From a virus (Duplodnaviria > Caudoviricetes): DNA of 64,000 nucleotides. Positions 1 to 64,000 of this stretch are shown in pieces. A model generated the notes under the pieces. It made no database searches, was not told where the DNA came from, and saw nothing but the letters and a program-made list of their open reading frames with translations. Where the stretch lies: positions 8,394 through 72,393 of IMG/VR virus record IMGVR_UViG_3300033067_001199; one strand, 5' to 3'. The stretch's first letter is position 1; each line of letters opens with the position of its first letter. The translations under genes and the position numbers were made by a program.

Positions 1-3000
1 AAGGAAAAACAGTTGTCGGGTCAATGCTCCAATTTATTGTTGGCTTTCCATACTTAAACGTACCTGCAGGATATTGATTAGGAAGTGTTTTATGCAAGTC
101 CTCTGTGATGAATGGCACATAAATTTCAAATGCTTGAAAGCAACTGCAAAAACGCCCAGCGGCATCATACAATCTGCCAACGTATTTATACTTACCCCCT
201 CTCTTATGCGCCTTTTGTTTTGGGTCACTCTGTTCATCAATGATGAAATTTGGAACGATGAATGGAAATAGCGGATTGTATTGACCCACGCCTGTTCCAA
301 ACGGGTCAATGGCAATTAAAAGCTCTTGTCCATTAGGATAAATAGGTAAGCAGGAACCAGGCAAAGAGAAAATCAAACCATCAACTACTCTATTTTTGTT
401 ATCGGTTATTATCTGCGGCTGATTAGGAAAGTGTGGAATATTAGGAGTTACCATATCCCCAAAGGCAACGAAAGAATAATTACCATCTTCATCAACTATA
501 TCGGCTCTGCCGGATTCATAAACAACAGTTCCATTACCAACCGAATTTCCATTTGAATCAACCACAGAACCGCGAACTATAGTTGAGCAATTTTTTCGAG
601 CACCTCCCATATTTGCTACCACTATTCCATGTGTTAGGTAAATTCCTAATTGGTTATTATTTATTCCAGAAGAGTCATTTGTTCCATTAAAATCAAATGC
701 AGAAAGAGTTTTCTTGAACAAGTCGGTTAAGCTACCTATGAACATCGTGGTAGTGTTCAAAATTTGCTTATTGTTTACTTGCCAAGCATACAGAAGTCGG
801 TATGGATAATTGTACCCGTATGGATTTCTGTCGCAGATTCCAAAGAAATACCCGTTGTGGTCAGTAGTGCAAATTTCATCATAGGCGCCATCTAACTGAC
901 CGGAACCAGGTTTCGGGGCATCATATTTAACGAGCGCCTTTTCTATCGGAATACCATCAAATCCTTCTGCGTTAGGGTCGGTTATTTCATCCCCGTTATC
1001 ATCAACAGCATCATACAGGTATGCGTTTACGGTTTTCCAAGCTAATTGAGCCAATGTCCTTGTGAACGGAGGGGTTAAGTCCATTATTACAAATGTTCCG
1101 GCTAATGGAATATCTGCATTAGTAACGGTGAATTTTATTTCTTTCTCTTTATCCCAAGTAAATCCATCCTTGTTCAAAACCCCCCACACATTCGTTGATG
1201 TTTTTTGGTATTGGGTTCCAGCAGATATATCGTACATAAATCCTTTCCCGAGCTTATCGCCAAAAGAGCACCAATGAGAAGCCACCCTTGCCACATATTC
1301 TCCTGCCGGTAGATATAATGTAACTTCGCTGTATAAATCGGAGCAAGTTCCACCGCCTCCACAATACAAGTATTTTCCTATTGAAGTTCTATTGCCAGCG
1401 GTTGAGGTATCTAATGCACCATTCAAATCCTTTTGCAATCCTGTGGTTATTTGTCTTGTTATGCCGAACCGCGGAGTTCCTGCGAGATAAATTACAAACC
1501 CTGCTTCTGGTAATCTTTGGTCAAATGCAGTCGCATCGTCTACTCCTGTAGTAATTCCAAAATCTCCACCGGCACCGGTGCCGAACTGCCCACCACCGAA
1601 AAAAGCGAAATTATCTGGAACAGAAGTGTCATGAAATATACCCCCCCTTCTTAGATTATAATTTTCGGTAGGTATTTCCCAAAACGGATACTTTCTAAAA
1701 TTCGGGAACACATCGAAGAAATTACCTTCATCGCTCTGTGCTGAATCATTGAGTCCAAATGATAAAACCCTGCATCGTATAGTTACTTTGTACAGAACCG
1801 GATTTGGTTGGTCAACAAAATCAATCGTGTAATCTGCCTTTAAACAATCTGGTTCGTTGTAACCCTCGACTACTCCCGCATACGATAATTTATTTTTAGC
1901 GAATTTCTGACCGTTGGCAGTCCGGGGAAGGTTATCATATTCCTTTTCGGAAAACGTAGTTGCAACAGGAAGCGTATTTACATTGTTGTAAAACGGATAA
2001 TGAGCAACTTCGTTATTTCCAATTTTATCAAAGAAATCACATGGAGTTAATTCAATTACTTCTCTCCAATTTCCTACATTGTGTTCTTTGACATATAGTG
2101 TAACCTTTTTCAAGATAACCCAGATATTATGGTCAAGTAAATTCACATCATTGAAATCAACATCTATATAGTTGTAAGATGGCGATACGGTTCCTTCGCA
2201 ATTAAGGTTGTTTATAATTACGTTAGAAATAGGACTTAATGCAGATTCTTCAAAGTTGTCGTAATCATATCCTACCCTAAAAAACAAAACTTTATTCTTG
2301 ACAAAATTGAAAAGGATGTTCGTGTCTTTTTTGTACTCGGGCAACGGATTATTGAGATTCGGATATTTGCAAGCATCGAAGAACCGGTCAATTAAATTTA
2401 TACCATACCAATTCTCGGGAACAACTTTGAAGTCCGGTAAAGTGAATAAAATATTGTAATGATTAACCGCCTTTTCGGTTATGGTCAATTTACAGTCACA
2501 CGCTTCAGCTGATAAATAATTATGTATTGGATTGCCTACGTTGTTTATTGTATTGGCTATAAAAATAAAAGCATCGTCACGATTGCCGCCAGGAATATTT
2601 ACTTGTTGAGAAACCAAAGATACACCGGTAACAATATCCTTAACTACAATTTGAAAGTTAGATGCTTGGTTATAAGAAACGGGCAAGTAAACAGTCCAGT
2701 CCTTGAATTTATTTACGTTGTTACCTTTGATAGCGTTAATCATTCTCGGCTTAATACTATCCGTCCAATACAAAAGTTTGCCGTCAATAAAATCAACCCC
2801 TGTAATTCTTTCTCCTTTGCTCCATTGGAAATCGAACTCAATCACTAATTCAATTACTCCGTTAGGGTTTCCGTTGCTTACTTTTGTTGGATAGTATCGG
2901 AGAATTTTGTGTTTACTGTCGGACGACCAGACAAAGTACAGAATAGTATTAAACTCTTTATCCTCAACCCCTCCCAAACAACGACAATCGGCAGACGTAA

Positions 3001-3181
3001 GGTTATATGCAACCAACACGTTACCCTTCATATTACAGGGAACGAATTGTTGCCCTTTGTAAGTAACCGAGTTGCGCATATTCTCGGCATTGCGATAATC
3101 TTCGGGAGCAACAGCATTGTCACGCGAGTCCATGTCTAAGCCACCCACGCTCAAAAACTTTAAAGTAGGATGTTTTGCCAT
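1..3181 (-). CDS. Tail stabilisation / tail tubular protein-like (crAss-type, P22 gp10-like), >1060 aa, 3'-truncated by window edge; absent from the supplied ORF track
   Basis: ATG at 3181 overlaps the upstream TAA (TAATG). It translates MAKHPTLKFLSVGGLDMDSRDNAVAPEDYRNAENMR...LLYWTDSIKPRMIN...FRVGYDYDNFEESALSPISN...QKFAKNKLSYAGVVEGY. The frame was open in every segment I translated (sampled, not every codon) down to base 2. It follows the ring-protein genes. Confidence 0.8.
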   Translation of the reverse strand, partial: MAKHPTLKFLSVGGLDMDSRDNAVAPEDYRNAENMRNSVTYKGQQFVPCNMKGNVLVAYNLTSADCRCLGGVEDKEFNTILYFVWSSDSKHKILRYYPTKVSNGNPNGVIELVIEFDFQWSKGERITGVDFIDGKLLYWTDSIKPRMINAIKGNNVNKFKDWTVYLPVSYNQASNFQIVVKDIVTGVSLVSQQVNIPGGNRDDAFIFIANTINNVGNPIHNYLSAEACDCKLTITEKAVNHYNILFTLPDFKVVPENWYGINLIDRFFDACKYPNLNNPLPEYKKDTNILFNFVKNKVLFFRVGYDYDNFEESALSPISNVIINNLNCEGTVSPSYNYIDVDFNDVNLLDHNIWVILKKVTLYVKEHNVGNWREVIELTPCDFFDKIGNNEVAHYPFYNNVNTLPVATTFSEKEYDNLPRTANGQKFAKNKLSYAGVVEGYNEPDCLKADYTIDFVDQPNPVLYKVTIRCRVLSFGLNDSAQSDEGNFFDVFPNFRKYPFWEIPTENYNLRRGGIFHDTSVPDNFAFFGGGQFGTGAGGDFGITTGVDDATAFDQRLPEAGFVIYLAGTPRFGITRQITTGLQKDLNGALDTSTAGNRTSIGKYLYCGGGGTCSDLYSEVTLYLPAGEYVARVASHWCSFGDKLGKGFMYDISAGTQYQKTSTNVWGVLNKDGFTWDKEKEIKFTVTNADIPLAGTFVIMDLTPPFTRTLAQLAWKTVNAYLYDAVDDNGDEITDPNAEGFDGIPIEKALVKYDAPKPGSGQLDGAYDEICTTDHNGYFFGICDRNPYGYNYPYRLLYAWQVNNKQILNTTTMFIGSLTDLFKKTLSAFDFNGTNDSSGINNNQLGIYLTHGIVVANMGGARKNCSTIVRGSVVDSNGNSVGNGTVVYESGRADIVDEDGNYSFVAFGDMVTPNIPHFPNQPQIITDNKNRVVDGLIFSLPGSCLPIYPNGQELLIAIDPFGTGVGQYNPLFPFIVPNFIIDEQSDPKQKAHKRGGKYKYVGRLYDAAGRFCSCFQAFEIYVPFITEDLHKTLPNQYPAGTFKYGKPTINWSIDPTTVFP

Positions 3182-3999
3182 TATCGTTTAACTGCTTGAT
3201 GAATTGAACTACGGTAAATGTCAAGTACCTCCACTATCGTCATTGCCATCTTACGCGCAATCAGCCTCTTTACCTGACGCTGGTACTGTCTTTTATGCTC
3301 TGGGAAATCTCGGTGCTCATAAGGGTCTTTAGAGTAGAGTGCGCGCTTCCAATGAACATATTCGGTAAGTGCACCTTCATATCCATCCGGAACAATAGCG
3401 TTTCCTCTTTCGCTTATTCCGTTGAACTTCCACTCTAAAATTATTTCGTCATGCTTGAGATACCTATCAAAGACAATTCTTCTGGTCTGCCAATCGAGTT
3501 TGAACCCAGCCACGTAACCACCTTCTCCCCTTCCATACATACCGGCCACGAACTGACCATTTTTGAAGTAAGGAAAATAACTCCAATAGCCATACCACGC
3601 ACCGGAATTAACCAAGTTGCCGCCCTGTTCTTCATCCCACTTGTCGGCTTGCTGGTCAATTTGTTGAGCCAACTCCTCTCCACAACAATTCAATTTAGGA
3701 GGAGCAATACAAATATTATCGTTAGCGTTCAGATTTACGATGTAGCCGCGGTAACAAATTGAAATCTTGTAGTAATCCATAAACCCTTCGGGCATATTGA
3801 TATACTTCTCTTTAGTGATAGGGTGAGTTATAACCGGTATTCTATCGGTCATAATGCTACTTCCCTGCATAACATTAGCCAGCCCCAAATCCTTGAACCC
3901 CCACGTTGCCCATTTCAGAAGTTGAACATCGTGATTGTTAGAATCAATGCCCAAATCTTGCTTAATAGAATTTACTATGTACCACAAATCCTTTATCAT
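3181..3999 (-). CDS. Virion neck/ring protein-like (272 aa)
   Basis: ORF track; translationally coupled in the structural operon just before the stabilisation protein; size and position match crAss-type ring proteins. Confidence 0.55.
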   Translation of the reverse strand: MIKDLWYIVNSIKQDLGIDSNNHDVQLLKWATWGFKDLGLANVMQGSSIMTDRIPVITHPITKEKYINMPEGFMDYYKISICYRGYIVNLNANDNICIAPPKLNCCGEELAQQIDQQADKWDEEQGGNLVNSGAWYGYWSYFPYFKNGQFVAGMYGRGEGGYVAGFKLDWQTRRIVFDRYLKHDEIILEWKFNGISERGNAIVPDGYEGALTEYVHWKRALYSKDPYEHRDFPEHKRQYQRQVKRLIARKMAMTIVEVLDIYRSSIHQAVKR

Positions 4000-4595
4000 G
4001 GAGTAGTTTTGTTGCTGTTATCTTTATCCTCCGGAATCTGAGCTTTCGGTACCAAGGCATCGAAGCACATTTTAATCAACTTCGCCTCGACCGTAGCATT
4101 ACCTATCAACTCTGTATCTTTTGCATTTTCGAACAACCAAATCAAATTAGGAACTAACTTCAAAAGTATTTTGTTCGGTGCCGGTACCGGAAAGTATCTG
4201 AACAATAATCTGTCGCCCTGTTGATAGTAGCCCGTTTTACCGGCAAGCAATCCAACTTCTGTTCCGTTGTTAGTAGCAATCGAACCAGGCTTCAGCGGAA
4301 TCCAATTCGTTTCTTCCTCTGGTCCAACAAATCTGAAAGCGCCATTGTTAGCAATCGGGCAAACATCGCATGGTAACTTGATGTATGTTCTTCCGAAATC
4401 ATCCACCTTAATATCACTTACCGAAAATTCTTTAATGAAATCACCCGTTACACCTCCGCTGGAAGCAAACATTTCTTCCAACAACTGACCTCTGAACGAA
4501 TCGGCCATAGCCAGCACAACTCTATCATCAACCTTATCGTGGTTGTTGATACCGAGCATTTCGACTATTAACTCTGGAAATTGTGTAACGTTCAT
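3996..4595 (-). CDS. Virion neck/ring protein-like (199 aa)
   Basis: ORF track; overlapping stop/start with the next gene; structural operon context. Confidence 0.5.
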   Translation of the reverse strand: MNVTQFPELIVEMLGINNHDKVDDRVVLAMADSFRGQLLEEMFASSGGVTGDFIKEFSVSDIKVDDFGRTYIKLPCDVCPIANNGAFRFVGPEEETNWIPLKPGSIATNNGTEVGLLAGKTGYYQQGDRLLFRYFPVPAPNKILLKLVPNLIWLFENAKDTELIGNATVEAKLIKMCFDALVPKAQIPEDKDNSNKTTP

Positions 4596-4614
4596 TTCTT
4601 AACTTATAAGTGAA

Positions 4615-5328
4615 TTATTGTCCTGCCGCTATTCTCTCTTTCATGTATGCTTCAAATTCATCATCACGCAAATAAATTCCGAAATATCTTGCAACCCGTA
4701 TATAAAAATCGGTGTGTGTTGTTACCGGCCAATCCAATTCCACATTCGGAACGTTAGGATTAGGCACATCCTCGTCATTAGCATTCAAAATATAGTTCCG
4801 AACCGGTGTTATGGGTAGTCTTAGGTATGTGAAATATATTGTATCAATTTCGTCCGGCTTAACTTCATATACTCCATTAACGAAACACACAATAGGTTTC
4901 TTCAACACAGGGCGAAGTAACGCTGACCCCAATCGGTAGTTATATTCTTCGTCTGTTACCGGTTCAATCTTCCTCCATGTATTCTGAACCTTCTCACTAC
5001 AATTCTCCGGGTTACTCACCTCTGGATATCTAATCGTAGAAAAATCACCGTAGTCTTGAGGTTGAGGAAACAAGCCACTTGAGTTCTTTTGAATAAACAC
5101 CCTCTTCCTCAAATGCTTAACATCATCAGTTATCTTCATACTAACCTCATAGGCTTGACGCGCAAAAGGAGCACCTATCTGGTACTCCTCTGGTAGTCCG
5201 AACTTGAGCTTGAAGAACTCGATGTTTACCGCTGAAAGGGCAATATTGTAGTCCTGCGGCTTTATCGCTCCGCTGAACAGCTTTCTTGATAGAAAGTTAA
5301 TCCATTTGTAGCCCTCTTCTACGGTCAT
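4615..5328 (-). CDS. Head-tail adaptor/ring protein-like (237 aa)
   Basis: ORF track; helical N-terminus and C-terminal YLRLPxTP...VELDWP...H segment; structural context. Confidence 0.55.
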   Translation of the reverse strand: MTVEEGYKWINFLSRKLFSGAIKPQDYNIALSAVNIEFFKLKFGLPEEYQIGAPFARQAYEVSMKITDDVKHLRKRVFIQKNSSGLFPQPQDYGDFSTIRYPEVSNPENCSEKVQNTWRKIEPVTDEEYNYRLGSALLRPVLKKPIVCFVNGVYEVKPDEIDTIYFTYLRLPITPVRNYILNANDEDVPNPNVPNVELDWPVTTHTDFYIRVARYFGIYLRDDEFEAYMKERIAAGQ

Positions 5329-5331
5329 TGC

Positions 5332-6822
5332 TTAATAGTTTAGCCACTTATTTAATGTGGAGTTATACTGAATTTTAATAGCCTGTCCAGCAGTTAAAGC
5401 GGTAGGAACGTGTGACTCTACACTATCCGCATCTCCACTCAATGCCGTACTCCAATGCAGCGCAGTAATTATCTGTGTGCTTGTCAGAGTTATTATCTGC
5501 CATGGCGTAGGTGTGCCTGGTAAACGAATAGTGAAATTGGCAATAGTTCCAGCAGGGTTAATTGTGTTGGATTGAGTTGAAATCACAACCGAGTCACCTG
5601 TTACCGGAGTATATGTGGTGCCGTATGAAATAGCCCTTGGAACAAAGTCGCCTGTTCCACTTGTATCCGTCAGCACATAGTTTACGCCAGAAGTCATGCC
5701 GGGGATTGAAATACTTCTTATGCCTGCTATGGCAAGTTGGTTGGATGAAGGAGTAGCTTGGTATCCTATTCCGATTGACCTATTTACATTTGTGCCAGGA
5801 TTTATTTCTGCCCCTATCGCTGTATTATAACTACCTGTCGAATTGGTTATGAATGACCCCTCCCCTACTGCCGTATTATACTGTCCTGTCGTATTTGCCG
5901 CCATAGCGCCCTTGCCTATTGCGGTATTGTAGCTTCCTGTCGTATTGAACAGAAGAGAGGTGTATCCAATAGAAGTGTTTTCAACACCTACGGTACTAAC
6001 AGTTAAAGCCCCAAGCCCAACAGCAGTATTTGCCCCTCCTGTTGTATTTGCCGCCAGCGCAGCCCTTCCAATGGCTGTATTAGCTAGTCCTGTTGTATTC
6101 GCCAATGATGCCTCATATCCAAAAGCAGTATTCCCCAAGGTATAGTCTATCCTTCCACTAGGCCGATTGTTCACCCTAAAATTCAATCCTACCGTATCCG
6201 TATTTCCTAAGAAGTTTGCATTACTTAATCCCGAATTACCGGTAACGCACCAAGGAGCGCAACCCCATTCTACCCTACCTGTGGTATCCTTGGCCACAAG
6301 TGCGCTTCCTGCCGAAATTGGCACCTCTGGCGCTACATAAGTATTTCCGTAAAACTTAACCGTATCATTAAAGTTTGCCCTTGAATTGAAGTTTACAGAT
6401 GAAGCAAAGTTTTTCAAATCATCCAGAGAGGCTAAATACGTTACTTTCTTAATTGGAACACCAGCATCCCACACAACACTAAAATTGATGTAGAACTTTT
6501 TAATCGGATAATACGTTGACAGCGGTGTAACACCGAACAGATTTACATTGGTAGTAGTAGCCAGCGATAAGTTAGTCGCATCAAATATTACATTCCACGA
6601 AGTGCTTGCATACGGCAACGAAGCATAAGTAAGCGTATAGGTATTGCTACCAAGATTAACCGAACCTGATGTGGTTACATAAAACGTCTGCCCAGCAATA
6701 TCCGAATAGTCCAGATTGTTGAGTGTCTGCCCCCCTGCAGGTATGTAGTACGTAGGGGGATAATTTGTTGCAGTTGCGAAAAGGTCTGCTAATAGCAAAA
6801 GGGTTAATAACATTGTTCTCAT
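5332..6822 (-). CDS. Fibre/adhesin-like protein with N-terminal signal peptide and 17-aa NTAxG repeats (496 aa)
   Basis: Start moved to MRTMLLTLLLLADLFATA (ATG 6822); Gly/Asn/Thr-rich beta-repeat region resembling trimeric autotransporter heads and phage fibres. Confidence 0.65.
   Translation of the reverse strand: MRTMLLTLLLLADLFATATNYPPTYYIPAGGQTLNNLDYSDIAGQTFYVTTSGSVNLGSNTYTLTYASLPYASTSWNVIFDATNLSLATTTNVNLFGVTPLSTYYPIKKFYINFSVVWDAGVPIKKVTYLASLDDLKNFASSVNFNSRANFNDTVKFYGNTYVAPEVPISAGSALVAKDTTGRVEWGCAPWCVTGNSGLSNANFLGNTDTVGLNFRVNNRPSGRIDYTLGNTAFGYEASLANTTGLANTAIGRAALAANTTGGANTAVGLGALTVSTVGVENTSIGYTSLLFNTTGSYNTAIGKGAMAANTTGQYNTAVGEGSFITNSTGSYNTAIGAEINPGTNVNRSIGIGYQATPSSNQLAIAGIRSISIPGMTSGVNYVLTDTSGTGDFVPRAISYGTTYTPVTGDSVVISTQSNTINPAGTIANFTIRLPGTPTPWQIITLTSTQIITALHWSTALSGDADSVESHVPTALTAGQAIKIQYNSTLNKWLNY
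5811..6132 (-). repeat. Coding tandem repeat, 17-aa period (NTAxGxxAxxxNTTGxx), six full copies plus a partial copy
   Basis: NTAFGYEASLANTTGLA / NTAIGRAALAANTTGGA / NTAVGLGALTVSTVGVE / NTSIGYTSLLFNTTGSY / NTAIGKGAMAANTTGQY / NTAVGEGSFITNSTGSY / NTAIG. Confidence 0.9.
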
Positions 6823-6832
6823 ATTTATTGAT

Positions 6833-7417
6833 TTATAGGTTAGATACTGCATAATACATTGTTATTTTCAAAGTCGCATTACCGGCAGTTGGATTTGATG
6901 TTGGAGTTGTAATCTTAAATGCCCCATTGGAGTATGTGTTTGAACCACTAACTCCTGCATTCTGTTGTAAATTTCGAAAATAAAATGTGTTTTGAGTCAA
7001 TGCTAATGCGCTACTTAAAGTAAGCCATGTTCCCCCTCCATAAGTAAATATTAGTGTTTGGTCTGTTGCATAAGCCGCACTCACATAAATGTACTCTACC
7101 GTCATTGATATTGGAACAATTACTGTGTTTGCCCCTTGTGCCGCTACAATAGTTATAGGTGTTGTGTGAAGTGCAAGTATTTGAGCCGCACTAACCGTTA
7201 CCGTTGAAGATTGTATTGCACTACTTCCACTCGCTTGCCACGTAGCATTTCCACTTCCATCCGAAGTAAGAACATCGCCATTAGATGCTCCTGTTGGAAT
7301 AACTACACTGCCATTCAGAGTTACCTTGTTGTTGAATTCCCATTCTTGATTTTTGACTACCTGCGAATTGGCAAATAGGAATCCAAATAATAGAACTGAT
7401 AATAATTTTGTTTTCAT
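6833..7417 (-). CDS. Signal-peptide-bearing fibre-like protein (194 aa)
   Basis: Start moved to MKTKLLSVLLFGFLFANS-Q (ATG 7417); contains fibre-type motif GDVLTSDGSGNATWQ. Confidence 0.6.
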   Translation of the reverse strand: MKTKLLSVLLFGFLFANSQVVKNQEWEFNNKVTLNGSVVIPTGASNGDVLTSDGSGNATWQASGSSAIQSSTVTVSAAQILALHTTPITIVAAQGANTVIVPISMTVEYIYVSAAYATDQTLIFTYGGGTWLTLSSALALTQNTFYFRNLQQNAGVSGSNTYSNGAFKITTPTSNPTAGNATLKITMYYAVSNL

Positions 7418-7427
7418 GCGTTTGTTT

Positions 7428-9323
7428 TTATTGGTAATCTGCCGCAACTTCGGAAGCACCGGTTATATTAATAATAAATGTTAGCGTGTCTGTTACGTTA
7501 TCATAAGTCCAATCAGAATTTTTCAACAGAACTCCGTCCAAATAAACGCGAAGCATTGTCTTTCCGGTGCCACCCAATACGTTAGGATAATCCTGAACAG
7601 CATTAGTTGTAATAAACGGAACCATATATTGAATACCAATAACTGCCGCTGGCGAACCAATTGATAGCTTAGTAACATTAAATGCAACTAATCTCAAATC
7701 ACCACTTGCTTTACTGAACCCTTGAACCGCAATGGTATAGTTATTCGCACTAAAATCAACCCCTGCTCCACCTATATCTTGTAATTTTGCAGACTCTATA
7801 AATGTTCCGCTTCCCGTATAGTTGTATGCAATAGCAACATCATTTCCAACTCCACCACGTAAAAGGTTGCGAATCTGCATGGCATTGGGTGTTGTGTCCT
7901 TTAATATTAAATCGGCAAACATTTCGATAATTCCGTTACTAACATTTACAAACCCTATAGATATACCGCCTATTACGGCATTTACAAGACCGCTCCCATT
8001 AATGATAAGTCGCCCACTTATTCCGGTTGCCGAAGGATTATTTACCGCTTCCAACCTCGCGTATATTCTTAGAATCTCTCCCTTTACCTTTAGCGTTTTA
8101 CCATCAGTAGTTTTATCTGTAGAACAAGATGATAGAGTTTCCCACGCAGTAGTTGTAGTCAAATGTGTATCTGGGTCGCTAAATACTAAAGCTACACCAT
8201 TTATTCCATTCTGCCCTGCTGGTCCAATCGAGGCCGATGAATCATACAAATTATTCCATGCTAAATCTCCAACGTATCTCCATTGAACCCAACTACCATT
8301 CATTTGTAGTTGAATCTCCTTGCCATCGGTTCCGCTTTCACAACCACAGTCATTGATAACCGGTGCAACTGCATCTTCCTGTAAACAGGTATCGCAATTA
8401 GGATTACACTTGGTCACCTCATAGAACTTAGATACGTGGCCAGAAATATCCTCCGTATAGCCACACAGACGAGCACGAACAGCCATAGAATACTCGAACA
8501 GGCCTAACATCAGCCTGGTATATAAAATCGCCTTTTGGGACGCATTAGCCTCATCATAATAGTTTGTCCTTATTCCAGACAAACAGCAATACATTCTACA
8601 AAGGATATCATTACACACAACCAACTGCTCTCCGTTGATAGCGTATCTCACAATAATTGTGTCATATCCCTTAACAAACGTAATAAAGCCCTCAACAGAA
8701 AAACCATACGTTCCTGTCCATAAAGGACTCTGGGTAAAAGAAGTTGAACTGCCAGTAGTAGGAGAAAGACCACTTCCAAAAGGAGGCGCGATCTCTATTG
8801 TTCTGGAAACCGATTCAAATACGAACCCATCAGCACCGGCAAGAGATGTATTATCCGTTACCGTAAATGTTGCAGGCGAACCATCGCAATTATAGGTTGC
8901 TGCCAAAACACCTGTCTTCAGCAACTCAACACAAATTACAAAGCTCAGCTGCTTTTCTACATAAACAGTATCCCCACCTAAAACAACTTTCTGCTTTACA
9001 TAAACAGCATACGTGCCGGCTATTGCCGACAGCCCTCCGGTTACGTGCGGAAGGTCTTTCACTATCTGGGCTACTGAATCAAAATCAAAATCTGGCGAGG
9101 TGTAATCATCCGTCAGATACCCGGCATTCTCATACACAGGAGTCCCGATAGGTGAAACAATTCTCAATAATGATTTAGCAGTATCTACACCAGCAACAAA
9201 ACCAAGAGAAGCATAATTCTCTACATCATCAATAGTTACTTGGTTGTATGGGCTTGCTAAAAGGTTTAATTCTATGGTGTTACCATGAAGTATAGCTGCC
9301 TTTAATTGTGCCGGTGTTGCCAT
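7428..9323 (-). CDS. Putative structural protein with Cys-rich segment and collagen-like motif (631 aa)
   Basis: ORF track; CxxxxCxxYCC...CNPNCDTC...CGC cluster, EIQLQ...VQWRY...WxxL and GPAGQNGING motifs; own TAttTTTG promoter at 9346-9353. Confidence 0.5.
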   Translation of the reverse strand: MATPAQLKAAILHGNTIELNLLASPYNQVTIDDVENYASLGFVAGVDTAKSLLRIVSPIGTPVYENAGYLTDDYTSPDFDFDSVAQIVKDLPHVTGGLSAIAGTYAVYVKQKVVLGGDTVYVEKQLSFVICVELLKTGVLAATYNCDGSPATFTVTDNTSLAGADGFVFESVSRTIEIAPPFGSGLSPTTGSSTSFTQSPLWTGTYGFSVEGFITFVKGYDTIIVRYAINGEQLVVCNDILCRMYCCLSGIRTNYYDEANASQKAILYTRLMLGLFEYSMAVRARLCGYTEDISGHVSKFYEVTKCNPNCDTCLQEDAVAPVINDCGCESGTDGKEIQLQMNGSWVQWRYVGDLAWNNLYDSSASIGPAGQNGINGVALVFSDPDTHLTTTTAWETLSSCSTDKTTDGKTLKVKGEILRIYARLEAVNNPSATGISGRLIINGSGLVNAVIGGISIGFVNVSNGIIEMFADLILKDTTPNAMQIRNLLRGGVGNDVAIAYNYTGSGTFIESAKLQDIGGAGVDFSANNYTIAVQGFSKASGDLRLVAFNVTKLSIGSPAAVIGIQYMVPFITTNAVQDYPNVLGGTGKTMLRVYLDGVLLKNSDWTYDNVTDTLTFIINITGASEVAADYQ

Positions 9324-9345
9324 TGTCTGATTTAATTTACTGTTA

Positions 9346-9353
9346 CAAAAATA
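9346..9353 (-). promoter_or_regulatory. -7 box TAttTTTG
   Basis: 22 nt upstream of ATG 9323; same TATTTTTGTAAC context as at 51871-51882. Confidence 0.55.
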
Positions 9354-9423
9354 AAAAGCTACACTATCATTGACGAATTAAATTCAATCAAGGACAATGT
9401 AGCCTGCTTATTTTAAATTACAC

Positions 9424-10365
9424 CTATACCCCTGCCGCTTCCTCTTCCTTCTCCCTTACAGCAGATACAATAGCCTCGTAAAGTTCACCGCTGTCAACAT
9501 CACGAAGATGTTTAACCAGAGTAGAAGTAGCGTCCTGCCCTTTGGCAACGGTAAGAATCTTACCCTTTCCTTCAGGGCCAGCCCAGAACCATGCTTTCTT
9601 AGGTTTATCGAAATAGATAACCTCCGCAGCAACGGCTTCATTAACCTTGGTCTTAAACGTCCTAACTTCACTGTTCAGTTGGTCCATAAAATCCTTCGGG
9701 TCGTCTTCGGCTTTTGCCAGCAAGAAGTTTTTAATTCTGCTAATAGGCATATCTTCATCCCAATCCGATTCTAACGTCTTATAGATCGAAATGGCCTCTT
9801 CTTTAGTAAGGTCATTCACAATGTAAGACTTAGCCTTAACGATAGCCTCCTGCTTATTGTAAGCTATCTCCTGCTCAAGAACTTCATTTCTTTCTTTAAA
9901 GATGAAGTGGCTGAAGGTGCTCAATGCCATGGTGACTTTAGCATCGTCTGAATGAAGTTTTTTGTCCTTTCCCTCTGTAAAGTAGGCGGTATTCGTTTCG
10001 CAACGAGGGTGTGTAGTCAAAAAATAATACAGGTCAATTTGGTCCTTTTTAACCTCCAAGATACCATTCCGAAAAACTATTGCATCCGGCATATTGACAA
10101 CTGTTGGCACCCCTTTTTCTCTGCCAACGGTAGCCTTTGTCACATATCGGATTTCGACTGCGCTTCCGTTCATAATTCCCGAGTAAGCCGGTGGAAGTGC
10201 GTAAGATTCCGGATAGGTTACAACTCTTTTATCATCCACCACTTTTTCTCCTTGATAGGTTGGTGTAAGATAGAATTTGACGGATTTCTTGAGCTTAAAG
10301 CCCTTTCCCAACTGTGCTTGCCAGTTGTCGTCCCCTGTCCATTCCTTGTTGTTCTTGTAAATCAT
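9424..10365 (-). CDS. Conserved capsid-operon protein (313 aa)
   Basis: ORF track; immediately downstream of the major capsid gene, as in crAss-like head modules. Confidence 0.5.
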   Translation of the reverse strand: MIYKNNKEWTGDDNWQAQLGKGFKLKKSVKFYLTPTYQGEKVVDDKRVVTYPESYALPPAYSGIMNGSAVEIRYVTKATVGREKGVPTVVNMPDAIVFRNGILEVKKDQIDLYYFLTTHPRCETNTAYFTEGKDKKLHSDDAKVTMALSTFSHFIFKERNEVLEQEIAYNKQEAIVKAKSYIVNDLTKEEAISIYKTLESDWDEDMPISRIKNFLLAKAEDDPKDFMDQLNSEVRTFKTKVNEAVAAEVIYFDKPKKAWFWAGPEGKGKILTVAKGQDATSTLVKHLRDVDSGELYEAIVSAVREKEEEAAGV

Positions 10366-10455
10366 ATACTTAATTGAATTTGGTGACTTCTTTAAAACTA
10401 CCGCGCCCCCTCACTCTTACAGGAGTTCGGGGGCTTTCCGCAGTAGGTTATCTTA

Positions 10456-11817
10456 CTAAACTTCCTCCCATAAGAAGAAGCTATTTGCTCCGAAGAACTC
10501 CGTACCCATTTCAGTACGCATATTAATACTTCTCCTGTCGCGTGTTATCTGCTTAGGTCCGTTACCGGCTCCCTGGTGAACAAAGAACTCCATCTTTCTG
10601 CTGTATCCGTTCTTTTCTTTGTAACGCATACCCAATGACGGAACCTGCTTTCTGGTTTGAGGGTCTTGACGGTATCCAAGAGGAGCAACTATTCCCAGAC
10701 CTGTAATGTTGTATCCAGCGATGTTATACACCTTTGGATTACTGAACACTTTCATTTTCTGAAGGTGGAAGCTATACTCACTTTTGTTGATGGTCTTGAA
10801 CCCTAAGTTCAATTCTCTGGCAGTTTTTCCGCCTCCGTCACCAGCAAAGATTACCGGATTCTCTTCGAAATAATCTGCGCACAAGTCTTCCAACTCAATA
10901 CTCAAATCAATTCCGTTCATCCACAGGTACTCATCAGCCGCGAAGTTCTTTTCAAGCCTCTTTATCATGTAATTGATATTCGACATTGAGAATAAACCTG
11001 GGGTGTAACCACCGATAGGAGAATTACCGCGCATCCATGGCACAAGGCCTGTCATGTTACGGTGACCAGCATTTACCAAGTTGGTATTGGTAATAGGGCG
11101 GTCAAACAGAGAAGCGCCATCAATCTGAAGCATCATTCTGTAATCCGCCTGTAACTGACCTGTTAGGTAGTAAGCTCCGATAGGGTTTCCATCGCTATCC
11201 TTATCAAACCAAACACCGTTTGTCATTTCCGTTCCGGTAGTGATAACAGTTTCTTTGATAATCTTCGCTCCGAAAGTGAACTTTGAAACTTTAGCTACAC
11301 GTCCGTCCGGCTGGTCGGTGTCTTCCTGCCATCCATTCGAATAAATCGAAACCTCCTGCCCTGCGGCTAATGGTCCGATATTATCAGATGAAGCATGAGG
11401 CTCAACAGTAATTTGTGGTGTAGCAAAAGATGTAGTATCTATTGCGATAACCTTACCGGTAACCTGATTAGGAATTAAAACATCATCATTTACGCGAACA
11501 TAGAAGTATCCGCTGCCGTCCACGTTACTAGGCTGCAATCTAATGTTTACGCTGTTACCAGCACCAGGGTTAGCAACCGGATTCAGAACGGTAAATGTTT
11601 CATGGTAGAAGTCCTCTTCATAGTGACTCCAATTGGTTTGATCTACTGGCTCTACAAATCCAAGGGTTTCTATTGTGGCGAAGAAACCAACGCCTTGTTT
11701 TCCAAATCGTTTAAACAAATCGTTCCGGATGGAAGGTTTATGAATGTCAAACGTGGAAATGTACTTATCGGAAATGACCGCGGTGGTTGCCGATGGTTGA
11801 TTTACATTAGGTGTCAT
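10456..11817 (-). CDS. Major capsid protein (453 aa)
   Basis: Size; position after portal and scaffold; crAss-type MCP features (WSHYEED, AKIIKET...TGT, MTGLVPW, final aromatic-rich strand). Confidence 0.8.
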   Translation of the reverse strand: MTPNVNQPSATTAVISDKYISTFDIHKPSIRNDLFKRFGKQGVGFFATIETLGFVEPVDQTNWSHYEEDFYHETFTVLNPVANPGAGNSVNIRLQPSNVDGSGYFYVRVNDDVLIPNQVTGKVIAIDTTSFATPQITVEPHASSDNIGPLAAGQEVSIYSNGWQEDTDQPDGRVAKVSKFTFGAKIIKETVITTGTEMTNGVWFDKDSDGNPIGAYYLTGQLQADYRMMLQIDGASLFDRPITNTNLVNAGHRNMTGLVPWMRGNSPIGGYTPGLFSMSNINYMIKRLEKNFAADEYLWMNGIDLSIELEDLCADYFEENPVIFAGDGGGKTARELNLGFKTINKSEYSFHLQKMKVFSNPKVYNIAGYNITGLGIVAPLGYRQDPQTRKQVPSLGMRYKEKNGYSRKMEFFVHQGAGNGPKQITRDRRSINMRTEMGTEFFGANSFFLWEEV

Positions 11818-11852
11818 TTTTTATAAAATTTAGACAGGTTTTAAAAAATTGT

Positions 11853-13013
11853 TTACTTCTTTCTTCCACCTTCCGCCTCCAAAATCATAGCGGCAATATT
11901 AGTATCTCGGTCACCTTTGTTTCCGAAATCCTCTTGGCCGGCTGTGTTTGACATTGACGGATTGTGAACTAACTGCATCCACTCCTCATTTGACATACTT
12001 CTTCCTTGATTCATAAAAGCAACTGCCATCTCGTTCATGTGTTTAGCAACGTATCTGTCACGCAGGGCTTGTGCCGCACTTGCGATTCCATTCTCGTCAG
12101 CTACCAAATTCGGATTTTTAAGCATAGCGCCAAACTCATTCAACAACTCATTTTGCTCCGCTGCATCCATCTTTACATTATAACGAAGAATAGCACCGCT
12201 TGGGGTAGGAATTTCAATCTTATTGAAGCTCTCGAAAATCTGCTTGGTAGCAGGCTTCCACGCATCCAATCTAGCTGACTCCTTTCTGCTATCCTCAATG
12301 TTCTGGCGGCTTCCTCCGTTCTGTAACAATTTCTGTTTCAGTTCATCGAATTTTTGCAGGTGAGGTTGAACATCGAACTCAAGACGTGTCATACCCGGTG
12401 CTTCATCGCCATTTTCAGCATACTTGCCTAGCTTGTATGTTTGGTCAATGTAGTCCGTAATCTTATCCATCGAAATGCCCGGACGCTCCTGCTGTAACGC
12501 AAATGCCATTACTTCCTTCATCGACATTTTTTCTTTGTCAGAAGTAATAAACCTCAATGCTACATCAGGGGCAATGTTTTTAGAAACAAGATCGTCAAAT
12601 ACTTCACCGAATGGAGATTTATAGGGGCTTTTTTTAACCATCTCCTCAAGTTCCACCTGTCTTCCAAGACGCACTTTGATGTTGTCTGGCGTATCACCCA
12701 GCATTTCGCTGATTGTTTTAGCCACATCTTGTACGTTGTTTTGCTCGGTTTTAGGTGTTACCTTAGTTTCCGGTTGATTGACCTGTTTGGTCTGCGTTTG
12801 ACTTCCGATCTCAATTACTTTAGTCGGTGTCTTTTCCGCGCCCTGTGTCTTCTCGATAGTCCTAACCTGGGTTGTGGACTCGCTGTTTGGTGCGGTAACA
12901 GTTACATTCTTATCTCCACCGGCATTCTGTACCGTTTCGGCACTACCTGTTTTGATTCCAAATGCTTCCATTACTGCTGAAGCTTCTCTGTCGGTTACGT
13001 TATTTGGTGTCAT
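11853..13013 (-). CDS. Putative scaffolding protein (386 aa)
   Basis: Between portal and MCP; low-complexity T/E/K N-terminus and helical C-terminus. Confidence 0.55.
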   Translation of the reverse strand: MTPNNVTDREASAVMEAFGIKTGSAETVQNAGGDKNVTVTAPNSESTTQVRTIEKTQGAEKTPTKVIEIGSQTQTKQVNQPETKVTPKTEQNNVQDVAKTISEMLGDTPDNIKVRLGRQVELEEMVKKSPYKSPFGEVFDDLVSKNIAPDVALRFITSDKEKMSMKEVMAFALQQERPGISMDKITDYIDQTYKLGKYAENGDEAPGMTRLEFDVQPHLQKFDELKQKLLQNGGSRQNIEDSRKESARLDAWKPATKQIFESFNKIEIPTPSGAILRYNVKMDAAEQNELLNEFGAMLKNPNLVADENGIASAAQALRDRYVAKHMNEMAVAFMNQGRSMSNEEWMQLVHNPSMSNTAGQEDFGNKGDRDTNIAAMILEAEGGRKK

Positions 13014-13033
13014 ATATAATTATGAATTGGTTA

Positions 13034-13041
13034 CAAATGTA
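13034..13041 (-). promoter_or_regulatory. -7 box TAcaTTTG upstream of scaffold/MCP
   Basis: 20 nt upstream of ATG 13013. Confidence 0.55.
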
Positions 13042-13069
13042 TGAAAACTTAAACACAGCGCATAAAATA

Positions 13070-15436
13070 TTAAGCAAACGCGCTTGTTTTTCTAATTTCT
13101 GTTACTTTGTTCTCGCTAACATGAGATTCTAAATCCTTTTTAAGTTCGTGTTCCTTTTCAAGAACCTTTATTTTATTCTTTGTTGCATTATCATCAATAG
13201 CCATTAGGCCCTTTACCTTCATCTCCTCCATCTGTGCCCCCATCTGCGCCTTGGTAGCCTCTAGCGCTTGGTTTTGCTTGCCTTGAGCAGCTATTGATTC
13301 CTGCTGCAACTTAACTACATGCTCCTTGAATTTCCTTACCTTATAAGTTAAGAATGCCTCGGCCAACTTCAACTTACCATCATCAAGCATTCTTCCGATA
13401 GCAAGGTAATCTGGGAAGTCTATACCTCCATGCGTAGGGTCATTTGGATTAGCCAAAGCCATCTCCGCAGTTCGCATTATCCTCATCTTCTGCTCCTCCG
13501 TTGGCAAGGCCTCCATCTTGTATCCATAGTGAACCATGCTTATTTCACTACCAATCTTTATAGTTTCAAGGATACCGGAACCCAGGGCAGGCGCGTACCC
13601 CTCAATCATTCCATACTTTGCCAACTCCTGCAACTTGCAGCCAATATCAATAGCGGCCATCTCGCTAATCCAAACAACACCTTTTATCATAGGAGTAAGG
13701 GCGTTCTGTGTCCCAGCCAATGCCATTTGAGCGGTACCAACTAATTGCTTCGGGTCTTGTGCTGAAGCGTCAAAGATTTCGGATATTCCCGAAACCTCTC
13801 TGCACATCATAATATCGTTTGCCATAGAGCCGACCAACTCTTGAAACTCGGCACCTAATCCGCCCTTAGTTTCCTCTACAGGTTTATTGTTTGTCTGGTC
13901 ATAACCATCATCATCCATGGTACTGTTCTTCCTGTAAATGATAATACCAGACTGAACAGCAACCTCCAAAAGCTCTCTAGCGCTCATAATCTTTCCATCC
14001 AGAGCAACATTCTCAAATGCGCCAACCTCTATCATTATACCCTTTGGAATCGCCCTAGCCTTTAGGTTTTGAATCTTTAGCCAACTCATCTGAATTGAAT
14101 CAGCAAATGGTATCATCTGCTCAACCACACTCTTTTCCGACACCCTATAAAACTTCATTGGCTTGATGGCCTCTTTAGGGTTCTCCTTTGTTCTGGATAT
14201 GTCACTTACTTTTCCAGAGTCATAAAGGTAGTCGGTTCCAACTATCCACTTGCCTGTATAAACGGTTTTGGTATCCGTAGCAACAACCTCTTTTTTAATG
14301 TATGGAACACCGGTTACCTCATCAACAGCCTTTTCACTAGACAGTTTGGTATTAAACGGCTTCTGGAATGTCAACCTAACACCGGTGCTAGGTCCACCAT
14401 TCACCCACTTTCTTTCGTGCTTTATCCTGTCGCATGAATCAAAGTAAAGTTCATAAACCAATACTTGAAAGTTATCCCAAGGGAAGTAGGTATTCATTGC
14501 GTCCGTATTTACATAATCAGAATACGGAGATAGCCTGTCAGCATTTCCATACATTCCCTTATGCTTGTTCGCAATCTCATAATAATCCCTCTCGCTGAAT
14601 TGGTTTCCTGCCTCTAACTTTAATTGAGCAACAGTCATTAACCGGAACTCTCCGATTCTCTCCATGTTATCCCCATTGTGCCCCCTGAAATTATCCAAGG
14701 TCATATTCACAGGATCGCAGTAACGAACCTTTATTCTCTTAGAAATCCTGTCAACCCAAACACAAAGGCCTATAACACCAAGGTCAATAACATCTTCCCA
14801 CAACTTCTCTTCGATATCTTTCCAGGCATTTTCATAGAATACCATTCGCTGACCCTCTTCCATAGATATCTCCGTCTGAAGACGGAAACTTAAATTGAAG
14901 AACATCTCCAACTCCTCAATGCTTTCTGGGGTAAATGGCATTGTTTTGTTTTCGCCAAAACTCATTCCAGACTTCTTCTCTAAATTATCGAAAAAAGGCT
15001 TGAGCTTCTTACTAGCCCAGATGGACTTTTTAGTCCTTTCTTTTTCAAGTGCGGCCTCCGGGTTGATGGCTGTGCACCCTACACTATATTGTAGCTTTGA
15101 GAAATAACCCTTTAGAACATTTCTGAACTTAGGTATAACACTAACAATACTCCAATTCAAATCCATGTAAGAAACCGTCCTACCCTGCGCGTCCTTTAGT
15201 CTGGAAGCCCAGCGGTGATATTTCGTTACATTCTGGTTACCGGCAGCATATCTTCTGGCATCTATCCAATCAGACTTTCTTCCATTTGAGAAGTATCCGC
15301 TATTGCCTCTGTGTTGTGAGTAGGCCGCCTTTATATATTGGAGAACCCATTTACTGTCCTTATATTTTGGGTCTATAAGGTGCGAAGGAAATTCTGCTCC
15401 TGCTTGTGCCGCTGGTAAAGAATCGATTAGTGCCAT
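13070..15436 (-). CDS. Portal protein (788 aa)
   Basis: Start moved to MALIDSLPAAQ (ATG 15436) because the track's extension lies inside a tRNA; directly follows the terminase; crAss-type portal size and coiled-coil C-terminus. Confidence 0.8.
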   Translation of the reverse strand: MALIDSLPAAQAGAEFPSHLIDPKYKDSKWVLQYIKAAYSQHRGNSGYFSNGRKSDWIDARRYAAGNQNVTKYHRWASRLKDAQGRTVSYMDLNWSIVSVIPKFRNVLKGYFSKLQYSVGCTAINPEAALEKERTKKSIWASKKLKPFFDNLEKKSGMSFGENKTMPFTPESIEELEMFFNLSFRLQTEISMEEGQRMVFYENAWKDIEEKLWEDVIDLGVIGLCVWVDRISKRIKVRYCDPVNMTLDNFRGHNGDNMERIGEFRLMTVAQLKLEAGNQFSERDYYEIANKHKGMYGNADRLSPYSDYVNTDAMNTYFPWDNFQVLVYELYFDSCDRIKHERKWVNGGPSTGVRLTFQKPFNTKLSSEKAVDEVTGVPYIKKEVVATDTKTVYTGKWIVGTDYLYDSGKVSDISRTKENPKEAIKPMKFYRVSEKSVVEQMIPFADSIQMSWLKIQNLKARAIPKGIMIEVGAFENVALDGKIMSARELLEVAVQSGIIIYRKNSTMDDDGYDQTNNKPVEETKGGLGAEFQELVGSMANDIMMCREVSGISEIFDASAQDPKQLVGTAQMALAGTQNALTPMIKGVVWISEMAAIDIGCKLQELAKYGMIEGYAPALGSGILETIKIGSEISMVHYGYKMEALPTEEQKMRIMRTAEMALANPNDPTHGGIDFPDYLAIGRMLDDGKLKLAEAFLTYKVRKFKEHVVKLQQESIAAQGKQNQALEATKAQMGAQMEEMKVKGLMAIDDNATKNKIKVLEKEHELKKDLESHVSENKVTEIRKTSAFA

Positions 15437-15448
15437 CGCTATTTTTTG

Positions 15449-15520
15449 TTGCGGGGGCAGGACTTGAACCTGCGACCTTTGGATTATGAATCCATGCTCT
15501 ACCAACTGCGCTACCCCGCG
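15449..15520 (-). tRNA. tRNA-Met(CAU), initiator-like, structurally atypical
   Basis: CGCGGGG TA GCGC AGTTGGTA GAGC ATGGA TTCATAA TCCAA AGGTC GCAGG TTCAAGT CCTGC CCCCGCA A; C1:A72 mismatch; CCA not encoded. Confidence 0.8.
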
Positions 15521-15529
15521 ATTTTAAAA

Positions 15530-15537
15530 CGAAAATA
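15530..15537 (-). promoter_or_regulatory. Bacteroidota-type -7 box variant (TAttTTCG) upstream of tRNA/portal
   Basis: Motif lies 9 nt upstream of the tRNA 5' end. Confidence 0.45.
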
Positions 15538-15544
15538 ATAAATT

Positions 15545-17773
15545 TTATTCTCCTGCAACCCTAAAATCCATGAATCCTCCGATATCGTATGGCTTAGACT
15601 CCTCTTTTTTTGCTGGCGGCTTTACCACCATGCTTCTTCCGTAAAGATTTTGAGAGCCGGATATGAAGTAATCGAAGGGACTCAACTTCCTATAATCTAC
15701 ATCTCGGCAGTCCTGCAGGAACCTCCTCGCCTTGCACCTCCTCACATTTTTACCCAAATACGTTTCCACAGCAGTAAACATCGGATCCTTTATTACATCG
15801 CCCAGAGTAGTTATACCAGGGTTTACGGACTCTTCTACCCTCATGTTACCATTATCCATCTTTTTCAAAAGTCGCTTAAACTTTAAGAACTTCTCGTATC
15901 CCCTCTCCACAAAATAGTCCCAAAGGAATGGAACATTTATCTCGGGAAACATTTCAGCACCCAGAAACGCGCAAGTCATTATCATATCCTCTCCATAAAT
16001 CCGCTTACCCGGTGGCCTAGAACCATACTCAAATATAAAATCATCCGTCAACCAATCCTCCTCCTCCTTTCCGCCATCGACACTTAAATCGAACTCCATG
16101 TATCCATGAGAAGTAGCCATTGACTTTCTTGTGCCGGCCGTAACGTCATACTTAAACGTATCCCCAGATACAAGAAACTTACCCTTATTGCCAGGTGTCC
16201 GATATCCGTTTCTCATAACTACATTGTTCGCATACTGAAACGGCAGATAATAAAAGCGCCAGCGGCAATGTGGGCAACCAACTAAATGACCCCTGCTATC
16301 CTTTTCATTTGAGAACTTATGAAGACATGGCTTCCAGATAACCTCTCCATCCCTGATATCATCTTTCCAAGCCAGATTACCAGCATACTCATTCTCTCCG
16401 TATTTCAACTCATCTAACCTCTCATCAATAGCCTCAACGTGCTCCGAAAAATGGCAATCCTTTCCATCGCTCCGCCTAGCAATTCTTATTGAAGGAGGAT
16501 ACATTCGTATAAACGCCTGCTTCTTTGCCGGTGTAGGCTGCGTATCGGCCTCTATTTCCAGAAGTTCTTTACCGCCCTTGTGGTGATAACCCATACTCAC
16601 CTCCTCCATCCTATTCTCCGATATCAACACCTGCTTCCTATACTCCGCCTGTTCAGCTGTTGGAGTATTAACTATCGGGAATCCGAATTGGTCATAAATA
16701 TACGCTTCATACCCAGGCTTAAATATCGGAACAAGGCCGCTGACAGTCTGGAACAACTTTGTCATTTTAGACCGGTCAGACTCATCCCAAATCTGGAAGA
16801 ACGGACCCATACCCAACTTACTCAACAACTCGACAGTTGTAGTTATCTTTGCCTTGCCAACAACTTTCTGGCCGACCCTCAAACATTGCTTATGGATACG
16901 CCAAGCCTCGTAAACGTCCATCTCCTCAACCTTACCGAACTCATCCCCATCGTACCGCAATAACTTACGTCCGTCAAATGCGTTTTTTACAGTATCCCGA
17001 ACCTCTATTGAAGAACCCAACTCATCACTAACCGCATCGGCAAGCGTAGAAGCGTCCATACTCTCCCCACTCATAGATGAAGACCTAAAGTTTATTTCTT
17101 TAGCCGGATATGTTTTGTTATCGAACTTTGGACTGAAGAAGAAAGGAAGCCTCCTCCATGGCTCAACTATAAACTCTTGAAACGTAGCCTTTGCATCCGC
17201 ACCGGTCTTCGATTGAAGACCAGCCTTTGAGTTTGCCGTCTTTGTCAACTCCTCTAGGGTTTCTGCGCACATACGCGCAGTCTTTCCATCTCTTCTAAGG
17301 GTAAAGTCAATAGTTCCGTAAACATTCGGATTAGGAAGAACAAATAAGCACCATATCCAGAACCATTCTAGGTCTGGATATCTAAAGTCACCAAGGTCAA
17401 CACCTCTTTCGGTATTCTGCCAATAATAATTCAAATACCACCAGAACTTACCGGGCAAATAAAACGGCTTACCATTTATATACATGAAAACCCCATCCCT
17501 ACGCTTCCTCCATTGAGAATCTACCCACTCGGCCATATATGAGTTTACGCGAACCAACTCAAGCGCCTCTTCCCTGCGCATCCTATTAAGACGATACACC
17601 CACTCTGGGATAACCTCTCTTACAAAAAACTGTTCACTTGGCTTTTTACCGAAGTTTATAAACTCTTCCGGCTTTGGCGGTTCTGGGAATTTAATGAGAT
17701 ATGGCTCAAGGTCTTCTATACCTTGCTTAATTAGGCGTGTAGGCTGCCAATCTTCATATCCTAAGTAGTTCAA
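15545..17773 (-). CDS. terL: Terminase large subunit (742 aa)
   Basis: Walker A-like TLRRDGKT, Walker B LLRYDGDEFGK, C-terminal nuclease with acidic motifs (VSGDTF, DYFISG); directly upstream of portal. Confidence 0.85.
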   Translation of the reverse strand: MNYLGYEDWQPTRLIKQGIEDLEPYLIKFPEPPKPEEFINFGKKPSEQFFVREVIPEWVYRLNRMRREEALELVRVNSYMAEWVDSQWRKRRDGVFMYINGKPFYLPGKFWWYLNYYWQNTERGVDLGDFRYPDLEWFWIWCLFVLPNPNVYGTIDFTLRRDGKTARMCAETLEELTKTANSKAGLQSKTGADAKATFQEFIVEPWRRLPFFFSPKFDNKTYPAKEINFRSSSMSGESMDASTLADAVSDELGSSIEVRDTVKNAFDGRKLLRYDGDEFGKVEEMDVYEAWRIHKQCLRVGQKVVGKAKITTTVELLSKLGMGPFFQIWDESDRSKMTKLFQTVSGLVPIFKPGYEAYIYDQFGFPIVNTPTAEQAEYRKQVLISENRMEEVSMGYHHKGGKELLEIEADTQPTPAKKQAFIRMYPPSIRIARRSDGKDCHFSEHVEAIDERLDELKYGENEYAGNLAWKDDIRDGEVIWKPCLHKFSNEKDSRGHLVGCPHCRWRFYYLPFQYANNVVMRNGYRTPGNKGKFLVSGDTFKYDVTAGTRKSMATSHGYMEFDLSVDGGKEEEDWLTDDFIFEYGSRPPGKRIYGEDMIMTCAFLGAEMFPEINVPFLWDYFVERGYEKFLKFKRLLKKMDNGNMRVEESVNPGITTLGDVIKDPMFTAVETYLGKNVRRCKARRFLQDCRDVDYRKLSPFDYFISGSQNLYGRSMVVKPPAKKEESKPYDIGGFMDFRVAGE

Positions 17774-18381
17774 GACCTTTTATTTTTTTGAGCAAATTGT
17801 TCCGGTGTCAAAATAAGCCCCCTGAGCTTTGACCCAGCAACAAAGTTATTCAAATCTGTGTCACCAAAAAAGACCTCCTGCGATAATGACTCAATACTGT
17901 CTTCCAGAGCATGAATAGCTTTTGTTAGTTGGGATATCTGTTTTGCATCTGTATAGGCCAATTCGTAGTTGTATTTGTAGTAAGCGTCAACCTGCATCAT
18001 CAATGCCGAAAACTTCATAGAGTTCTCCCCCTGCAGGAACCGAAGTGTAATATCTGCAACCCTTTCGTTTGTGGTGCTGATAAGTTCTTGAATATCCTCT
18101 GGCACACCATCCTTTCCAAACGAGAAGCCGGCTTGTATCAATGCTTGATTTTTCCTGTGCTTTACATCGGTTATCTTTCTCACAAATGGAGAGAACCTGT
18201 GGTATGCGTATACGATATAGCGCACTAGCTGGTCATTCGTAATGCTGGTAAGAACCTTTAGGTCATTAAGCAACAATCCATCCATCCTTTCTCCCAGGTC
18301 CGGAAATGCTGTCAAGCAGTTTTCCGTTTCCGAAAGGAGGTCAATACGCCAACGCATATCAATAAAATCATCTGGTGTCAT
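17770..18381 (-). CDS. Hypothetical protein, possible terminase small subunit (203 aa)
   Basis: Overlaps the terL start; helical; assigned by position only. Confidence 0.35.
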   Translation of the reverse strand: MTPDDFIDMRWRIDLLSETENCLTAFPDLGERMDGLLLNDLKVLTSITNDQLVRYIVYAYHRFSPFVRKITDVKHRKNQALIQAGFSFGKDGVPEDIQELISTTNERVADITLRFLQGENSMKFSALMMQVDAYYKYNYELAYTDAKQISQLTKAIHALEDSIESLSQEVFFGDTDLNNFVAGSKLRGLILTPEQFAQKNKRS

Positions 18382-18514
18382 GTTTAGTTTGGTTTAGCAT
18401 AGCACTTGCTGTCTGACTGCCTTGTTTTACAGCCGCAATACTTACAGGTATGCTCTGGTCTAAAGGAAGCAAAATAGTCTATCACTAATGTGACAAGATT
18501 TACTATTCGTTGTT

Positions 18515-18835
18515 TCATAAATTATCAAAATAACCTTGGTGATATTTCTGTTTCAACTCCTCATACTTCTCAAAAACCCACTGCCACTCCTCTAGCTTCT
18601 TCAACGAACCGACATTTGTAGTCCACCGGTGATGTTGGTCATATGTTGTAAGGATAATGTTTTCTTTCGACAACTTAGCCTTTCCGTAAATTGACTTTGG
18701 CAGTATATGAAAGAACTGATTTATCCAGAGTAAGTGATTTTGATTTACTAACTGCAAAATCATCCCAGACTCCTTTATCTCGCTTACGTGTGGGCGCTCT
18801 TCCCATATCTCTAAAAATATATCTAGCTGACCCAC
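18515..18835 (-). CDS. Hypothetical protein (106 aa)
   Basis: ORF track; coupled to the upstream gene. Confidence 0.5.
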   Translation of the reverse strand: MGQLDIFLEIWEERPHVSEIKESGMILQLVNQNHLLWINQFFHILPKSIYGKAKLSKENIILTTYDQHHRWTTNVGSLKKLEEWQWVFEKYEELKQKYHQGYFDNL

Positions 18836-19920
18836 TACAATACAACTTGAATTTTCTCTTCCCGAACCAATGAACCAATTTCATTTTCTCCCCAAGGGAA
18901 GTCGGTATAAACGCCCTTATCAAAAATAACCCTGTCACCAGCAGAAACCTCACTACAATCAGGGCCAACCATCTTTATCTCACCTTGGTACGGCTTTTCC
19001 TGTGAAACCTCTGGTATATAGAACCCTGTTGTCGTCTGCTCCGCCTCTGCCTCTCTGATTATAAGCGTATAATCCCGAACCAACTGAATCATATTGTCAC
19101 CAACCCTTTTAGCGATAATATCCTCCAACTTCATTCTGTAATATGGCTTATCTAGCGTTCTGGTTAGGTCATACTCAACCGGAACATCAGACTCTTTCTC
19201 AAACACAACCCTGTCACCTTCAGATAACCCACACCCAGCCGGTGCGCTTCTTACAATACCCTCGCTTGACCTGTAAGGAGTATCGGTAGTCACAATTATC
19301 TTACCTGTGCTCAACTCATCATCAACAATGATGTTTCCATACTTAGGTATATACTCGATGTGCTGACCCTTTCTAATCGGCTCTATAAGCAACCAATCAT
19401 TAAGCATTACATAATCTACCAAAGGCTTGTCTTCGCGTACCGACTTTACGAAATCAACAGCCTCATTAACACCAAGACTAATCACCCTAGCGGTATCTTT
19501 TGCTATATTACTTCCGGAATATGAATCAACATATCCTATAACCCTAACCGCAAAGAACAAAGAGGAGTAAGGAAGCAGAGAATACCTCTTTCCATCCTCC
19601 TCAAAATACATTCCCCGATTATGATTTTTCTTTGAGTTCTTGATCGTTAAGTAGTGAAAGTAAACCTTATCCCCAGGCATAACATAGCACTCCTTGTCGT
19701 CAGAAATAATATGCTTCTTATTCCTATCCTCGAGCATGGTCTTTGTCTTTAACCTATCTGGAACAGCAACAACAGTAGCCCAGACATTCGCGTACCTTTC
19801 TGGCTCGAATGACGTTTCAATGTAAAGCTCTATTCCAGATGGAGTCTTTATGGTGCTAACCAGCGGAGGTATTTCTACTAGGACATAGCCATGTCCGGGC
19901 TTTATTGATTTGATATCCAT
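18835..19920 (-). CDS. groES: Co-chaperonin GroES/Cpn10-like protein with three tandem GroES domains (361 aa)
   Basis: Three units with GroES motifs: IKPGHGYVLVE..KTPSGI..ATVVAV..GDKVYF; MLNDWLLIEP..EGIVRS..GDRVVF; VRDYTLII..TTTGFYIP..QGEIKMVG..GDRVIF. Confidence 0.75.
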   Translation of the reverse strand: MDIKSIKPGHGYVLVEIPPLVSTIKTPSGIELYIETSFEPERYANVWATVVAVPDRLKTKTMLEDRNKKHIISDDKECYVMPGDKVYFHYLTIKNSKKNHNRGMYFEEDGKRYSLLPYSSLFFAVRVIGYVDSYSGSNIAKDTARVISLGVNEAVDFVKSVREDKPLVDYVMLNDWLLIEPIRKGQHIEYIPKYGNIIVDDELSTGKIIVTTDTPYRSSEGIVRSAPAGCGLSEGDRVVFEKESDVPVEYDLTRTLDKPYYRMKLEDIIAKRVGDNMIQLVRDYTLIIREAEAEQTTTGFYIPEVSQEKPYQGEIKMVGPDCSEVSAGDRVIFDKGVYTDFPWGENEIGSLVREEKIQVVL

Positions 19921-20360
19921 TATGCTTCTTCTATTTTTCCTCCAAGGTTCAAAAATTCTTTGTAATCCTTCTGCAAAGCCACTAGGTCGCCACTAACAGG
20001 CAGGAAGCAACAAACATTGTCTTCCAGCCACACTAACTTAACCCTACCATGCTTTACAGCCTTTTTGCTTGCTTCTAGCTGGTCATTCCTTTGCTTCCTG
20101 TTCATCTTATCCCAAATATCTCTCTTTTCAGAAATTCTCATAGGGAAGACAAACTCCCGATACCGAACAAATACAAAGGCATCTTCCGGAACGTCATTTG
20201 TTTCAACTCCATCAACAATATAGTTCTGGTCAGAAGACTCATCCCACTCCTCCTCCCATCGCTTGTGAGCTTCATCGGACATCGACTTAACCGCATAGTA
20301 AAATACACCAATGAAAAACAGGGCTATAAGTATGCCCAGAATTATTGCTTTCAAACTCAT
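19920..20360 (-). CDS. Membrane-anchored hypothetical protein (146 aa)
   Basis: N-terminal hydrophobic helix AIILGILIALFFIGVFYYAV. Confidence 0.55.
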   Translation of the reverse strand: MSLKAIILGILIALFFIGVFYYAVKSMSDEAHKRWEEEWDESSDQNYIVDGVETNDVPEDAFVFVRYREFVFPMRISEKRDIWDKMNRKQRNDQLEASKKAVKHGRVKLVWLEDNVCCFLPVSGDLVALQKDYKEFLNLGGKIEEA

Positions 20361-20361
20361 C

Positions 20362-20613
20362 TTAAACTGATTTATCTCTTAACAATATAATTACCTCTTT
20401 GCCTGTCTGGTGGGCGATATCAAACAGCAAATCCATAGACGGAAGATACTTTCCTGTTTCTACGTTTGATAAATGCTGGCTGCTTATGCCCAGACTCGTA
20501 GCCATTGACCCCTGTGTTTTCTTAGGCCGATAGCTTTGTCTGGCATCTCTCATCTCTTTGGCGACAGACTTTCTAAACCTTATCTTCTCTGAAGACTCTT
20601 TTTTATCACTCAT
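20362..20613 (-). CDS. XRE/Cro-family HTH regulator (83 aa)
   Basis: KTQGSMATSLGISSQHLSNVETGKYLPSMDLL. Confidence 0.85.
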   Translation of the reverse strand: MSDKKESSEKIRFRKSVAKEMRDARQSYRPKKTQGSMATSLGISSQHLSNVETGKYLPSMDLLFDIAHQTGKEVIILLRDKSV

Positions 20614-20968
20614 AACTTAAATCGCTTTTTAAAATCTCGGTAACAACCGGTGATGAAATTTCACTTTTTCTTATCCGAACCATACACAAATCTACTACTC
20701 CATTATTCCTTTCCCTTAAAACCTCTCCAAACCATCCCCTGTACTGCTCGTAAACATAGTCAGAACTTCTAGCTATTGGATCATCGTGGCCAAACATAGT
20801 CACAGGCACAACAACTATTTTATTCTTTGCGTCCCTCTCAAATCTGATTCCAGAGGAAGCTACTTTCTTCAACACAACACCAATAATGAAGTCCGGGCGC
20901 TTTGTCACCAAAACCTCCCAATTCAGCCGCTTTAAAAGCGCTCGGACTTCATACTCATCGACAATCAT
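20606..20968 (-). CDS. Hypothetical protein (120 aa)
   Basis: ORF track; coupled starts and stops. Confidence 0.55.
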   Translation of the reverse strand: MIVDEYEVRALLKRLNWEVLVTKRPDFIIGVVLKKVASSGIRFERDAKNKIVVVPVTMFGHDDPIARSSDYVYEQYRGWFGEVLRERNNGVVDLCMVRIRKSEISSPVVTEILKSDLSYE

Positions 20969-21486
20969 TACTCCTCTTCTCCGCTTTTATCTGCCGGAAA
21001 TAAATCGCCCTGAACAGCACCATACTTTCCAGCAAGATACTCAAGAGCCTCCGCCTCAAGTTCTCCCAGGTCAGATATCAAATCCTTTGCAAACTTATAT
21101 CCAGCGCCATCGGCAGGATTCAGTTTGGTATTAGGAGTATTGAACACGAAGCCCATTCCATTACTCAATGTTTTGTATCCGGTAATAACAACACCCTCTT
21201 TGTCGCCCTCACCAGAAATACTAACACCACACACACGAAAGTCCTTTGCGCTTTCGATATCAAAGTTTTCCAATTTCTTGAACTTTGACTCCAACTCAAA
21301 CTCCGTCAGAAATAGCAGGTGGGAAACCATTTTCTCCATTGCTTTCTGAAAGGTGATGTGAGGAGCATGAGGAACCTCCTTGCCGGTTTTATCTTTCAAG
21401 CCTGCTGCGTCAAATGTTGTGTACTTAATCTCTACCCCAGATGAACCGGAGTTCTTAAACGATACTTTTGTGATTTTCCTTGACAT
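20968..21486 (-). CDS. Hypothetical phage protein (172 aa)
   Basis: ORF track; AT-rich leader. Confidence 0.6.
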   Translation of the reverse strand: MSRKITKVSFKNSGSSGVEIKYTTFDAAGLKDKTGKEVPHAPHITFQKAMEKMVSHLLFLTEFELESKFKKLENFDIESAKDFRVCGVSISGEGDKEGVVITGYKTLSNGMGFVFNTPNTKLNPADGAGYKFAKDLISDLGELEAEALEYLAGKYGAVQGDLFPADKSGEEE

Positions 21487-21498
21487 AATTGGTTTTTT

Positions 21499-21550
21499 AG
21501 TTTACACTTTTTCTCTTCTGAACAAACAACTCCGTTACCATACTCCTCAA
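21499..21550. repeat. 52-bp perfect direct repeat, copy 1 (duplicate of the recT 3' end)
   Basis: agtttacactttttctcttctgaacaaacaactccgttaccatactcctcaa, identical to 22146-22197. Confidence 0.95.
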
Positions 21551-21566
21551 CAAACTTTTGGTAAAA

Positions 21567-21824
21567 TTATTTTGTTAAATGTTTTAGTTGGTCTTTCAGT
21601 TGCTCTATAACTATACTCTTTTCTACCACATCGCAAGTATTGTCTAATTGCAGTCCGTCTAATGCTCCATTTATTGCAGATTTGCAGCAGTCAATCTTTC
21701 GCTGAATAGGTTTCACTTCTTGTTTTGCATATCCCTCAGCAAGTGCTACAATAGCGGGGAACCAAGTTTCTTTCTCGATTCCGGCAAAATTCTTCATCAT
21801 AAATTCTTCTGCTTTCATTTCCAT
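21567..21824 (-). CDS. Hypothetical protein (85 aa) inside the repeat-flanked insert
   Basis: ORF track. Confidence 0.5.
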   Translation of the reverse strand: MEMKAEEFMMKNFAGIEKETWFPAIVALAEGYAKQEVKPIQRKIDCCKSAINGALDGLQLDNTCDVVEKSIVIEQLKDQLKHLTK

Positions 21825-21997
21825 GATTTTAGTAGTCCATGAAATCTGCCAACTATATATCCGATTAATAATAATGTTCCGTAAATGATTATCTGTTTGT
21901 CTGTCATAGTATAAGTTTTTTTGCCTGACGGCATTTGCTATTCTTTTTTTAAACCGTTTTTAGTGTCCGTATTTCTACGAATTTACCCTGTGATATT

Positions 21998-22028
21998 CCG
22001 CACGTTTTTTATACCCGATACGTTATGC
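21998..22028 (-). repeat. attC-like arm (GCATAAC GTATCGGGTAT...)
   Basis: Shares the 12-mer CGTATCGGGTAT with 41753-41764; the TAA within CATAAC ends a 37-aa mini-ORF. Confidence 0.5.
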
Positions 22029-22143
22029 TCCATGCCATCCGACCCGCTTATTCCACGCTTCGATTGACCGGCAAGTGCTACTTCCGTTTGCATCAATGAA
22101 AGTCTTTTTAACTTCATCAACAGCAGCTTTTGCCATTCGTATA

Positions 22144-23229
22144 TCAGTTTACACTTTTTCTCTTCTGAACAAACAACTCCGTTACCATACTCCTCAAATC
22201 ATCTGGCGTAGCGTCATACAGATTATCTAACTCCTCGGTTGATGTGCAGGATTCAATTTTCAATATCAACTCATCCTTTGGGTTTACACTAGGAACCTTA
22301 TTGCCTATGGCTTGGGTTATTTTTTCATGCTGCGAAGACTTCTTCTGCTCCGGAACATCAATTATCTCAACAGTACCATCTTCGGTGATGTTAGGATAAG
22401 CGCCCATAATCTGCATATCATCCAACTCAACAGCCCTTCCCATTTGCGGATTTCCTGTTTTTGGCAGAAACTTATACAGCTGCTTTATAGCCGCCTTTAC
22501 CTGCATCATATTATGAACATCGGTTCCGTTGTTATATGGAGAGAAGTTAGTTCCACCAGCCTTTGATAGCTTCTGAATCTTATCCAACACATCTTTCGTT
22601 ACAGAAACTTGAATCGGGTCCTCTTTACCCTCAACAAAGCAAATCGCATACACCAGGACAAGTTCTCCCTTACCCTTATCCAGACGCTCCTTGTATTTCT
22701 TGATATCATCCCCTATTTCAGCGTCAGTAAATCCGATTGACTTCAACTTTCCAGCCCTCAACTTAACCAATTCCATTTTATTAGTATCCATTCCGGTGTA
22801 TTTCACATACTTGTATCTCCCATCCGCCTCTTCATAGAACTCATTCTCATAAACGGCACCACCAAAAATCTGCTTCACAGCGTCAGACCTCAAGGCAACT
22901 TCAATAAGGCCTTTGTAGCCAACCTGGAACTGAGCTTCTTTTCCATAAGGGATAATGTACGCTAATCCATCTGGCGTATTTGGCTTCAACCCTAATTCGG
23001 CAGAAAGAAGTATCGAGCCGAATAGTGATTTGATGTTGCACTCTAGCAACTTTGGTGTTTTCTTAATCGCGTTTACGCAGGTGATTGTAAACTCCTGGGC
23101 GGTCATTCCGTATTTTGTCCCGAGAAGTTGCGCTACTTGACCCTCGTAGGCCTGCATGACTTTTTGAAAGTCCTGTACTGTTTTTACGGTTGTTGGTAGC
23201 TTTGCTGGCTGAACTGTTGCTGGTGTCAT
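22144..23229 (-). CDS. recT: RecT-family single-strand annealing recombinase (361 aa)
   Basis: LLECNIKSLFGSILLSAELGLKP...LAYIIPYGKEAQFQVGYKGLIEVALRS; MMQVKAAIKQLYKFLP. Confidence 0.9.
   Translation of the reverse strand: MTPATVQPAKLPTTVKTVQDFQKVMQAYEGQVAQLLGTKYGMTAQEFTITCVNAIKKTPKLLECNIKSLFGSILLSAELGLKPNTPDGLAYIIPYGKEAQFQVGYKGLIEVALRSDAVKQIFGGAVYENEFYEEADGRYKYVKYTGMDTNKMELVKLRAGKLKSIGFTDAEIGDDIKKYKERLDKGKGELVLVYAICFVEGKEDPIQVSVTKDVLDKIQKLSKAGGTNFSPYNNGTDVHNMMQVKAAIKQLYKFLPKTGNPQMGRAVELDDMQIMGAYPNITEDGTVEIIDVPEQKKSSQHEKITQAIGNKVPSVNPKDELILKIESCTSTEELDNLYDATPDDLRSMVTELFVQKRKSVN
22146..22197. repeat. 52-bp perfect direct repeat, copy 2 (recT 3' end)
   Basis: Identical to 21499-21550. Confidence 0.95.
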
Positions 23230-23247
23230 TTTATGGTTTGTTTTTGG

Positions 23248-24153
23248 TTACGAATTGTGATACTTCTCATCGTTTTCGGCTTTGTTATGCACCCAAGACG
23301 GAAGTTTAGCTATAATAATTCCATGAATTGTTTCATACAGTGAGTCATACGCGCCCCACACACCCGATTCGGTGCATTTCTTGTGAGTAAGCAAAAGTGA
23401 CTTGTAGATCGTGCGACCCAACTCGATAGCGCTCTCATCAATGAAATAAGGCTGGCATACAAACGGTGCTTTCTTCTCGATAGCAATAACAAAGGCGGTA
23501 TTGAACGGAACTCCATGCACAGCCTCTAATCCATCCGCGTAGTAGGCCAACTGAACGTAGGTATTCCACTTTGCCAGATATCCGCCAAACATAGCCGGAC
23601 TTGCATCTTCCATGCTCTTTAGGTCGCCATAGATAGCTTTTTTGGCATTGGAAAAGTCAACTATCGCCTTACACCTTACACCGGTATCCTTGTCGGTCCA
23701 CTCGATAAACTGCTCATTCAAGCAATCGGTTAGAAGCGAGGAGGCGGCTTTGTTTTCGACAATACTTTTCCCCATACTTGAAATCTCATTAAACTCCTCA
23801 ACAGAGTTAAGAACCGACTTACCCAACATAAGGTAGTGCTGGATAAGGTTATCCCTCCATTCCCTATTTGCCTTTGTCCTGTAATCAGCTACACCGCCTT
23901 TGCTGTTTTGCTGAATCGGCCTCTCTTCGAAGTTTATAAAAACATAATTCTCTTTGAACTTCTCCGGTTCCAAGACGTAAGTATGGATAGCTTTACCCAT
24001 TCTTAGCGCCTTGGTTTCTTTTTCAACCTCATCAGAGTCCTGGCCATTTACCCATTCTTCCAAGAAGTGCGCTGGGGAGCGCATATATAATTTTAGCAAT
24101 GAAAAGTTTACTGCTTGTATCTTGTTATACTCTAGCCTTGTTATTTGACCCAT
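23248..24153 (-). CDS. RecE/ExoVIII-like PD-(D/E)XK exonuclease (DUF3799-like)
   Basis: SPAHF, GKAIHTYVLEP, CKAIVDF..IYGDLKSM, YYVQLAYY-like motif; adjacent to recT; start moved to ATG 24153, which follows a promoter. Confidence 0.8.
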   Translation of the reverse strand: MGQITRLEYNKIQAVNFSLLKLYMRSPAHFLEEWVNGQDSDEVEKETKALRMGKAIHTYVLEPEKFKENYVFINFEERPIQQNSKGGVADYRTKANREWRDNLIQHYLMLGKSVLNSVEEFNEISSMGKSIVENKAASSLLTDCLNEQFIEWTDKDTGVRCKAIVDFSNAKKAIYGDLKSMEDASPAMFGGYLAKWNTYVQLAYYADGLEAVHGVPFNTAFVIAIEKKAPFVCQPYFIDESAIELGRTIYKSLLLTHKKCTESGVWGAYDSLYETIHGIIIAKLPSWVHNKAENDEKYHNS

Positions 24154-24178
24154 ATATACAGATGTTATAAATTCTGTG

Positions 24179-24209
24179 CAAATATACAATTCAAACATTA
24201 ACTTCCAAA
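24179..24209 (-). promoter_or_regulatory. Bacteroidota sigma-70 promoter TTTG-N19-TAtaTTTG driving the leftward operon
   Basis: -33 TTTG at 24206-24209, -7 TATATTTG at 24179-24186, 19-nt spacer. Confidence 0.7.
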
Positions 24210-24386
24210 TTTTAAAAAATATTTCTCAAACTTTTGGAAGTTCAGAATTATTTTATTCTTTCGCTTCCGCAAACGGACAGAGCACATGATTTCAAAAAAA
24301 CTTATTAAAGATTAGCAGGCGGCAAAGGGTTCTCTCCCTGTATGCTCGGAGCGTTTGCGCCCCTTTGTCCCTGCGACTTTTACCTT

Positions 24387-25265
24387 ATGGCTGAAGACAA
24401 AAAATCTTTCATCCTATACTCCGACCTTTTAACGGTTGTGAAGAAGCTAGTCCTAAAAGACCGGCAGGATAAGACAAATTATGCCGGAGAACTGTTCCTG
24501 CACATTCTTGAATACGTGAATGACAATAACCCGGTCCCGATTGACTTTATAGTTGAAATGGCTTTTGAACCGATTAGGCAGCAGTTGAAACGCGACCTAA
24601 AGAATTGGGAAGCCGAGGTGATTAAGAAAAGTCAAGGAGGCGCTATGGGTAACTTGAAGAGATGGGACCCAGACATCTACCAAGAAGTTATCGACCAGAA
24701 ACTTTCTATTCACGATGGTATTCAGAAAGCCAAACAACGCAAAAAAAATGTATCGCATACCGATCCCACCGCATCGCTACCTATCGCTTCGGTCGCTGTA
24801 AATGGTACTGTAACTGTTAATGATATAAATACAAGTACATCTACTAACGTAGATGTTGTCGGCCTTGCCGACTGGAACGCTGTCAAAAAAGATATTTCTT
24901 CGGTAACTGTTTTTATCCGTAAACACAAACCGAAGTTTGCGGAACCGTATGTAGAGCTTTGGAATATGTTTTCTGAAAAGTACGGAACCAGCAAGGTTTT
25001 ATCAGTTTCCGAAACTCGAAGGAGAAAACTTAGAACCAGGTTGTCGGATAAGAAGTTTGACTTTCCGGAAATACTCAAAAATGCAGCAGACCAGAAGTTT
25101 GCACTTGAGTCAAAGTGGTTCAGTTTCGATTTTCTGATAAAAAACGATACCAATTACATCAAGGTTTTGGAGAAGAAATATATTCAGTCACACAAGATAG
25201 AGAAGCCGGAAGAGGCTGGGCTATCAGCAACATTAGGAGGTGGATATGGAGATGAAAGACATTAG
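24387..25265 (+). CDS. Phage replication initiator (DUF6291-like N-terminus)
   Basis: MAEDKKSFILYSDL..., C-terminal W-F-FDFLIKNDTNYIKVLE; directly upstream of DnaB. Confidence 0.7.
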   Translation: MAEDKKSFILYSDLLTVVKKLVLKDRQDKTNYAGELFLHILEYVNDNNPVPIDFIVEMAFEPIRQQLKRDLKNWEAEVIKKSQGGAMGNLKRWDPDIYQEVIDQKLSIHDGIQKAKQRKKNVSHTDPTASLPIASVAVNGTVTVNDINTSTSTNVDVVGLADWNAVKKDISSVTVFIRKHKPKFAEPYVELWNMFSEKYGTSKVLSVSETRRRKLRTRLSDKKFDFPEILKNAADQKFALESKWFSFDFLIKNDTNYIKVLEKKYIQSHKIEKPEEAGLSATLGGGYGDERH

Positions 25266-26745
25266 GAAGTCATTAGTTCGGAAGACAGATTTCGACTACG
25301 GTGAGTTTGGTAAACTTCCCCCACGGGCTAGGGAAATGGAGGTAATGGTTCTTGGTGCTATACTCATGGAGTCAACTGCCATGACAGAGGTTGGTCGGTT
25401 CTTAAAGCCGGAAATGTTTTACGTTGACGCACACCAGAAGATTTATCAAGCAATGGTTGTTCTTGCAATAGAAAATAATCCTATTGACCTTGAAACTGTT
25501 TGCCATCAGCTGAAGAAGTTGGGATTTCTTGATGTCGCTGGCGGTCCGTACTATGTTGCCAGGTTGATGAATACAATCGGTTCTGCGGCAAACGTAGAGT
25601 ATCATGCTCTGGTTGTTAAGGAGGAGTGGATGAAGAGAATGGCTATTGCTATTTCAGCCGACACTATGCGAGAGGCTTACGATGATCAATCAGACCCTTT
25701 TGATGTTCTGGGTGACGCTGTAAGTAAGTTCAGCGAGTTATTGAACGATACTTCGCAGCAAGAAGCTAGAAGTTGGGTAGAGGTTCTGGATGATAAAATT
25801 ACCGCAATCAAGGAGGCCAGCGAAAAGCCGGAAGACCAGAAGTTTGTGATAGGAAAGCCAACAGGACTATACACGCTGGACAGAAAGAGCCTTGGGTTTA
25901 AGGATACCAATTTGATAATTCTTGCCGGCAGGCCTGCGGAGGGAAAGTCAACCCTGATGGTTCAAGGTGCCCATATTAATGCCAGAAAGGGTGTTCCTGT
26001 TGGCATTTTCTCTCTTGAGATGAGCGCTGATGAGTTGATGGATAAGTTTATTTCAATCGAAACCGACATCAACAGTTCCAAGATAATGACCGGTGAACTT
26101 ACTCCGAAGGAATGGACTAGGCTTCTGGAAGCTCGCTCAAAAATGCTTGATTGGCCGATTTATATTAACGATGTCGGAGGCATAACGATAAACGAAATAG
26201 AGGCAATAGCAAAGGTTTGGAGGGCTAAGAATAAAATCGAGATGCTGTTCATAGACTACCTTCAGCTGGTGGAAGTCCCACAGCAAAAGGGCGCTTTTAC
26301 TAATCGGGAACAGGAACTTTCGAAGATATCCAGGCGGTTGAAGAAGTTGGCGAAGAATCTGGGAATCCCTGTTATCTGTCTGGCTGCTTTGTCAAGGGAA
26401 ATGGATAAGAGGCCGGTTCCGGATCGCAGACCGAAGCTAACCGACCTGCGCGAGTCGGGTGCGATTGAGCAGGACGCTAATATGGTGATATTTGTTTTCC
26501 GTCCCGAAGAGCATGGAATAAATGCCTTTTCCGATGGAAGCACCACAAAGGGCGTAACGGAGTTTATCATCGCTAAGAACAGAATGGGTCCGAAAGGAAT
26601 AACCAGGGCGAAGTTTCTGGGCGCTAGCAACCGGTTTGATGATACCGAGTACTCCACATTCGAGCAGGAGTATGTCGAAAAGAAGAAAGAAGTAGGTTCC
26701 GCAGAATTTAAGTCGGAGCAGAAAGATGAAGATACCCCATTTTAG
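25246..26745 (+). CDS. dnaB: Replicative DNA helicase DnaB (start uncertain, 25240-25252)
   Basis: LPPRAREMEVMVLG, LIILAGRPAEGKST, IFSLEM, LFIDYLQL, DLRESGAIEQDA, IIAKNRMGP. Confidence 0.95.
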   Translation: MEMKDIRKSLVRKTDFDYGEFGKLPPRAREMEVMVLGAILMESTAMTEVGRFLKPEMFYVDAHQKIYQAMVVLAIENNPIDLETVCHQLKKLGFLDVAGGPYYVARLMNTIGSAANVEYHALVVKEEWMKRMAIAISADTMREAYDDQSDPFDVLGDAVSKFSELLNDTSQQEARSWVEVLDDKITAIKEASEKPEDQKFVIGKPTGLYTLDRKSLGFKDTNLIILAGRPAEGKSTLMVQGAHINARKGVPVGIFSLEMSADELMDKFISIETDINSSKIMTGELTPKEWTRLLEARSKMLDWPIYINDVGGITINEIEAIAKVWRAKNKIEMLFIDYLQLVEVPQQKGAFTNREQELSKISRRLKKLAKNLGIPVICLAALSREMDKRPVPDRRPKLTDLRESGAIEQDANMVIFVFRPEEHGINAFSDGSTTKGVTEFIIAKNRMGPKGITRAKFLGASNRFDDTEYSTFEQEYVEKKKEVGSAEFKSEQKDEDTPF

Positions 26746-26768
26746 TAACCAATTAAATCAATATAAAC

Positions 26769-27563
26769 ATGAAAGCAACCGTTTTTTTCGACTTAGAAAC
26801 AACAGGTGTTGACCTTGCAAAAGACAGAATTTGTCAGTTTGCCGCCTTAAAGGTAATTCCGTCAACAGATAAGTTCCCATTTGCACCGGGTAACTATTCT
26901 ACCGAAGAATTGAAGTTTTACATTAACCCAGGTGTTTCTATTCCCCTTGAGTCAACCGAGGTCCATGGAATTACAAACGAAATGGTAAAGGACTCCCCTA
27001 CTTTCAATGTAGTTGCAGCAAAAATCAAAGACTTCATCGAGGGCTGTGATTTGTCCGGATTCAACATCAAGCGCTTTGATATCCCTCTTTTAGCCGAGGA
27101 GTTTGGCAGGGCTGGGTTTAGATTTTCTTTAGAGGGAAGAAATGTTATTGACCCTTTTATCCTTTACAAGATACTGTATCCGCAGAGCCTTTCTGCTGCC
27201 TACAAGAGATACACCGGAGAGGAGTTGGAGGGCGCTCATGACGCTATGAATGATGTTGTAGCTAGTTTCAAGGTTCTTCAGGGTATGATGGAGAGTGGTG
27301 AAGTTCCTAGTCATGATACCAATGCCATTATAGACTTTCAATCAAACGGCCAAGAGTTTGACCCAACCTGCGATTTTGCTGGAAAGTTTATCCGGAATAA
27401 GGATGGTGTTATAATTCTTAATTTTGGTAAGCATAAAGGTGAACCGGCTGAAGACCACACCGATTTTGTAGGATGGATGATCGGGAAAGACTTCACAAGC
27501 GACACCCTACTTTGGGCACAAGGTATTCTTGATGCTGAACGCGCTAAATACTTTAGAAAATGA
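26769..27563 (+). CDS. DEDDh 3'-5' exonuclease (Pol III epsilon-like)
   Basis: FFDLETTG, GFNIKRFD, AHDAMNDV, C-terminal NFGKHKG. Confidence 0.9.
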   Translation: MKATVFFDLETTGVDLAKDRICQFAALKVIPSTDKFPFAPGNYSTEELKFYINPGVSIPLESTEVHGITNEMVKDSPTFNVVAAKIKDFIEGCDLSGFNIKRFDIPLLAEEFGRAGFRFSLEGRNVIDPFILYKILYPQSLSAAYKRYTGEELEGAHDAMNDVVASFKVLQGMMESGEVPSHDTNAIIDFQSNGQEFDPTCDFAGKFIRNKDGVIILNFGKHKGEPAEDHTDFVGWMIGKDFTSDTLLWAQGILDAERAKYFRK

Positions 27564-27958
27564 GAATGAGATTAACAGATTTACTACCGGTTGGCCATGC
27601 TGGGGTAAAGGACTATAAAAAAGTTGGCTGGGGATTAGTTTCGGTTGGAGATGTGATTACTATTCCAAACACGTTTTCAAACAGAACTATTTACTTCTAC
27701 GCCATACTTCGGGAAGCCCAGAGTCATGCCAAAAAAATAGGGGCGCTGGTTGAAGCTCAGTCAGATAATTCAGATATCTGCATATCATTCCTAAAGGAAG
27801 AGTTGAAGGGAATTGAAATGACTGTATCGCCAGAATTTCCAAAACACAGGGGTTCTTACTATGGACACGAAGAGGTAGAGCATCGGCCAGAGTTGAAAAT
27901 ATTTGTTCCGGCTAATTGGAATCTGGTTTCTATAAACTTTCAATGTGAGGACAGATAG
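27560..27958 (+). CDS. Hypothetical protein (132 aa)
   Basis: ORF track; coupled. Confidence 0.5.
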   Translation: MRMRLTDLLPVGHAGVKDYKKVGWGLVSVGDVITIPNTFSNRTIYFYAILREAQSHAKKIGALVEAQSDNSDICISFLKEELKGIEMTVSPEFPKHRGSYYGHEEVEHRPELKIFVPANWNLVSINFQCEDR

Positions 27959-28697
27959 TTTGGTTATTCTTGGCGACTGTCTAACCGGTATGGCTGGTAT
28001 GGCTGATAATCAATTTGATTTAGCTATACCAGACCCACCATACTTCTCTGGACCAGAGAGGAGGTCTTTCTATGGAAGCGATATCAGCACACTAAGGGTT
28101 AAGCGAGTATATTACCCTGTTACAAATAAGTGGGAAGTTCCTGGATTCAAGTGGTATGAAGAGCTTTGCAGGGTTTCTAAAAACCAGATAATCTTCGGTG
28201 CGAATTACTTTGATTTTATAGGAGTCCACAAAACCCCTAGAGGCGATGAAGAGTTGCAAAGGTGGATATCAGAGCACCCTACCGGCTGGATTGTGTGGGA
28301 TAAGTGCGCAAGAAAGAGTTCTTTCAATGATTTTGAACTTGCCTGGACATCTTTTGACCGGCCAACAGTTGTGTTTAAGTTTATGTGGGCAGGAATGATG
28401 CAGGGTAAAAGTGTTTCTCAAGGCCATATCATGCAGGGGAATAAAAAGCTAAACGAGAAAAAATTCCACCCGACACAAAAACCAAGACCGCTGTATAATT
28501 GGATTTTTAATACCTATTGCTCCAGCGGAGAAAGTATTTTCGACCCGTATGTAGGTAGTGGAAGTAGCAGAATTGAGGCCTACGATGCCGGACTTCCATT
28601 TCTGGGATATGAAATAGAGGATATTCACTTCGATGCACAGGAAAAAAGATTTCAAAAACACCTTGCAGCGCCAAAACTTTTTAATTTAGCAATATGA
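27945..28697 (+). CDS. N6/N4 DNA methyltransferase (beta class)
   Basis: AIPDPPY, HPTQKP, IFDPYVGSGS. Confidence 0.9.
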   Translation: MRTDSLVILGDCLTGMAGMADNQFDLAIPDPPYFSGPERRSFYGSDISTLRVKRVYYPVTNKWEVPGFKWYEELCRVSKNQIIFGANYFDFIGVHKTPRGDEELQRWISEHPTGWIVWDKCARKSSFNDFELAWTSFDRPTVVFKFMWAGMMQGKSVSQGHIMQGNKKLNEKKFHPTQKPRPLYNWIFNTYCSSGESIFDPYVGSGSSRIEAYDAGLPFLGYEIEDIHFDAQEKRFQKHLAAPKLFNLAI

Positions 28698-28999
28698 AAA
28701 AGCGTCAAGCTATTGCGTTAATGTTACTCGGTATGATAGCATTCACGCACGTTGGGGCCGCGGTGGACACACCGGCAACGAAATACGAAAGGGCACAGGT
28801 AATGCCGAAATTAGAATGCGAGAAGTATTCTGATGTTATGCCTGGTAAGACCTTTGTAGTATCGGCCGTAAACAACATTCCCTTCGTTACTATTGACGAA
28901 GAAACCAAAACGACCACCCTCGTTACGGAGTGCAAGCCTTGTCCGGTTGGCGTAGTGACTACGACCTCCGACCTGCCGCTTGATGTTGGTTGGTGCTAG
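28694..28999 (+). CDS. Small secreted protein (101 aa)
   Basis: Signal peptide MKKRQAIALMLLGMIAFTHVGA; four Cys residues. Confidence 0.5.
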   Translation: MKKRQAIALMLLGMIAFTHVGAAVDTPATKYERAQVMPKLECEKYSDVMPGKTFVVSAVNNIPFVTIDEETKTTTLVTECKPCPVGVVTTTSDLPLDVGWC

Positions 29000-29090
29000 T
29001 TTAGCACAGACTACGGCTCACCGGATTATTTTTCAACATTGATGAATTTTGTAAGCGACCGGAAACAGAGCATTGGAACGAGTCACATAA

Positions 29091-29116
29091 AGCCCACCTA
29101 AGACGTGGGTTTTTTT
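29091..29116 (+). terminator. Intrinsic terminator
   Basis: agcccac/gtgggtt stem followed by a T-run. Confidence 0.7.
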
Positions 29117-29151
29117 ATGCCCATATTTCACCGCGCAACCCGAACTTTACA

Positions 29152-29200
29152 AAAACAAAAAGGGCGCTCCCCCAGCAAGAGGAACGCCCAAACCAAAAAA
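29152..29200 (-). terminator. Putative intrinsic terminator for the minus-strand fibre unit
   Basis: gggcg..tcc / gga..cgccc stem with a T-run on the minus strand. Confidence 0.45.
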
Positions 29201-29368
29201 CCCCATGAAAGACTTACCCGATAACTGCCTCGAAGATATTGGCAATCTCGTAGAAAATAGGCTTCAACTGATCGCAGTAAATGTCGCCAGATGTATTCTG
29301 ACCTGCAAGCAATTCTGATAATGCCCAGCAAAATCTCTTTTGCATCCGGCCAATGCGGATGGCGTTAA

Positions 29369-29791
29369 TCATACTTGAAATGCAGGTAAGGTTTGAATGA
29401 ATTCATCTACCGGCTGTGCGGTTTCTTCGGTAACGTTATCCAGATAGGCAGAAACCAGCTTACAGGTTTCATTCCACCAATTGCGTAAGGCTTTTGCCTC
29501 TGCCCCAAACTCAGCGTCATCAACCCATAAAGATATTTCACCAATGCTTAGATAGTTTCGCTCTTGATAAAGTGAACGAAAAAGAGCATTGTGGGAGTCG
29601 TTTACGGTTTGGCAGTAGGCTTCTTTATCCCAAAAAACTGGAATAGCAGCGAAGTAATCTTCTTTCTCCTGTTCAGTTTCAAACTCAATTACATGAGTGC
29701 CGTTAAATAACCTTGCATTAGATGAACGAGGCAATAAGTTACCCGATTCATCTAATGCCTGTCCAAATTCATTCGCTACGTATGTTTTCAT
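29369..29791 (-). CDS. Tail-fibre assembly chaperone-like protein (140 aa)
   Basis: C-terminal Y-S--E-----D--F-AEAKAL--W...I--LP pattern typical of fibre chaperones; follows the fibre gene. Confidence 0.5.
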   Translation of the reverse strand: MKTYVANEFGQALDESGNLLPRSSNARLFNGTHVIEFETEQEKEDYFAAIPVFWDKEAYCQTVNDSHNALFRSLYQERNYLSIGEISLWVDDAEFGAEAKALRNWWNETCKLVSAYLDNVTEETAQPVDEFIQTLPAFQV

Positions 29792-29792
29792 A

Positions 29793-30692
29793 TTATTTTA
29801 TTTCAAAAAGATGCCCTGAGTATATTCCTGTATCAGCGGCACTCGTTAACTGGACAGTGACTACTAGATATTGGTCAACTGTCCAATCAATATTAAATGT
29901 TGATACGGCAGAAGTCGATGATATTACTGATAAGTCCTCTGCTACATTGGAGAAGAACTCTGTATTGGTGGTAGACTTTATAAGCCCAAACTTATTAGCT
30001 GTAGCCTTTAATGTAGCTGCGCTATAAATTGCGGGTGCGTAAAAGTTACTACCACCAACAGTTGCCGATGTATTTATATACCCCCTAAGTAACACTGTCC
30101 CTGCTGTACCTGTTTTTCTAAAGCGTGGAAAGTAGATTATTGCCTTACCAATACCCCCTGTCCCTGCGGGGATTAATAAGCTATCAACTATAGTCTGTGA
30201 TGTTGTTCCCGTAACACTTGAATCAGCCACATGCACATCTTTAAACCCGATATAGGAACTAACATGAGTTTTTAAACTTAACCAGCTAAACTTCTTGGCC
30301 TTATTACTATCGGCACTATCCATTAATGTAAAATAATCGGCATCTACCGGAGTAGCTTTAGCCGTTAATCCGTTGATGAAGCTGCCAAAGTTTGTAGCTG
30401 TTAGTATAGCCTGATAGGTAGATGCCGCTGTTGACGCAAGCAGATACCCTAATCCTGTTACATAAGTAACCACCGCGCTCCATACAGGGAATTTGACACT
30501 GCTCGCGCTGTCGCCTGTTGAGGTGCTTTTGTTAGATGCATCTTCTTTACTTGTTGCCAATCCCGAATTAGCCGAAATAGCATCCGCAACCGGTATCAGC
30601 AACTCCTTTAAACTAGAATTGTAAACAGGAGCTTCGCCTTGCAAACCCTCCAGCGTCAATATAACTGTCCTGATGTCTGTGTAAACTGCCAT
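29793..30692 (-). CDS. Short tail-fibre/head-fibre-like protein (299 aa)
   Basis: KATPVDADYFTLMDSADSNKAKKFSW motif; Ser/Thr-rich; beta-rich C-terminal tip. Confidence 0.6.
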   Translation of the reverse strand: MAVYTDIRTVILTLEGLQGEAPVYNSSLKELLIPVADAISANSGLATSKEDASNKSTSTGDSASSVKFPVWSAVVTYVTGLGYLLASTAASTYQAILTATNFGSFINGLTAKATPVDADYFTLMDSADSNKAKKFSWLSLKTHVSSYIGFKDVHVADSSVTGTTSQTIVDSLLIPAGTGGIGKAIIYFPRFRKTGTAGTVLLRGYINTSATVGGSNFYAPAIYSAATLKATANKFGLIKSTTNTEFFSNVAEDLSVISSTSAVSTFNIDWTVDQYLVVTVQLTSAADTGIYSGHLFEIK

Positions 30693-30710
30693 TGTATTTT
30701 TGTTTTAACA

Positions 30711-30718
30711 CAAAACTA
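30711..30718 (-). promoter_or_regulatory. -7 box TAgtTTTG for the fibre unit
   Basis: 18 nt upstream of ATG 30692. Confidence 0.55.
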
Positions 30719-30772
30719 TAAATCTTCGCGCAATTCTTACCACTACAACAACACCTCAACAAACTTACAGCA

Positions 30773-30811
30773 CCTTAAATAAAGTCCCTAAATAAAATCC
30801 CTAAATAAAGT
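30773..30811. repeat. Three tandem 13-bp repeats CCYTAAATAAART
   Basis: ccttaaataaagt ccctaaataaaat ccctaaataaagt. Confidence 0.85.
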
Positions 30812-31390
30812 TTTCATAATTCTACCCATCTCCAAAAAAATAAAAAATTCTGTGTGGAGATAAGCTGGTAATCATAGATATTGATGCACACGCCCTGGTG
30901 CAAAAGGGAAATCGAATCCCAAACACCCACCCCCTCCATTTTCATTTCGGAAGGGCAAACGGTTCGACTTTCACACCTGCCCTCATCATTGCCCTCTTTG
31001 CAGGAACTAGCGCCCAGAATCTCATCTAATGCTGCCAAAGCTATCGACATCTTATTGCAGGAAGTGGCCAATTACCTGTTGTAATTACTATTATGTAAAC
31101 TAGAAGCATATTAAGCCCATTATCAGCGGTTTATACATTTGCTGCCTGTCTTTCATCTTATTGCTTCACCAATTTACCCAGAAACTACGCTATAAAGCCG
31201 CATTTTTCCGCCATTTCAGCACTTTCGGCATCTTATTATCCTGCGCTCCTGTCTTATTTCACCGCCTGATAACAATTTCCCTTTTGCCTGTTTCTTGTTA
31301 AATTCGTTCAAAATTGACCAATTCCGGGCTTTTTGTGGTTAAAAAGGTCGAATCAGTCCGTTTTCCTTTCAATATTCGGGTATAAGGTGT

Positions 31391-31852
31391 ATGTTCGTGT
31401 TGAATATGGGACAGATAAAGCGTAAGATATGCCAAACGGAGGCTTTTAAGCACAAGATAAGGGAATATAGCCTATTAGACATTCCTAGCCTATTTGGGGC
31501 GTTTAAGCGTGTTGCTTTCAATCATGGTTTGTGGCGGATAGATTTAGAGCATCTGGTCTGCTGCTCCGCCCTCTGCGAGTTCAACGTGTCCCGACTTGGG
31601 GAGGGCGTATGTAACCAAAGTGAAGTAAGGCTTTTAATGCAGGTGAGGAGAGTAGATACAACTAAAAGCATGAATCGCTTGTTAAGTTCTGGGTTCCTGC
31701 TTTCACATGGCCGTTCCGTCCTTTGGCCTTGGCAGCCCTGCGCCTACTCCGTTACTGCCGATGGTAAGAGGTTGATAAAGGCAATACATGAAGAGATAGC
31801 CGAACAACAAAAACGGCTTAATACATTTCACATCACTAAAAGAGAGCGCTAG
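31391..31852 (+). CDS. Hypothetical protein, possible winged-helix (start uncertain)
   Basis: ORF track; LLSSGFL...YSVTADGKRLI resembles a wHTH wing. Confidence 0.4.
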   Translation: MFVLNMGQIKRKICQTEAFKHKIREYSLLDIPSLFGAFKRVAFNHGLWRIDLEHLVCCSALCEFNVSRLGEGVCNQSEVRLLMQVRRVDTTKSMNRLLSSGFLLSHGRSVLWPWQPCAYSVTADGKRLIKAIHEEIAEQQKRLNTFHITKRER

Positions 31853-31936
31853 CTATAAGGTGACATTGATATTATGACTGTCCTGTATAATTCAAAGTTA
31901 TAAACACCCCTGTTGATAAATACTTTTGACCTGCTA

Positions 31937-31966
31937 TTGTTTTTATAACATAGAGTTATACATTTG
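31937..31966 (+). promoter_or_regulatory. Bacteroidota promoter TTG-N19-TAcaTTTG for the early region
   Basis: TTG 31937-31939, TACATTTG 31959-31966; ATG at 32010. Confidence 0.65.
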
Positions 31967-32009
31967 CTCCTGTTATTCGGATTCACAAAGCCCGAAATAA
32001 TGAAACAAA

Positions 32010-32225
32010 ATGAAACAATTTACCAATGAAAACAGGATAAAAACTGTTACACAATTAAGGGCGTCTTTTTGGGACGCTCACCCAGATTTAAAACAATTTT
32101 ATCGTAAGACATGGAAGCAGAATAGATACCATTGCGATATTCGTGTATCGTGGGTAATGTATGTTGACTCCATGCAAAAAGACGGCCTTATTTCTTCACA
32201 GTTAGCCAACCGCGCCACACTATGA
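32010..32225 (+). CDS. Hypothetical early protein (71 aa)
   Basis: ORF track; first gene after the promoter. Confidence 0.65.
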   Translation: MKQFTNENRIKTVTQLRASFWDAHPDLKQFYRKTWKQNRYHCDIRVSWVMYVDSMQKDGLISSQLANRATL

Positions 32226-32602
32226 TACTAACAGCTAAATACATTAACAATGGAGAGGAGCGGTCCGTAACATTTAAGAGTCTTGAATTGTTGAATAGTT
32301 TTTTTGACTTTACTAACCCCTGTACCGAGTTTGGTATAAACCTTTGTGGCTGCCTTCGCCTAAATTCAAACCGATTCAACGGCATTGTTTACATCACTAA
32401 ATACAGGGCTAAAACATTCCTCTGGAAGTCCACAGACGGACGAGGAGAGCCGTCTAGCACACACACAGAGGAGCAGATAAAACAAAATTGGAGTCTTACC
32501 GATGAAGACGAAGACGGACAGACGCTAGAGGAGTTTTTGGAGTTATCCGAGAATGGGGACAAGTGGATTAAGGGAACAGAAATATTAGAAAACATCAGCT
32601 AA
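32222..32602 (+). CDS. Hypothetical early protein (126 aa)
   Basis: ORF track; coupled. Confidence 0.6.
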   Translation: MILTAKYINNGEERSVTFKSLELLNSFFDFTNPCTEFGINLCGCLRLNSNRFNGIVYITKYRAKTFLWKSTDGRGEPSSTHTEEQIKQNWSLTDEDEDGQTLEEFLELSENGDKWIKGTEILENIS

Positions 32603-32613
32603 AAATAACCAAC

Positions 32614-32868
32614 ATGAACACAGTAAAAACACAGCCACAGACAGAGGGAGAGCGCTCACTACTTGAATACCTTGAACAGCTAAAAGCGGAAGGGTTCAGG
32701 ATTCAATTACAACTATGGCCTACTAGCGACTTTACAGGCCTTTCTACTATCAGACGGACACCTACAAACATTTGTAAGGTAGAGGCCAACACAACCCCAC
32801 GATATACCCAATACGAGGAGATAAGCGAGGGATTTTATGACGAACTTGTAACTGTATTTCATTCTTAA
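32614..32868 (+). CDS. Hypothetical early protein (84 aa)
   Basis: ORF track; A-rich leader. Confidence 0.6.
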   Translation: MNTVKTQPQTEGERSLLEYLEQLKAEGFRIQLQLWPTSDFTGLSTIRRTPTNICKVEANTTPRYTQYEEISEGFYDELVTVFHS

Positions 32869-32897
32869 ATAAACATTAAAAACCAAAAAATACAACT

Positions 32898-33122
32898 ATG
32901 GCTAAATACATGCTATTGACAAAAACCGGAACATACCCGCCAAAGTATGAACATGATTCACTTGATAGTGCCGTAACCGAGGCTAAAAGGCTGAATCAGG
33001 TATGTCGAACATCTGTTAAAATCTTGAAGGTAGTAGGCGAAGTTAAAACCGTTCAAGTGCCGGTAACAAGGGATGAAGTAAAGGTTGAGCTGACCGAGCC
33101 TTGTGATGAATTACCATTCTGA
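32898..33122 (+). CDS. Hypothetical early protein (74 aa)
   Basis: ORF track; ends in ELPF. Confidence 0.6.
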   Translation: MAKYMLLTKTGTYPPKYEHDSLDSAVTEAKRLNQVCRTSVKILKVVGEVKTVQVPVTRDEVKVELTEPCDELPF

Positions 33123-33148
33123 AACGTTCACCAAACACAAAATAAAAT

Positions 33149-33490
33149 ATGAAAACAGAAACTTCAACAAACCACGTCAACCCGCCTGCCGCAAAACCAT
33201 TGTTGGCAGCAGTTAATTGGGAACCACGTTTTTTTGCCGAGATAGATGAAAAGCAAGAAGATGGCGATTACTTGAGATTACAACAATGCTGCACTGGTTG
33301 CGGGGCTTTCACAGGAGATTTACCCGGTTATTACTACATAGAAGATAGCGATGCGTGTCCAAAATGCAGAGAGCAAAGTGGCGAAGAGAAGTGGAGCGAA
33401 GAAGTAATAAGAATAGTTACTCGGCAAAAAATGGATAAGTCAGATATTGATGAGTTGAAAAAAGATTTGTCGGAATATGTCGGCATTTAA
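33149..33490 (+). CDS. Cassette-borne Zn-ribbon-like protein (113 aa)
   Basis: CCTGCG...CPKC; N-terminus PPAAKPLLAAV is encoded by an attC-like arm. Confidence 0.65.
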   Translation: MKTETSTNHVNPPAAKPLLAAVNWEPRFFAEIDEKQEDGDYLRLQQCCTGCGAFTGDLPGYYYIEDSDACPKCREQSGEEKWSEEVIRIVTRQKMDKSDIDELKKDLSEYVGI

Positions 33491-33524
33491 TTGTTGCTAA
33501 CGTGATGCAGCTTGTGGCAGTGCG
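33181..33524 (+). mobile_element. Integron-cassette-like unit flanked by complementary arms
   Basis: Left GTTGGCAGCAG (33202) vs right TTGTTGCTAAC (33491-33501); inner arms 33183-33194 and 33512-33524 are complementary apart from one mismatch and one extra T. Confidence 0.55.
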
Positions 33525-33593
33525 ACTATAACCGATAAATTTAATTTGGAACACTAAACCTTTTTTAAATAACCCTATAAACCCCTAACTATT

Positions 33594-34238
33594 ATGATTT
33601 GCGATAACTGCTTAAAAGACTGCGACAAACTAACTGATGTAACACAGGGCGATAACACGTTTGAGCTTTGTGAACAATGCGCTAGTGCGAAACACCTGCC
33701 CCATTATGACCAACTACGCTATAAGAAAGTGAAAGAAACCTACTCCGAGGCGATTGTGTTCATTCGCTCTGGGGATTTCTATACTGCTCTGGGAACGGAC
33801 GTTGACAAGGTATGTAATGCGCTCAAAATAGAGGCCTTTCCGCCTTATGATGGGCACCCGGAAACTGTCAACCTATCATCTATGCAGATGGATACTCATT
33901 TGCCTAAATTGGTTCGAGCCGGTCATAAAGTAATCTTAATGGATGAACTGTCACACTCTGAAAAGAAACCTAGAACAGACCTAGACCTTGTTCAATGCTC
34001 CCCAGATATGTTTGAAGTAGGCAAGTACAACGTATTCTTCGGAGAGGAAGAGATTGGCACACTAGAAGACTGTACGGAGTCAAAAGGTATCTGGATAGCT
34101 AGACCCTTTGGCGTAGTAATGGGAAGCGGAGCATACAGCAAAGAAAGCGCTATTGCTCACCTTATGAAAGTAAGGAACGCAAGTATCACCAAGAAGCAAC
34201 AAATAACACTATCCTCTAATCAAACATCGCTATTCTAA
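33594..34238 (+). CDS. Protein with MutS domain I-like (mismatch-recognition) fold (214 aa)
   Basis: YKKVKETYSEAIVFIRSGDFYTALGTDVDKVCNAL...LPKLVRAGHKVILMD. Confidence 0.7.
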   Translation: MICDNCLKDCDKLTDVTQGDNTFELCEQCASAKHLPHYDQLRYKKVKETYSEAIVFIRSGDFYTALGTDVDKVCNALKIEAFPPYDGHPETVNLSSMQMDTHLPKLVRAGHKVILMDELSHSEKKPRTDLDLVQCSPDMFEVGKYNVFFGEEEIGTLEDCTESKGIWIARPFGVVMGSGAYSKESAIAHLMKVRNASITKKQQITLSSNQTSLF

Positions 34239-34646
34239 TTATGACACAGACAGAAATTAACCGCAGGACCCCATTCGCTATAACCAAATAAAAAACGATT
34301 TATGAAAATCTACGAGAAAGACCGTTTCATCCAATGGCTGATAATTACCCTATTATTTTTAGGTGTGATAGTGGCCGTATTGAAGACAGGAGAAAACATT
34401 CGTTCACAAAGTAAAGCCACATTCCTTGAAGCCAAATAACCATTTTGAATATCGGTTCGGCAAATATCTGTCAATCGGTAATGTCAATCAGCGCATCAAT
34501 GCAAAGAGCAACTACAATGCTTTGAACATTAACTACCTCTGGGGAAACTGTATTGAATATTTGAGAATAGGAAGCGTCCCTAAAACAGACAGCCCAGCCA
34601 TATACAGTAGAGGCTGCGGTAATTGGAAATTATACCACAAATAGCC

Positions 34647-34910
34647 ATGAATACAGCAACAGCAATACAAGAGAAAGCAACCACTACGCACAAGGCCGAA
34701 CTATTCGCTTTGAGCATACGTCTGAAGCAGTTAAATAAATTCGATGAAGCTAGTCTGGTTCGTAGTTTAATACTAGGCCACACTATTCGAGTAACACCCT
34801 TTATGTCCTTGTGGCTGACTCTTTGTAACTATCAGTATGTTACACAGGACTTTCAGCTAATAGGCAGAACAGGAGCCGTAGTTTTCGCAACATATTTTTC
34901 TAATCACTAA
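34647..34910 (+). CDS. Hypothetical protein
   Basis: ORF track (start moved to the first ATG). Confidence 0.45.
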   Translation: MNTATAIQEKATTTHKAELFALSIRLKQLNKFDEASLVRSLILGHTIRVTPFMSLWLTLCNYQYVTQDFQLIGRTGAVVFATYFSNH

Positions 34911-34921
34911 ATCAATAAACC

Positions 34922-35575
34922 ATGTCAACAGAAGCAACCGGCCAAGAGCCAAAAAAAGCGTCCCTATTCTCTAGCGCTAAAGTAGTAGAGAAGAAAACGG
35001 CAACTAAGGAGGAGAAGTTGTCTATCGTATTAAAGGAAAGTGAATTTCCGGGTTTCTCTAATCAGCTAAAGAGGGCAACCGAAATCAGAAACATATCTGC
35101 CGACCTGGAAGCAGAGGGTAAGATGATAGAGGGGCAGATTAAAGAGATTGGGAAAGCTCAGTTTATCAACCTGTATGCAAAGGGTAAGGTCAACCCTGGT
35201 TCGTTTATTCTGAAAGGAGAAGAGGGCGGAGCGATGATGTTTATTATGATGGATAAATATTTGTCTATTGATAGTGACAGAGCAGAGCAGTTAAAAGAAA
35301 CTTTTGGCGAGGATACTGTTAGCACAAGTGTTGAGTACAGTTTTAATCCAACCCTGTTAGAAAAGTACGAATCAGTTTTGAGTGAACTGATAATGAACTG
35401 CAAAGAGATAACTGATGAGGACAAGGCTGAACTGATTGTTCAGAAGCCAAAGTATTCAGTATCTAAGGGAATGATTGAAAGGGTATCTGCCATAGCCGGT
35501 AACGATGCCGCTAGAATGGAAACAGTAATAAATTCTATTCAGCCTGTCGCGCAGCTCAAGAACTCAAAGGGTTAA
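34922..35575 (+). CDS. Hypothetical protein (217 aa)
   Basis: ORF track; A-rich leader. Confidence 0.65.
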   Translation: MSTEATGQEPKKASLFSSAKVVEKKTATKEEKLSIVLKESEFPGFSNQLKRATEIRNISADLEAEGKMIEGQIKEIGKAQFINLYAKGKVNPGSFILKGEEGGAMMFIMMDKYLSIDSDRAEQLKETFGEDTVSTSVEYSFNPTLLEKYESVLSELIMNCKEITDEDKAELIVQKPKYSVSKGMIERVSAIAGNDAARMETVINSIQPVAQLKNSKG

Positions 35576-35796
35576 ACTGTTTCAAGTCAGTATAAATTGT
35601 GAGTCCTGCCGCGAGGCAGTAAACAAACTTAACCAAGCCATGAAAGGAAAAGAAGAAAAATACAAGGTAGTCCATACGCACAGATATTTTGTGGGCATTG
35701 AGAACACCCAAGCGCCACAGGGCGCAAAGTACGTCCGTTATTGGAACGATGAAAAGCATTTAGCAGAAGCCAAAGAAATAACCAAAAGACTGAACG

Positions 35797-36438
35797 ATGA
35801 ACAACGCAGCGCCTAACTTCATTTTTCCTCCGAGAGCCGAATACAAAATAAATCCGGAGAACATCTTCAAGTATGATAACGGCACCTACTACGGACAGCC
35901 AAAGTTAAACGGTGATGCAACGGTAATGTGGCTACATCAAGACGGAAGCCGTAAGGTCTGGAATCGGCATGGAATAAGAAAAGCCCAGATAGACTACGGA
36001 AAGGTAGATTTAAACCCTTTGCATAGAGGTAATGGATGGATGGCATTGGCAGGGGAGTATATGATTAAAAGCAAGAACGGAGAAGACGGCCAGCTATTCA
36101 ACCACAAGTTTTGTATCTGGGATATTATGGCTATTGATGGAAAGACTTTAGAGGGCACAACTGTTGAGCAGAGGGTAGAACTTATTCGCTCTATCTATGA
36201 ATGTAACGTATCAAAAAACAAACATTTGCTAGGCATCAAAGGGGCAGAGAATTGTTTTGTAATACCAAGTTACGAGGGTAATTTTACAGAACTTTACAAC
36301 GAACTTGTTCAGACCGATATGTATGAGGGATTTCTATTGAAGTTGAAGAAAGGTAAACTTCAGCCCGGACTACGTGAGAGTAACAATGCTAGTTGGCAGA
36401 TTAAGGCAAGGAAAGAAACTAATAACTATAAATTCTAA
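35797..36438 (+). CDS. ATP-dependent ligase adenylation domain without OB fold (213 aa)
   Basis: Motif I QPKLNGD, III AGEY, IIIa FCIWDI, IV YEGFLLK, V WQIKARK; stop follows 6 aa later. Confidence 0.75.
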   Translation: MNNAAPNFIFPPRAEYKINPENIFKYDNGTYYGQPKLNGDATVMWLHQDGSRKVWNRHGIRKAQIDYGKVDLNPLHRGNGWMALAGEYMIKSKNGEDGQLFNHKFCIWDIMAIDGKTLEGTTVEQRVELIRSIYECNVSKNKHLLGIKGAENCFVIPSYEGNFTELYNELVQTDMYEGFLLKLKKGKLQPGLRESNNASWQIKARKETNNYKF

Positions 36439-36627
36439 AGCTATGGCATACATAAAATTTGAGGGAAAGAACGTATTGAATATTCATGCGGTAATGGAGA
36501 GGACAAAGGCATTGAAACACCTGCAAAGCATTGACGCTGTTGCGATGGTTATATACCGGTGCCCGAAAGAGCCGAACAGCCCAGATTTGAAGACTGTATA
36601 TTTAGTAAACCAAATAGCAAACTAGCC

Positions 36628-37497
36628 ATGACTCAAGAACAGATGGTAATTCAATTTATGAATGATGGGCAGCCAAAGTCTATCAAGGACATACACGATG
36701 GAACAGGAATACTTCGCCCTAATGTGAGGCGGATTCTAGGGCAGGGCGAGAAGTCTGGAAAGTTTGAGAGGACAGGCAAGGGAGTGTATGTGGCCAAAAC
36801 TAGCGATGGTAAGGTAGTTGCTTATGTAAACTGCCAAGATGCCAAAACCGCCCTGGATGAGTTAGTTTCCGATGGCGCTAAATTCGATATGATTTTTGTT
36901 GACGCTCCCTATTTCAGCCGAGCATTGGTAGGCGGTAACAGAGGGATAAAATACTCTTTCGTTTCGCCTGGTGAATTTGCGGAGGTGATGAAGAGCGTCT
37001 TCTCTCTTATTCGGGATGAAGAAAGCCATGTTTACGTCATGCTATCTGGGGCAGATACAGCGCAGGTGGATATGGAAAAGTATGTAGCCGCAGTTGTCGG
37101 GTCCGGATTAAAATTAGTGACGGAGGGAAGCTATACTAAAACCTTTGCCGATGGAAAGCCGGTTACAAATGTGAGAGGTGAGCAGGCGAAGCCTGAAAGG
37201 CTGATGTTGTTTACCCAAAGCGGAGCAGCAAACTACTCTAACATGAACTTTGTGTTTCAGCGACCAAAGGGATATCAAAGCGAAAAGGCAAAGGAACTGT
37301 TAAGGGCGCTAATTGAACAGGCTACAAAGGTCGGTGACTTTATCCTAGATATGTTCGGAGGAAGTGGTGTAACAGCGGAGCAGGCTATCCTAAGTGGAAG
37401 AAGCGTTTATTTGGTGGAGAAGTCGGAGGATACTGTTTCTAACTTCATCCTGCCCAGAGTAAGGTCAGCAATCAATTCGTACAACTTTTTAATATAA
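36628..37497 (+). CDS. DNA methyltransferase with N-terminal HTH
   Basis: N-terminal SIKDIHDGTGILRPNVRRIL; FDMIFVDAPY; QSEK; ILDMFGGSGVT. Confidence 0.75.
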   Translation: MTQEQMVIQFMNDGQPKSIKDIHDGTGILRPNVRRILGQGEKSGKFERTGKGVYVAKTSDGKVVAYVNCQDAKTALDELVSDGAKFDMIFVDAPYFSRALVGGNRGIKYSFVSPGEFAEVMKSVFSLIRDEESHVYVMLSGADTAQVDMEKYVAAVVGSGLKLVTEGSYTKTFADGKPVTNVRGEQAKPERLMLFTQSGAANYSNMNFVFQRPKGYQSEKAKELLRALIEQATKVGDFILDMFGGSGVTAEQAILSGRSVYLVEKSEDTVSNFILPRVRSAINSYNFLI

Positions 37498-37686
37498 CCC
37501 CTAAAAAGTAATATTATGGAAATCAAGCGCATCAAGCTCTACGACCTGTTTTACAACAAGGTAAAGATAGTAAACAACCAACCCTATCCTGTCTGCAATG
37601 GCAAGAAGAGCGAACTGTCCAGAGATACCAGAAACTACCGCAAAAACCTTTTTGAAATAAAACTTCACATTTAATTTAGTCGGCTA

Positions 37687-38028
37687 TTGTATAATTCAAA
37701 CTTATACTTTAGCTTTGCCGCAGATTACGATAAAACAAAATCAAAAATCAATATGAGCAGAATGTCACTAGAGGGAGGATTCGATGAATACTTCCCAACA
37801 CCAGAGAAAGAAATTTTACAGGAGCAATGTAGTTGTTGCGAGGCCGTAATGGATTCAGATAAATTGCACAGGCCTGTTGCATACAAGTACTTCTTCTCTC
37901 ACTACGCTCCATGCCGGTTCGGTTGTTGTGACCTTTGCCTTGAAGAGTTTGAAAGCGGCAGAAACCCCATCTACAAAACCATCTCTTTTGTAAGAGAGTA
38001 TGTACTATCTAAATCGGAGGGAAAGTGA
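37687..38028 (+). CDS. Cys-rich hypothetical protein
   Basis: CSCC..., CRFGCCDLC. Confidence 0.45.
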   Translation: MYNSNLYFSFAADYDKTKSKINMSRMSLEGGFDEYFPTPEKEILQEQCSCCEAVMDSDKLHRPVAYKYFFSHYAPCRFGCCDLCLEEFESGRNPIYKTISFVREYVLSKSEGK

Positions 38029-38465
38029 AAAGAGAAATTTCAGACCTGCGCAATCAGCATATTGAACTGATGCGACAGAAAGACTCATTTTTGGATAGCC
38101 TACTCACAGCAACACTAAGCCCAGAAGAAAGGGCGGAGGTTGACTTGAAACTTGCTTGCTTGACAGGCAACATAAAAAGAATTGACCGGACTATACACAC
38201 AATAGCATTTGGCGGAGAACTAACCGAAGAGGACGCGGCCTTGTCTTTCATGGCAATAGCTGAACATTCGTTTAAGGAGGCTGCAAGAGCCATGCACGAA
38301 GAGATTTATGGACTACATGGCAAAGTAGCCACACTACGGCAAAAGGTGTATAATCAAGCTAAAGCGATGAGGGCATTACAATTACAAAACCAAAAACCAC
38401 AACATGACCAAAAACCACAACATGATAAGTCAAAAACTTTTCAACAAGCTAGTAAACGTAGCTAG
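38025..38465 (+). CDS. Coiled-coil hypothetical protein (146 aa)
   Basis: ORF track. Confidence 0.5.
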   Translation: MKREISDLRNQHIELMRQKDSFLDSLLTATLSPEERAEVDLKLACLTGNIKRIDRTIHTIAFGGELTEEDAALSFMAIAEHSFKEAARAMHEEIYGLHGKVATLRQKVYNQAKAMRALQLQNQKPQHDQKPQHDKSKTFQQASKRS

Positions 38466-38742
38466 TCGGGTTCACCAGACTGACCAGGGCCGCACAAATA
38501 TTATTGCTGACCTGTTTGATATCTCCGAATTAGAGTATCAGCAGTTATCTAAATGCGTAGTTGTGCCTGCGGAGTCTGCGGAGATGCTTCTTCACCTTGT
38601 ATCGAGCGAAATAGCGCTTGTAAAGGCAGGATACGATGAGCGATGCTGGATAAACGAAAACAGGGGAGGCATACCCAACCCAGAGCCGCCTACCGAAGAA
38701 CTGAATAGGCTTGAAAATCTTAAACAATTACTTAATCAATAA
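38404..38742 (+). CDS. Hypothetical protein (start 38404 or 38422)
   Basis: ORF track. Confidence 0.5.
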   Translation: MTKNHNMISQKLFNKLVNVASRVHQTDQGRTNIIADLFDISELEYQQLSKCVVVPAESAEMLLHLVSSEIALVKAGYDERCWINENRGGIPNPEPPTEELNRLENLKQLLNQ

Positions 38743-38752
38743 AACAAACAGC

Positions 38753-40330
38753 ATGACAAGACAGGACTTGACAAGACAGGAATTTGAGCTTACCCCAGAG
38801 GAAGCTACAAGAGCAAAATCATTAACAGGAGCAGACATTCCCCCATTCTGGAAAGAAATCGGAGAGAAGTATGGATTTGACCCGAAAAGCGTACGGTTTG
38901 TGCCAGGTAAACAAAACTCATTTACGGCAGAGTCGCTTCTTAGCGCTGCGGTGGAGGTTGTTGCCGAAACCTACGTTGTTGAAACCTACGACTACAATTC
39001 TTTCAGCAAGGAGTATGCGCTAGTTGTAACCGGTGACAAGGAGGGGCAGTTATCGGCCAGAATTGAACAATGGAAAGAGCAGTTTGGCGGATTGGTTATT
39101 AAGGGAGAGAATGATAAGGCCGGGTATCTTGCGGTAACTCAAGCCATCTCACAACTGCGAACTACAAGGAACCTTGTGGAGCAGAAGAGAAAGGAATTGA
39201 AGACTAAGCCGCTTGAATTGGGTAAACTGATTGACAAGACCGCTAAAGATATTATTGATGCCTTAACCCCTCTGGAAGACCAACTGAAAGCAGAGAAAGA
39301 GCGTATTGACGCGATTAAGGAAGAGCAGAAAGCAAAGAAGCAGTTGGAGATTGAGAAGAAGTATAACGAGCGCGTATCTGTTATGACGGCTAATGGAATG
39401 GCTTTTACAGGAATGGGCTACAAACTGAACGACCTTATTCTGGGGACGTTGGAGATAAAGTCAATGACAGACGCTCAATGGGATACGTTTGTGCCGAAAC
39501 TAGAGGCTGAATGGGCTGAAACGAGAACCAGACAACTGAAAGAGCAGGCAGAAAAGGAAAGGTTGGAGAAAGAGGCAGAGATTGAAAAGAACAAGACCGC
39601 CAGGGAGGGTATTTTAAGGGCGCTGGGATTCTACGAGCATGAAGGTTGCTTTACCAGAACTGCGCTCTCTTCCTCCGGAAAGACCTTTACGGTATCGCCA
39701 GAGCAGTTGTTGGCAGAGGAGGCGGAGTGGGTTTCTATCTTACAGCCTGCGTATGACGATTTAAGAAAATCATCGGAGGAAGCGGATGCCAGAAGAAAGG
39801 AGTTGGAGGCACAGAAAGAACAGCAGGAGCAGGAAGAGAAAAGGCAACAGGCGGAAAAGGAGCATTTGTTGGCTCAAAGAAAGCAGTCGAGAATTGCCAC
39901 ACTAAATATGTTGGGCTACATCTACAACTATACCTCTTTCGATAGAAACCTGCGATTCAATCAGCACAAACTAACCGGTAATGTAATTGACCTTGATGAT
40001 GAGAATTGGAAAATTGAAATAGAGGCCTTGACTAAACGTTGTCTTCAGATGGATGAAGAGGAAAAGGGCGCTATTGCTGCGGAGGAGTCAAATAAGAAAG
40101 CTCAAGAGTTGTTGCGCCAACAGGCCGAGGCGGAGCGTTTGAAAAAAGAAGAGGAGAGAAAGGAGTCATTGAAGAGTGACGTTCAAAAGCTATTGGAGTT
40201 TGCTGATAAGGTTGAACATTTGAATTATCCTGTTCTTCTGGATGAAAAGTCAAATGCGGTAATAGCAAGCGCGTTAGGCAAGTTGGCGGAGGTTGCTGAT
40301 GATATTCGTAAGTCGGCAAACTCTCTTTAA
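38753..40330 (+). CDS. Long coiled-coil protein (DUF1351-like)
   Basis: QLRTTRNLVEQKRKELK..LGKLID..AKDI..L..LE..LK..K; E/K/Q-rich. Confidence 0.6.
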   Translation: MTRQDLTRQEFELTPEEATRAKSLTGADIPPFWKEIGEKYGFDPKSVRFVPGKQNSFTAESLLSAAVEVVAETYVVETYDYNSFSKEYALVVTGDKEGQLSARIEQWKEQFGGLVIKGENDKAGYLAVTQAISQLRTTRNLVEQKRKELKTKPLELGKLIDKTAKDIIDALTPLEDQLKAEKERIDAIKEEQKAKKQLEIEKKYNERVSVMTANGMAFTGMGYKLNDLILGTLEIKSMTDAQWDTFVPKLEAEWAETRTRQLKEQAEKERLEKEAEIEKNKTAREGILRALGFYEHEGCFTRTALSSSGKTFTVSPEQLLAEEAEWVSILQPAYDDLRKSSEEADARRKELEAQKEQQEQEEKRQQAEKEHLLAQRKQSRIATLNMLGYIYNYTSFDRNLRFNQHKLTGNVIDLDDENWKIEIEALTKRCLQMDEEEKGAIAAEESNKKAQELLRQQAEAERLKKEEERKESLKSDVQKLLEFADKVEHLNYPVLLDEKSNAVIASALGKLAEVADDIRKSANSL

Positions 40331-40428
40331 GTTCGTTCTTTATACTTCCTGTTAGGTTACAGAGATGTCAAAACTGTAAAATTGCACCAATAGGAAGGAG
40401 CGCCTGTTTGATATGGGCAGGCGCAAAT

Positions 40429-40500
40429 GGCTTTGTAGTTCAATGGACAGAACGAGGGTTTCCTAAACTCTAAATAGCAGTTCGATTCTGCTCAAAGCCA
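40429..40500 (+). tRNA. tRNA-Arg(CCU)
   Basis: GGCTTTG TA GTTC AATGGACA GAAC G AGGGT TTCCTAA ACTCT AAAT AGCAG TTCGATT CTGCT CAAAGCC A; canonical cloverleaf, A20 identity base; CCA not encoded. Confidence 0.9.
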
Positions 40501-40513
40501 CTAAATTAGATAT

Positions 40514-40711
40514 ATGGTAAAATGCGTAAACTGTGGAGCGTCAATGTATGATAAGCCACTTCAAAGAACTAACCCAACAGGGCAAAGTGATGCCGGTTGG
40601 ATGTGTCAAGATTGTATAAAAGCGATAGAGCCAGAGCTTTATCAAAACTTGAAAGACGATGGCGATTTAAAAATAGCCAACGATATTTTTAATGCTGTTA
40701 ATGGAAAATGA
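40514..40711 (+). CDS. Zn-finger-like small protein (65 aa)
   Basis: CVNC...CQDC. Confidence 0.6.
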   Translation: MVKCVNCGASMYDKPLQRTNPTGQSDAGWMCQDCIKAIEPELYQNLKDDGDLKIANDIFNAVNGK

Positions 40712-41316
40712 TTAACTACTGCGACAAGTGCGCCAAAGTGCGAGGCATGGATGTTTTTACAATGCAAAAAAAGGCAAACTGCGATTTGTGCGGAGGATTC
40801 TTTATGTGTAACACAGACAAGACATCTTCCCTCAATTCACCGGCTGATGCTTTTTCCGAAAATGGATACTTTAATTCCAAAGACCTGTCACAACTGCTGG
40901 CCCTGATTAAGAACAGGCAAAGCGTGTTGACTCCGAGGATTAAGCAACTGCAAACTGAATTATCTGGAAACTATGCTTTGGCTGTAATTGCTGATGATAT
41001 AGATGAGATTAAGGAACTTGTTGCCGCTGGACTAACTAAGAGGTCACTAGCCGGATTGCAGGGCGTAATAAAGAAGATATCGGGCATTTTAGCCAGGTGG
41101 AACTTTTCGGCACAAAGAGAAACCAAGTCAACTATCCTTCAGAACTTGATGGCCGAGAAGTCCGGGTTAGCTGAAAAGGAAAAGGAGTTGAGTATCCTTT
41201 ATAAAAATGCGCTGGACCAAATACTGATTAACCAACTGCGTTTCAGGGTAGGTCGGGAGGCTTTTGAAAAGTGCTATGAGGAGGCGAAGGGTATCTATTC
41301 AAAAACTAACAAGTAA
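40708..41316 (+). CDS. Hypothetical protein with N-terminal Cys cluster (202 aa)
   Basis: CDKC...CDLC...C. Confidence 0.55.
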   Translation: MINYCDKCAKVRGMDVFTMQKKANCDLCGGFFMCNTDKTSSLNSPADAFSENGYFNSKDLSQLLALIKNRQSVLTPRIKQLQTELSGNYALAVIADDIDEIKELVAAGLTKRSLAGLQGVIKKISGILARWNFSAQRETKSTILQNLMAEKSGLAEKEKELSILYKNALDQILINQLRFRVGREAFEKCYEEAKGIYSKTNK

Positions 41317-41495
41317 TCCAAAGGATACACACAATGAAAGTAAAGTTTGAAAGCAGAGCGATTTGAGTAGTTAATGAAAACTAATAACGTTTTCGGGCTT
41401 GGCGAAGTGGCTGAACCTTAACTTAACCGAGATGTGTCAGGCGGCTATTGCAAAACCGCTGTTAGCCGCTGGCCTTTCTCACAACACAAATAAAA

Positions 41496-41744
41496 ATGTC
41501 AAAGAAAAAACAAACAACAGACCCAAAAGAAAAAGCAAAGCTGATGATTGAAGAAATTATCAAACTTGAAAGTAGGCTCACCTATATAGCCGTTCGAGAG
41601 GCTAAAGCTATTGCACGCCAAAGAATAAATGATGTAGTTGCAACTCTTGACGAACTAATTCAAATGCAAGATAGTGTTGGTCATGCTGTCGGAATGAAAC
41701 ACTGGTGGTTACAAGTTGATGAAATGATTGATGTAGTCGCTTAG
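41496..41744 (+). CDS. Cassette-borne hypothetical protein (82 aa)
   Basis: ORF track; between arms 41461 and 41749. Confidence 0.6.
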   Translation: MSKKKQTTDPKEKAKLMIEEIIKLESRLTYIAVREAKAIARQRINDVVATLDELIQMQDSVGHAVGMKHWWLQVDEMIDVVA

Positions 41745-41857
41745 GCTTGCGGCGTATCGGGTATTGGCGATGCCCGCAACTTATAAACTTTGAATTATAA
41801 ACAAGCTGTCAGGCGGGTATTGCCAATACCTTGTTAGCAGCAGTAACGGTAAATTAT

Positions 41858-42145
41858 ATGGCACTTGATTTAGAAAAAATTAGCAAAAAGTTAGACGAGG
41901 CTTTGGCAAATATGACACAGGAAGAAATTGACAAATATTTTCCTCCTGATACTCGTCCAAAAGGGTGGTTAAGTATTGAAGAATATTTACCAATGATGTA
42001 TGCAATTGACATTATGCAAGGATATACACTTTACAAGGTTAAAGATAAAGACGGCAAAGAATTTGAAAGTGCTGTGTCCGACCATAATGTTTGGTATTAT
42101 ATGGCAAAAGAAGCCGGTATTACTCACTGGTGGAACGTGGAGTAG
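41858..42145 (+). CDS. Cassette-borne hypothetical protein (95 aa)
   Basis: ORF track (ATG 41858); between arms 41833 and 42148. Confidence 0.6.
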   Translation: MALDLEKISKKLDEALANMTQEEIDKYFPPDTRPKGWLSIEEYLPMMYAIDIMQGYTLYKVKDKDGKEFESAVSDHNVWYYMAKEAGITHWWNVE

Positions 42146-42169
42146 TTATTGCTGATAACAAATACTAAA

Positions 42170-42676
42170 ATGAAAATCAATAGAATTTGGGCAATGCCCT
42201 CACATCACACTTTTAAAATTAAACCAATCGCAGAATTGGTAAGTAGATACGTTGGGGATGGCATTGGATGGATAGACCCTTTTGCAGGCGAAAACAGCCC
42301 TGCTGAATTTACAAATGATATGAACCCCGAAAAGCCCGCTAAATTTCACTTACACGCTAAAGACTTTGCAGCGCAATTAGACGGCACTTACAAAGGGGTA
42401 TTATTCGACCCGCCATACTCACTAAGGCAGGTTAAAGAGTGTTACGAAAGCATAGGGGTGAAGCTGTTTCAAGAAGATACACAACGTTTCCCGCAAAATG
42501 TAAAGGAACATATTAGCCCTAAAATAGTTACCGGTGGGTATGCTATAACCTTTGGCTGGAATAGCCAAGGTTTTGGTAAAAAGCAAGGTTTTGAATTGAT
42601 TGAGGTGTTATTAGTGCCACATGGGCGGGGGCATAATGACACCATTGTAACAGTAGAAATAAAAGTAGAATGTTAA
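42170..42676 (+). CDS. Small adenine-MTase-like protein
   Basis: WIDPFAG (motif I), VLFDPPYS (motif IV). Confidence 0.75.
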   Translation: MKINRIWAMPSHHTFKIKPIAELVSRYVGDGIGWIDPFAGENSPAEFTNDMNPEKPAKFHLHAKDFAAQLDGTYKGVLFDPPYSLRQVKECYESIGVKLFQEDTQRFPQNVKEHISPKIVTGGYAITFGWNSQGFGKKQGFELIEVLLVPHGRGHNDTIVTVEIKVEC

Positions 42677-42716
42677 CCCAACCGCTTAGGTTACTAAACT
42701 TTAAAATTAAAAACAA

Positions 42717-43034
42717 ATGTCAAATAGAATTACTGAACAGCCATTTTGCCAAACCCGTGTTAGTGGCAGTAGATTATCAGGAAAAACCAATGCTATGATT
42801 TTATCAATGATACCTGAACTTAAAGCAGGTCATAAAATTGGTGTTGCAGGTTGTAAAGACCCGAAATATATTACTGAACGCTTAAAAGCATACGGAATTG
42901 AAGTGCAAAGTGAACCAATGATTGCAACACAACCGATGAAAGCCATTCATAACTTGAATAGCATTGAGGGCGAAATAATAGGATTTGAGAATGGCGAGAA
43001 AGTTCAGACAGGGTTTCTGTTCTATTGCCACTAA
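42717..43034 (+). CDS. Cassette-borne hypothetical protein (105 aa)
   Basis: N-terminus QPFCQTRVSGS is encoded by an arm; stop TAA lies inside CACTAAC. Confidence 0.6.
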   Translation: MSNRITEQPFCQTRVSGSRLSGKTNAMILSMIPELKAGHKIGVAGCKDPKYITERLKAYGIEVQSEPMIATQPMKAIHNLNSIEGEIIGFENGEKVQTGFLFYCH

Positions 43035-43072
43035 CGTAATACATCACGAAACTTCCATGAAAATCAATCAAT

Positions 43073-43723
43073 ATGGCAACAATAAAGATTTATACAGACG
43101 GCTCATGCCTGTTGAATCCTGGCGGTCCGGGCGGATGGGCTTTTGTTGTGGCAGACCACACCGATATAACTATAACCGACTCTACTTCGTTTTTCTGCGG
43201 TGGCAACAAGGAAACCACGAACAACGCAATGGAGTTGACAGCCATTCTCGAAGCTCTTAGGTGGGCGGAGGATAACAACCGGAGTAGCTTCATAATTCAT
43301 TCCGACTCCAAATACTCGATGAATGTATGCAATAATTGGATGCACATTTGGGCGCGTAACTCTTGGAAGAACAGAGAGGGTCAGAAAATAGCCAATGATG
43401 GTATAGTAAAGAGCATTTACAACCTATCTACAAAAGTTGCTTTTAAGGTTGAGTGGGTAGCTGGGCACAGCGGCAACGTATTCAATGAGTTTGCCGACTC
43501 TCTGGCTAGTAAGATGGCATTCCGGATACAGGGCAAAGAGTATGCAAAGTATTCTGACACCGGCCCTGGTGACAGGGTGATGGTTGGCTCCTCCCCATTT
43601 CGGATTATTGCCAAATTTATTTCAACTAACATTGTCGTACTGCAGCCGATATTCGATAAGAGGCTAAAGACCATGATTCTTGAGGCTGATGAGTTTGACA
43701 ACAGAGAATACATAAAAATATAA
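43073..43723 (+). CDS. rnhA: Ribonuclease HI
   Basis: IYTDGSC..NPGGPGGW, TTNNAMELTA, HSDSKY, WVAGHSG..NEFAD. Confidence 0.92.
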   Translation: MATIKIYTDGSCLLNPGGPGGWAFVVADHTDITITDSTSFFCGGNKETTNNAMELTAILEALRWAEDNNRSSFIIHSDSKYSMNVCNNWMHIWARNSWKNREGQKIANDGIVKSIYNLSTKVAFKVEWVAGHSGNVFNEFADSLASKMAFRIQGKEYAKYSDTGPGDRVMVGSSPFRIIAKFISTNIVVLQPIFDKRLKTMILEADEFDNREYIKI

Positions 43724-43727
43724 CACT

Positions 43728-43853
43728 ATGGTACACGAATTAAAGACTTGGCCCCCATACTTTAAGGCAGTAAAAGACGGCACTAAAACATTTGAAGTTA
43801 GGAAACTCCATGAGCGTTCCTGTTATAAGAAAGATTTTATCAAACGTCATTAA
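43728..43853 (+). pseudogene. Truncated DUF3850/ASCH-like gene (41 aa)
   Basis: MVHELKTWPPYFKAVKDGTKTFEVRK then diverges and stops. Confidence 0.55.
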
Positions 43854-43865
43854 ATCAATTACTCC

Positions 43866-44456
43866 ATGAAATTCATTATCGCCATCGACCCAGGCAACAA
43901 GACAGGGATAACCTATGGTTACTCCAATGCAAAACCAATAACCGAACTGCATGACTTTACCCCGAAGCCGGCAACAAAGGGAAGTAAGAAAACACCAGGC
44001 AGAAAGGCCGAGGAGAAGCACATTCGTTATGGAAAACTGTTTCTCTTAATCCAAAAGATAATTCGGCAAGAAACTAACCCAACAACAGAAGTTGTAGTTG
44101 TCTGCGAGGGCGCTGCTGGGTTCACTAAGGGCAAGTCTGCTGTTGAGGTAAGTAATAAGTACCGCGGAGTAGTTGAGGCCTTTGCTGCCATCCATAACTA
44201 CACCTACATCGGAATACAACCAAATGACCTTCAGCGCTGGGCTACCAATAAGGGCAGAGCAGAGAAAACCGAGATGATGAAAGTTGCTTTTGAAAAGTAT
44301 GGATACAAGGGAACAGATGATAACGAGGCGGATAGTGTGCTGTTGTGGCATTTTGGCGCAAGTTCATTTGTAACCGGAAAGCCTATTTTCCTAGATGATT
44401 GGGATTGGGATTGGCACATTAAGCATCTAGCAGAACTAAACAAAGACACCAATTAA
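43866..44456 (+). CDS. RuvC-like Holliday junction resolvase
   Basis: IIAIDPGNKTG, VVCEG, DDNEADSV. Confidence 0.8.
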   Translation: MKFIIAIDPGNKTGITYGYSNAKPITELHDFTPKPATKGSKKTPGRKAEEKHIRYGKLFLLIQKIIRQETNPTTEVVVVCEGAAGFTKGKSAVEVSNKYRGVVEAFAAIHNYTYIGIQPNDLQRWATNKGRAEKTEMMKVAFEKYGYKGTDDNEADSVLLWHFGASSFVTGKPIFLDDWDWDWHIKHLAELNKDTN

Positions 44457-44466
44457 AACCAACTAT

Positions 44467-44919
44467 ATGTTCAGAGTGCCAGAAAAATTCAGAGTCCGTA
44501 AGGGCAAATTAGCTTCCGATGCCTCTTATGGCAATAACGGAGCATTCATGGTTAAGGCTGTTCAGCCTATTCCTAACGGAGAGCCGATTGGCTACTTCCT
44601 CCTTTGCATTGTTTCAGACGGAGGGCTGCCAGGCGCTAAACCTTGGGAGCACGTATCTGTAACGGTTGTTCACCCGACTATGCAGAGAACTCCCTCTTGG
44701 GAGGAGATGTGTGCAATTAAGGATTTGTTCTGGGAGAAACAGGACTGCGTAGTGCAATACCACCCACCTTCCGACAAGTACGTGAACCAGCACCCTCTTT
44801 GTCTTCACCTTTGGAGAAAGCCCGGATTCGATATGCCTGTTCCGGAGCCTGATTTAGTTGGTTCTGAAAAGAAAAGTCTGATAGTTGAATTGTCTAACAA
44901 AATAATTGGCAAGCTATGA
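44467..44919 (+). CDS. Conserved phage hypothetical protein (150 aa)
   Basis: WEHVSV...PSWEEMCAIKDLFW...QYHPP...HPLCLHLW. Confidence 0.65.
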   Translation: MFRVPEKFRVRKGKLASDASYGNNGAFMVKAVQPIPNGEPIGYFLLCIVSDGGLPGAKPWEHVSVTVVHPTMQRTPSWEEMCAIKDLFWEKQDCVVQYHPPSDKYVNQHPLCLHLWRKPGFDMPVPEPDLVGSEKKSLIVELSNKIIGKL

Positions 44920-45167
44920 AAACCAAAGACGAGGGACCATTCCCCCCAAACTCCGTAAACATGAGATACGATAAGGTAGGAATTGTTGTTGGTGTGCCGT
45001 TGTGCTATCTATACCGATGTACCTGCTGCGGATTCAATTACCCAGAAAGCGCATTTCTGAATACTCCGCATGGCGATTACTGCGGTTCATGTGTAAACGC
45101 AGGACTTCATACCGTTGAAGCGCCAGACGAGATTGTAAAACTCAAAAGATACGTTATTTATGAATAA
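44916..45167 (+). CDS. Zn-finger-like small protein (83 aa)
   Basis: CTCC...CGSC. Confidence 0.5.
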   Translation: MKTKDEGPFPPNSVNMRYDKVGIVVGVPLCYLYRCTCCGFNYPESAFLNTPHGDYCGSCVNAGLHTVEAPDEIVKLKRYVIYE

Positions 45168-46965
45168 GGCATTTGTAATCATTTCAACCGGTCACGCCTC
45201 CTACGGAGAAATGGCGCTAAACCTTTGCTTGTCACTAAAGTCAAACTCTTCTGCGGAGGTAATCTTGATTCATGACTCCTCATCCGTTTCAACGATAGTT
45301 AGCCGGCTTGATAGGTTTGACATGACCTATCTATCTACACTTACATTTGCCAACCCATCTACAACAGCATTTTATCTGAAGCTAACTTCCTACGAGATTG
45401 TGAACTACCGGTTAGGACTTCTGGCAAAGGATTATGAATTTATCCTGTTAGATGCTGACACGATGATAGTTCCAGGTAAAAAGATTGACGATTGGTTTAT
45501 GAATTGGCTACCTTTTGTTGCCTACTACAACGATTCGTTTGACTTTAGGACGAATGAGTTTAAAACAAAGAACTATCATTTCTGGTGTAATCCACTCGAG
45601 GTAAAGGAACATTTCAAAATTTCCGATACAGCAGTAATGCCGCAGATCAACGCGAGCTTCATTTATTTCAGAACTGACCAGACCTGCCATCAGATATTCC
45701 ATCTGGCTAAAGAAGTTTGGACGGACGACAACTTTCCTTATGTAAAGTACAGGGGAAGCAAGACGGAGGAGTTGTGCTTTAATATTGCTATGGCAAAACT
45801 AGAGTATGCTCCGCACCAAGTCCCTTTCCGTCCCCTATTCGTTCCGATGTATTCCGAGCAGCAGGATACAACCTACATTCAGCACCGGTTCAATGCGTTT
45901 ACCCTAGCCGGCCATCGACACTCTCAAGAGTTAGTTGACCTGTATAACCGGTTGTCTGATTATTACAGGCGGCAGTTTGGTATTCAGCACAAGTTCCATA
46001 TCGGGAAATCATTCAAGGATGATATCTCATTAAAGCCGCGTCCATCAGGGCCATTGAAATCTAAAAAGATAGTGTTGACTACTAGGGGCGCATTTGGCCC
46101 CATTTCAAACGGTGGCTGCATTAACCCTGGGGCTTTCAAGAAAGGAGGCAATTACTCTATGCTTATTCGCTCTGATACTAATTTCGAGGGCTACAAAGGT
46201 AAAAAGGATGAAGCGTATTGCGTTCCTGTCGAAGTAGAGTTTGATTACGACTTTAACTTTGTATCGGCCAGAGCGATAACACTAAACGCAAACTATCTGG
46301 TTGAGGACTTTCGGCTGATGGAAGATGGAGAGAAAGGTTGTTGCTCTGCTTTCATCAACGGACATTGGAATCAAGTTACGATGGAGAGGTTTGATGTTCA
46401 GAACAGTTCCTTTAGGCTGGTTCAATGCAATCCACCTAGCGGTAAAGATGGGGTAGATGAAAAGAATTGGGCTTGGTTTGAAACCTACGGCACCGATAAT
46501 TTTGGATTTGGCGCTACGCAGTACTATATCTACTCAATAGAGCCGTTCATAATTTACTCTCACCGGTCTTTCATACATAAGAAAGTAGTTTCCCTTGGTA
46601 CGAATTTCGGATGGAACGATGAGGGGCGGATATCCTGCTCTACGTTTCCTGTTAGATACTCCGAAACCGAAATGCTGGTTTGGGTTCACAAGAAACAGGC
46701 AGACCTAACCTATCTGAACAGCGCAATGATATTTGATATCAATACATTCAAGCCTACGTTCTTCTACCCTGGTCACATTCTGGACAGCGAAAACATTGAG
46801 CACCCGATGTATGTAAGCTCCTGTATTGTGGAGGAAGATAGAATACTTCTCTTTTCTGGGGAGAAAGGTGGACCGATAGGTAACGCAGCTACCGAATACA
46901 GTTCAGTTAGAATAGTAGACCGTAAAGATTTTGATTCACTTATAAAACAATATCCATGCAACTAG
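45160..46965 (+). CDS. GT-A glycosyltransferase (GT8-like) fused to a GH130/DUF377-like beta-propeller (601 aa)
   Basis: YGEMALNLCLSL, ILLDADT (DxD), QINASF; C-terminal INPG, EDFRL, EKNWAWF, YSIEPF. Confidence 0.65.
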   Translation: MNKAFVIISTGHASYGEMALNLCLSLKSNSSAEVILIHDSSSVSTIVSRLDRFDMTYLSTLTFANPSTTAFYLKLTSYEIVNYRLGLLAKDYEFILLDADTMIVPGKKIDDWFMNWLPFVAYYNDSFDFRTNEFKTKNYHFWCNPLEVKEHFKISDTAVMPQINASFIYFRTDQTCHQIFHLAKEVWTDDNFPYVKYRGSKTEELCFNIAMAKLEYAPHQVPFRPLFVPMYSEQQDTTYIQHRFNAFTLAGHRHSQELVDLYNRLSDYYRRQFGIQHKFHIGKSFKDDISLKPRPSGPLKSKKIVLTTRGAFGPISNGGCINPGAFKKGGNYSMLIRSDTNFEGYKGKKDEAYCVPVEVEFDYDFNFVSARAITLNANYLVEDFRLMEDGEKGCCSAFINGHWNQVTMERFDVQNSSFRLVQCNPPSGKDGVDEKNWAWFETYGTDNFGFGATQYYIYSIEPFIIYSHRSFIHKKVVSLGTNFGWNDEGRISCSTFPVRYSETEMLVWVHKKQADLTYLNSAMIFDINTFKPTFFYPGHILDSENIEHPMYVSSCIVEEDRILLFSGEKGGPIGNAATEYSSVRIVDRKDFDSLIKQYPCN

Positions 46966-47660
46966 AAAGCCTACTAAACCAAATTGACGATTCTAATTAC
47001 GGACGTATTCATCGGCAGAGATTTGTCGAAAGCTACAATTTCATATATGAATATCTGGTTAAACAACAAAACAACCCTGGTAGAATTGTCAGAATACTAG
47101 ACCTTGGCAGCTATGGAACATTTGCCGATTTAGTAAAAGCACTTAATCCGGAAATTGATGTTCAAAAGTCCGAATACTTTGACCTCCGATACAAGTTCCC
47201 TATTGAAGACAATACCTACGATATGGTTTGCTTCATGGAGGTTCTGGAACATATCAAAGACCAAGACTCAACAGACCCAGACGCAATAGCTGAATACAGC
47301 CAGAACGGTATCAAGAATGTAATGAGCGAAATCAATAGAATACTGAAGCCGGGTGGATATCTGTTTCTTACAACACCAAACATCAATTCATGGACGGCCA
47401 TTCACCGGTCACTTAACTTTTATTCTCCTACTTTCTACATTCCGCACGTAAAGGAGTTTTCTATACAGGAGATTCATGCTCTGCATAAAGAATTTGGGTT
47501 CAATATTACTAAACTGCAAACCCCAGAGAATTGCCATGGACTCCAATCGGTTCAAATGCAAAGGCCTCGACTGACTAAACTCATTCAAGCCTGTATCGAT
47601 GCCGGCTATTCTCCCGACCTAAGAGGGGACTGTATTTTTTCACTTGCTACTAAACAATAA
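46956..47660 (+). CDS. Class I SAM-dependent methyltransferase (non-DNA type)
   Basis: ILDLGSYG, YDMVCFMEVLEH, RILKPGGYLFLTTPN. Confidence 0.85.
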   Translation: MQLESLLNQIDDSNYGRIHRQRFVESYNFIYEYLVKQQNNPGRIVRILDLGSYGTFADLVKALNPEIDVQKSEYFDLRYKFPIEDNTYDMVCFMEVLEHIKDQDSTDPDAIAEYSQNGIKNVMSEINRILKPGGYLFLTTPNINSWTAIHRSLNFYSPTFYIPHVKEFSIQEIHALHKEFGFNITKLQTPENCHGLQSVQMQRPRLTKLIQACIDAGYSPDLRGDCIFSLATKQ

Positions 47661-47761
47661 ACCATAACGGCTCTGGGTAAACCGTATAATGTCATGGGAA
47701 ATAGAATTGCATTGTTAATCGCTATCGTTTGCCACCAAGCAGTAGTCAACCTTTGGCAAAC

Positions 47762-47794
47762 AAAAAGCCCTCTCGATTTCGGGAGGGCTTTTTT
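47762..47794. terminator. Bidirectional intrinsic terminator
   Basis: aaaaagccctc-tcgatttcg-ggagggctttttt between convergent operons. Confidence 0.85.
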
Positions 47795-47812
47795 ATTTAA
47801 AAACCGGACAGT

Positions 47813-48454
47813 TTACACGTTAGGAGGATAGCCACCGTAGTATCCATCCAGATATTCTTGACCTGCAGGATTAGTCTGGTCACCCATCACCGTAAAGATT
47901 TTAAGGTCAGATTCATTACCCATGTGAACATAAATGTTCGTTACAGGGAACGTGCTGTCCTTGCTGCGGAACGTGGCATCCTTGCTGCCGTCAACCGGTG
48001 TATATGCAGGAAGATACTCTCTGTTTACAACCTTACGGTCGTTGATCAGAATAGACTTCAATGTAGCCTCTCCTGCATCATCAACATCAGGGCGAACAAC
48101 TCTGAAATCAATAGCTACTAATTCGGTGTATTTGCGCAGCCAATGAGTAGTACCGTAATCGCCCAGAGTATTGAAGTATGCTAACACTTCATCAATAGTA
48201 GTTGGCGTTCCTCCGAAATCATTTGCGCTTGCCAAAAATACAACCGGCACATTTTTGAGCTTCTTGATTCCTTCGTAGTTAAACTCTATGGTGTCAACCT
48301 TAGTAGAAGAACCATCCGGATAAATTGCTTTGCTTGGAACTACACAGTTAATGTAGTTAGTATTAAGGTCCTGGATAAACAGAACCGAATTAGATGAGTA
48401 GCGGCCATCAACAAGAATTGCCTTGAGTATGGACCAAAAGGGAAAGTTAGGCAT
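47813..48454 (-). CDS. Hypothetical protein (213 aa)
   Basis: ORF track. Confidence 0.6.
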   Translation of the reverse strand: MPNFPFWSILKAILVDGRYSSNSVLFIQDLNTNYINCVVPSKAIYPDGSSTKVDTIEFNYEGIKKLKNVPVVFLASANDFGGTPTTIDEVLAYFNTLGDYGTTHWLRKYTELVAIDFRVVRPDVDDAGEATLKSILINDRKVVNREYLPAYTPVDGSKDATFRSKDSTFPVTNIYVHMGNESDLKIFTVMGDQTNPAGQEYLDGYYGGYPPNV

Positions 48455-48551
48455 GATGTTTATTTTTATTTGGTGAAGGTCGGATTAGCCTTTCTTCGGT
48501 TGTAAATCGGCATACTCTGTATTGCTGATTTTGTCTTGACAGAACGAAAAT

Positions 48552-48583
48552 AAAAAAGGATTCCCACTTTCGCAAGAATCCTT
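48552..48583 (-). terminator. Intrinsic terminator
   Basis: aaggattc/gaatcctt stem plus T-run on the minus strand. Confidence 0.65.
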
Positions 48584-48629
48584 CGGAAAAATAATGGTTG
48601 GTCCCGCTTATTCTGCTCCTTCTGACTTT

Positions 48630-48992
48630 TCAGTTGGCAACCGGCAAGTTCAACTTCTTAAACAGCGCATTCAAAACGGCTGCAACTAACTTCTCTCCGT
48701 TCTCCTCGTATTGGTCAAGGAATTGGTCAACCTTCCCAAACAGAGCATCATCCTTTTCGGTAGGAGTCAGAGTAGAAATAATCTGGCCGAGGTTTACCGC
48801 GCCATGCAGAATTTTAACCGGTGACGCATCGCCTGTCAAATCCGCCTCTGCAACAGCAGCTAATTTCGCTTTAACCTTTTCCAGAACAGCATCCGATTCC
48901 GAAGGTGCTAACTTTAAAGATTCGATTACAATTCCAACAACAATGTCAACAACTTGGTCAACTTGTTCCGGTGTCAATTTTTTCTTTTCCAT
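48630..48992 (-). CDS. Hypothetical protein in the lysis region (120 aa)
   Basis: ORF track; TAccTTTG box at 49028-49035. Confidence 0.6.
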   Translation of the reverse strand: MEKKKLTPEQVDQVVDIVVGIVIESLKLAPSESDAVLEKVKAKLAAVAEADLTGDASPVKILHGAVNLGQIISTLTPTEKDDALFGKVDQFLDQYEENGEKLVAAVLNALFKKLNLPVAN

Positions 48993-49046
48993 AAAACTGA
49001 ATTTTTTTTTGGTGAATAATTAGACACCAAAGGTAGGAAACTTTAT

Positions 49047-49355
49047 TTACTGAACAATATGCTTCCTCTTTGGAAACATTTCGTAGAGAGCAATTCTGAA
49101 GTCTTGAATATCGTCTGCGTCATAGATGTCGCACTTTAGGTTTACCAGGGCATCAACAGACTGTTTAGGGTGCCAAATCATCCACCTCCTAAGGGCCTTT
49201 AACTGTTTACCATACTCATCGGCCGTAAGACGCTTCTTCTGCCTTTCCGCCTTGTCCTCTTTCATCTTCTCGGTAGGCGCTAGTTTAGTCCCCAGGTTAA
49301 ACCCAGATGTAACCATAGCGAAGAAGTCACTTATTACCGTCCACCAAGAACCCAT
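49047..49355 (-). CDS. Hypothetical protein in the lysis region (102 aa)
   Basis: Coupled to the endolysin stop; amphipathic N-terminus. Confidence 0.55.
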   Translation of the reverse strand: MGSWWTVISDFFAMVTSGFNLGTKLAPTEKMKEDKAERQKKRLTADEYGKQLKALRRWMIWHPKQSVDALVNLKCDIYDADDIQDFRIALYEMFPKRKHIVQ

Positions 49356-49903
49356 CAGTTAAAGAATTTTACTTTACCATTTAGAATTAACTCCCTCTCG
49401 CTCTGCCTGCGGTAAGTTAAACCCGGCAACACTTCAAGAACTCCATCGCCATTTGTATCCCCTTTATTCCAACGGAGCATAGCGTCAGCCCCAGCCTGCC
49501 AATTACCCTGATTGATTAGCTTCAGAGCGCTGCTTGTCTGGAACTTTGACAGGCCTATGTTGTAGGCGAAAGAAACTAATCCGCTTCTCTGGTAGTCATT
49601 GTATGGAACTTTAACCAAAGCCTTAACACCAGAATTGTAAAGAATCAGATCGCGGTTCAATACTTCAATAGCCTGAGCTTCATCCTTTATTTTAGCGCAC
49701 TCATAAGCCCTTGCTTTCATAGCCTTACCCTTTAACGGACGTAAGTTTACAGGGTCAATGATTACATGGCCATATCCCTCTGTCCAATAACCGGTAGGAC
49801 ATTGTTTCGGCTGAAGACCAACAGCACTCAAATCGCCATCATGCAGCGACTCATAGTGTTTCAATATTTCCTCCGCCTCTATACAAATAGTTCTAGTGTC
49901 CAT
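49355..49903 (-). CDS. Endolysin, GH24 lysozyme
   Basis: ILKHYES, CPTGYWTEGYGH, LVSFAYNIG, GLTYRRQSERE. Confidence 0.9.
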   Translation of the reverse strand: MDTRTICIEAEEILKHYESLHDGDLSAVGLQPKQCPTGYWTEGYGHVIIDPVNLRPLKGKAMKARAYECAKIKDEAQAIEVLNRDLILYNSGVKALVKVPYNDYQRSGLVSFAYNIGLSKFQTSSALKLINQGNWQAGADAMLRWNKGDTNGDGVLEVLPGLTYRRQSERELILNGKVKFFN

Positions 49904-50492
49904 TCGCTCCCTCCTTTTTATCTTCCTCAACTATCTCATCCAATATCTTCTCCTCCTCTACCTCAAGAATACCTTCCCCCTGCATATCCTTATTCTTATC
50001 AACATACTTTGCCAAAAACTCTGCGGCCTGTGGTGGTAACATTCCTAATAGCGCAAGGTTCTTCGCAAATGATATCAGATTTATACCCATGACGTAGAAG
50101 TAGAAAGCCCTGGCACCAAACGTAAACACCCCCTCCCCTATCTGCTGTATTCCTAAGTCAGAATTTATCCGACCAGCATTAAAAAGCACACCCAATATGA
50201 TTAAGTGTGCTGGAAAGATGATGAATATTCGTTGACCTTTGGCGGTTAGGAAGCCCTCTTTCTTTACCTTCATCCCAACGGCAACACCGGTTAAAAAGTC
50301 TGCCCCCAGAAGAACGAAGTAAACTATAAGGGAGTAAGGCGGTGACCAGACCCATGTATCTACAAAGTGAATCATTGAAACTAACGCCAGCTGTAACGCT
50401 ACTGCGACATCGAGTATGGCAAGGTTTCTGTACTGAATACCGGTAGCAATTTTAAAAAACTGCTTCCATGAGGTGAATCCGAAGATGTGCAT
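49893..50492 (-). CDS. Holin-like multi-pass membrane protein (199 aa)
   Basis: Several hydrophobic helices, DFLTGV motif, charged C-terminal tail; immediately upstream of the endolysin. Confidence 0.7.
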   Translation of the reverse strand: MHIFGFTSWKQFFKIATGIQYRNLAILDVAVALQLALVSMIHFVDTWVWSPPYSLIVYFVLLGADFLTGVAVGMKVKKEGFLTAKGQRIFIIFPAHLIILGVLFNAGRINSDLGIQQIGEGVFTFGARAFYFYVMGINLISFAKNLALLGMLPPQAAEFLAKYVDKNKDMQGEGILEVEEEKILDEIVEEDKKEGANGH

Positions 50493-50501
50493 TGTATTAG
50501 T

Positions 50502-51314
50502 TTATTTGTAAACAATAATCTCTACCGATGTATTACCGGCACCCGTACCAAGGCAATCGCAAGAACCCCCTGCTGCATCTACCATATCAAACAAAATCTG
50601 GTTTGCCGTTAAATTGAATACTCTAATCTGGTCAGCCTCATCACTTACTACATTCACCCTGATAACTGTTCTACCAACAACGAATCCATTTGTTAGTTCT
50701 GCCTTAAATCCGCCTGGGAACAATCTAGTCCAAGTAATTGCACCAATGTTGTTTTCTAGGACATTGGCAACAGGGTCGTCAGTACCCGTCTGGTTCAATG
50801 TTGCTACATACTTATAGTATGGAAGGGCATCTGTTAGCGTTATATTCCCCTTCGAATCTGCCATCACACCATTTATAGAAGCTACTAATGTAGCTGATGT
50901 GTCGGGAAGTTTAATTTCGTTTTGCTGGGTAGCGTTTACCCCATTAACGAACGACAGTCCCGAATCATTTCTAAAAATAAAGTAGCCTGGGGCGTAGCCA
51001 GAAGCCGAATTTGTCAACCTATCAAACACTTGAAGTTGCCCCATTGAATCGGATAAGTCGAAATTGATGAGCGTAAAGGTATCTTGTAGAAACGCAATAC
51101 CTTTGTCGCTTGTGGTTCCATTGTCGGTTACGTTTTGAAAAGTGCAAATACAAGAGTCTGCAACAACTGGCGCCCAAATTGCCTTATGTCCGTTTGTTTG
51201 CAGAAACTTTCCAGCCTGCCCCGCTTGAGCAGGAAAACAGGCCTTACATGGATTAGATGGCTGGGAATAAGTATCGAGGCAGATGGATACGAGTAGGATG
51301 AATAAGTATTTCAT
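50502..51314 (-). CDS. Signal-peptide-bearing fibre-like protein (270 aa)
   Basis: MKYLFILLVSICLDTYS-Q; PAQAGQAGKFLQTNG; C-terminal YKYVATLNQTGTDDP...VEIIVY. Confidence 0.6.
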   Translation of the reverse strand: MKYLFILLVSICLDTYSQPSNPCKACFPAQAGQAGKFLQTNGHKAIWAPVVADSCICTFQNVTDNGTTSDKGIAFLQDTFTLINFDLSDSMGQLQVFDRLTNSASGYAPGYFIFRNDSGLSFVNGVNATQQNEIKLPDTSATLVASINGVMADSKGNITLTDALPYYKYVATLNQTGTDDPVANVLENNIGAITWTRLFPGGFKAELTNGFVVGRTVIRVNVVSDEADQIRVFNLTANQILFDMVDAAGGSCDCLGTGAGNTSVEIIVYK

Positions 51315-51321
51315 TGTTGTT

Positions 51322-51852
51322 TTATGGTTGTTCGTAAATTTCTACAAGAGTTCCGGTGGCATCTACCCAATGCGCGTCCTTTGTGTCGTTAGGGCTGCTT
51401 TGTGTTTGAGAGGTAATTCTAAACTGCTCAACCTGTCCGACAGGAAGAGTAGTTCCGGTAGAACCTCCTATTGCTCCGTCAAATTGCGCATCAGCATCAC
51501 CCTTATTCAATACACCTAGTTCCCTTAGTGTAGCTGAAACTATTTGAAACGATTCGCCAGAGATAGTTCCTAGCGCTGGTGGATTGTGCACGAAAACAAC
51601 ATCTTGGCCAACAACTGTGTCCCCAGATTTATCCGCAGGCCTAAAGTCCCTTACCTTCAACAATAGAGGTGGAGTAAGGTCAGGGAAGAATAGCCACAAC
51701 TTAGGCTTTGCAAATTCTGTTCTAAAGTCTGTACCGTTCCCGACAAACACCCCTGCTACTTCGGCATCTTGGGTTAATGTTCCGGTTGCGGCTACTCCTG
51801 CTGGGATTGCGCTTATTCCGTTGTCTAGGTCGCGTGTGATTTCTCCGGGCAT
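51322..51852 (-). CDS. Hypothetical structural protein (176 aa)
   Basis: ORF track; TAttTTTG box at 51875-51882. Confidence 0.55.
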   Translation of the reverse strand: MPGEITRDLDNGISAIPAGVAATGTLTQDAEVAGVFVGNGTDFRTEFAKPKLWLFFPDLTPPLLLKVRDFRPADKSGDTVVGQDVVFVHNPPALGTISGESFQIVSATLRELGVLNKGDADAQFDGAIGGSTGTTLPVGQVEQFRITSQTQSSPNDTKDAHWVDATGTLVEIYEQP

Positions 51853-51885
51853 GATTTCTATGTTTTAGGTGTTACAAAAATAAAT

Positions 51886-54800
51886 TTATTTATAATAGTC
51901 AAGTAGCTGTTTTTTAACCTGCTCACTTATATGATTAGGGTCACCAGACGGAGCCTCTGCCATTGCGTTTATCTGTGCTCTTGCAGAAGAAGCGTCCATT
52001 CCAGACAGCTTGTTATCAAAAATCCACTTAGCCTTTTCGCCTGGTAACTTTTTGGCTTTGGATATCTCCTTGTCAAGATGAGCCATGTCAATAGAAAGTT
52101 GGGTAACATCGCCTCCGTAGGCCGCTGTTTGCTCTATCTCCTTTTTCTTCTGGTTTCTGAGCTTTGTGTATTCGTAAACAGACTTGTCAGCTACCGGTAG
52201 GTTATCAATACCTGCGCCTTGTCCTATCTTGAATCTCTCTCTCTGAACTTTCTCATCAAACTTCCTTGAATGCTGCTCGTTCATCAAATCAAGGAACACT
52301 TTCTGAACGTCCGGCATAGGTTCGCCCTTTCTAAACGCATCGTCCATCTGCTTAGAAACTATGGCAACAGAATTATCTACCTCTGCCATTTTCATCTTTG
52401 CGGTATCTGGGTTATCCTTTAGCCATTCGCCCTTTATATCCCTGTAAGCCATCAGCACACCTTTGAACGCGGTTATCTCTTTTTTGTTCTCGAGGTAGTA
52501 TTGGTATAGGTATCTTCTGTATTCATCTTTACCCAGCCACTCTTCTACATCTTGACCTGCAACAACCTTATCATTTACGGTCTTGTTTATCTCCTCCATG
52601 TCGGATAGCTGCTGGTAGAACTTAGAAACATACCCACTCCTAGCGCCTGTTGCTGTTTCATTCGTGAACACTTTGGTAATAGGTAGCCTTGACAGGGTAG
52701 TGAATGTATCTTCGTTTTTCTCATCAACTACGCCAGCCTTTTGCATAGCATAATCAGCGGTAACGAATGCACCATAACCTATTCCACCGGTGTAACCCTT
52801 TAGAACGTGGTCCATCTTCAAAGGCGACATACCAAGGTTTCTTCCGATAGCCTTTATTATTTCGGGAGTCCTGTCATTATACTGCTCTTCTGGGGAAAGC
52901 CCTTTCATTCTATCCGGAACAATCTTCTGGCCGGTGAAGGAGTTCTTGTTCGCCCACAACTCAACCGCTGGTTTGATTATTTGCGGAGTAAGGTCAACCA
53001 GATTCTGAACCGGTGAGTATGCCTGCAGGAATGCGCTGGCAACACCTTTAAGAGCCTCTGTGTCTTCATGTTTAGATACAGACTTAATCAACGCATCGTT
53101 ATTGAAGTGGTTATCGAGCATGGTTTCTACCGAACTTCCGAACAATATACCTGCTGCGCCCTTTGGAATTGACAACGGAGGTCTATCGGGGCCAAGGATG
53201 AACAGATTCCAGAAACACTCTTTCCTCCATGAAGGTAATGCTTGATATGCTTTTCTGGTCTTCTCGTCATTATTGTTGATAGCCCATAAAGCTAGAGTAG
53301 GCAGAGTCAATCCGACAGCACCGGCATACATGAACTTACCTGGCTGATCGATAGCAGACTTGGCCAATAGTTTAGCGTGTTGCAGTCCCGGATTCAAGAA
53401 AGGAATAAGCGGAGTATATTTTCTCATAAACAGAGAAGCGCCATGTCTAGCATAGTCAGCCGTTGACTCTCTGGCCTCCTGCGCAGCCAATTCAGCCGAA
53501 CCGGTTTTCTTGTATGCGTTCTCGAATACCGATACCCTGGTTCCGATTTCGGAGTAGTTGTTTATCAGTTTCATCCAATACTTAGCATTATCCCATCCAT
53601 CCTTTACTTTCTGGAAGCCGTCAGCACCGTAAAAGTCCCTGTATATCTTTTCAGAATGATTTACATTAACTAAAAACGCTTGGTCGGCACCAGATTCCAA
53701 AAACTTCTTGTAAATGCCGGCATCTCCAAACAGGTTCAACAGTTTGTTATCTGGGTTCTCGTACGCCAGAGCATTGAAGATTCCTTTCGGGAACGTGTAA
53801 AGCATTTTGATATACGGAGCAGGTATTCCGCCTATTTGACCAAATCCATATTTACTGTTCATGGTAGCGGTCACCGTATCTCTGAATATGTTTCTTGGCG
53901 CATACTCTGGGTTATAATAAACCGCGGTTGCCTTTAAAACTCTTGCAGGGAAAGAAAGCGCCCTATGTAATGGGTCATTTGGCATTGAAAGCTCATAGTT
54001 GAATACCGTTTCGAAGATATCCTTTGGAACTCGGTAATACTTTAACTTGCCATTCTCCCTAACTTGAACAATCTGGAACATACTAGGGTCGCCCTTAACT
54101 TCCTCAAAGCTTTTCCAAGTCAAATTACCCTCTTTGTCATATACCAACTTCGAAACAGGTATTTCCTGCACCGATGAAGGGTCAACCATCTTCAATCCGT
54201 CAACGTGCGCCCTTAATGCCGCGTTCTTATTTGCCATTGTCACAACGTCAGAAGCATTCCTCAAGAAGCCCTCCATAGGCCTCTGTATCGGTCTGGCTGC
54301 ATCAATACTCGGATTAAGTGAACGAACTACTTTCCTTGTTGAAGAACCTAGTGAATTACTTGACCCACCGGAACCAACAAAACTCTTTTCGAAGTCCTCA
54401 AACACTCTCTTGAAAGAAACGTAGTGCTCCCTCATCTTTATAATCGTATCGAAGTCCTCTTGAGAAATTAATCCGTTCTCTCTTGCGTAATCAAGAACCT
54501 GGGTGCTCACTTCTCTCACATCATCGCTGAGCTTATCCAACTTAGCCTTTCCTCCAAGTGTAGGGTCTGCCTCATTCAATGCAACAACCGCCTCAAGTGT
54601 TTTTCTAGGCATACTCACAACGCCCCTGTGCTCATCCACAAGTTCAATATGCTTTTTCAGCCTCTCCATTTCCTGCTTGTATTCCTTAACGGCCTGCTTT
54701 TGCTCTTTAGCACCAACTACAACCGGTGTTCCATTTACAGTAAACATATCCGGACCCGATTTGCTAGGGTCATATACCAGATTATGTCCTGTCTGCCATG

Positions 54801-57800
54801 GAATAGATGTTTCAAATCCGTTTGCCTCGATATCGGAAATAGCATCCCTCGCCTCGTCTGCTCTGTCATACAACTCCAATGCGCTCTTTGCAAACAAATG
54901 TCCTTCCGCCAGCAACTTGTTTCCGCCATCAAAAGCATCAAAGGCTTTTTGGTATCCATGGCCGAACACATCTATCTGACCGGCTGAACCCAATAGCTTA
55001 ACCACTCTTGCCATAGGGTTATCGCCTGCAGGAAGACTAGGATTAACCTCTTTCATCGCCTTTTCAAGAACCTGCGAATAAACTGTGCTATCCAATAACT
55101 CGAATGTAAGTTTGTCGCTTAGTCCAGATAGGCCGTCCTTTACAATCTTACCCTCATTATTCGGGCTGACCATAGCCTTTATACCAGACATCAAATCGCT
55201 TTTCTCTTTCTTGTTCTCCATGGCCACCTGCACCAACAATCTCGGATCCTGCGCTGCGTATCCATGAACGTATCCTTGTCGGGCAGTTTCAATCGCTTTC
55301 TTCAACTTTGGTTCAGTAGCAATCAAGTTCTCGAAGAAATACAGGAAGTTCGGCATCTCTTTAGCCGCGGTTGCTGGGTCAGTTATGTAAACCCTCAAAA
55401 ATTCAGCAACACCCTCAACAGTAGAAACCTTGTAGTGTCCCTCTTTCTTTAGGAACGCTTTCAGTTCGGTTGTCAAAGCCCTTTGGCCTGCAATCTTACC
55501 TGTCTTTCCAGATATCTGAAACACCTCCTTATCCATCCAATGCCCTAACTCATGCGCCAGGGTATTAACGTCATGTAGGTTGTTTACATTTACAATACCG
55601 GTTTTGCTGAAGAAGACCCCCATGGTACTTCCTTTCCTCATCCATTGAACTAAACCGGTTCTGACATTCTTACCCTCTCTGTAATCAACTCCCTTTTCCC
55701 CAATGCCAGAATTTTCCTCGCTCCAATCAGCGATATCCTTTATCAGCTGTGTGCTGATATCTTTCAAGTGCACCGCGTTCTTTAGGTCGGCTACTGTAAA
55801 ATCAGATTTAACAGTTGGGTTTACTACTGCGTTCTGGTAACCTCCCAGCAAATCATCTACCTTCTCATCAATGTTGTCGGCTGACTCCTTTAGTGAAGCA
55901 TCTGTTTTCGATACGGCCGAATCAAAAGTATCGAAAACTGAATCCTTTTTTTTGGGCTTACTGCCCAATCTACTGTCTGATGCTCCATCTCCGCCCAAGT
56001 CGAATGATTTTTGCCTTTCTAAAAATTGGTCTGCCTTTGCCTTATCCTTGAAGATAAAGCCGGGTATAGCACCACCTCCCTTGTATGAACTGTAATATCC
56101 ACCTAACCTCTTAGCCTCTGCCGCCAAGTGCTGATAGTCTTCTGGACTTAGCCTGGTGTTCATCTTAACCGTAAACAACGGCTCACCTGTTTTGGTATGT
56201 TTCGTTTCTACCAATTCTAATCCTGCAACCCCTTTCCCCTTTTGCTCTCCTTCCGGAACTTCTTTCTTTTCAACTACCGGACGCTCTGGCAAACTCATAT
56301 CCTCGATAGAGTCGAACATATCGTTTATATCCTCGTGACGAGTAAGGTCAATATTTGAATAAGGTCCCAACTCCTGCCTTATCTCTGGATTGTCAACTCT
56401 GTCAATTACTAATATCTGCGTAGCAACCTTTGTTCCTGCGCGTTCAAATGTTGATGTAGGCAGTTTAATAATTGCCCTCAATGCCAGGTTATCGGTTTCC
56501 TTATTGTTATAGAACCACTTCGCAAACTTATCATTGAACGCACCCTCCGGAACCAATGCGGTTATTCTTCCGCCATCTTTCAAATGCTTCGCTGCTTTAG
56601 CCAAGTGAGAGATAGCCGTTGTTCCAGCATGGCCATAAGGAGGATTCATGGCGATACCATCGTATTTGTTGGTGATGTGGAAGTCCTCGAAGTTCATCAT
56701 CTCCTTTCTTGAACCCTCTGGCAAGAATAGAGAAAGCTCAGAACTCAAATGATATTCCGGCTCAACCGCGGTAACATTTACATTGTCTGGGGCAAATCTC
56801 GCAATCGCTCCATGACCTGCTGATGGCTCTAGGAAGTGCTCATTCGATTTAAGCCCCAACCAATCAACCATTTTATAACCTAGCGGCTCTGGCGTAGGGA
56901 AGTAATCTGTTCCCTTATCCGTTTGCCGACCTTTCCTCCTTTGCCAATAGTATGTTTTGGCTTTCTCGAATGGAGTAAGGACGTTAAATGTTGTATCGGT
57001 TCTCTTACCGCCAACACCCTGCTCTACATTCGGGTCAAACATACTTGCACCTAAATACCCAGATAAGAAAGACTCTTTCAGATTTCTGGCTTTGCTTCCA
57101 GATGAAAGATTTTCGGCAGTTCCTACCCTCTTGGATATTTTCTGGCCGAAGATGTTCTTCTCAAAGTTCGTATGAAGCCCCAAGTATTCAAACGGAGCGT
57201 CAGACTTCTGACCTATTCTGTAAATCCTACCCTCGCCCTGAATCGCATTAACCGGCTCGATAGGCAAGTCAAGTCTGATTTGCGCCCTTTGGTGAACGCC
57301 TGTCTGGTCATGTAGTGAGATACCTTCCTTACCTGCCTGTATCTGAACCAACAGTATGTTTGGACCAGCAAAATCATCGTTGAAGCGCTTAACATTGGCC
57401 TCTCTTAAAGGTTTAGCAACCTCTCCATTAAACGTCATAAATTGGTCGCTATCCTGTCTGGTCTGGTCAATGTCTACAACCGCAGTCCTAGTTTCGGTCT
57501 TCATCCTAGACTTAGTTTCACCGTTCTCTGTGTATTCCTCCTCATACCTTACAGGATATTCAACCGTAACAGAGTTTTTTGGTGCCGGCTGAATAGTTTT
57601 GCTTTCAATAACTTCTGCATTTTTGGAGGCAGATTTCATAAGCTCTTCCTTAACGGCATCAACATCTTCAAACCGTATCTTCCATGCGGTAGATGTCTGC
57701 TTAGTTCCCCTAGCCCCAACCATAACCTTTTTAGCCAACCCAACCATCTCTAACTGCGCACCAACAGAATCGGGTATAGAGTCATATATCTTCTTGAGGT

Positions 57801-60800
57801 CTGCATGAGCGCCATCCGGAACAAAATTTTCTCCGTCTTTATTCATTCCCAGAAACTCCTTTGCCATCTTCGCCTTTTCCTCTCTGGCTTTCATCAATCT
57901 GCCAAATGCTTGAACATCTGCTTCACTAAACCCAGACTTTGCCGCTTGAACCTCTTTTATTGCTTTCGATTTTGGAGCAGCTACCGAGTCGCCTATGGCC
58001 ACAACTTTAGCCTTTGGATGCAATACGCCCTTTTCCCCAGACTTATAAACGGTCACCACATCTCCAATCTTTTCAGCCGGCTTTCCAAACTCTCTTCTAA
58101 GTGTTTCAATCGGGTTAGCCAGGTCACCAAGCGTTAAGGCCTTGAACTCTGGGTGCTCCCTTTCAAACTGCATAACCTCCTCGCGGATATCGCCCATGTC
58201 GGCTTTCATCTGGTTAGCCACCTGCTGAATTAAATCAGAATCATTTAGGTTAAATGGATGGTCTGGAACTGCATGGTTGTAGGTATGGAATATCTGCACC
58301 TTTCTACCAAGTGCAAGGTGTTTCTTAATCCGATCAATGGAATGCTTTGCCTTAATAGCTTCCGTCAACTGATTAAGGTAGTGCCAATCCATTTTCTTTC
58401 TCAACAACTCATCAAGATACTTATACTTCTTCTCCCTTGTTTCTCTGCTCACTAACTCTATTCCTGCGTCAATCTGCTTTCCTAGTTCATCATCAACCAG
58501 AACGAAATCACGCGAATAATCGTGGTCAACAGAAAGCGCCCTATCGCTCATTACTCCCCTCTGGAACATTCTATCAATGTAGTCCCTTTCCAAAATACCA
58601 GAGTCAACACCAGCGTCCGGCTGTGTCAACTTGTTATACCTCATCCGATATCCGAAGTTCTTTATGTAGAACAAATCTCTAGCATCGCCAGAATTGTATC
58701 CTTGACTACCTGCGTAATCAACTCCCTCTTTTATTGTTTCCAGATATCCGTCAACATACTCTAGGTTGAATGGATGGCTGAAAGGCGTAGCAGATAGAAA
58801 CACAACTTTTGTTTTGTTCAGTTGGTTCATATACTCCTCATGCAGCGCCTCATCAAGTTTCTTTACGCTATCTGAATTTCCCCTAGCCGACTTCAATCTC
58901 TCATCGTAAGCTATCTTTTCCTTTGCCAACCTCATAGCTACTGAAGGAGATTTTGAAACCTCTCTGTGCTTTCTGGTTATAGCCGTTGTGCTTCCCTCTT
59001 GATTTCTCATCAAGGCATGGCTTTCGTCATAAATAACCAAGTCCCAATCCTTTTTAGTGATGGCATCGTTATCCAGAAAGTTCTTGTGGGTAGTGATAGA
59101 AAGCCCCTCGCCTCCATCCTTTGTATCCTCCAACCTGTAACCCTCCATCTGCATCTTGCTGGCTGCGCGTATCCAATCGCTTATCATCTTCTGGTTAGGA
59201 GTAGCGATAAGGATATTCTTCTTTCCCTCTTTGTAGAACCTCTTTGCAATTCCAAGGGCAGTATATGTTTTACCGGTTCCTGTTCCGTTTGTAAACATCA
59301 TACCTTTTCCAAACTGATTCTCTGGCGTATTGTGCTCCGGAGAAAAGAATCTGGTTTCCGCCTTATACACATCGTCATGCTGTTCCTTGAAAAGGTACGG
59401 TAGCGTTTCCGCTATGTTATCCTTATCCAGAACCTTAACAGGAATGTATTCAGCCTCCGCCTGTAACTTTACTTTTCTTGCATCTTCTTTTTCAGCAAGT
59501 TCATTAAGTCTTCTTGTTCGCTCCAAGATAGACTCCTCTCCTGTGCCTCCATCTGTGCCGCTTCCTCCAAGGTCGGCACCTCCGGTAGCTGGCTTATCCA
59601 TCTTGGGTTCTTCTCTTTGAAGCTCTTTATCGCTTCCCTTTCCAGAAACAGGGGCGCTATCTGTTGGTAGCTGTTTATCACCGAGTCCGAGTAGCCCGCT
59701 TTCGTCAAGTCGTTCCCCTCCTTCTCCAATTCTTCCTCCATCTCCTCCTGTGTTTTCAGGTTGAACATCTTCTTTGCCCAACTCGTCTTCAACTTTTCGC
59801 TCTTTGCTAGTTGATTCCAATTTTCCAATGGTAGTTGATACATACGGTTCAATTTTATTTTTATCAATATAATCCTTAAAAGCATTTTTTAAAGCAATAA
59901 CAGTAGCCTCTTCCCTCCTCATCAACTTGCCGTTTAGCTTGTTAATCATCAGGATTCTGTCGGTGGTGTTTAGGTCACCGTTCATCTTCAGCATCAGCGA
60001 TTCAGTCAAATATCTGTCAGTAGGGTTATCCCTCCAACCCTCTACAATATCCTTTATCGCTGGCGTAGGGTATTCCCGATCAACGGCCTTTATTTCTTGA
60101 ACCGGTTCTTCGGAGTAGCTTTCCTTTATGAAGGTATCGAAGTCGAACTTCTTAACCTCTTTCAAGTCGCTCAACTGCTCCGAAACGGCATCATCAGCGC
60201 CCATATGGAAAGAAGCATAAGCCGCTTTAAGTGCCGGCAGCAATCCCTTTGTCTTCTCTTCGCCCATAGCCTCAACAAGAGAAAGGACTATATCGGCAAA
60301 CTTGTAAGCGCCTTTCTGGGTGAACTTCCCTAAAATCTTAACACCCAAAGCTATTTGCTCCGGGTTCAACATCAATCCGCCAGGTGGAATAAGTTTTGAG
60401 AAATCATCCAGGTCGTTCAGCAAGTCTTCGTCAATCTTTACGATTTTCCGCTTAACCCCTTCCCTAAGTTTCCGAATTGTGGGTTTGGATTCTTCGGTGT
60501 CCTTAGAAGTTTGTTCGCCAGCATCTCCAACGTCCGTTGTTTTATCGCCATCGACTTCTTCTTTCGTATCCTTGCCGCGGTCGCTTCCATCTCGTCCGAG
60601 GTCATTTTCGGTTTGCCCATTATCTTCCTTACCAATTTCTGAGCTTCTGTCAGTTTCGTTGCCATATGCTTTCTTTTTTAAGTTCTCCAAACTATTTTCA
60701 AAATCTGCAAGTTCACCCGGACTCAACGAAGTTTTATCCATCGAGCCAAAGTCTTTCTTCGCTTTGTTGTATTCCTCAATAGCTTTCTTTTCCGCACTAC

Positions 60801-63800
60801 TGTTCGCTTGCTTTTCTTTCTCTGCCTTTTGGTAGCTAGTTTCCTTACCAGCTAGCCGGTCAGATATTTCATTCTTAACCTCATCTGGCAATTCGCTCCA
60901 TTTCCACTCATCAGCATACTCTGGAAGGTCGTATTTGTCCACTAATTCCGATGGAACATATTTAACCTTATCTACCCCAGCTAATTCATTCCACACCTTT
61001 TCATCCTCTGCCTCTTTAGCGAAATCATCAGCCGTAACCCCATTAAACTCCTCTTCTACTTTCTTTTCAATCTCGAATGGAATCTCATTACCTCCACCGC
61101 CAAACAAATCACCTTGATTAAGCCCAGCGCCTATCATGTTTCCCTTTTCGGAAACCAAGTCAAGCATACGCTTACGCAATGCCTTTAAATCTGCTTTGTG
61201 CTTTTCCTTTAGCGTTTCAGCTAACTTTACAAGGTTATCGTAATCCGGTGCCGTTGGCTTAACGTACTGCTTGTTATTAGGGTTATTAAAGCGCTCGTTC
61301 AGTTCGTCAATATGCCCCTGCTTTTCCTTTATCTTCTCATCCAACTCACTTCGCTTAGCCTCGTATTCGCTTTCCCCTTGAGTAACTGCCTGTATCCTTT
61401 TAAGATTCAGCATGGAGTTTTCGTTAAAGCCGATAGTTCCGACAATACTTGCCACTTTCTGAACAAAGTCCTCTCTGCGCGTAAACCTCTTTGACGCATC
61501 CTTATCGAGAAGAAAGTCATACATCTCATTCTCCTGCCTGTCGGTAAGAGAAGGTATTTGCCTCCTTGCGCTACCTACCCAATCCGCGATCCTGTCTGCC
61601 TCCTTTTGAGTAGCCCTGTCCTGCGAACCGGCTAATGCCGTAATTGCTGCAACCGTCTTTCCGTCTGGGTTGAGGTGGGATAGGTTGATTATAAAGGCGG
61701 AATTTCCCCTTTCCAGGTCTTTTGCCTTATCAGCAATTTCTTTCTTGCTGCTTCCAGCATCCCTCATCTTCCTGTAAATAGAAGCCCTCTCCAAAGGTGT
61801 TTCCATGGTACGGTTTGCATTGGCCTCCTCTTTAGCGTAAGCAATAGCCTCCGCCTCCGTTCCCTCAAAGTATGTAGCCTTTACCTTATCCAATCCCTTC
61901 TTCTTAACACCTGCAAATCTGTGGTGACCAGAAAGAACAATAGTTTTACCTGTGCTCGGGTCAATCCACACTACAACAGGGTCAAACTTTGCCGAGTTAT
62001 AGTTTTCGGCTATGGAGTTTACAACATCTTCATTAAGCGCCTGCCTGTTCTGGAACCTTGCCTCATCAGTTATGATATCCTTTATCGGCAACATGATTAC
62101 ATCGGAAGCCTCTGGCGTAGTTTCGGACTCTGGAACAACCGGCTCTTCTTTCCAATTATCCTCGATAAGTCCGTCAATTACCTCATGCGCAGTTTTATTG
62201 AAGTTTGATTCAATACCAGGGCGCTCGAACATTTCAGAAAACACATCCCTAACAAAAGCATCCGCATCTTCATTCTCAAGAACCAATCCCTTTTCGGCTG
62301 CATACTTTAATATCTCCGGTGCCGTTTCTTCATACTGATTAGCAACGTAAGAATGAACCTCCGCCTCCAAAGCCGAAATCTTCGACTCCATCTCCTTGAC
62401 ACCAGCCTTGTTTTTTGCTTTCTTAAAGGCCTCTAAGCTCTTCTGATACTCTGAAAGGATATCGGATACAATACCCTCCATGTTATTGTATTCAGTAGCC
62501 AAATCTGACACCTTGCTTCCTATAAACGCTAAACCCGAAGTATGCTTCGGGGCTTTTGTAATAGACAAATTCTCTTCCTGTATTCGCTCATCCTCCGTTA
62601 GCTGGGCGGCTAGGTCAGTTGATAGGTTATCATCGGCAGGAGGGGCAATATCATTCTCCTTTACTATGTCCCTCGATGTCAGTAGTGATTCTTCAACAAC
62701 TACCATTTCTTCATTAGCTTTTTCTGTTGTATCTAAGTTAGCTAATTCTGCATCATATTTAGCATTGATTTTAACCCCTAATTCACTCTCTGTTGTTACA
62801 CCTTGCTTTTTAAGTGTGTTTAATACAAAAGATAAATTATTATTGGTAATACCAATAGTACCATTTTCTTTCTTTATAAATTTATCAAGTAAGTCTTTAT
62901 GCTCTGGATAGGCTTCTACAAATAATTGAATACCTACATATAGGTTTTTCATTCTATCTCCTGTAATAACAGAAACTCCATCCCATTCTCTTTTAGCTTC
63001 ATTTCTAAAAGTTTCAAGAGGACTTTTTTTATCTTTAGAATCTCTAATATAAGACGTAGGTCTCCTTCTTTCTATATCAGCTTTTTTAGATTCTATATTA
63101 GAAATAGGATTTGTTTTAGCTTCTTCCAAAGCAGCTAATTCCGCATCATATTTTGCATTGATTTCTTCATTTGTAGCTATATAAGCAAGTTTATTGTTTT
63201 GGTCAATTAACTCTTCTGTCCAAGCTAATACATCTTCTAAAATACCTGTTATTGTACTTCTGTCAGGAATTTCTTTATTAAACCTTTTAGCCCATCTTTC
63301 TAATTGTTCAAATAATAAATCGCTAATAGCATTTATAAATTCAGAAAATAAATTAGATTTTTTACCTTCTGCTTTTGTGTTTTTTAAAGTATATTGAAAA
63401 CCTGTATTACTAAATGCTTCTGCAATAAATTCATCTAAATTAGTAAATCCATATTCTCTGGATTTAGGATTATCTCTTTTAACCTTTTGAAATATTCTTT
63501 GTAATTGTTCTATTGCATTTTTTTCTTTAGCTGTAAGTTTAGATTTAAAACCTGGTATTAAACCTTGTTTTTCAATATTATAATCTGATATTTTTGATGT
63601 AGTAAATCCATGTATAAACTCATGTATAAATGTGTGAACTTCATGTTCTTTTCCAGCTAAAATTCCATCAAGTGTTTCTTGAGAAATCATCATACCAAAC
63701 CAAGTAGCTTGTCCACTTGCATTTCTACCATTAATATATTCAGAATCTACAATAGTAGAATATTTACTAAAATCAATTAATTTTTCTAATATTCTAATAA

Positions 63801-64000
63801 TTATCCCCTGAACAGATGTTGCAGAGTATCTTTGTTTTAAAGACTCTACAATTTTTTTAGTATTTTCTCTACCTTCTTTTAATTTATCTTCCCCTATATT
63901 TTTAACAATTTCTAATTCTTCTTGTCTCCTTCTTTCTATATCAGCTTTTTTAGATTCTATATTAGAAATAGGATTTGTTTTAGCTTCTTCCAAAGCAGCT
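51886..64000 (-). CDS. Giant polyvalent (DarB-like) virion-associated protein, >4035 aa, 5'-truncated: zincin HEXXH, ParB-like, SF2 helicase, N6-adenine MTase, second HEXXH, LPD38-like C-terminus
   Basis: HEFIH 63610-63624; DPVVVW..LSGHHR ~61920; GTGTGKT ~59267-59286; DESH 59017-59028; SATP 58783-58794; QGEGRIYRIGQ 57208-57240; EPSAGHG ~56810-56833; NPPY 56635-56646; HELGH 55540-55554. The track start at 63993 is a TTG Leu; the frame is open to 64000. Confidence 0.85.
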   Translation of the reverse strand, partial: AALEEAKTNPISNIESKKADIERRRQEELEIVKNIGEDKLKEGRENTKKIVESLKQRYSATSVQGIIIRILEKLIDFSKYSTIVDSEYINGRNASGQATWFGMMISQETLDGILAGKEHEVHTFIHEFIHGFTTSKISDYNIEKQGLIPGFKSKLTAKEKNAIEQLQRIFQKVKRDNPKSREYGFTNLDEFIAEAFSNTGFQYTLKNTKAEGKKSNLFSEFINAISDLLFEQLERWAKRFNKEIPDRSTITGILEDVLAWTEELIDQNNKLAYIATNEEINAKYDAELAALEEAKTNPISNIESKKADIERRRPTSYIRDSKDKKSPLETFRNEAKREWDGVSVITGDRMKNLYVGIQLFVEAYPEHKDLLDKFIKKENGTIGITNNNLSFVLNTLKKQGVTTESELGVKINAKYDAELANLDTTEKANEEMVVVEESLLTSRDIVKENDIAPPADDNLSTDLAAQLTEDERIQEENLSITKAPKHTSGLAFIGSKVSDLATEYNNMEGIVSDILSEYQKSLEAFKKAKNKAGVKEMESKISALEAEVHSYVANQYEETAPEILKYAAEKGLVLENEDADAFVRDVFSEMFERPGIESNFNKTAHEVIDGLIEDNWKEEPVVPESETTPEASDVIMLPIKDIITDEARFQNRQALNEDVVNSIAENYNSAKFDPVVVWIDPSTGKTIVLSGHHRFAGVKKKGLDKVKATYFEGTEAEAIAYAKEEANANRTMETPLERASIYRKMRDAGSSKKEIADKAKDLERGNSAFIINLSHLNPDGKTVAAITALAGSQDRATQKEADRIADWVGSARRQIPSLTDRQENEMYDFLLDKDASKRFTRREDFVQKVASIVGTIGFNENSMLNLKRIQAVTQGESEYEAKRSELDEKIKEKQGHIDELNERFNNPNNKQYVKPTAPDYDNLVKLAETLKEKHKADLKALRKRMLDLVSEKGNMIGAGLNQGDLFGGGGNEIPFEIEKKVEEEFNGVTADDFAKEAEDEKVWNELAGVDKVKYVPSELVDKYDLPEYADEWKWSELPDEVKNEISDRLAGKETSYQKAEKEKQANSSAEKKAIEEYNKAKKDFGSMDKTSLSPGELADFENSLENLKKKAYGNETDRSSEIGKEDNGQTENDLGRDGSDRGKDTKEEVDGDKTTDVGDAGEQTSKDTEESKPTIRKLREGVKRKIVKIDEDLLNDLDDFSKLIPPGGLMLNPEQIALGVKILGKFTQKGAYKFADIVLSLVEAMGEEKTKGLLPALKAAYASFHMGADDAVSEQLSDLKEVKKFDFDTFIKESYSEEPVQEIKAVDREYPTPAIKDIVEGWRDNPTDRYLTESLMLKMNGDLNTTDRILMINKLNGKLMRREEATVIALKNAFKDYIDKNKIEPYVSTTIGKLESTSKERKVEDELGKEDVQPENTGGDGGRIGEGGERLDESGLLGLGDKQLPTDSAPVSGKGSDKELQREEPKMDKPATGGADLGGSGTDGGTGEESILERTRRLNELAEKEDARKVKLQAEAEYIPVKVLDKDNIAETLPYLFKEQHDDVYKAETRFFSPEHNTPENQFGKGMMFTNGTGTGKTYTALGIAKRFYKEGKKNILIATPNQKMISDWIRAASKMQMEGYRLEDTKDGGEGLSITTHKNFLDNDAITKKDWDLVIYDESHALMRNQEGSTTAITRKHREVSKSPSVAMRLAKEKIAYDERLKSARGNSDSVKKLDEALHEEYMNQLNKTKVVFLSATPFSHPFNLEYVDGYLETIKEGVDYAGSQGYNSGDARDLFYIKNFGYRMRYNKLTQPDAGVDSGILERDYIDRMFQRGVMSDRALSVDHDYSRDFVLVDDELGKQIDAGIELVSRETREKKYKYLDELLRKKMDWHYLNQLTEAIKAKHSIDRIKKHLALGRKVQIFHTYNHAVPDHPFNLNDSDLIQQVANQMKADMGDIREEVMQFEREHPEFKALTLGDLANPIETLRREFGKPAEKIGDVVTVYKSGEKGVLHPKAKVVAIGDSVAAPKSKAIKEVQAAKSGFSEADVQAFGRLMKAREEKAKMAKEFLGMNKDGENFVPDGAHADLKKIYDSIPDSVGAQLEMVGLAKKVMVGARGTKQTSTAWKIRFEDVDAVKEELMKSASKNAEVIESKTIQPAPKNSVTVEYPVRYEEEYTENGETKSRMKTETRTAVVDIDQTRQDSDQFMTFNGEVAKPLREANVKRFNDDFAGPNILLVQIQAGKEGISLHDQTGVHQRAQIRLDLPIEPVNAIQGEGRIYRIGQKSDAPFEYLGLHTNFEKNIFGQKISKRVGTAENLSSGSKARNLKESFLSGYLGASMFDPNVEQGVGGKRTDTTFNVLTPFEKAKTYYWQRRKGRQTDKGTDYFPTPEPLGYKMVDWLGLKSNEHFLEPSAGHGAIARFAPDNVNVTAVEPEYHLSSELSLFLPEGSRKEMMNFEDFHITNKYDGIAMNPPYGHAGTTAISHLAKAAKHLKDGGRITALVPEGAFNDKFAKWFYNNKETDNLALRAIIKLPTSTFERAGTKVATQILVIDRVDNPEIRQELGPYSNIDLTRHEDINDMFDSIEDMSLPERPVVEKKEVPEGEQKGKGVAGLELVETKHTKTGEPLFTVKMNTRLSPEDYQHLAAEAKRLGGYYSSYKGGGAIPGFIFKDKAKADQFLERQKSFDLGGDGASDSRLGSKPKKKDSVFDTFDSAVSKTDASLKESADNIDEKVDDLLGGYQNAVVNPTVKSDFTVADLKNAVHLKDISTQLIKDIADWSEENSGIGEKGVDYREGKNVRTGLVQWMRKGSTMGVFFSKTGIVNVNNLHDVNTLAHELGHWMDKEVFQISGKTGKIAGQRALTTELKAFLKKEGHYKVSTVEGVAEFLRVYITDPATAAKEMPNFLYFFENLIATEPKLKKAIETARQGYVHGYAAQDPRLLVQVAMENKKEKSDLMSGIKAMVSPNNEGKIVKDGLSGLSDKLTFELLDSTVYSQVLEKAMKEVNPSLPAGDNPMARVVKLLGSAGQIDVFGHGYQKAFDAFDGGNKLLAEGHLFAKSALELYDRADEARDAISDIEANGFETSIPWQTGHNLVYDPSKSGPDMFTVNGTPVVVGAKEQKQAVKEYKQEMERLKKHIELVDEHRGVVSMPRKTLEAVVALNEADPTLGGKAKLDKLSDDVREVSTQVLDYARENGLISQEDFDTIIKMREHYVSFKRVFEDFEKSFVGSGGSSNSLGSSTRKVVRSLNPSIDAARPIQRPMEGFLRNASDVVTMANKNAALRAHVDGLKMVDPSSVQEIPVSKLVYDKEGNLTWKSFEEVKGDPSMFQIVQVRENGKLKYYRVPKDIFETVFNYELSMPNDPLHRALSFPARVLKATAVYYNPEYAPRNIFRDTVTATMNSKYGFGQIGGIPAPYIKMLYTFPKGIFNALAYENPDNKLLNLFGDAGIYKKFLESGADQAFLVNVNHSEKIYRDFYGADGFQKVKDGWDNAKYWMKLINNYSEIGTRVSVFENAYKKTGSAELAAQEARESTADYARHGASLFMRKYTPLIPFLNPGLQHAKLLAKSAIDQPGKFMYAGAVGLTLPTLALWAINNNDEKTRKAYQALPSWRKECFWNLFILGPDRPPLSIPKGAAGILFGSSVETMLDNHFNNDALIKSVSKHEDTEALKGVASAFLQAYSPVQNLVDLTPQIIKPAVELWANKNSFTGQKIVPDRMKGLSPEEQYNDRTPEIIKAIGRNLGMSPLKMDHVLKGYTGGIGYGAFVTADYAMQKAGVVDEKNEDTFTTLSRLPITKVFTNETATGARSGYVSKFYQQLSDMEEINKTVNDKVVAGQDVEEWLGKDEYRRYLYQYYLENKKEITAFKGVLMAYRDIKGEWLKDNPDTAKMKMAEVDNSVAIVSKQMDDAFRKGEPMPDVQKVFLDLMNEQHSRKFDEKVQRERFKIGQGAGIDNLPVADKSVYEYTKLRNQKKKEIEQTAAYGGDVTQLSIDMAHLDKEISKAKKLPGEKAKWIFDNKLSGMDASSARAQINAMAEAPSGDPNHISEQVKKQLLDYYK
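62741..64000 (-). repeat. Coding direct repeats bounding domain modules: 77-bp identical copies at 63060-63136 and 63924-64000; 30-bp INAKYDAELA copies at 62741-62770 and 63134-63163 (2 mismatches)
   Basis: Direct comparison of the sequence; peptide INAKYDAELAALEEAKTNPISNIESKKADIERRR. Confidence 0.95.

Follow-up and report, generated by a model that had tools for sequence, protein, structure and literature searches.

The window, by which we mean the whole stretch of 64,000 nucleotides that was analysed, carries four small genes on the + strand at 41376-43035. GTTA and about 9 nt open each of them, and a complementary stretch of about 9 nt followed by TAAC closes it. Hairpin sites sit between these cassette genes (Table 1). 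The cassette A ORF had no Pfam or PHROG match. The ORFs of cassettes A and B were considered as paralogues and rejected, as there was no similarity between them. The cassette C gene has its stop codon inside GTTAAC (42672-42677), and this cassette has no hairpin of its own. In cassette D, the first 18 residues of the ORF are encoded in the B3 arm, and the stop codon lies within the closing core.

Table 1. Features of the cassette array, in positions of the window. R1 is a covariance model trained on Flavobacterium phage copies of the site.
Feature	Position	Strand	Evidence or remark
Site 1, hybrid	41376-41473	+	R1 34.9 bits, E 2e-4
Site 1, left flank, then core TAAC	41385-41388 (core)	+	
Site 1, A arm	41389-41419	+	filifjonk f5291 type
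Site 1, right half, unrelated B arm (B1)	41435-41460	+	
Site 1, GTTA, then 9-nt flank	41461-41464 (GTTA)	+	
Cassette A cargo, 82-aa ORF	41496-41744	+	ORF list
Site 2, well-paired hairpin, TAAC core missing	41745-41845	+	R1 26.1 bits, E 0.014
Site 2, arms	41760-41777, 41813-41830	+	
Site 2, GTTA	41833-41836	+	
Site 2, flank	41837-41845	+	
Cassette B cargo, 95-aa ORF, no known family	41858-42145	+	
Cassette B closing flank, TTATTGCTGATAAC	42146-42159	+	complementary to opening flank 41833-41845; no hairpin after
Cassette C cargo, orphan DNA methyltransferase, DPPY motif	42170-42676	+	phrog_11619, E 1.5e-33
Half-site 3: 3' loop part, ATG, B3 arm, GTTA (42759-42762), flank	42693-42771	+	
Cassette D cargo, 105-aa ORF	42717-43034	+	ORF list; weak phrog_1828 match only
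Cassette D closing flank, TATTGCCACTAAC, array end	43023-43035	+	inverted repeat 93% complementary

An earlier sequence-only reading had described complementary arms around these genes. The arm at 42759 and its counterpart at 43023-43035 were confirmed as 15-nt arms (42759-42773 and 43021-43035; 93%), with the TAA of the ORF at 42717-43034 inside CACTAAC, and the flank pair of cassette D is that of the filifjonk methyltransferase gp010. For cassette B, 41833-41845 and 42146-42159 matched at 10 of 12 positions over the stretch originally compared. The pairing proposed between the arm at 41461 and GCGGC holds for GTTAGCCGC (41461-41469); the coordinate was one base off, GCGGC lying at 41750-41754. 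Flank pairing reached 8-9 of 9 positions in cassettes B and D and was partial in cassette A because its core is deleted. Imperfect palindromes had been placed between the cassettes; the two arms of site 2 are indeed complementary at 16 of 18 positions, and RNAfold gave -43 kcal/mol for 41740-41855, but good pairing is confined to this site, the A arm and B1 of site 1 pairing poorly. A consensus reported for B1 and B2 was recovered, with 41435-41469 and 41807-41841 80% identical over 35 nt, and a third copy, B3 (42733-42771), had gone unnamed. The pattern TTGC-N8-TGTTAG occurs on the + strand exactly three times in the array and once elsewhere in the 64 kb.

Enrichment of arms over shuffled sequence did not emerge from counting: short complementary flank pairs numbered 7 across the window and 5.3 in shuffles, which is not above shuffles, so the case rests on family membership rather than on counts. 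R1 matched the window only at site 1 and site 2, and blastn identified two further pieces, the A arm and half-site 3, each 94% identical to a site of the Flavobacterium phage filifjonk (half-site 3 to L001:2550-2629). These two pieces, about 1.27 kb apart, are the separated parts of one f5291-type site; many metagenome contigs join ~41407-41417 straight to ~42691-42744. At site 2, a contig of run X4 carries CTAA inserted after 41752, restoring GCGGCTAACGT. The array is thus decayed: site 1 is a hybrid, site 2 lacks the TAAC core and site 3 lacks one arm, so the array is mostly fixed in place. Damage to two of the three sites and the modest R1 scores in the window count against the cassette reading. 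Searches of viral_contigs with the proteins at 40708-41316 and 43073-43723 found no close relatives of the window phage. Its genome has few proteins in common with filifjonk, and no recombinase was found in the shared set.

The site itself is a hairpin of 60-145 nt. On the folding strand it consists of a 9-nt flank, TAAC/GTTTT, a 4-bp stem, a C.A mismatch, a stem of 10-15 bp, a loop, the return stem, T-GTTA and a second 9-nt flank. MAFFT and RNAalifold misaligned the stems of whole sites and gave a weak consensus, and the structure was therefore assigned by hand. We compared 125 viral and 69 chromosomal unique sites. The results showed that TAAC and GTTA are invariant, whereas the full 7-mers match RYYYAAC and GTTRRRY only partly, and that the inner helices are 90-99% paired with many compensatory changes. 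Three irregularities set the fold apart from that of attC: a bulge of GTTTT on one side only, a C.A mismatch that is fixed and a G.T pair that is likewise fixed. In chromosomal sites G.T outnumbered A.C by 136 to 3, and one G.T was kept in 67 of 69. Only one of the two DNA strands is under constraint to fold. On chromosomes the strand that folds runs antisense to the cargo (32 of 35 intervals), as attC bottom strands do, indicating that the constraint acts on DNA and not on mRNA. In phages it is the sense strand in 52 of 53 intervals, which means that the cargo is flipped; this inversion of phage cargo genes relative to chromosomal cassettes corrects the first reading.

The complementarity of cassette ends, which had been claimed for the window, was found in the family. 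The flank after each site is the complement of the one before the next site and not of its own hairpin partner, as is characteristic of integron cassettes: pairing across cassettes averaged 8.0/9 in viral arrays (51/68 scoring at least 8) and 7.8/9 in chromosomal arrays (22/31), while pairing within the same hairpin (4.9-5.3/9) was equal to random. Since the two outer flanks of each cassette are complementary, circularisation would restore a single long hairpin.

Six Flavobacterium phages carry 9-15 sites per early region, all on one strand. We mapped 122 homology endpoints between related phages, and their dominant classes lay at the two edges of the 7-mer TAACGTT, in line with the gene gain and loss at cores that had been foreseen. 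Hybrid sites, such as tooticki 4496-4631, have one site's flank joined to another's body exactly at TAACGTT. Judged from these junctions, the crossover appears to lie at the core, G/TT. A minority of phage breakpoints fell elsewhere: within arms, on the GTTA side, or at no site at all. These fit ordinary homologous or microhomology recombination. Members of the family bound gene-content differences between related phages exactly at AAC/GTT, which agrees with the earlier proposal of an attC-like cassette system served by a recombinase from elsewhere or from the host.

Metagenome evidence came from Logan contigs, which are prone to break at repeats. Contigs with other contexts carry cassettes A, B and D and site 2, their homology ending at 41753, 42159, 42758 and 43035; runs X5 onward cover only small shares of the stretch, and parts without contig cover (e.g. 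42205-42632 in X2 and X4) carry no information. Homology to cassette A in such contexts stops at 41753, the block of cassette B spans 41832-42159, and run X3 holds a 92% identical copy of 42758-43035, that is, of cassette D. In a sister phage on a metagenome contig, 41319-43081 is swapped for 1230 other bases; the breaks of this replacement, at 41318 and 43082, are outside the cores, a point against the cassette reading.

The same site family was found on Bacteroidota chromosomes, where its arrays keep to one strand and reach about 30 sites. In four genomes, a tyrosine recombinase of Xer-like type is encoded at the array end, and its homologues were found at at least 18 further 8-kb loci, fetched by site pattern alone, and on viral contig L013. 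When the array-end recombinases were aligned with VchIntIA, residues 186-245 were unmatched, and about 40 residues of the IntI-specific insertion are missing. In IntI, this insertion binds the flipped-out bases of attC. The array-end enzymes scored 192-203 bits against TIGR02249, the NCBIfam integron-integrase model, below its cut-off of 265, and their best matches were archaeal XerA, PDB 4a8e and 5hxy (E 1e-40). Since the presumed cognate enzyme is of Xer type and has no IntI insertion, the sites are not canonical IntI attC sites, which corrects the first reading. The adjacency of this enzyme to the arrays suggests that it catalyses the exchange; the missing insertion and the score below the cut-off weigh against this. 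The sequence-only reading had seen no integrase nearby, and the rest of the genome agreed: searches with PF00589 and PF01797 found no match in the window genome, whose completeness is estimated at 82%, or in the complete genomes of four Flavobacterium phages. By these models the window phage encodes no tyrosine recombinase, which tells against the cassette reading in so far as it has to presume action in trans.

Many properties of the family are those of integrons, including one-strand arrays of promoter-poor cassettes, hairpin sites with AAC and GTT cores, a stop codon often in the inverse core, crossover at the core, a core box whose variable part is shared out to the neighbouring cassette and agrees with the far end of that neighbour, and a fold constrained on the strand antisense to chromosomal cargo. 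The sedentary chromosomal integrons with inverted integrase of Treponema denticola and relatives have intI co-oriented with the cassettes; likewise, the tyrosine recombinase of the Bacteroidota arrays stands at the array end, co-oriented with the cargo. Unlike in integrons, this recombinase is Xer/XerA-like and lacks the IntI insertion, the site has its own consensus (TAAC/GTTTT, a fixed C.A mismatch, a fixed G.T pair and 9-nt complementary flanks), and the phage cargo is inverted within the cassette, the loop carrying the start region. In sequence, the array-end enzyme is closest to Xer/dif and archaeal XerA recombinases; in contrast to the array-end system, Xer enzymes resolve chromosome dimers at one double-stranded dif site and do not work on rows of hairpin sites with gene cassettes between them. 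The array behaves like an integron, yet it is not a canonical IntI/attC integron. Because its family of folding sites is common to phages and to Bacteroidota chromosomes, where it lies beside an Xer-like recombinase, the array is part of a barely described integron-like system. We consider it likely that the four cassettes at 41376-43035 form a short and partly decayed array of this system of Bacteroidota and their phages. In the literature searched we found no description of an Xer-like cassette system in Bacteroidota, which proves no general absence.

Under this interpretation, the array-end recombinase would cut and join the folded strand at the TAAC/G core, as IntI does at attC. In phages without a recombinase gene, the window phage included, cassettes would be moved in trans by the enzyme of the host or of a co-infecting phage, and ordinary recombination between similar sites may assist the movement. 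The orphan DNA methyltransferase and the three small ORFs of no known function that make up the cargo would be early accessory genes. The methyltransferase of cassette C probably protects the phage against restriction.

An alternative, which we regard as unlikely, is that the hairpins are transcribed expression elements of early operons (terminators, processing sites, mRNA stabilisers or translation-start regions) whose repetition makes them preferred places for general or microhomology recombination, with no dedicated recombinase in phages. The five phage genomes without a recombinase, the phage folding strand being the sense strand, AT-rich loops that often hold the start codon, an upstream stop supplied by the TAA of the core, the conserved G.U-compatible wobbles and the breakpoints within arms are all consistent with it. 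There is also a precedent in the PeSL mobile regulatory cassettes of T4-type phages (Arbiol et al. 2010, PMC2839356; Comeau et al. 2014, PMC4122927), in which repeated stem-loops likewise flank small non-essential early genes, sister phages swap genes at the motifs, and mini-circles are predicted or seen. Unlike the window family, however, PeSLs are promoter-plus-terminator units that move by general homologous recombination, and they have no partner recombinase, chromosomal arrays or cassette-specific complementary flanks. Site structure and chromosomal context argue against PeSL membership. The chromosomal sites weigh against the expression-element explanation: they are antisense to their cargo and nevertheless have the same one-strand wobble pattern, indicating that the family's primary constraint is not in mRNA. 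The tyrosine recombinase that ends the chromosomal arrays and the focus of breakpoints on one 7-mer also speak against it, and a regulatory role leaves the complementarity of flanks across cassettes unexplained.

A second alternative is that the array is a fragment of a canonical integron, i.e. a CALIN (a cluster of attC sites without integrase), with true attC sites made for and moved by IntI. It would account for the AAC and GTT cores, the imperfect palindrome, the stop in the inverse core and the cassette-type flank complementarity. Phage CALINs have been reported (Qi et al. 2023, Front Microbiol, PMC9892861), so the earlier statement that such cassettes are rarely reported in phages is fair, while calling them unreported would be wrong. 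In that study, standard attC tools flagged a CALIN with two methyltransferase cassettes in Polaribacter phage P12002L, and HattCI called a short relative in P12002L (PMC9892861). Like the window array, those phage CALINs are rows of cassette-like genes that lack an integrase; they occur in virulent phages, among them a Flavobacteriaceae phage, and have methyltransferase cargo. P12002L_attC1 has the layout TGCTAAC/GG...TTGTTAGGC of the window family. Unlike our analysis, the study used IntI-type attC models and IntI1 assays, and it described no separate family, Xer-like partner, Bacteroidota chromosomal arrays or flipped cargo (PMC9892861). P12002L_attC1, the closest published layout, is the one site not verified with IntI1, and R1 gave no match on P12002L, whose published sites are shorter. 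Rfam holds no attC family. The array-end recombinases, with their missing insertion, nearest relatives in archaeal XerA and scores below the TIGR02249 cut-off, count against IntI as the partner, as does the spacer, which is a one-sided GTTTT bulge instead of the two-sided unpaired spacer of attC. We therefore judge a canonical integron fragment to be quite improbable.

Leftovers of local tandem duplication of paralogous small genes, or chance matches, would agree with the common spacing of 371-372 nt of repeats D1 and D2 and with the flank-pair count, but this explanation is negligible, since ORFs A and B are not related to each other, the repeats share 94% identity with sites of unrelated phages and match a structure model trained elsewhere, and the B arm is read in differing frames in different genes. 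Conservation of the B arm as a peptide was also rejected because the arm lies in different frames, or upstream of the start, in different genes.

The textbook example of gene capture is the integron, defined by IntI and the special domain with which it reads folded attC sites. Returning to the integron-like reading, we raise the tentative possibility that it represents a second, independent "integron" in Bacteroidota and their phages, built from a plain Xer-like enzyme and its own hairpin site. Host enzymes would then act in trans on the DNA of infecting phages, so that methyltransferase and other counter-defence genes could circulate between unrelated phages; and because phage cassettes form a flipped pool, the folding strand would be transcribed and the site would double as the 5' expression element of its gene. 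If such a parallel system is widespread, cassette capture through hairpin sites is possible without the IntI domain or has had multiple origins. Methyltransferase cassettes set phage host range against restriction systems, and the system would explain why near-identical ones occur in unrelated phages of one host group. It would also expose cassette arrays missed by current integron finders, since these require IntI. The window array would be a decayed example, illustrating erosion in a phage without the enzyme. The phages concerned would range in size from siphoviruses of 38 kb to contigs of over 160 kb.

The sequence-only reading had described an integron-like cassette array with attC-like sites in the window; we confirmed the observation, and the site family, breakpoints and cassette flanks support the reading. 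Its quoted repeats were all found in the sequence, one coordinate being 1 base off, and the upstream arm has one more copy, B3 (42733-42771), that it had not named. Four short plus-strand genes, the cargo of cassettes A to D, lie within 41317-43072 among ordinary phage early genes, in an IMG/VR virus contig of 72 kb with an estimated completeness of 82%. Family searches with ORF A, ORF B and ORF D gave no convincing family.

Features of the window
Feature	Position	Strand	Details
tRNA-Met(CAT)	15448-15520	-	
DNA methyltransferase, second	27945-28697	+	35% identity to filifjonk gp009; outside array
Type-P3 twister ribozyme	35569-35635	+	Rfam RF03154, 57.8 bits, above gathering score
tRNA-Arg(CCT)	40429-40501	+	just 5' of array region
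ORF A	41496-41744	+	82 aa
ORF B	41858-42145	+	95 aa
DPPY DNA methyltransferase (cassette C)	42170-42676	+	phrog_11619, E 1.5e-33
ORF D	42717-43034	+	105 aa
RNase H	43073-43723		array neighbour
RuvC-like resolvase	43866-44456		array neighbour
Single open frame	51886-63993	-	~4035 aa; reaches window end

Comparison of the region with phage records by blastn matched no more than two short stretches, with 94% identity, in 13 Flavobacterium siphovirus records. The stretches lie 1.3 kb apart in the window (41383-41419 and 42693-42771) and are adjacent in phage filifjonk, between two methyltransferase genes. The joined filifjonk sequence folded into a long hairpin, variants of which occur in nearly every intergenic gap of its leftward early operon. 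On the gene-sense strand, the common layout opens with a 9-nt flank and TAAC/GT(T)TT, followed by a stem of 4 bp, a C facing an A, a second stem of 10-15 bp and a 20-90 nt loop; the return stem then leads to T-GTTA and another 9-nt flank. The next start codon often lies inside the loop, and the upstream gene's stop codon is often the TAA of the core. The reading frame of the 3' arm differs from gene to gene, indicating that nucleic acid is conserved, not peptide. Among 125 unique sites, the inner helix was 90-99% paired with many compensatory changes, and one G.T pair was kept in 121. Two annotated hypothetical proteins of filifjonk, gp016 (35 aa, 7289-7396) and gp019 (55 aa, 8439-8606), fall almost wholly within hairpin sites and probably do not represent genes.

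We trained a covariance model, R1, on eleven filifjonk sites, with the structure set by hand. In six Flavobacterium phages it found 9-15 sites per early region, every one of them in sense orientation, and its only matches in the window were site 1 (41376-41473, 34.9 bits) and site 2 (41745-41845, 26.1 bits). An exact 26-mer covering B3 and its flank occurred in 32 stretches of 28 IMG/VR contigs (4.5 to 187 kb), several of which have arrays with a density of 9-12 sites per 10 kb. A further viral contig, IMGVR_UViG_3300020029_000349 (L019), has R1 sites at 9682-12754, on the plus strand at 9682-11114 and on the minus strand at 11787-12754, and has the look of a pair of opposing arrays.

The sequence-only reading had proposed checking related phages for gene-content breakpoints at the cores. 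When six related early regions were compared all against all by blastn, 122 homology endpoints resulted, whose dominant classes lay at either edge of the 7-mer TAACGTT; a minority fell within arms, on the GTTA side or at the array's last half-site. The site at tooticki 4496-4631 is a hybrid whose left flank comes from one filifjonk site and whose body comes from a different one, a 499-bp one-gene unit between them being absent; mumin 2334-2444 and snork 9084-9231 are built alike. We then compared the 9 bases after GTTA with the 9 bases before the next site's TAAC. Pairing across the cassette averaged 8.0/9 in viral (n=68) and 7.8/9 in chromosomal cassettes (n=31), whereas the two flanks of the same hairpin paired at the random level (4.9-5.3/9). 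Judged by sequence, such pairing is the hallmark of integron cassettes: closing a unit into a circle would restore a single long, perfect hairpin. Across 22 different downstream settings, the methyltransferase unit following a B3-type site ended in TATTGCCACTAAC. Such a site with its flanks further occurs as a fusion with a C5-methyltransferase-like gene and, in the window, with ORF D. In one site type, the B arm codes for a leader of 18 residues, M-x-x-RITEQPFCQTRVSGS (window 42717-42770; viral records L001:2575-2628 and L012 ~11790-11840), which is fused in frame to three proteins unrelated to one another: an N6-methyltransferase, a C5-methyltransferase-like protein and ORF D of the window (105 aa). 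The three fused genes share the terminal flank TATTGCCACTAAC or a near match.

The window's copy of the array is small and decayed. Site 1, which combines an A (5') arm of the filifjonk f5291 type with an unrelated B (3') arm, is poorly paired. Site 2 forms a good fold but lacks the four core bases, a contig of metagenome run X4 having CTAA at the exact place. There is no hairpin in cassette C, site 3 retains the loop end and B arm only, and the array stops at its last TAAC. Logan contigs from four metagenome runs break at repeats and so report presence, not frequency. Contigs of other context shared cassette A (up to 41753), site 2 (from 41753), cassette B (41832-42159) and cassette D (42758-43035, 92% identity), with homology stopping at the cores. 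In many contigs the A arm is joined directly to the B3 half as an intact site, and in a sister phage with ~98.7% identity in flanking genes, 41319-43081 is swapped for 1230 other bases. Summed contig depth in runs X2-X5 was 1000-3000 at 41349-41455 and 42633-42846, which cover the A arm and the B3 half-site, against ~15 in flanking genes; this site type is borne by many other genomes in these water and wastewater samples.

A scan for the A-arm motif, with one genome per species, gave at least 120 stretches spread over Bacteroidota, the matches listed including Flavobacterium, Chryseobacterium, Pedobacter, Chitinophaga, Saprospiraceae, Dyadobacter and others. R1 revealed one-strand chromosomal arrays in F. 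ichthyis (21 sites in 30 kb), F. psychraquaticum (~30 in 36 kb), another Flavobacterium (17) and Pedobacter mendelii (6). A tyrosine recombinase gene lay 1-2 kb past the same array end in all four genomes; homologues occurred in at least 18 other loci of 8 kb fetched by site motif only, and beside a site in a viral contig (L013). The predicted enzyme is Xer-like: its best NCBIfam match was the XerA/integron-integrase model, it scored below the cut-off of the NCBIfam integron-integrase model, and it has no counterpart to VchIntIA 186-245, which holds the IntI-specific insertion. The window region works like an integron cassette array but does not qualify as an IntI/attC integron. The literature searched contained no description of the Xer-like partner, nor any of the chromosomal arrays.

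Chromosomal cassettes have the canonical order, gene then site, in the orientation of the recombinase, and their cargo lies opposite the R1 (folding) strand in 32 of 35 intervals. On that strand, G.T pairs outnumbered A.C by 136 to 3, the fixed G.T being present in 67 of 69 sites. Since the wobbles stay on the R1 strand though the cargo is opposite, the fold is selected on the non-message DNA strand, exactly as in attC bottom strands, which argues against a role of the site family in RNA alone. Viral cargo lies on the R1 strand (52 of 53 intervals); in phage cassettes the gene is therefore inverted, with the hairpin before it and the loop supplying the start region. A second role of the phage hairpins in the transcript is possible.

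The Baltic Flavobacterium phage paper does not mention the repeats (PMC7077304). CALINs are reported in phages, including Polaribacter phage P12002L with two methyltransferase cassettes; its P12002L_attC1, the sole site without IntI1 verification, has the same core layout as the present sites but is short (Qi et al. 2023). R1 did not match it. The nearest phage analogue is the PeSL cassettes of T4-type phages.

No R1 site lies near the second methyltransferase of the window. The twister ribozyme, which lies in the same early plus-strand operon, starts at the final codons of ORF 34922-35575.
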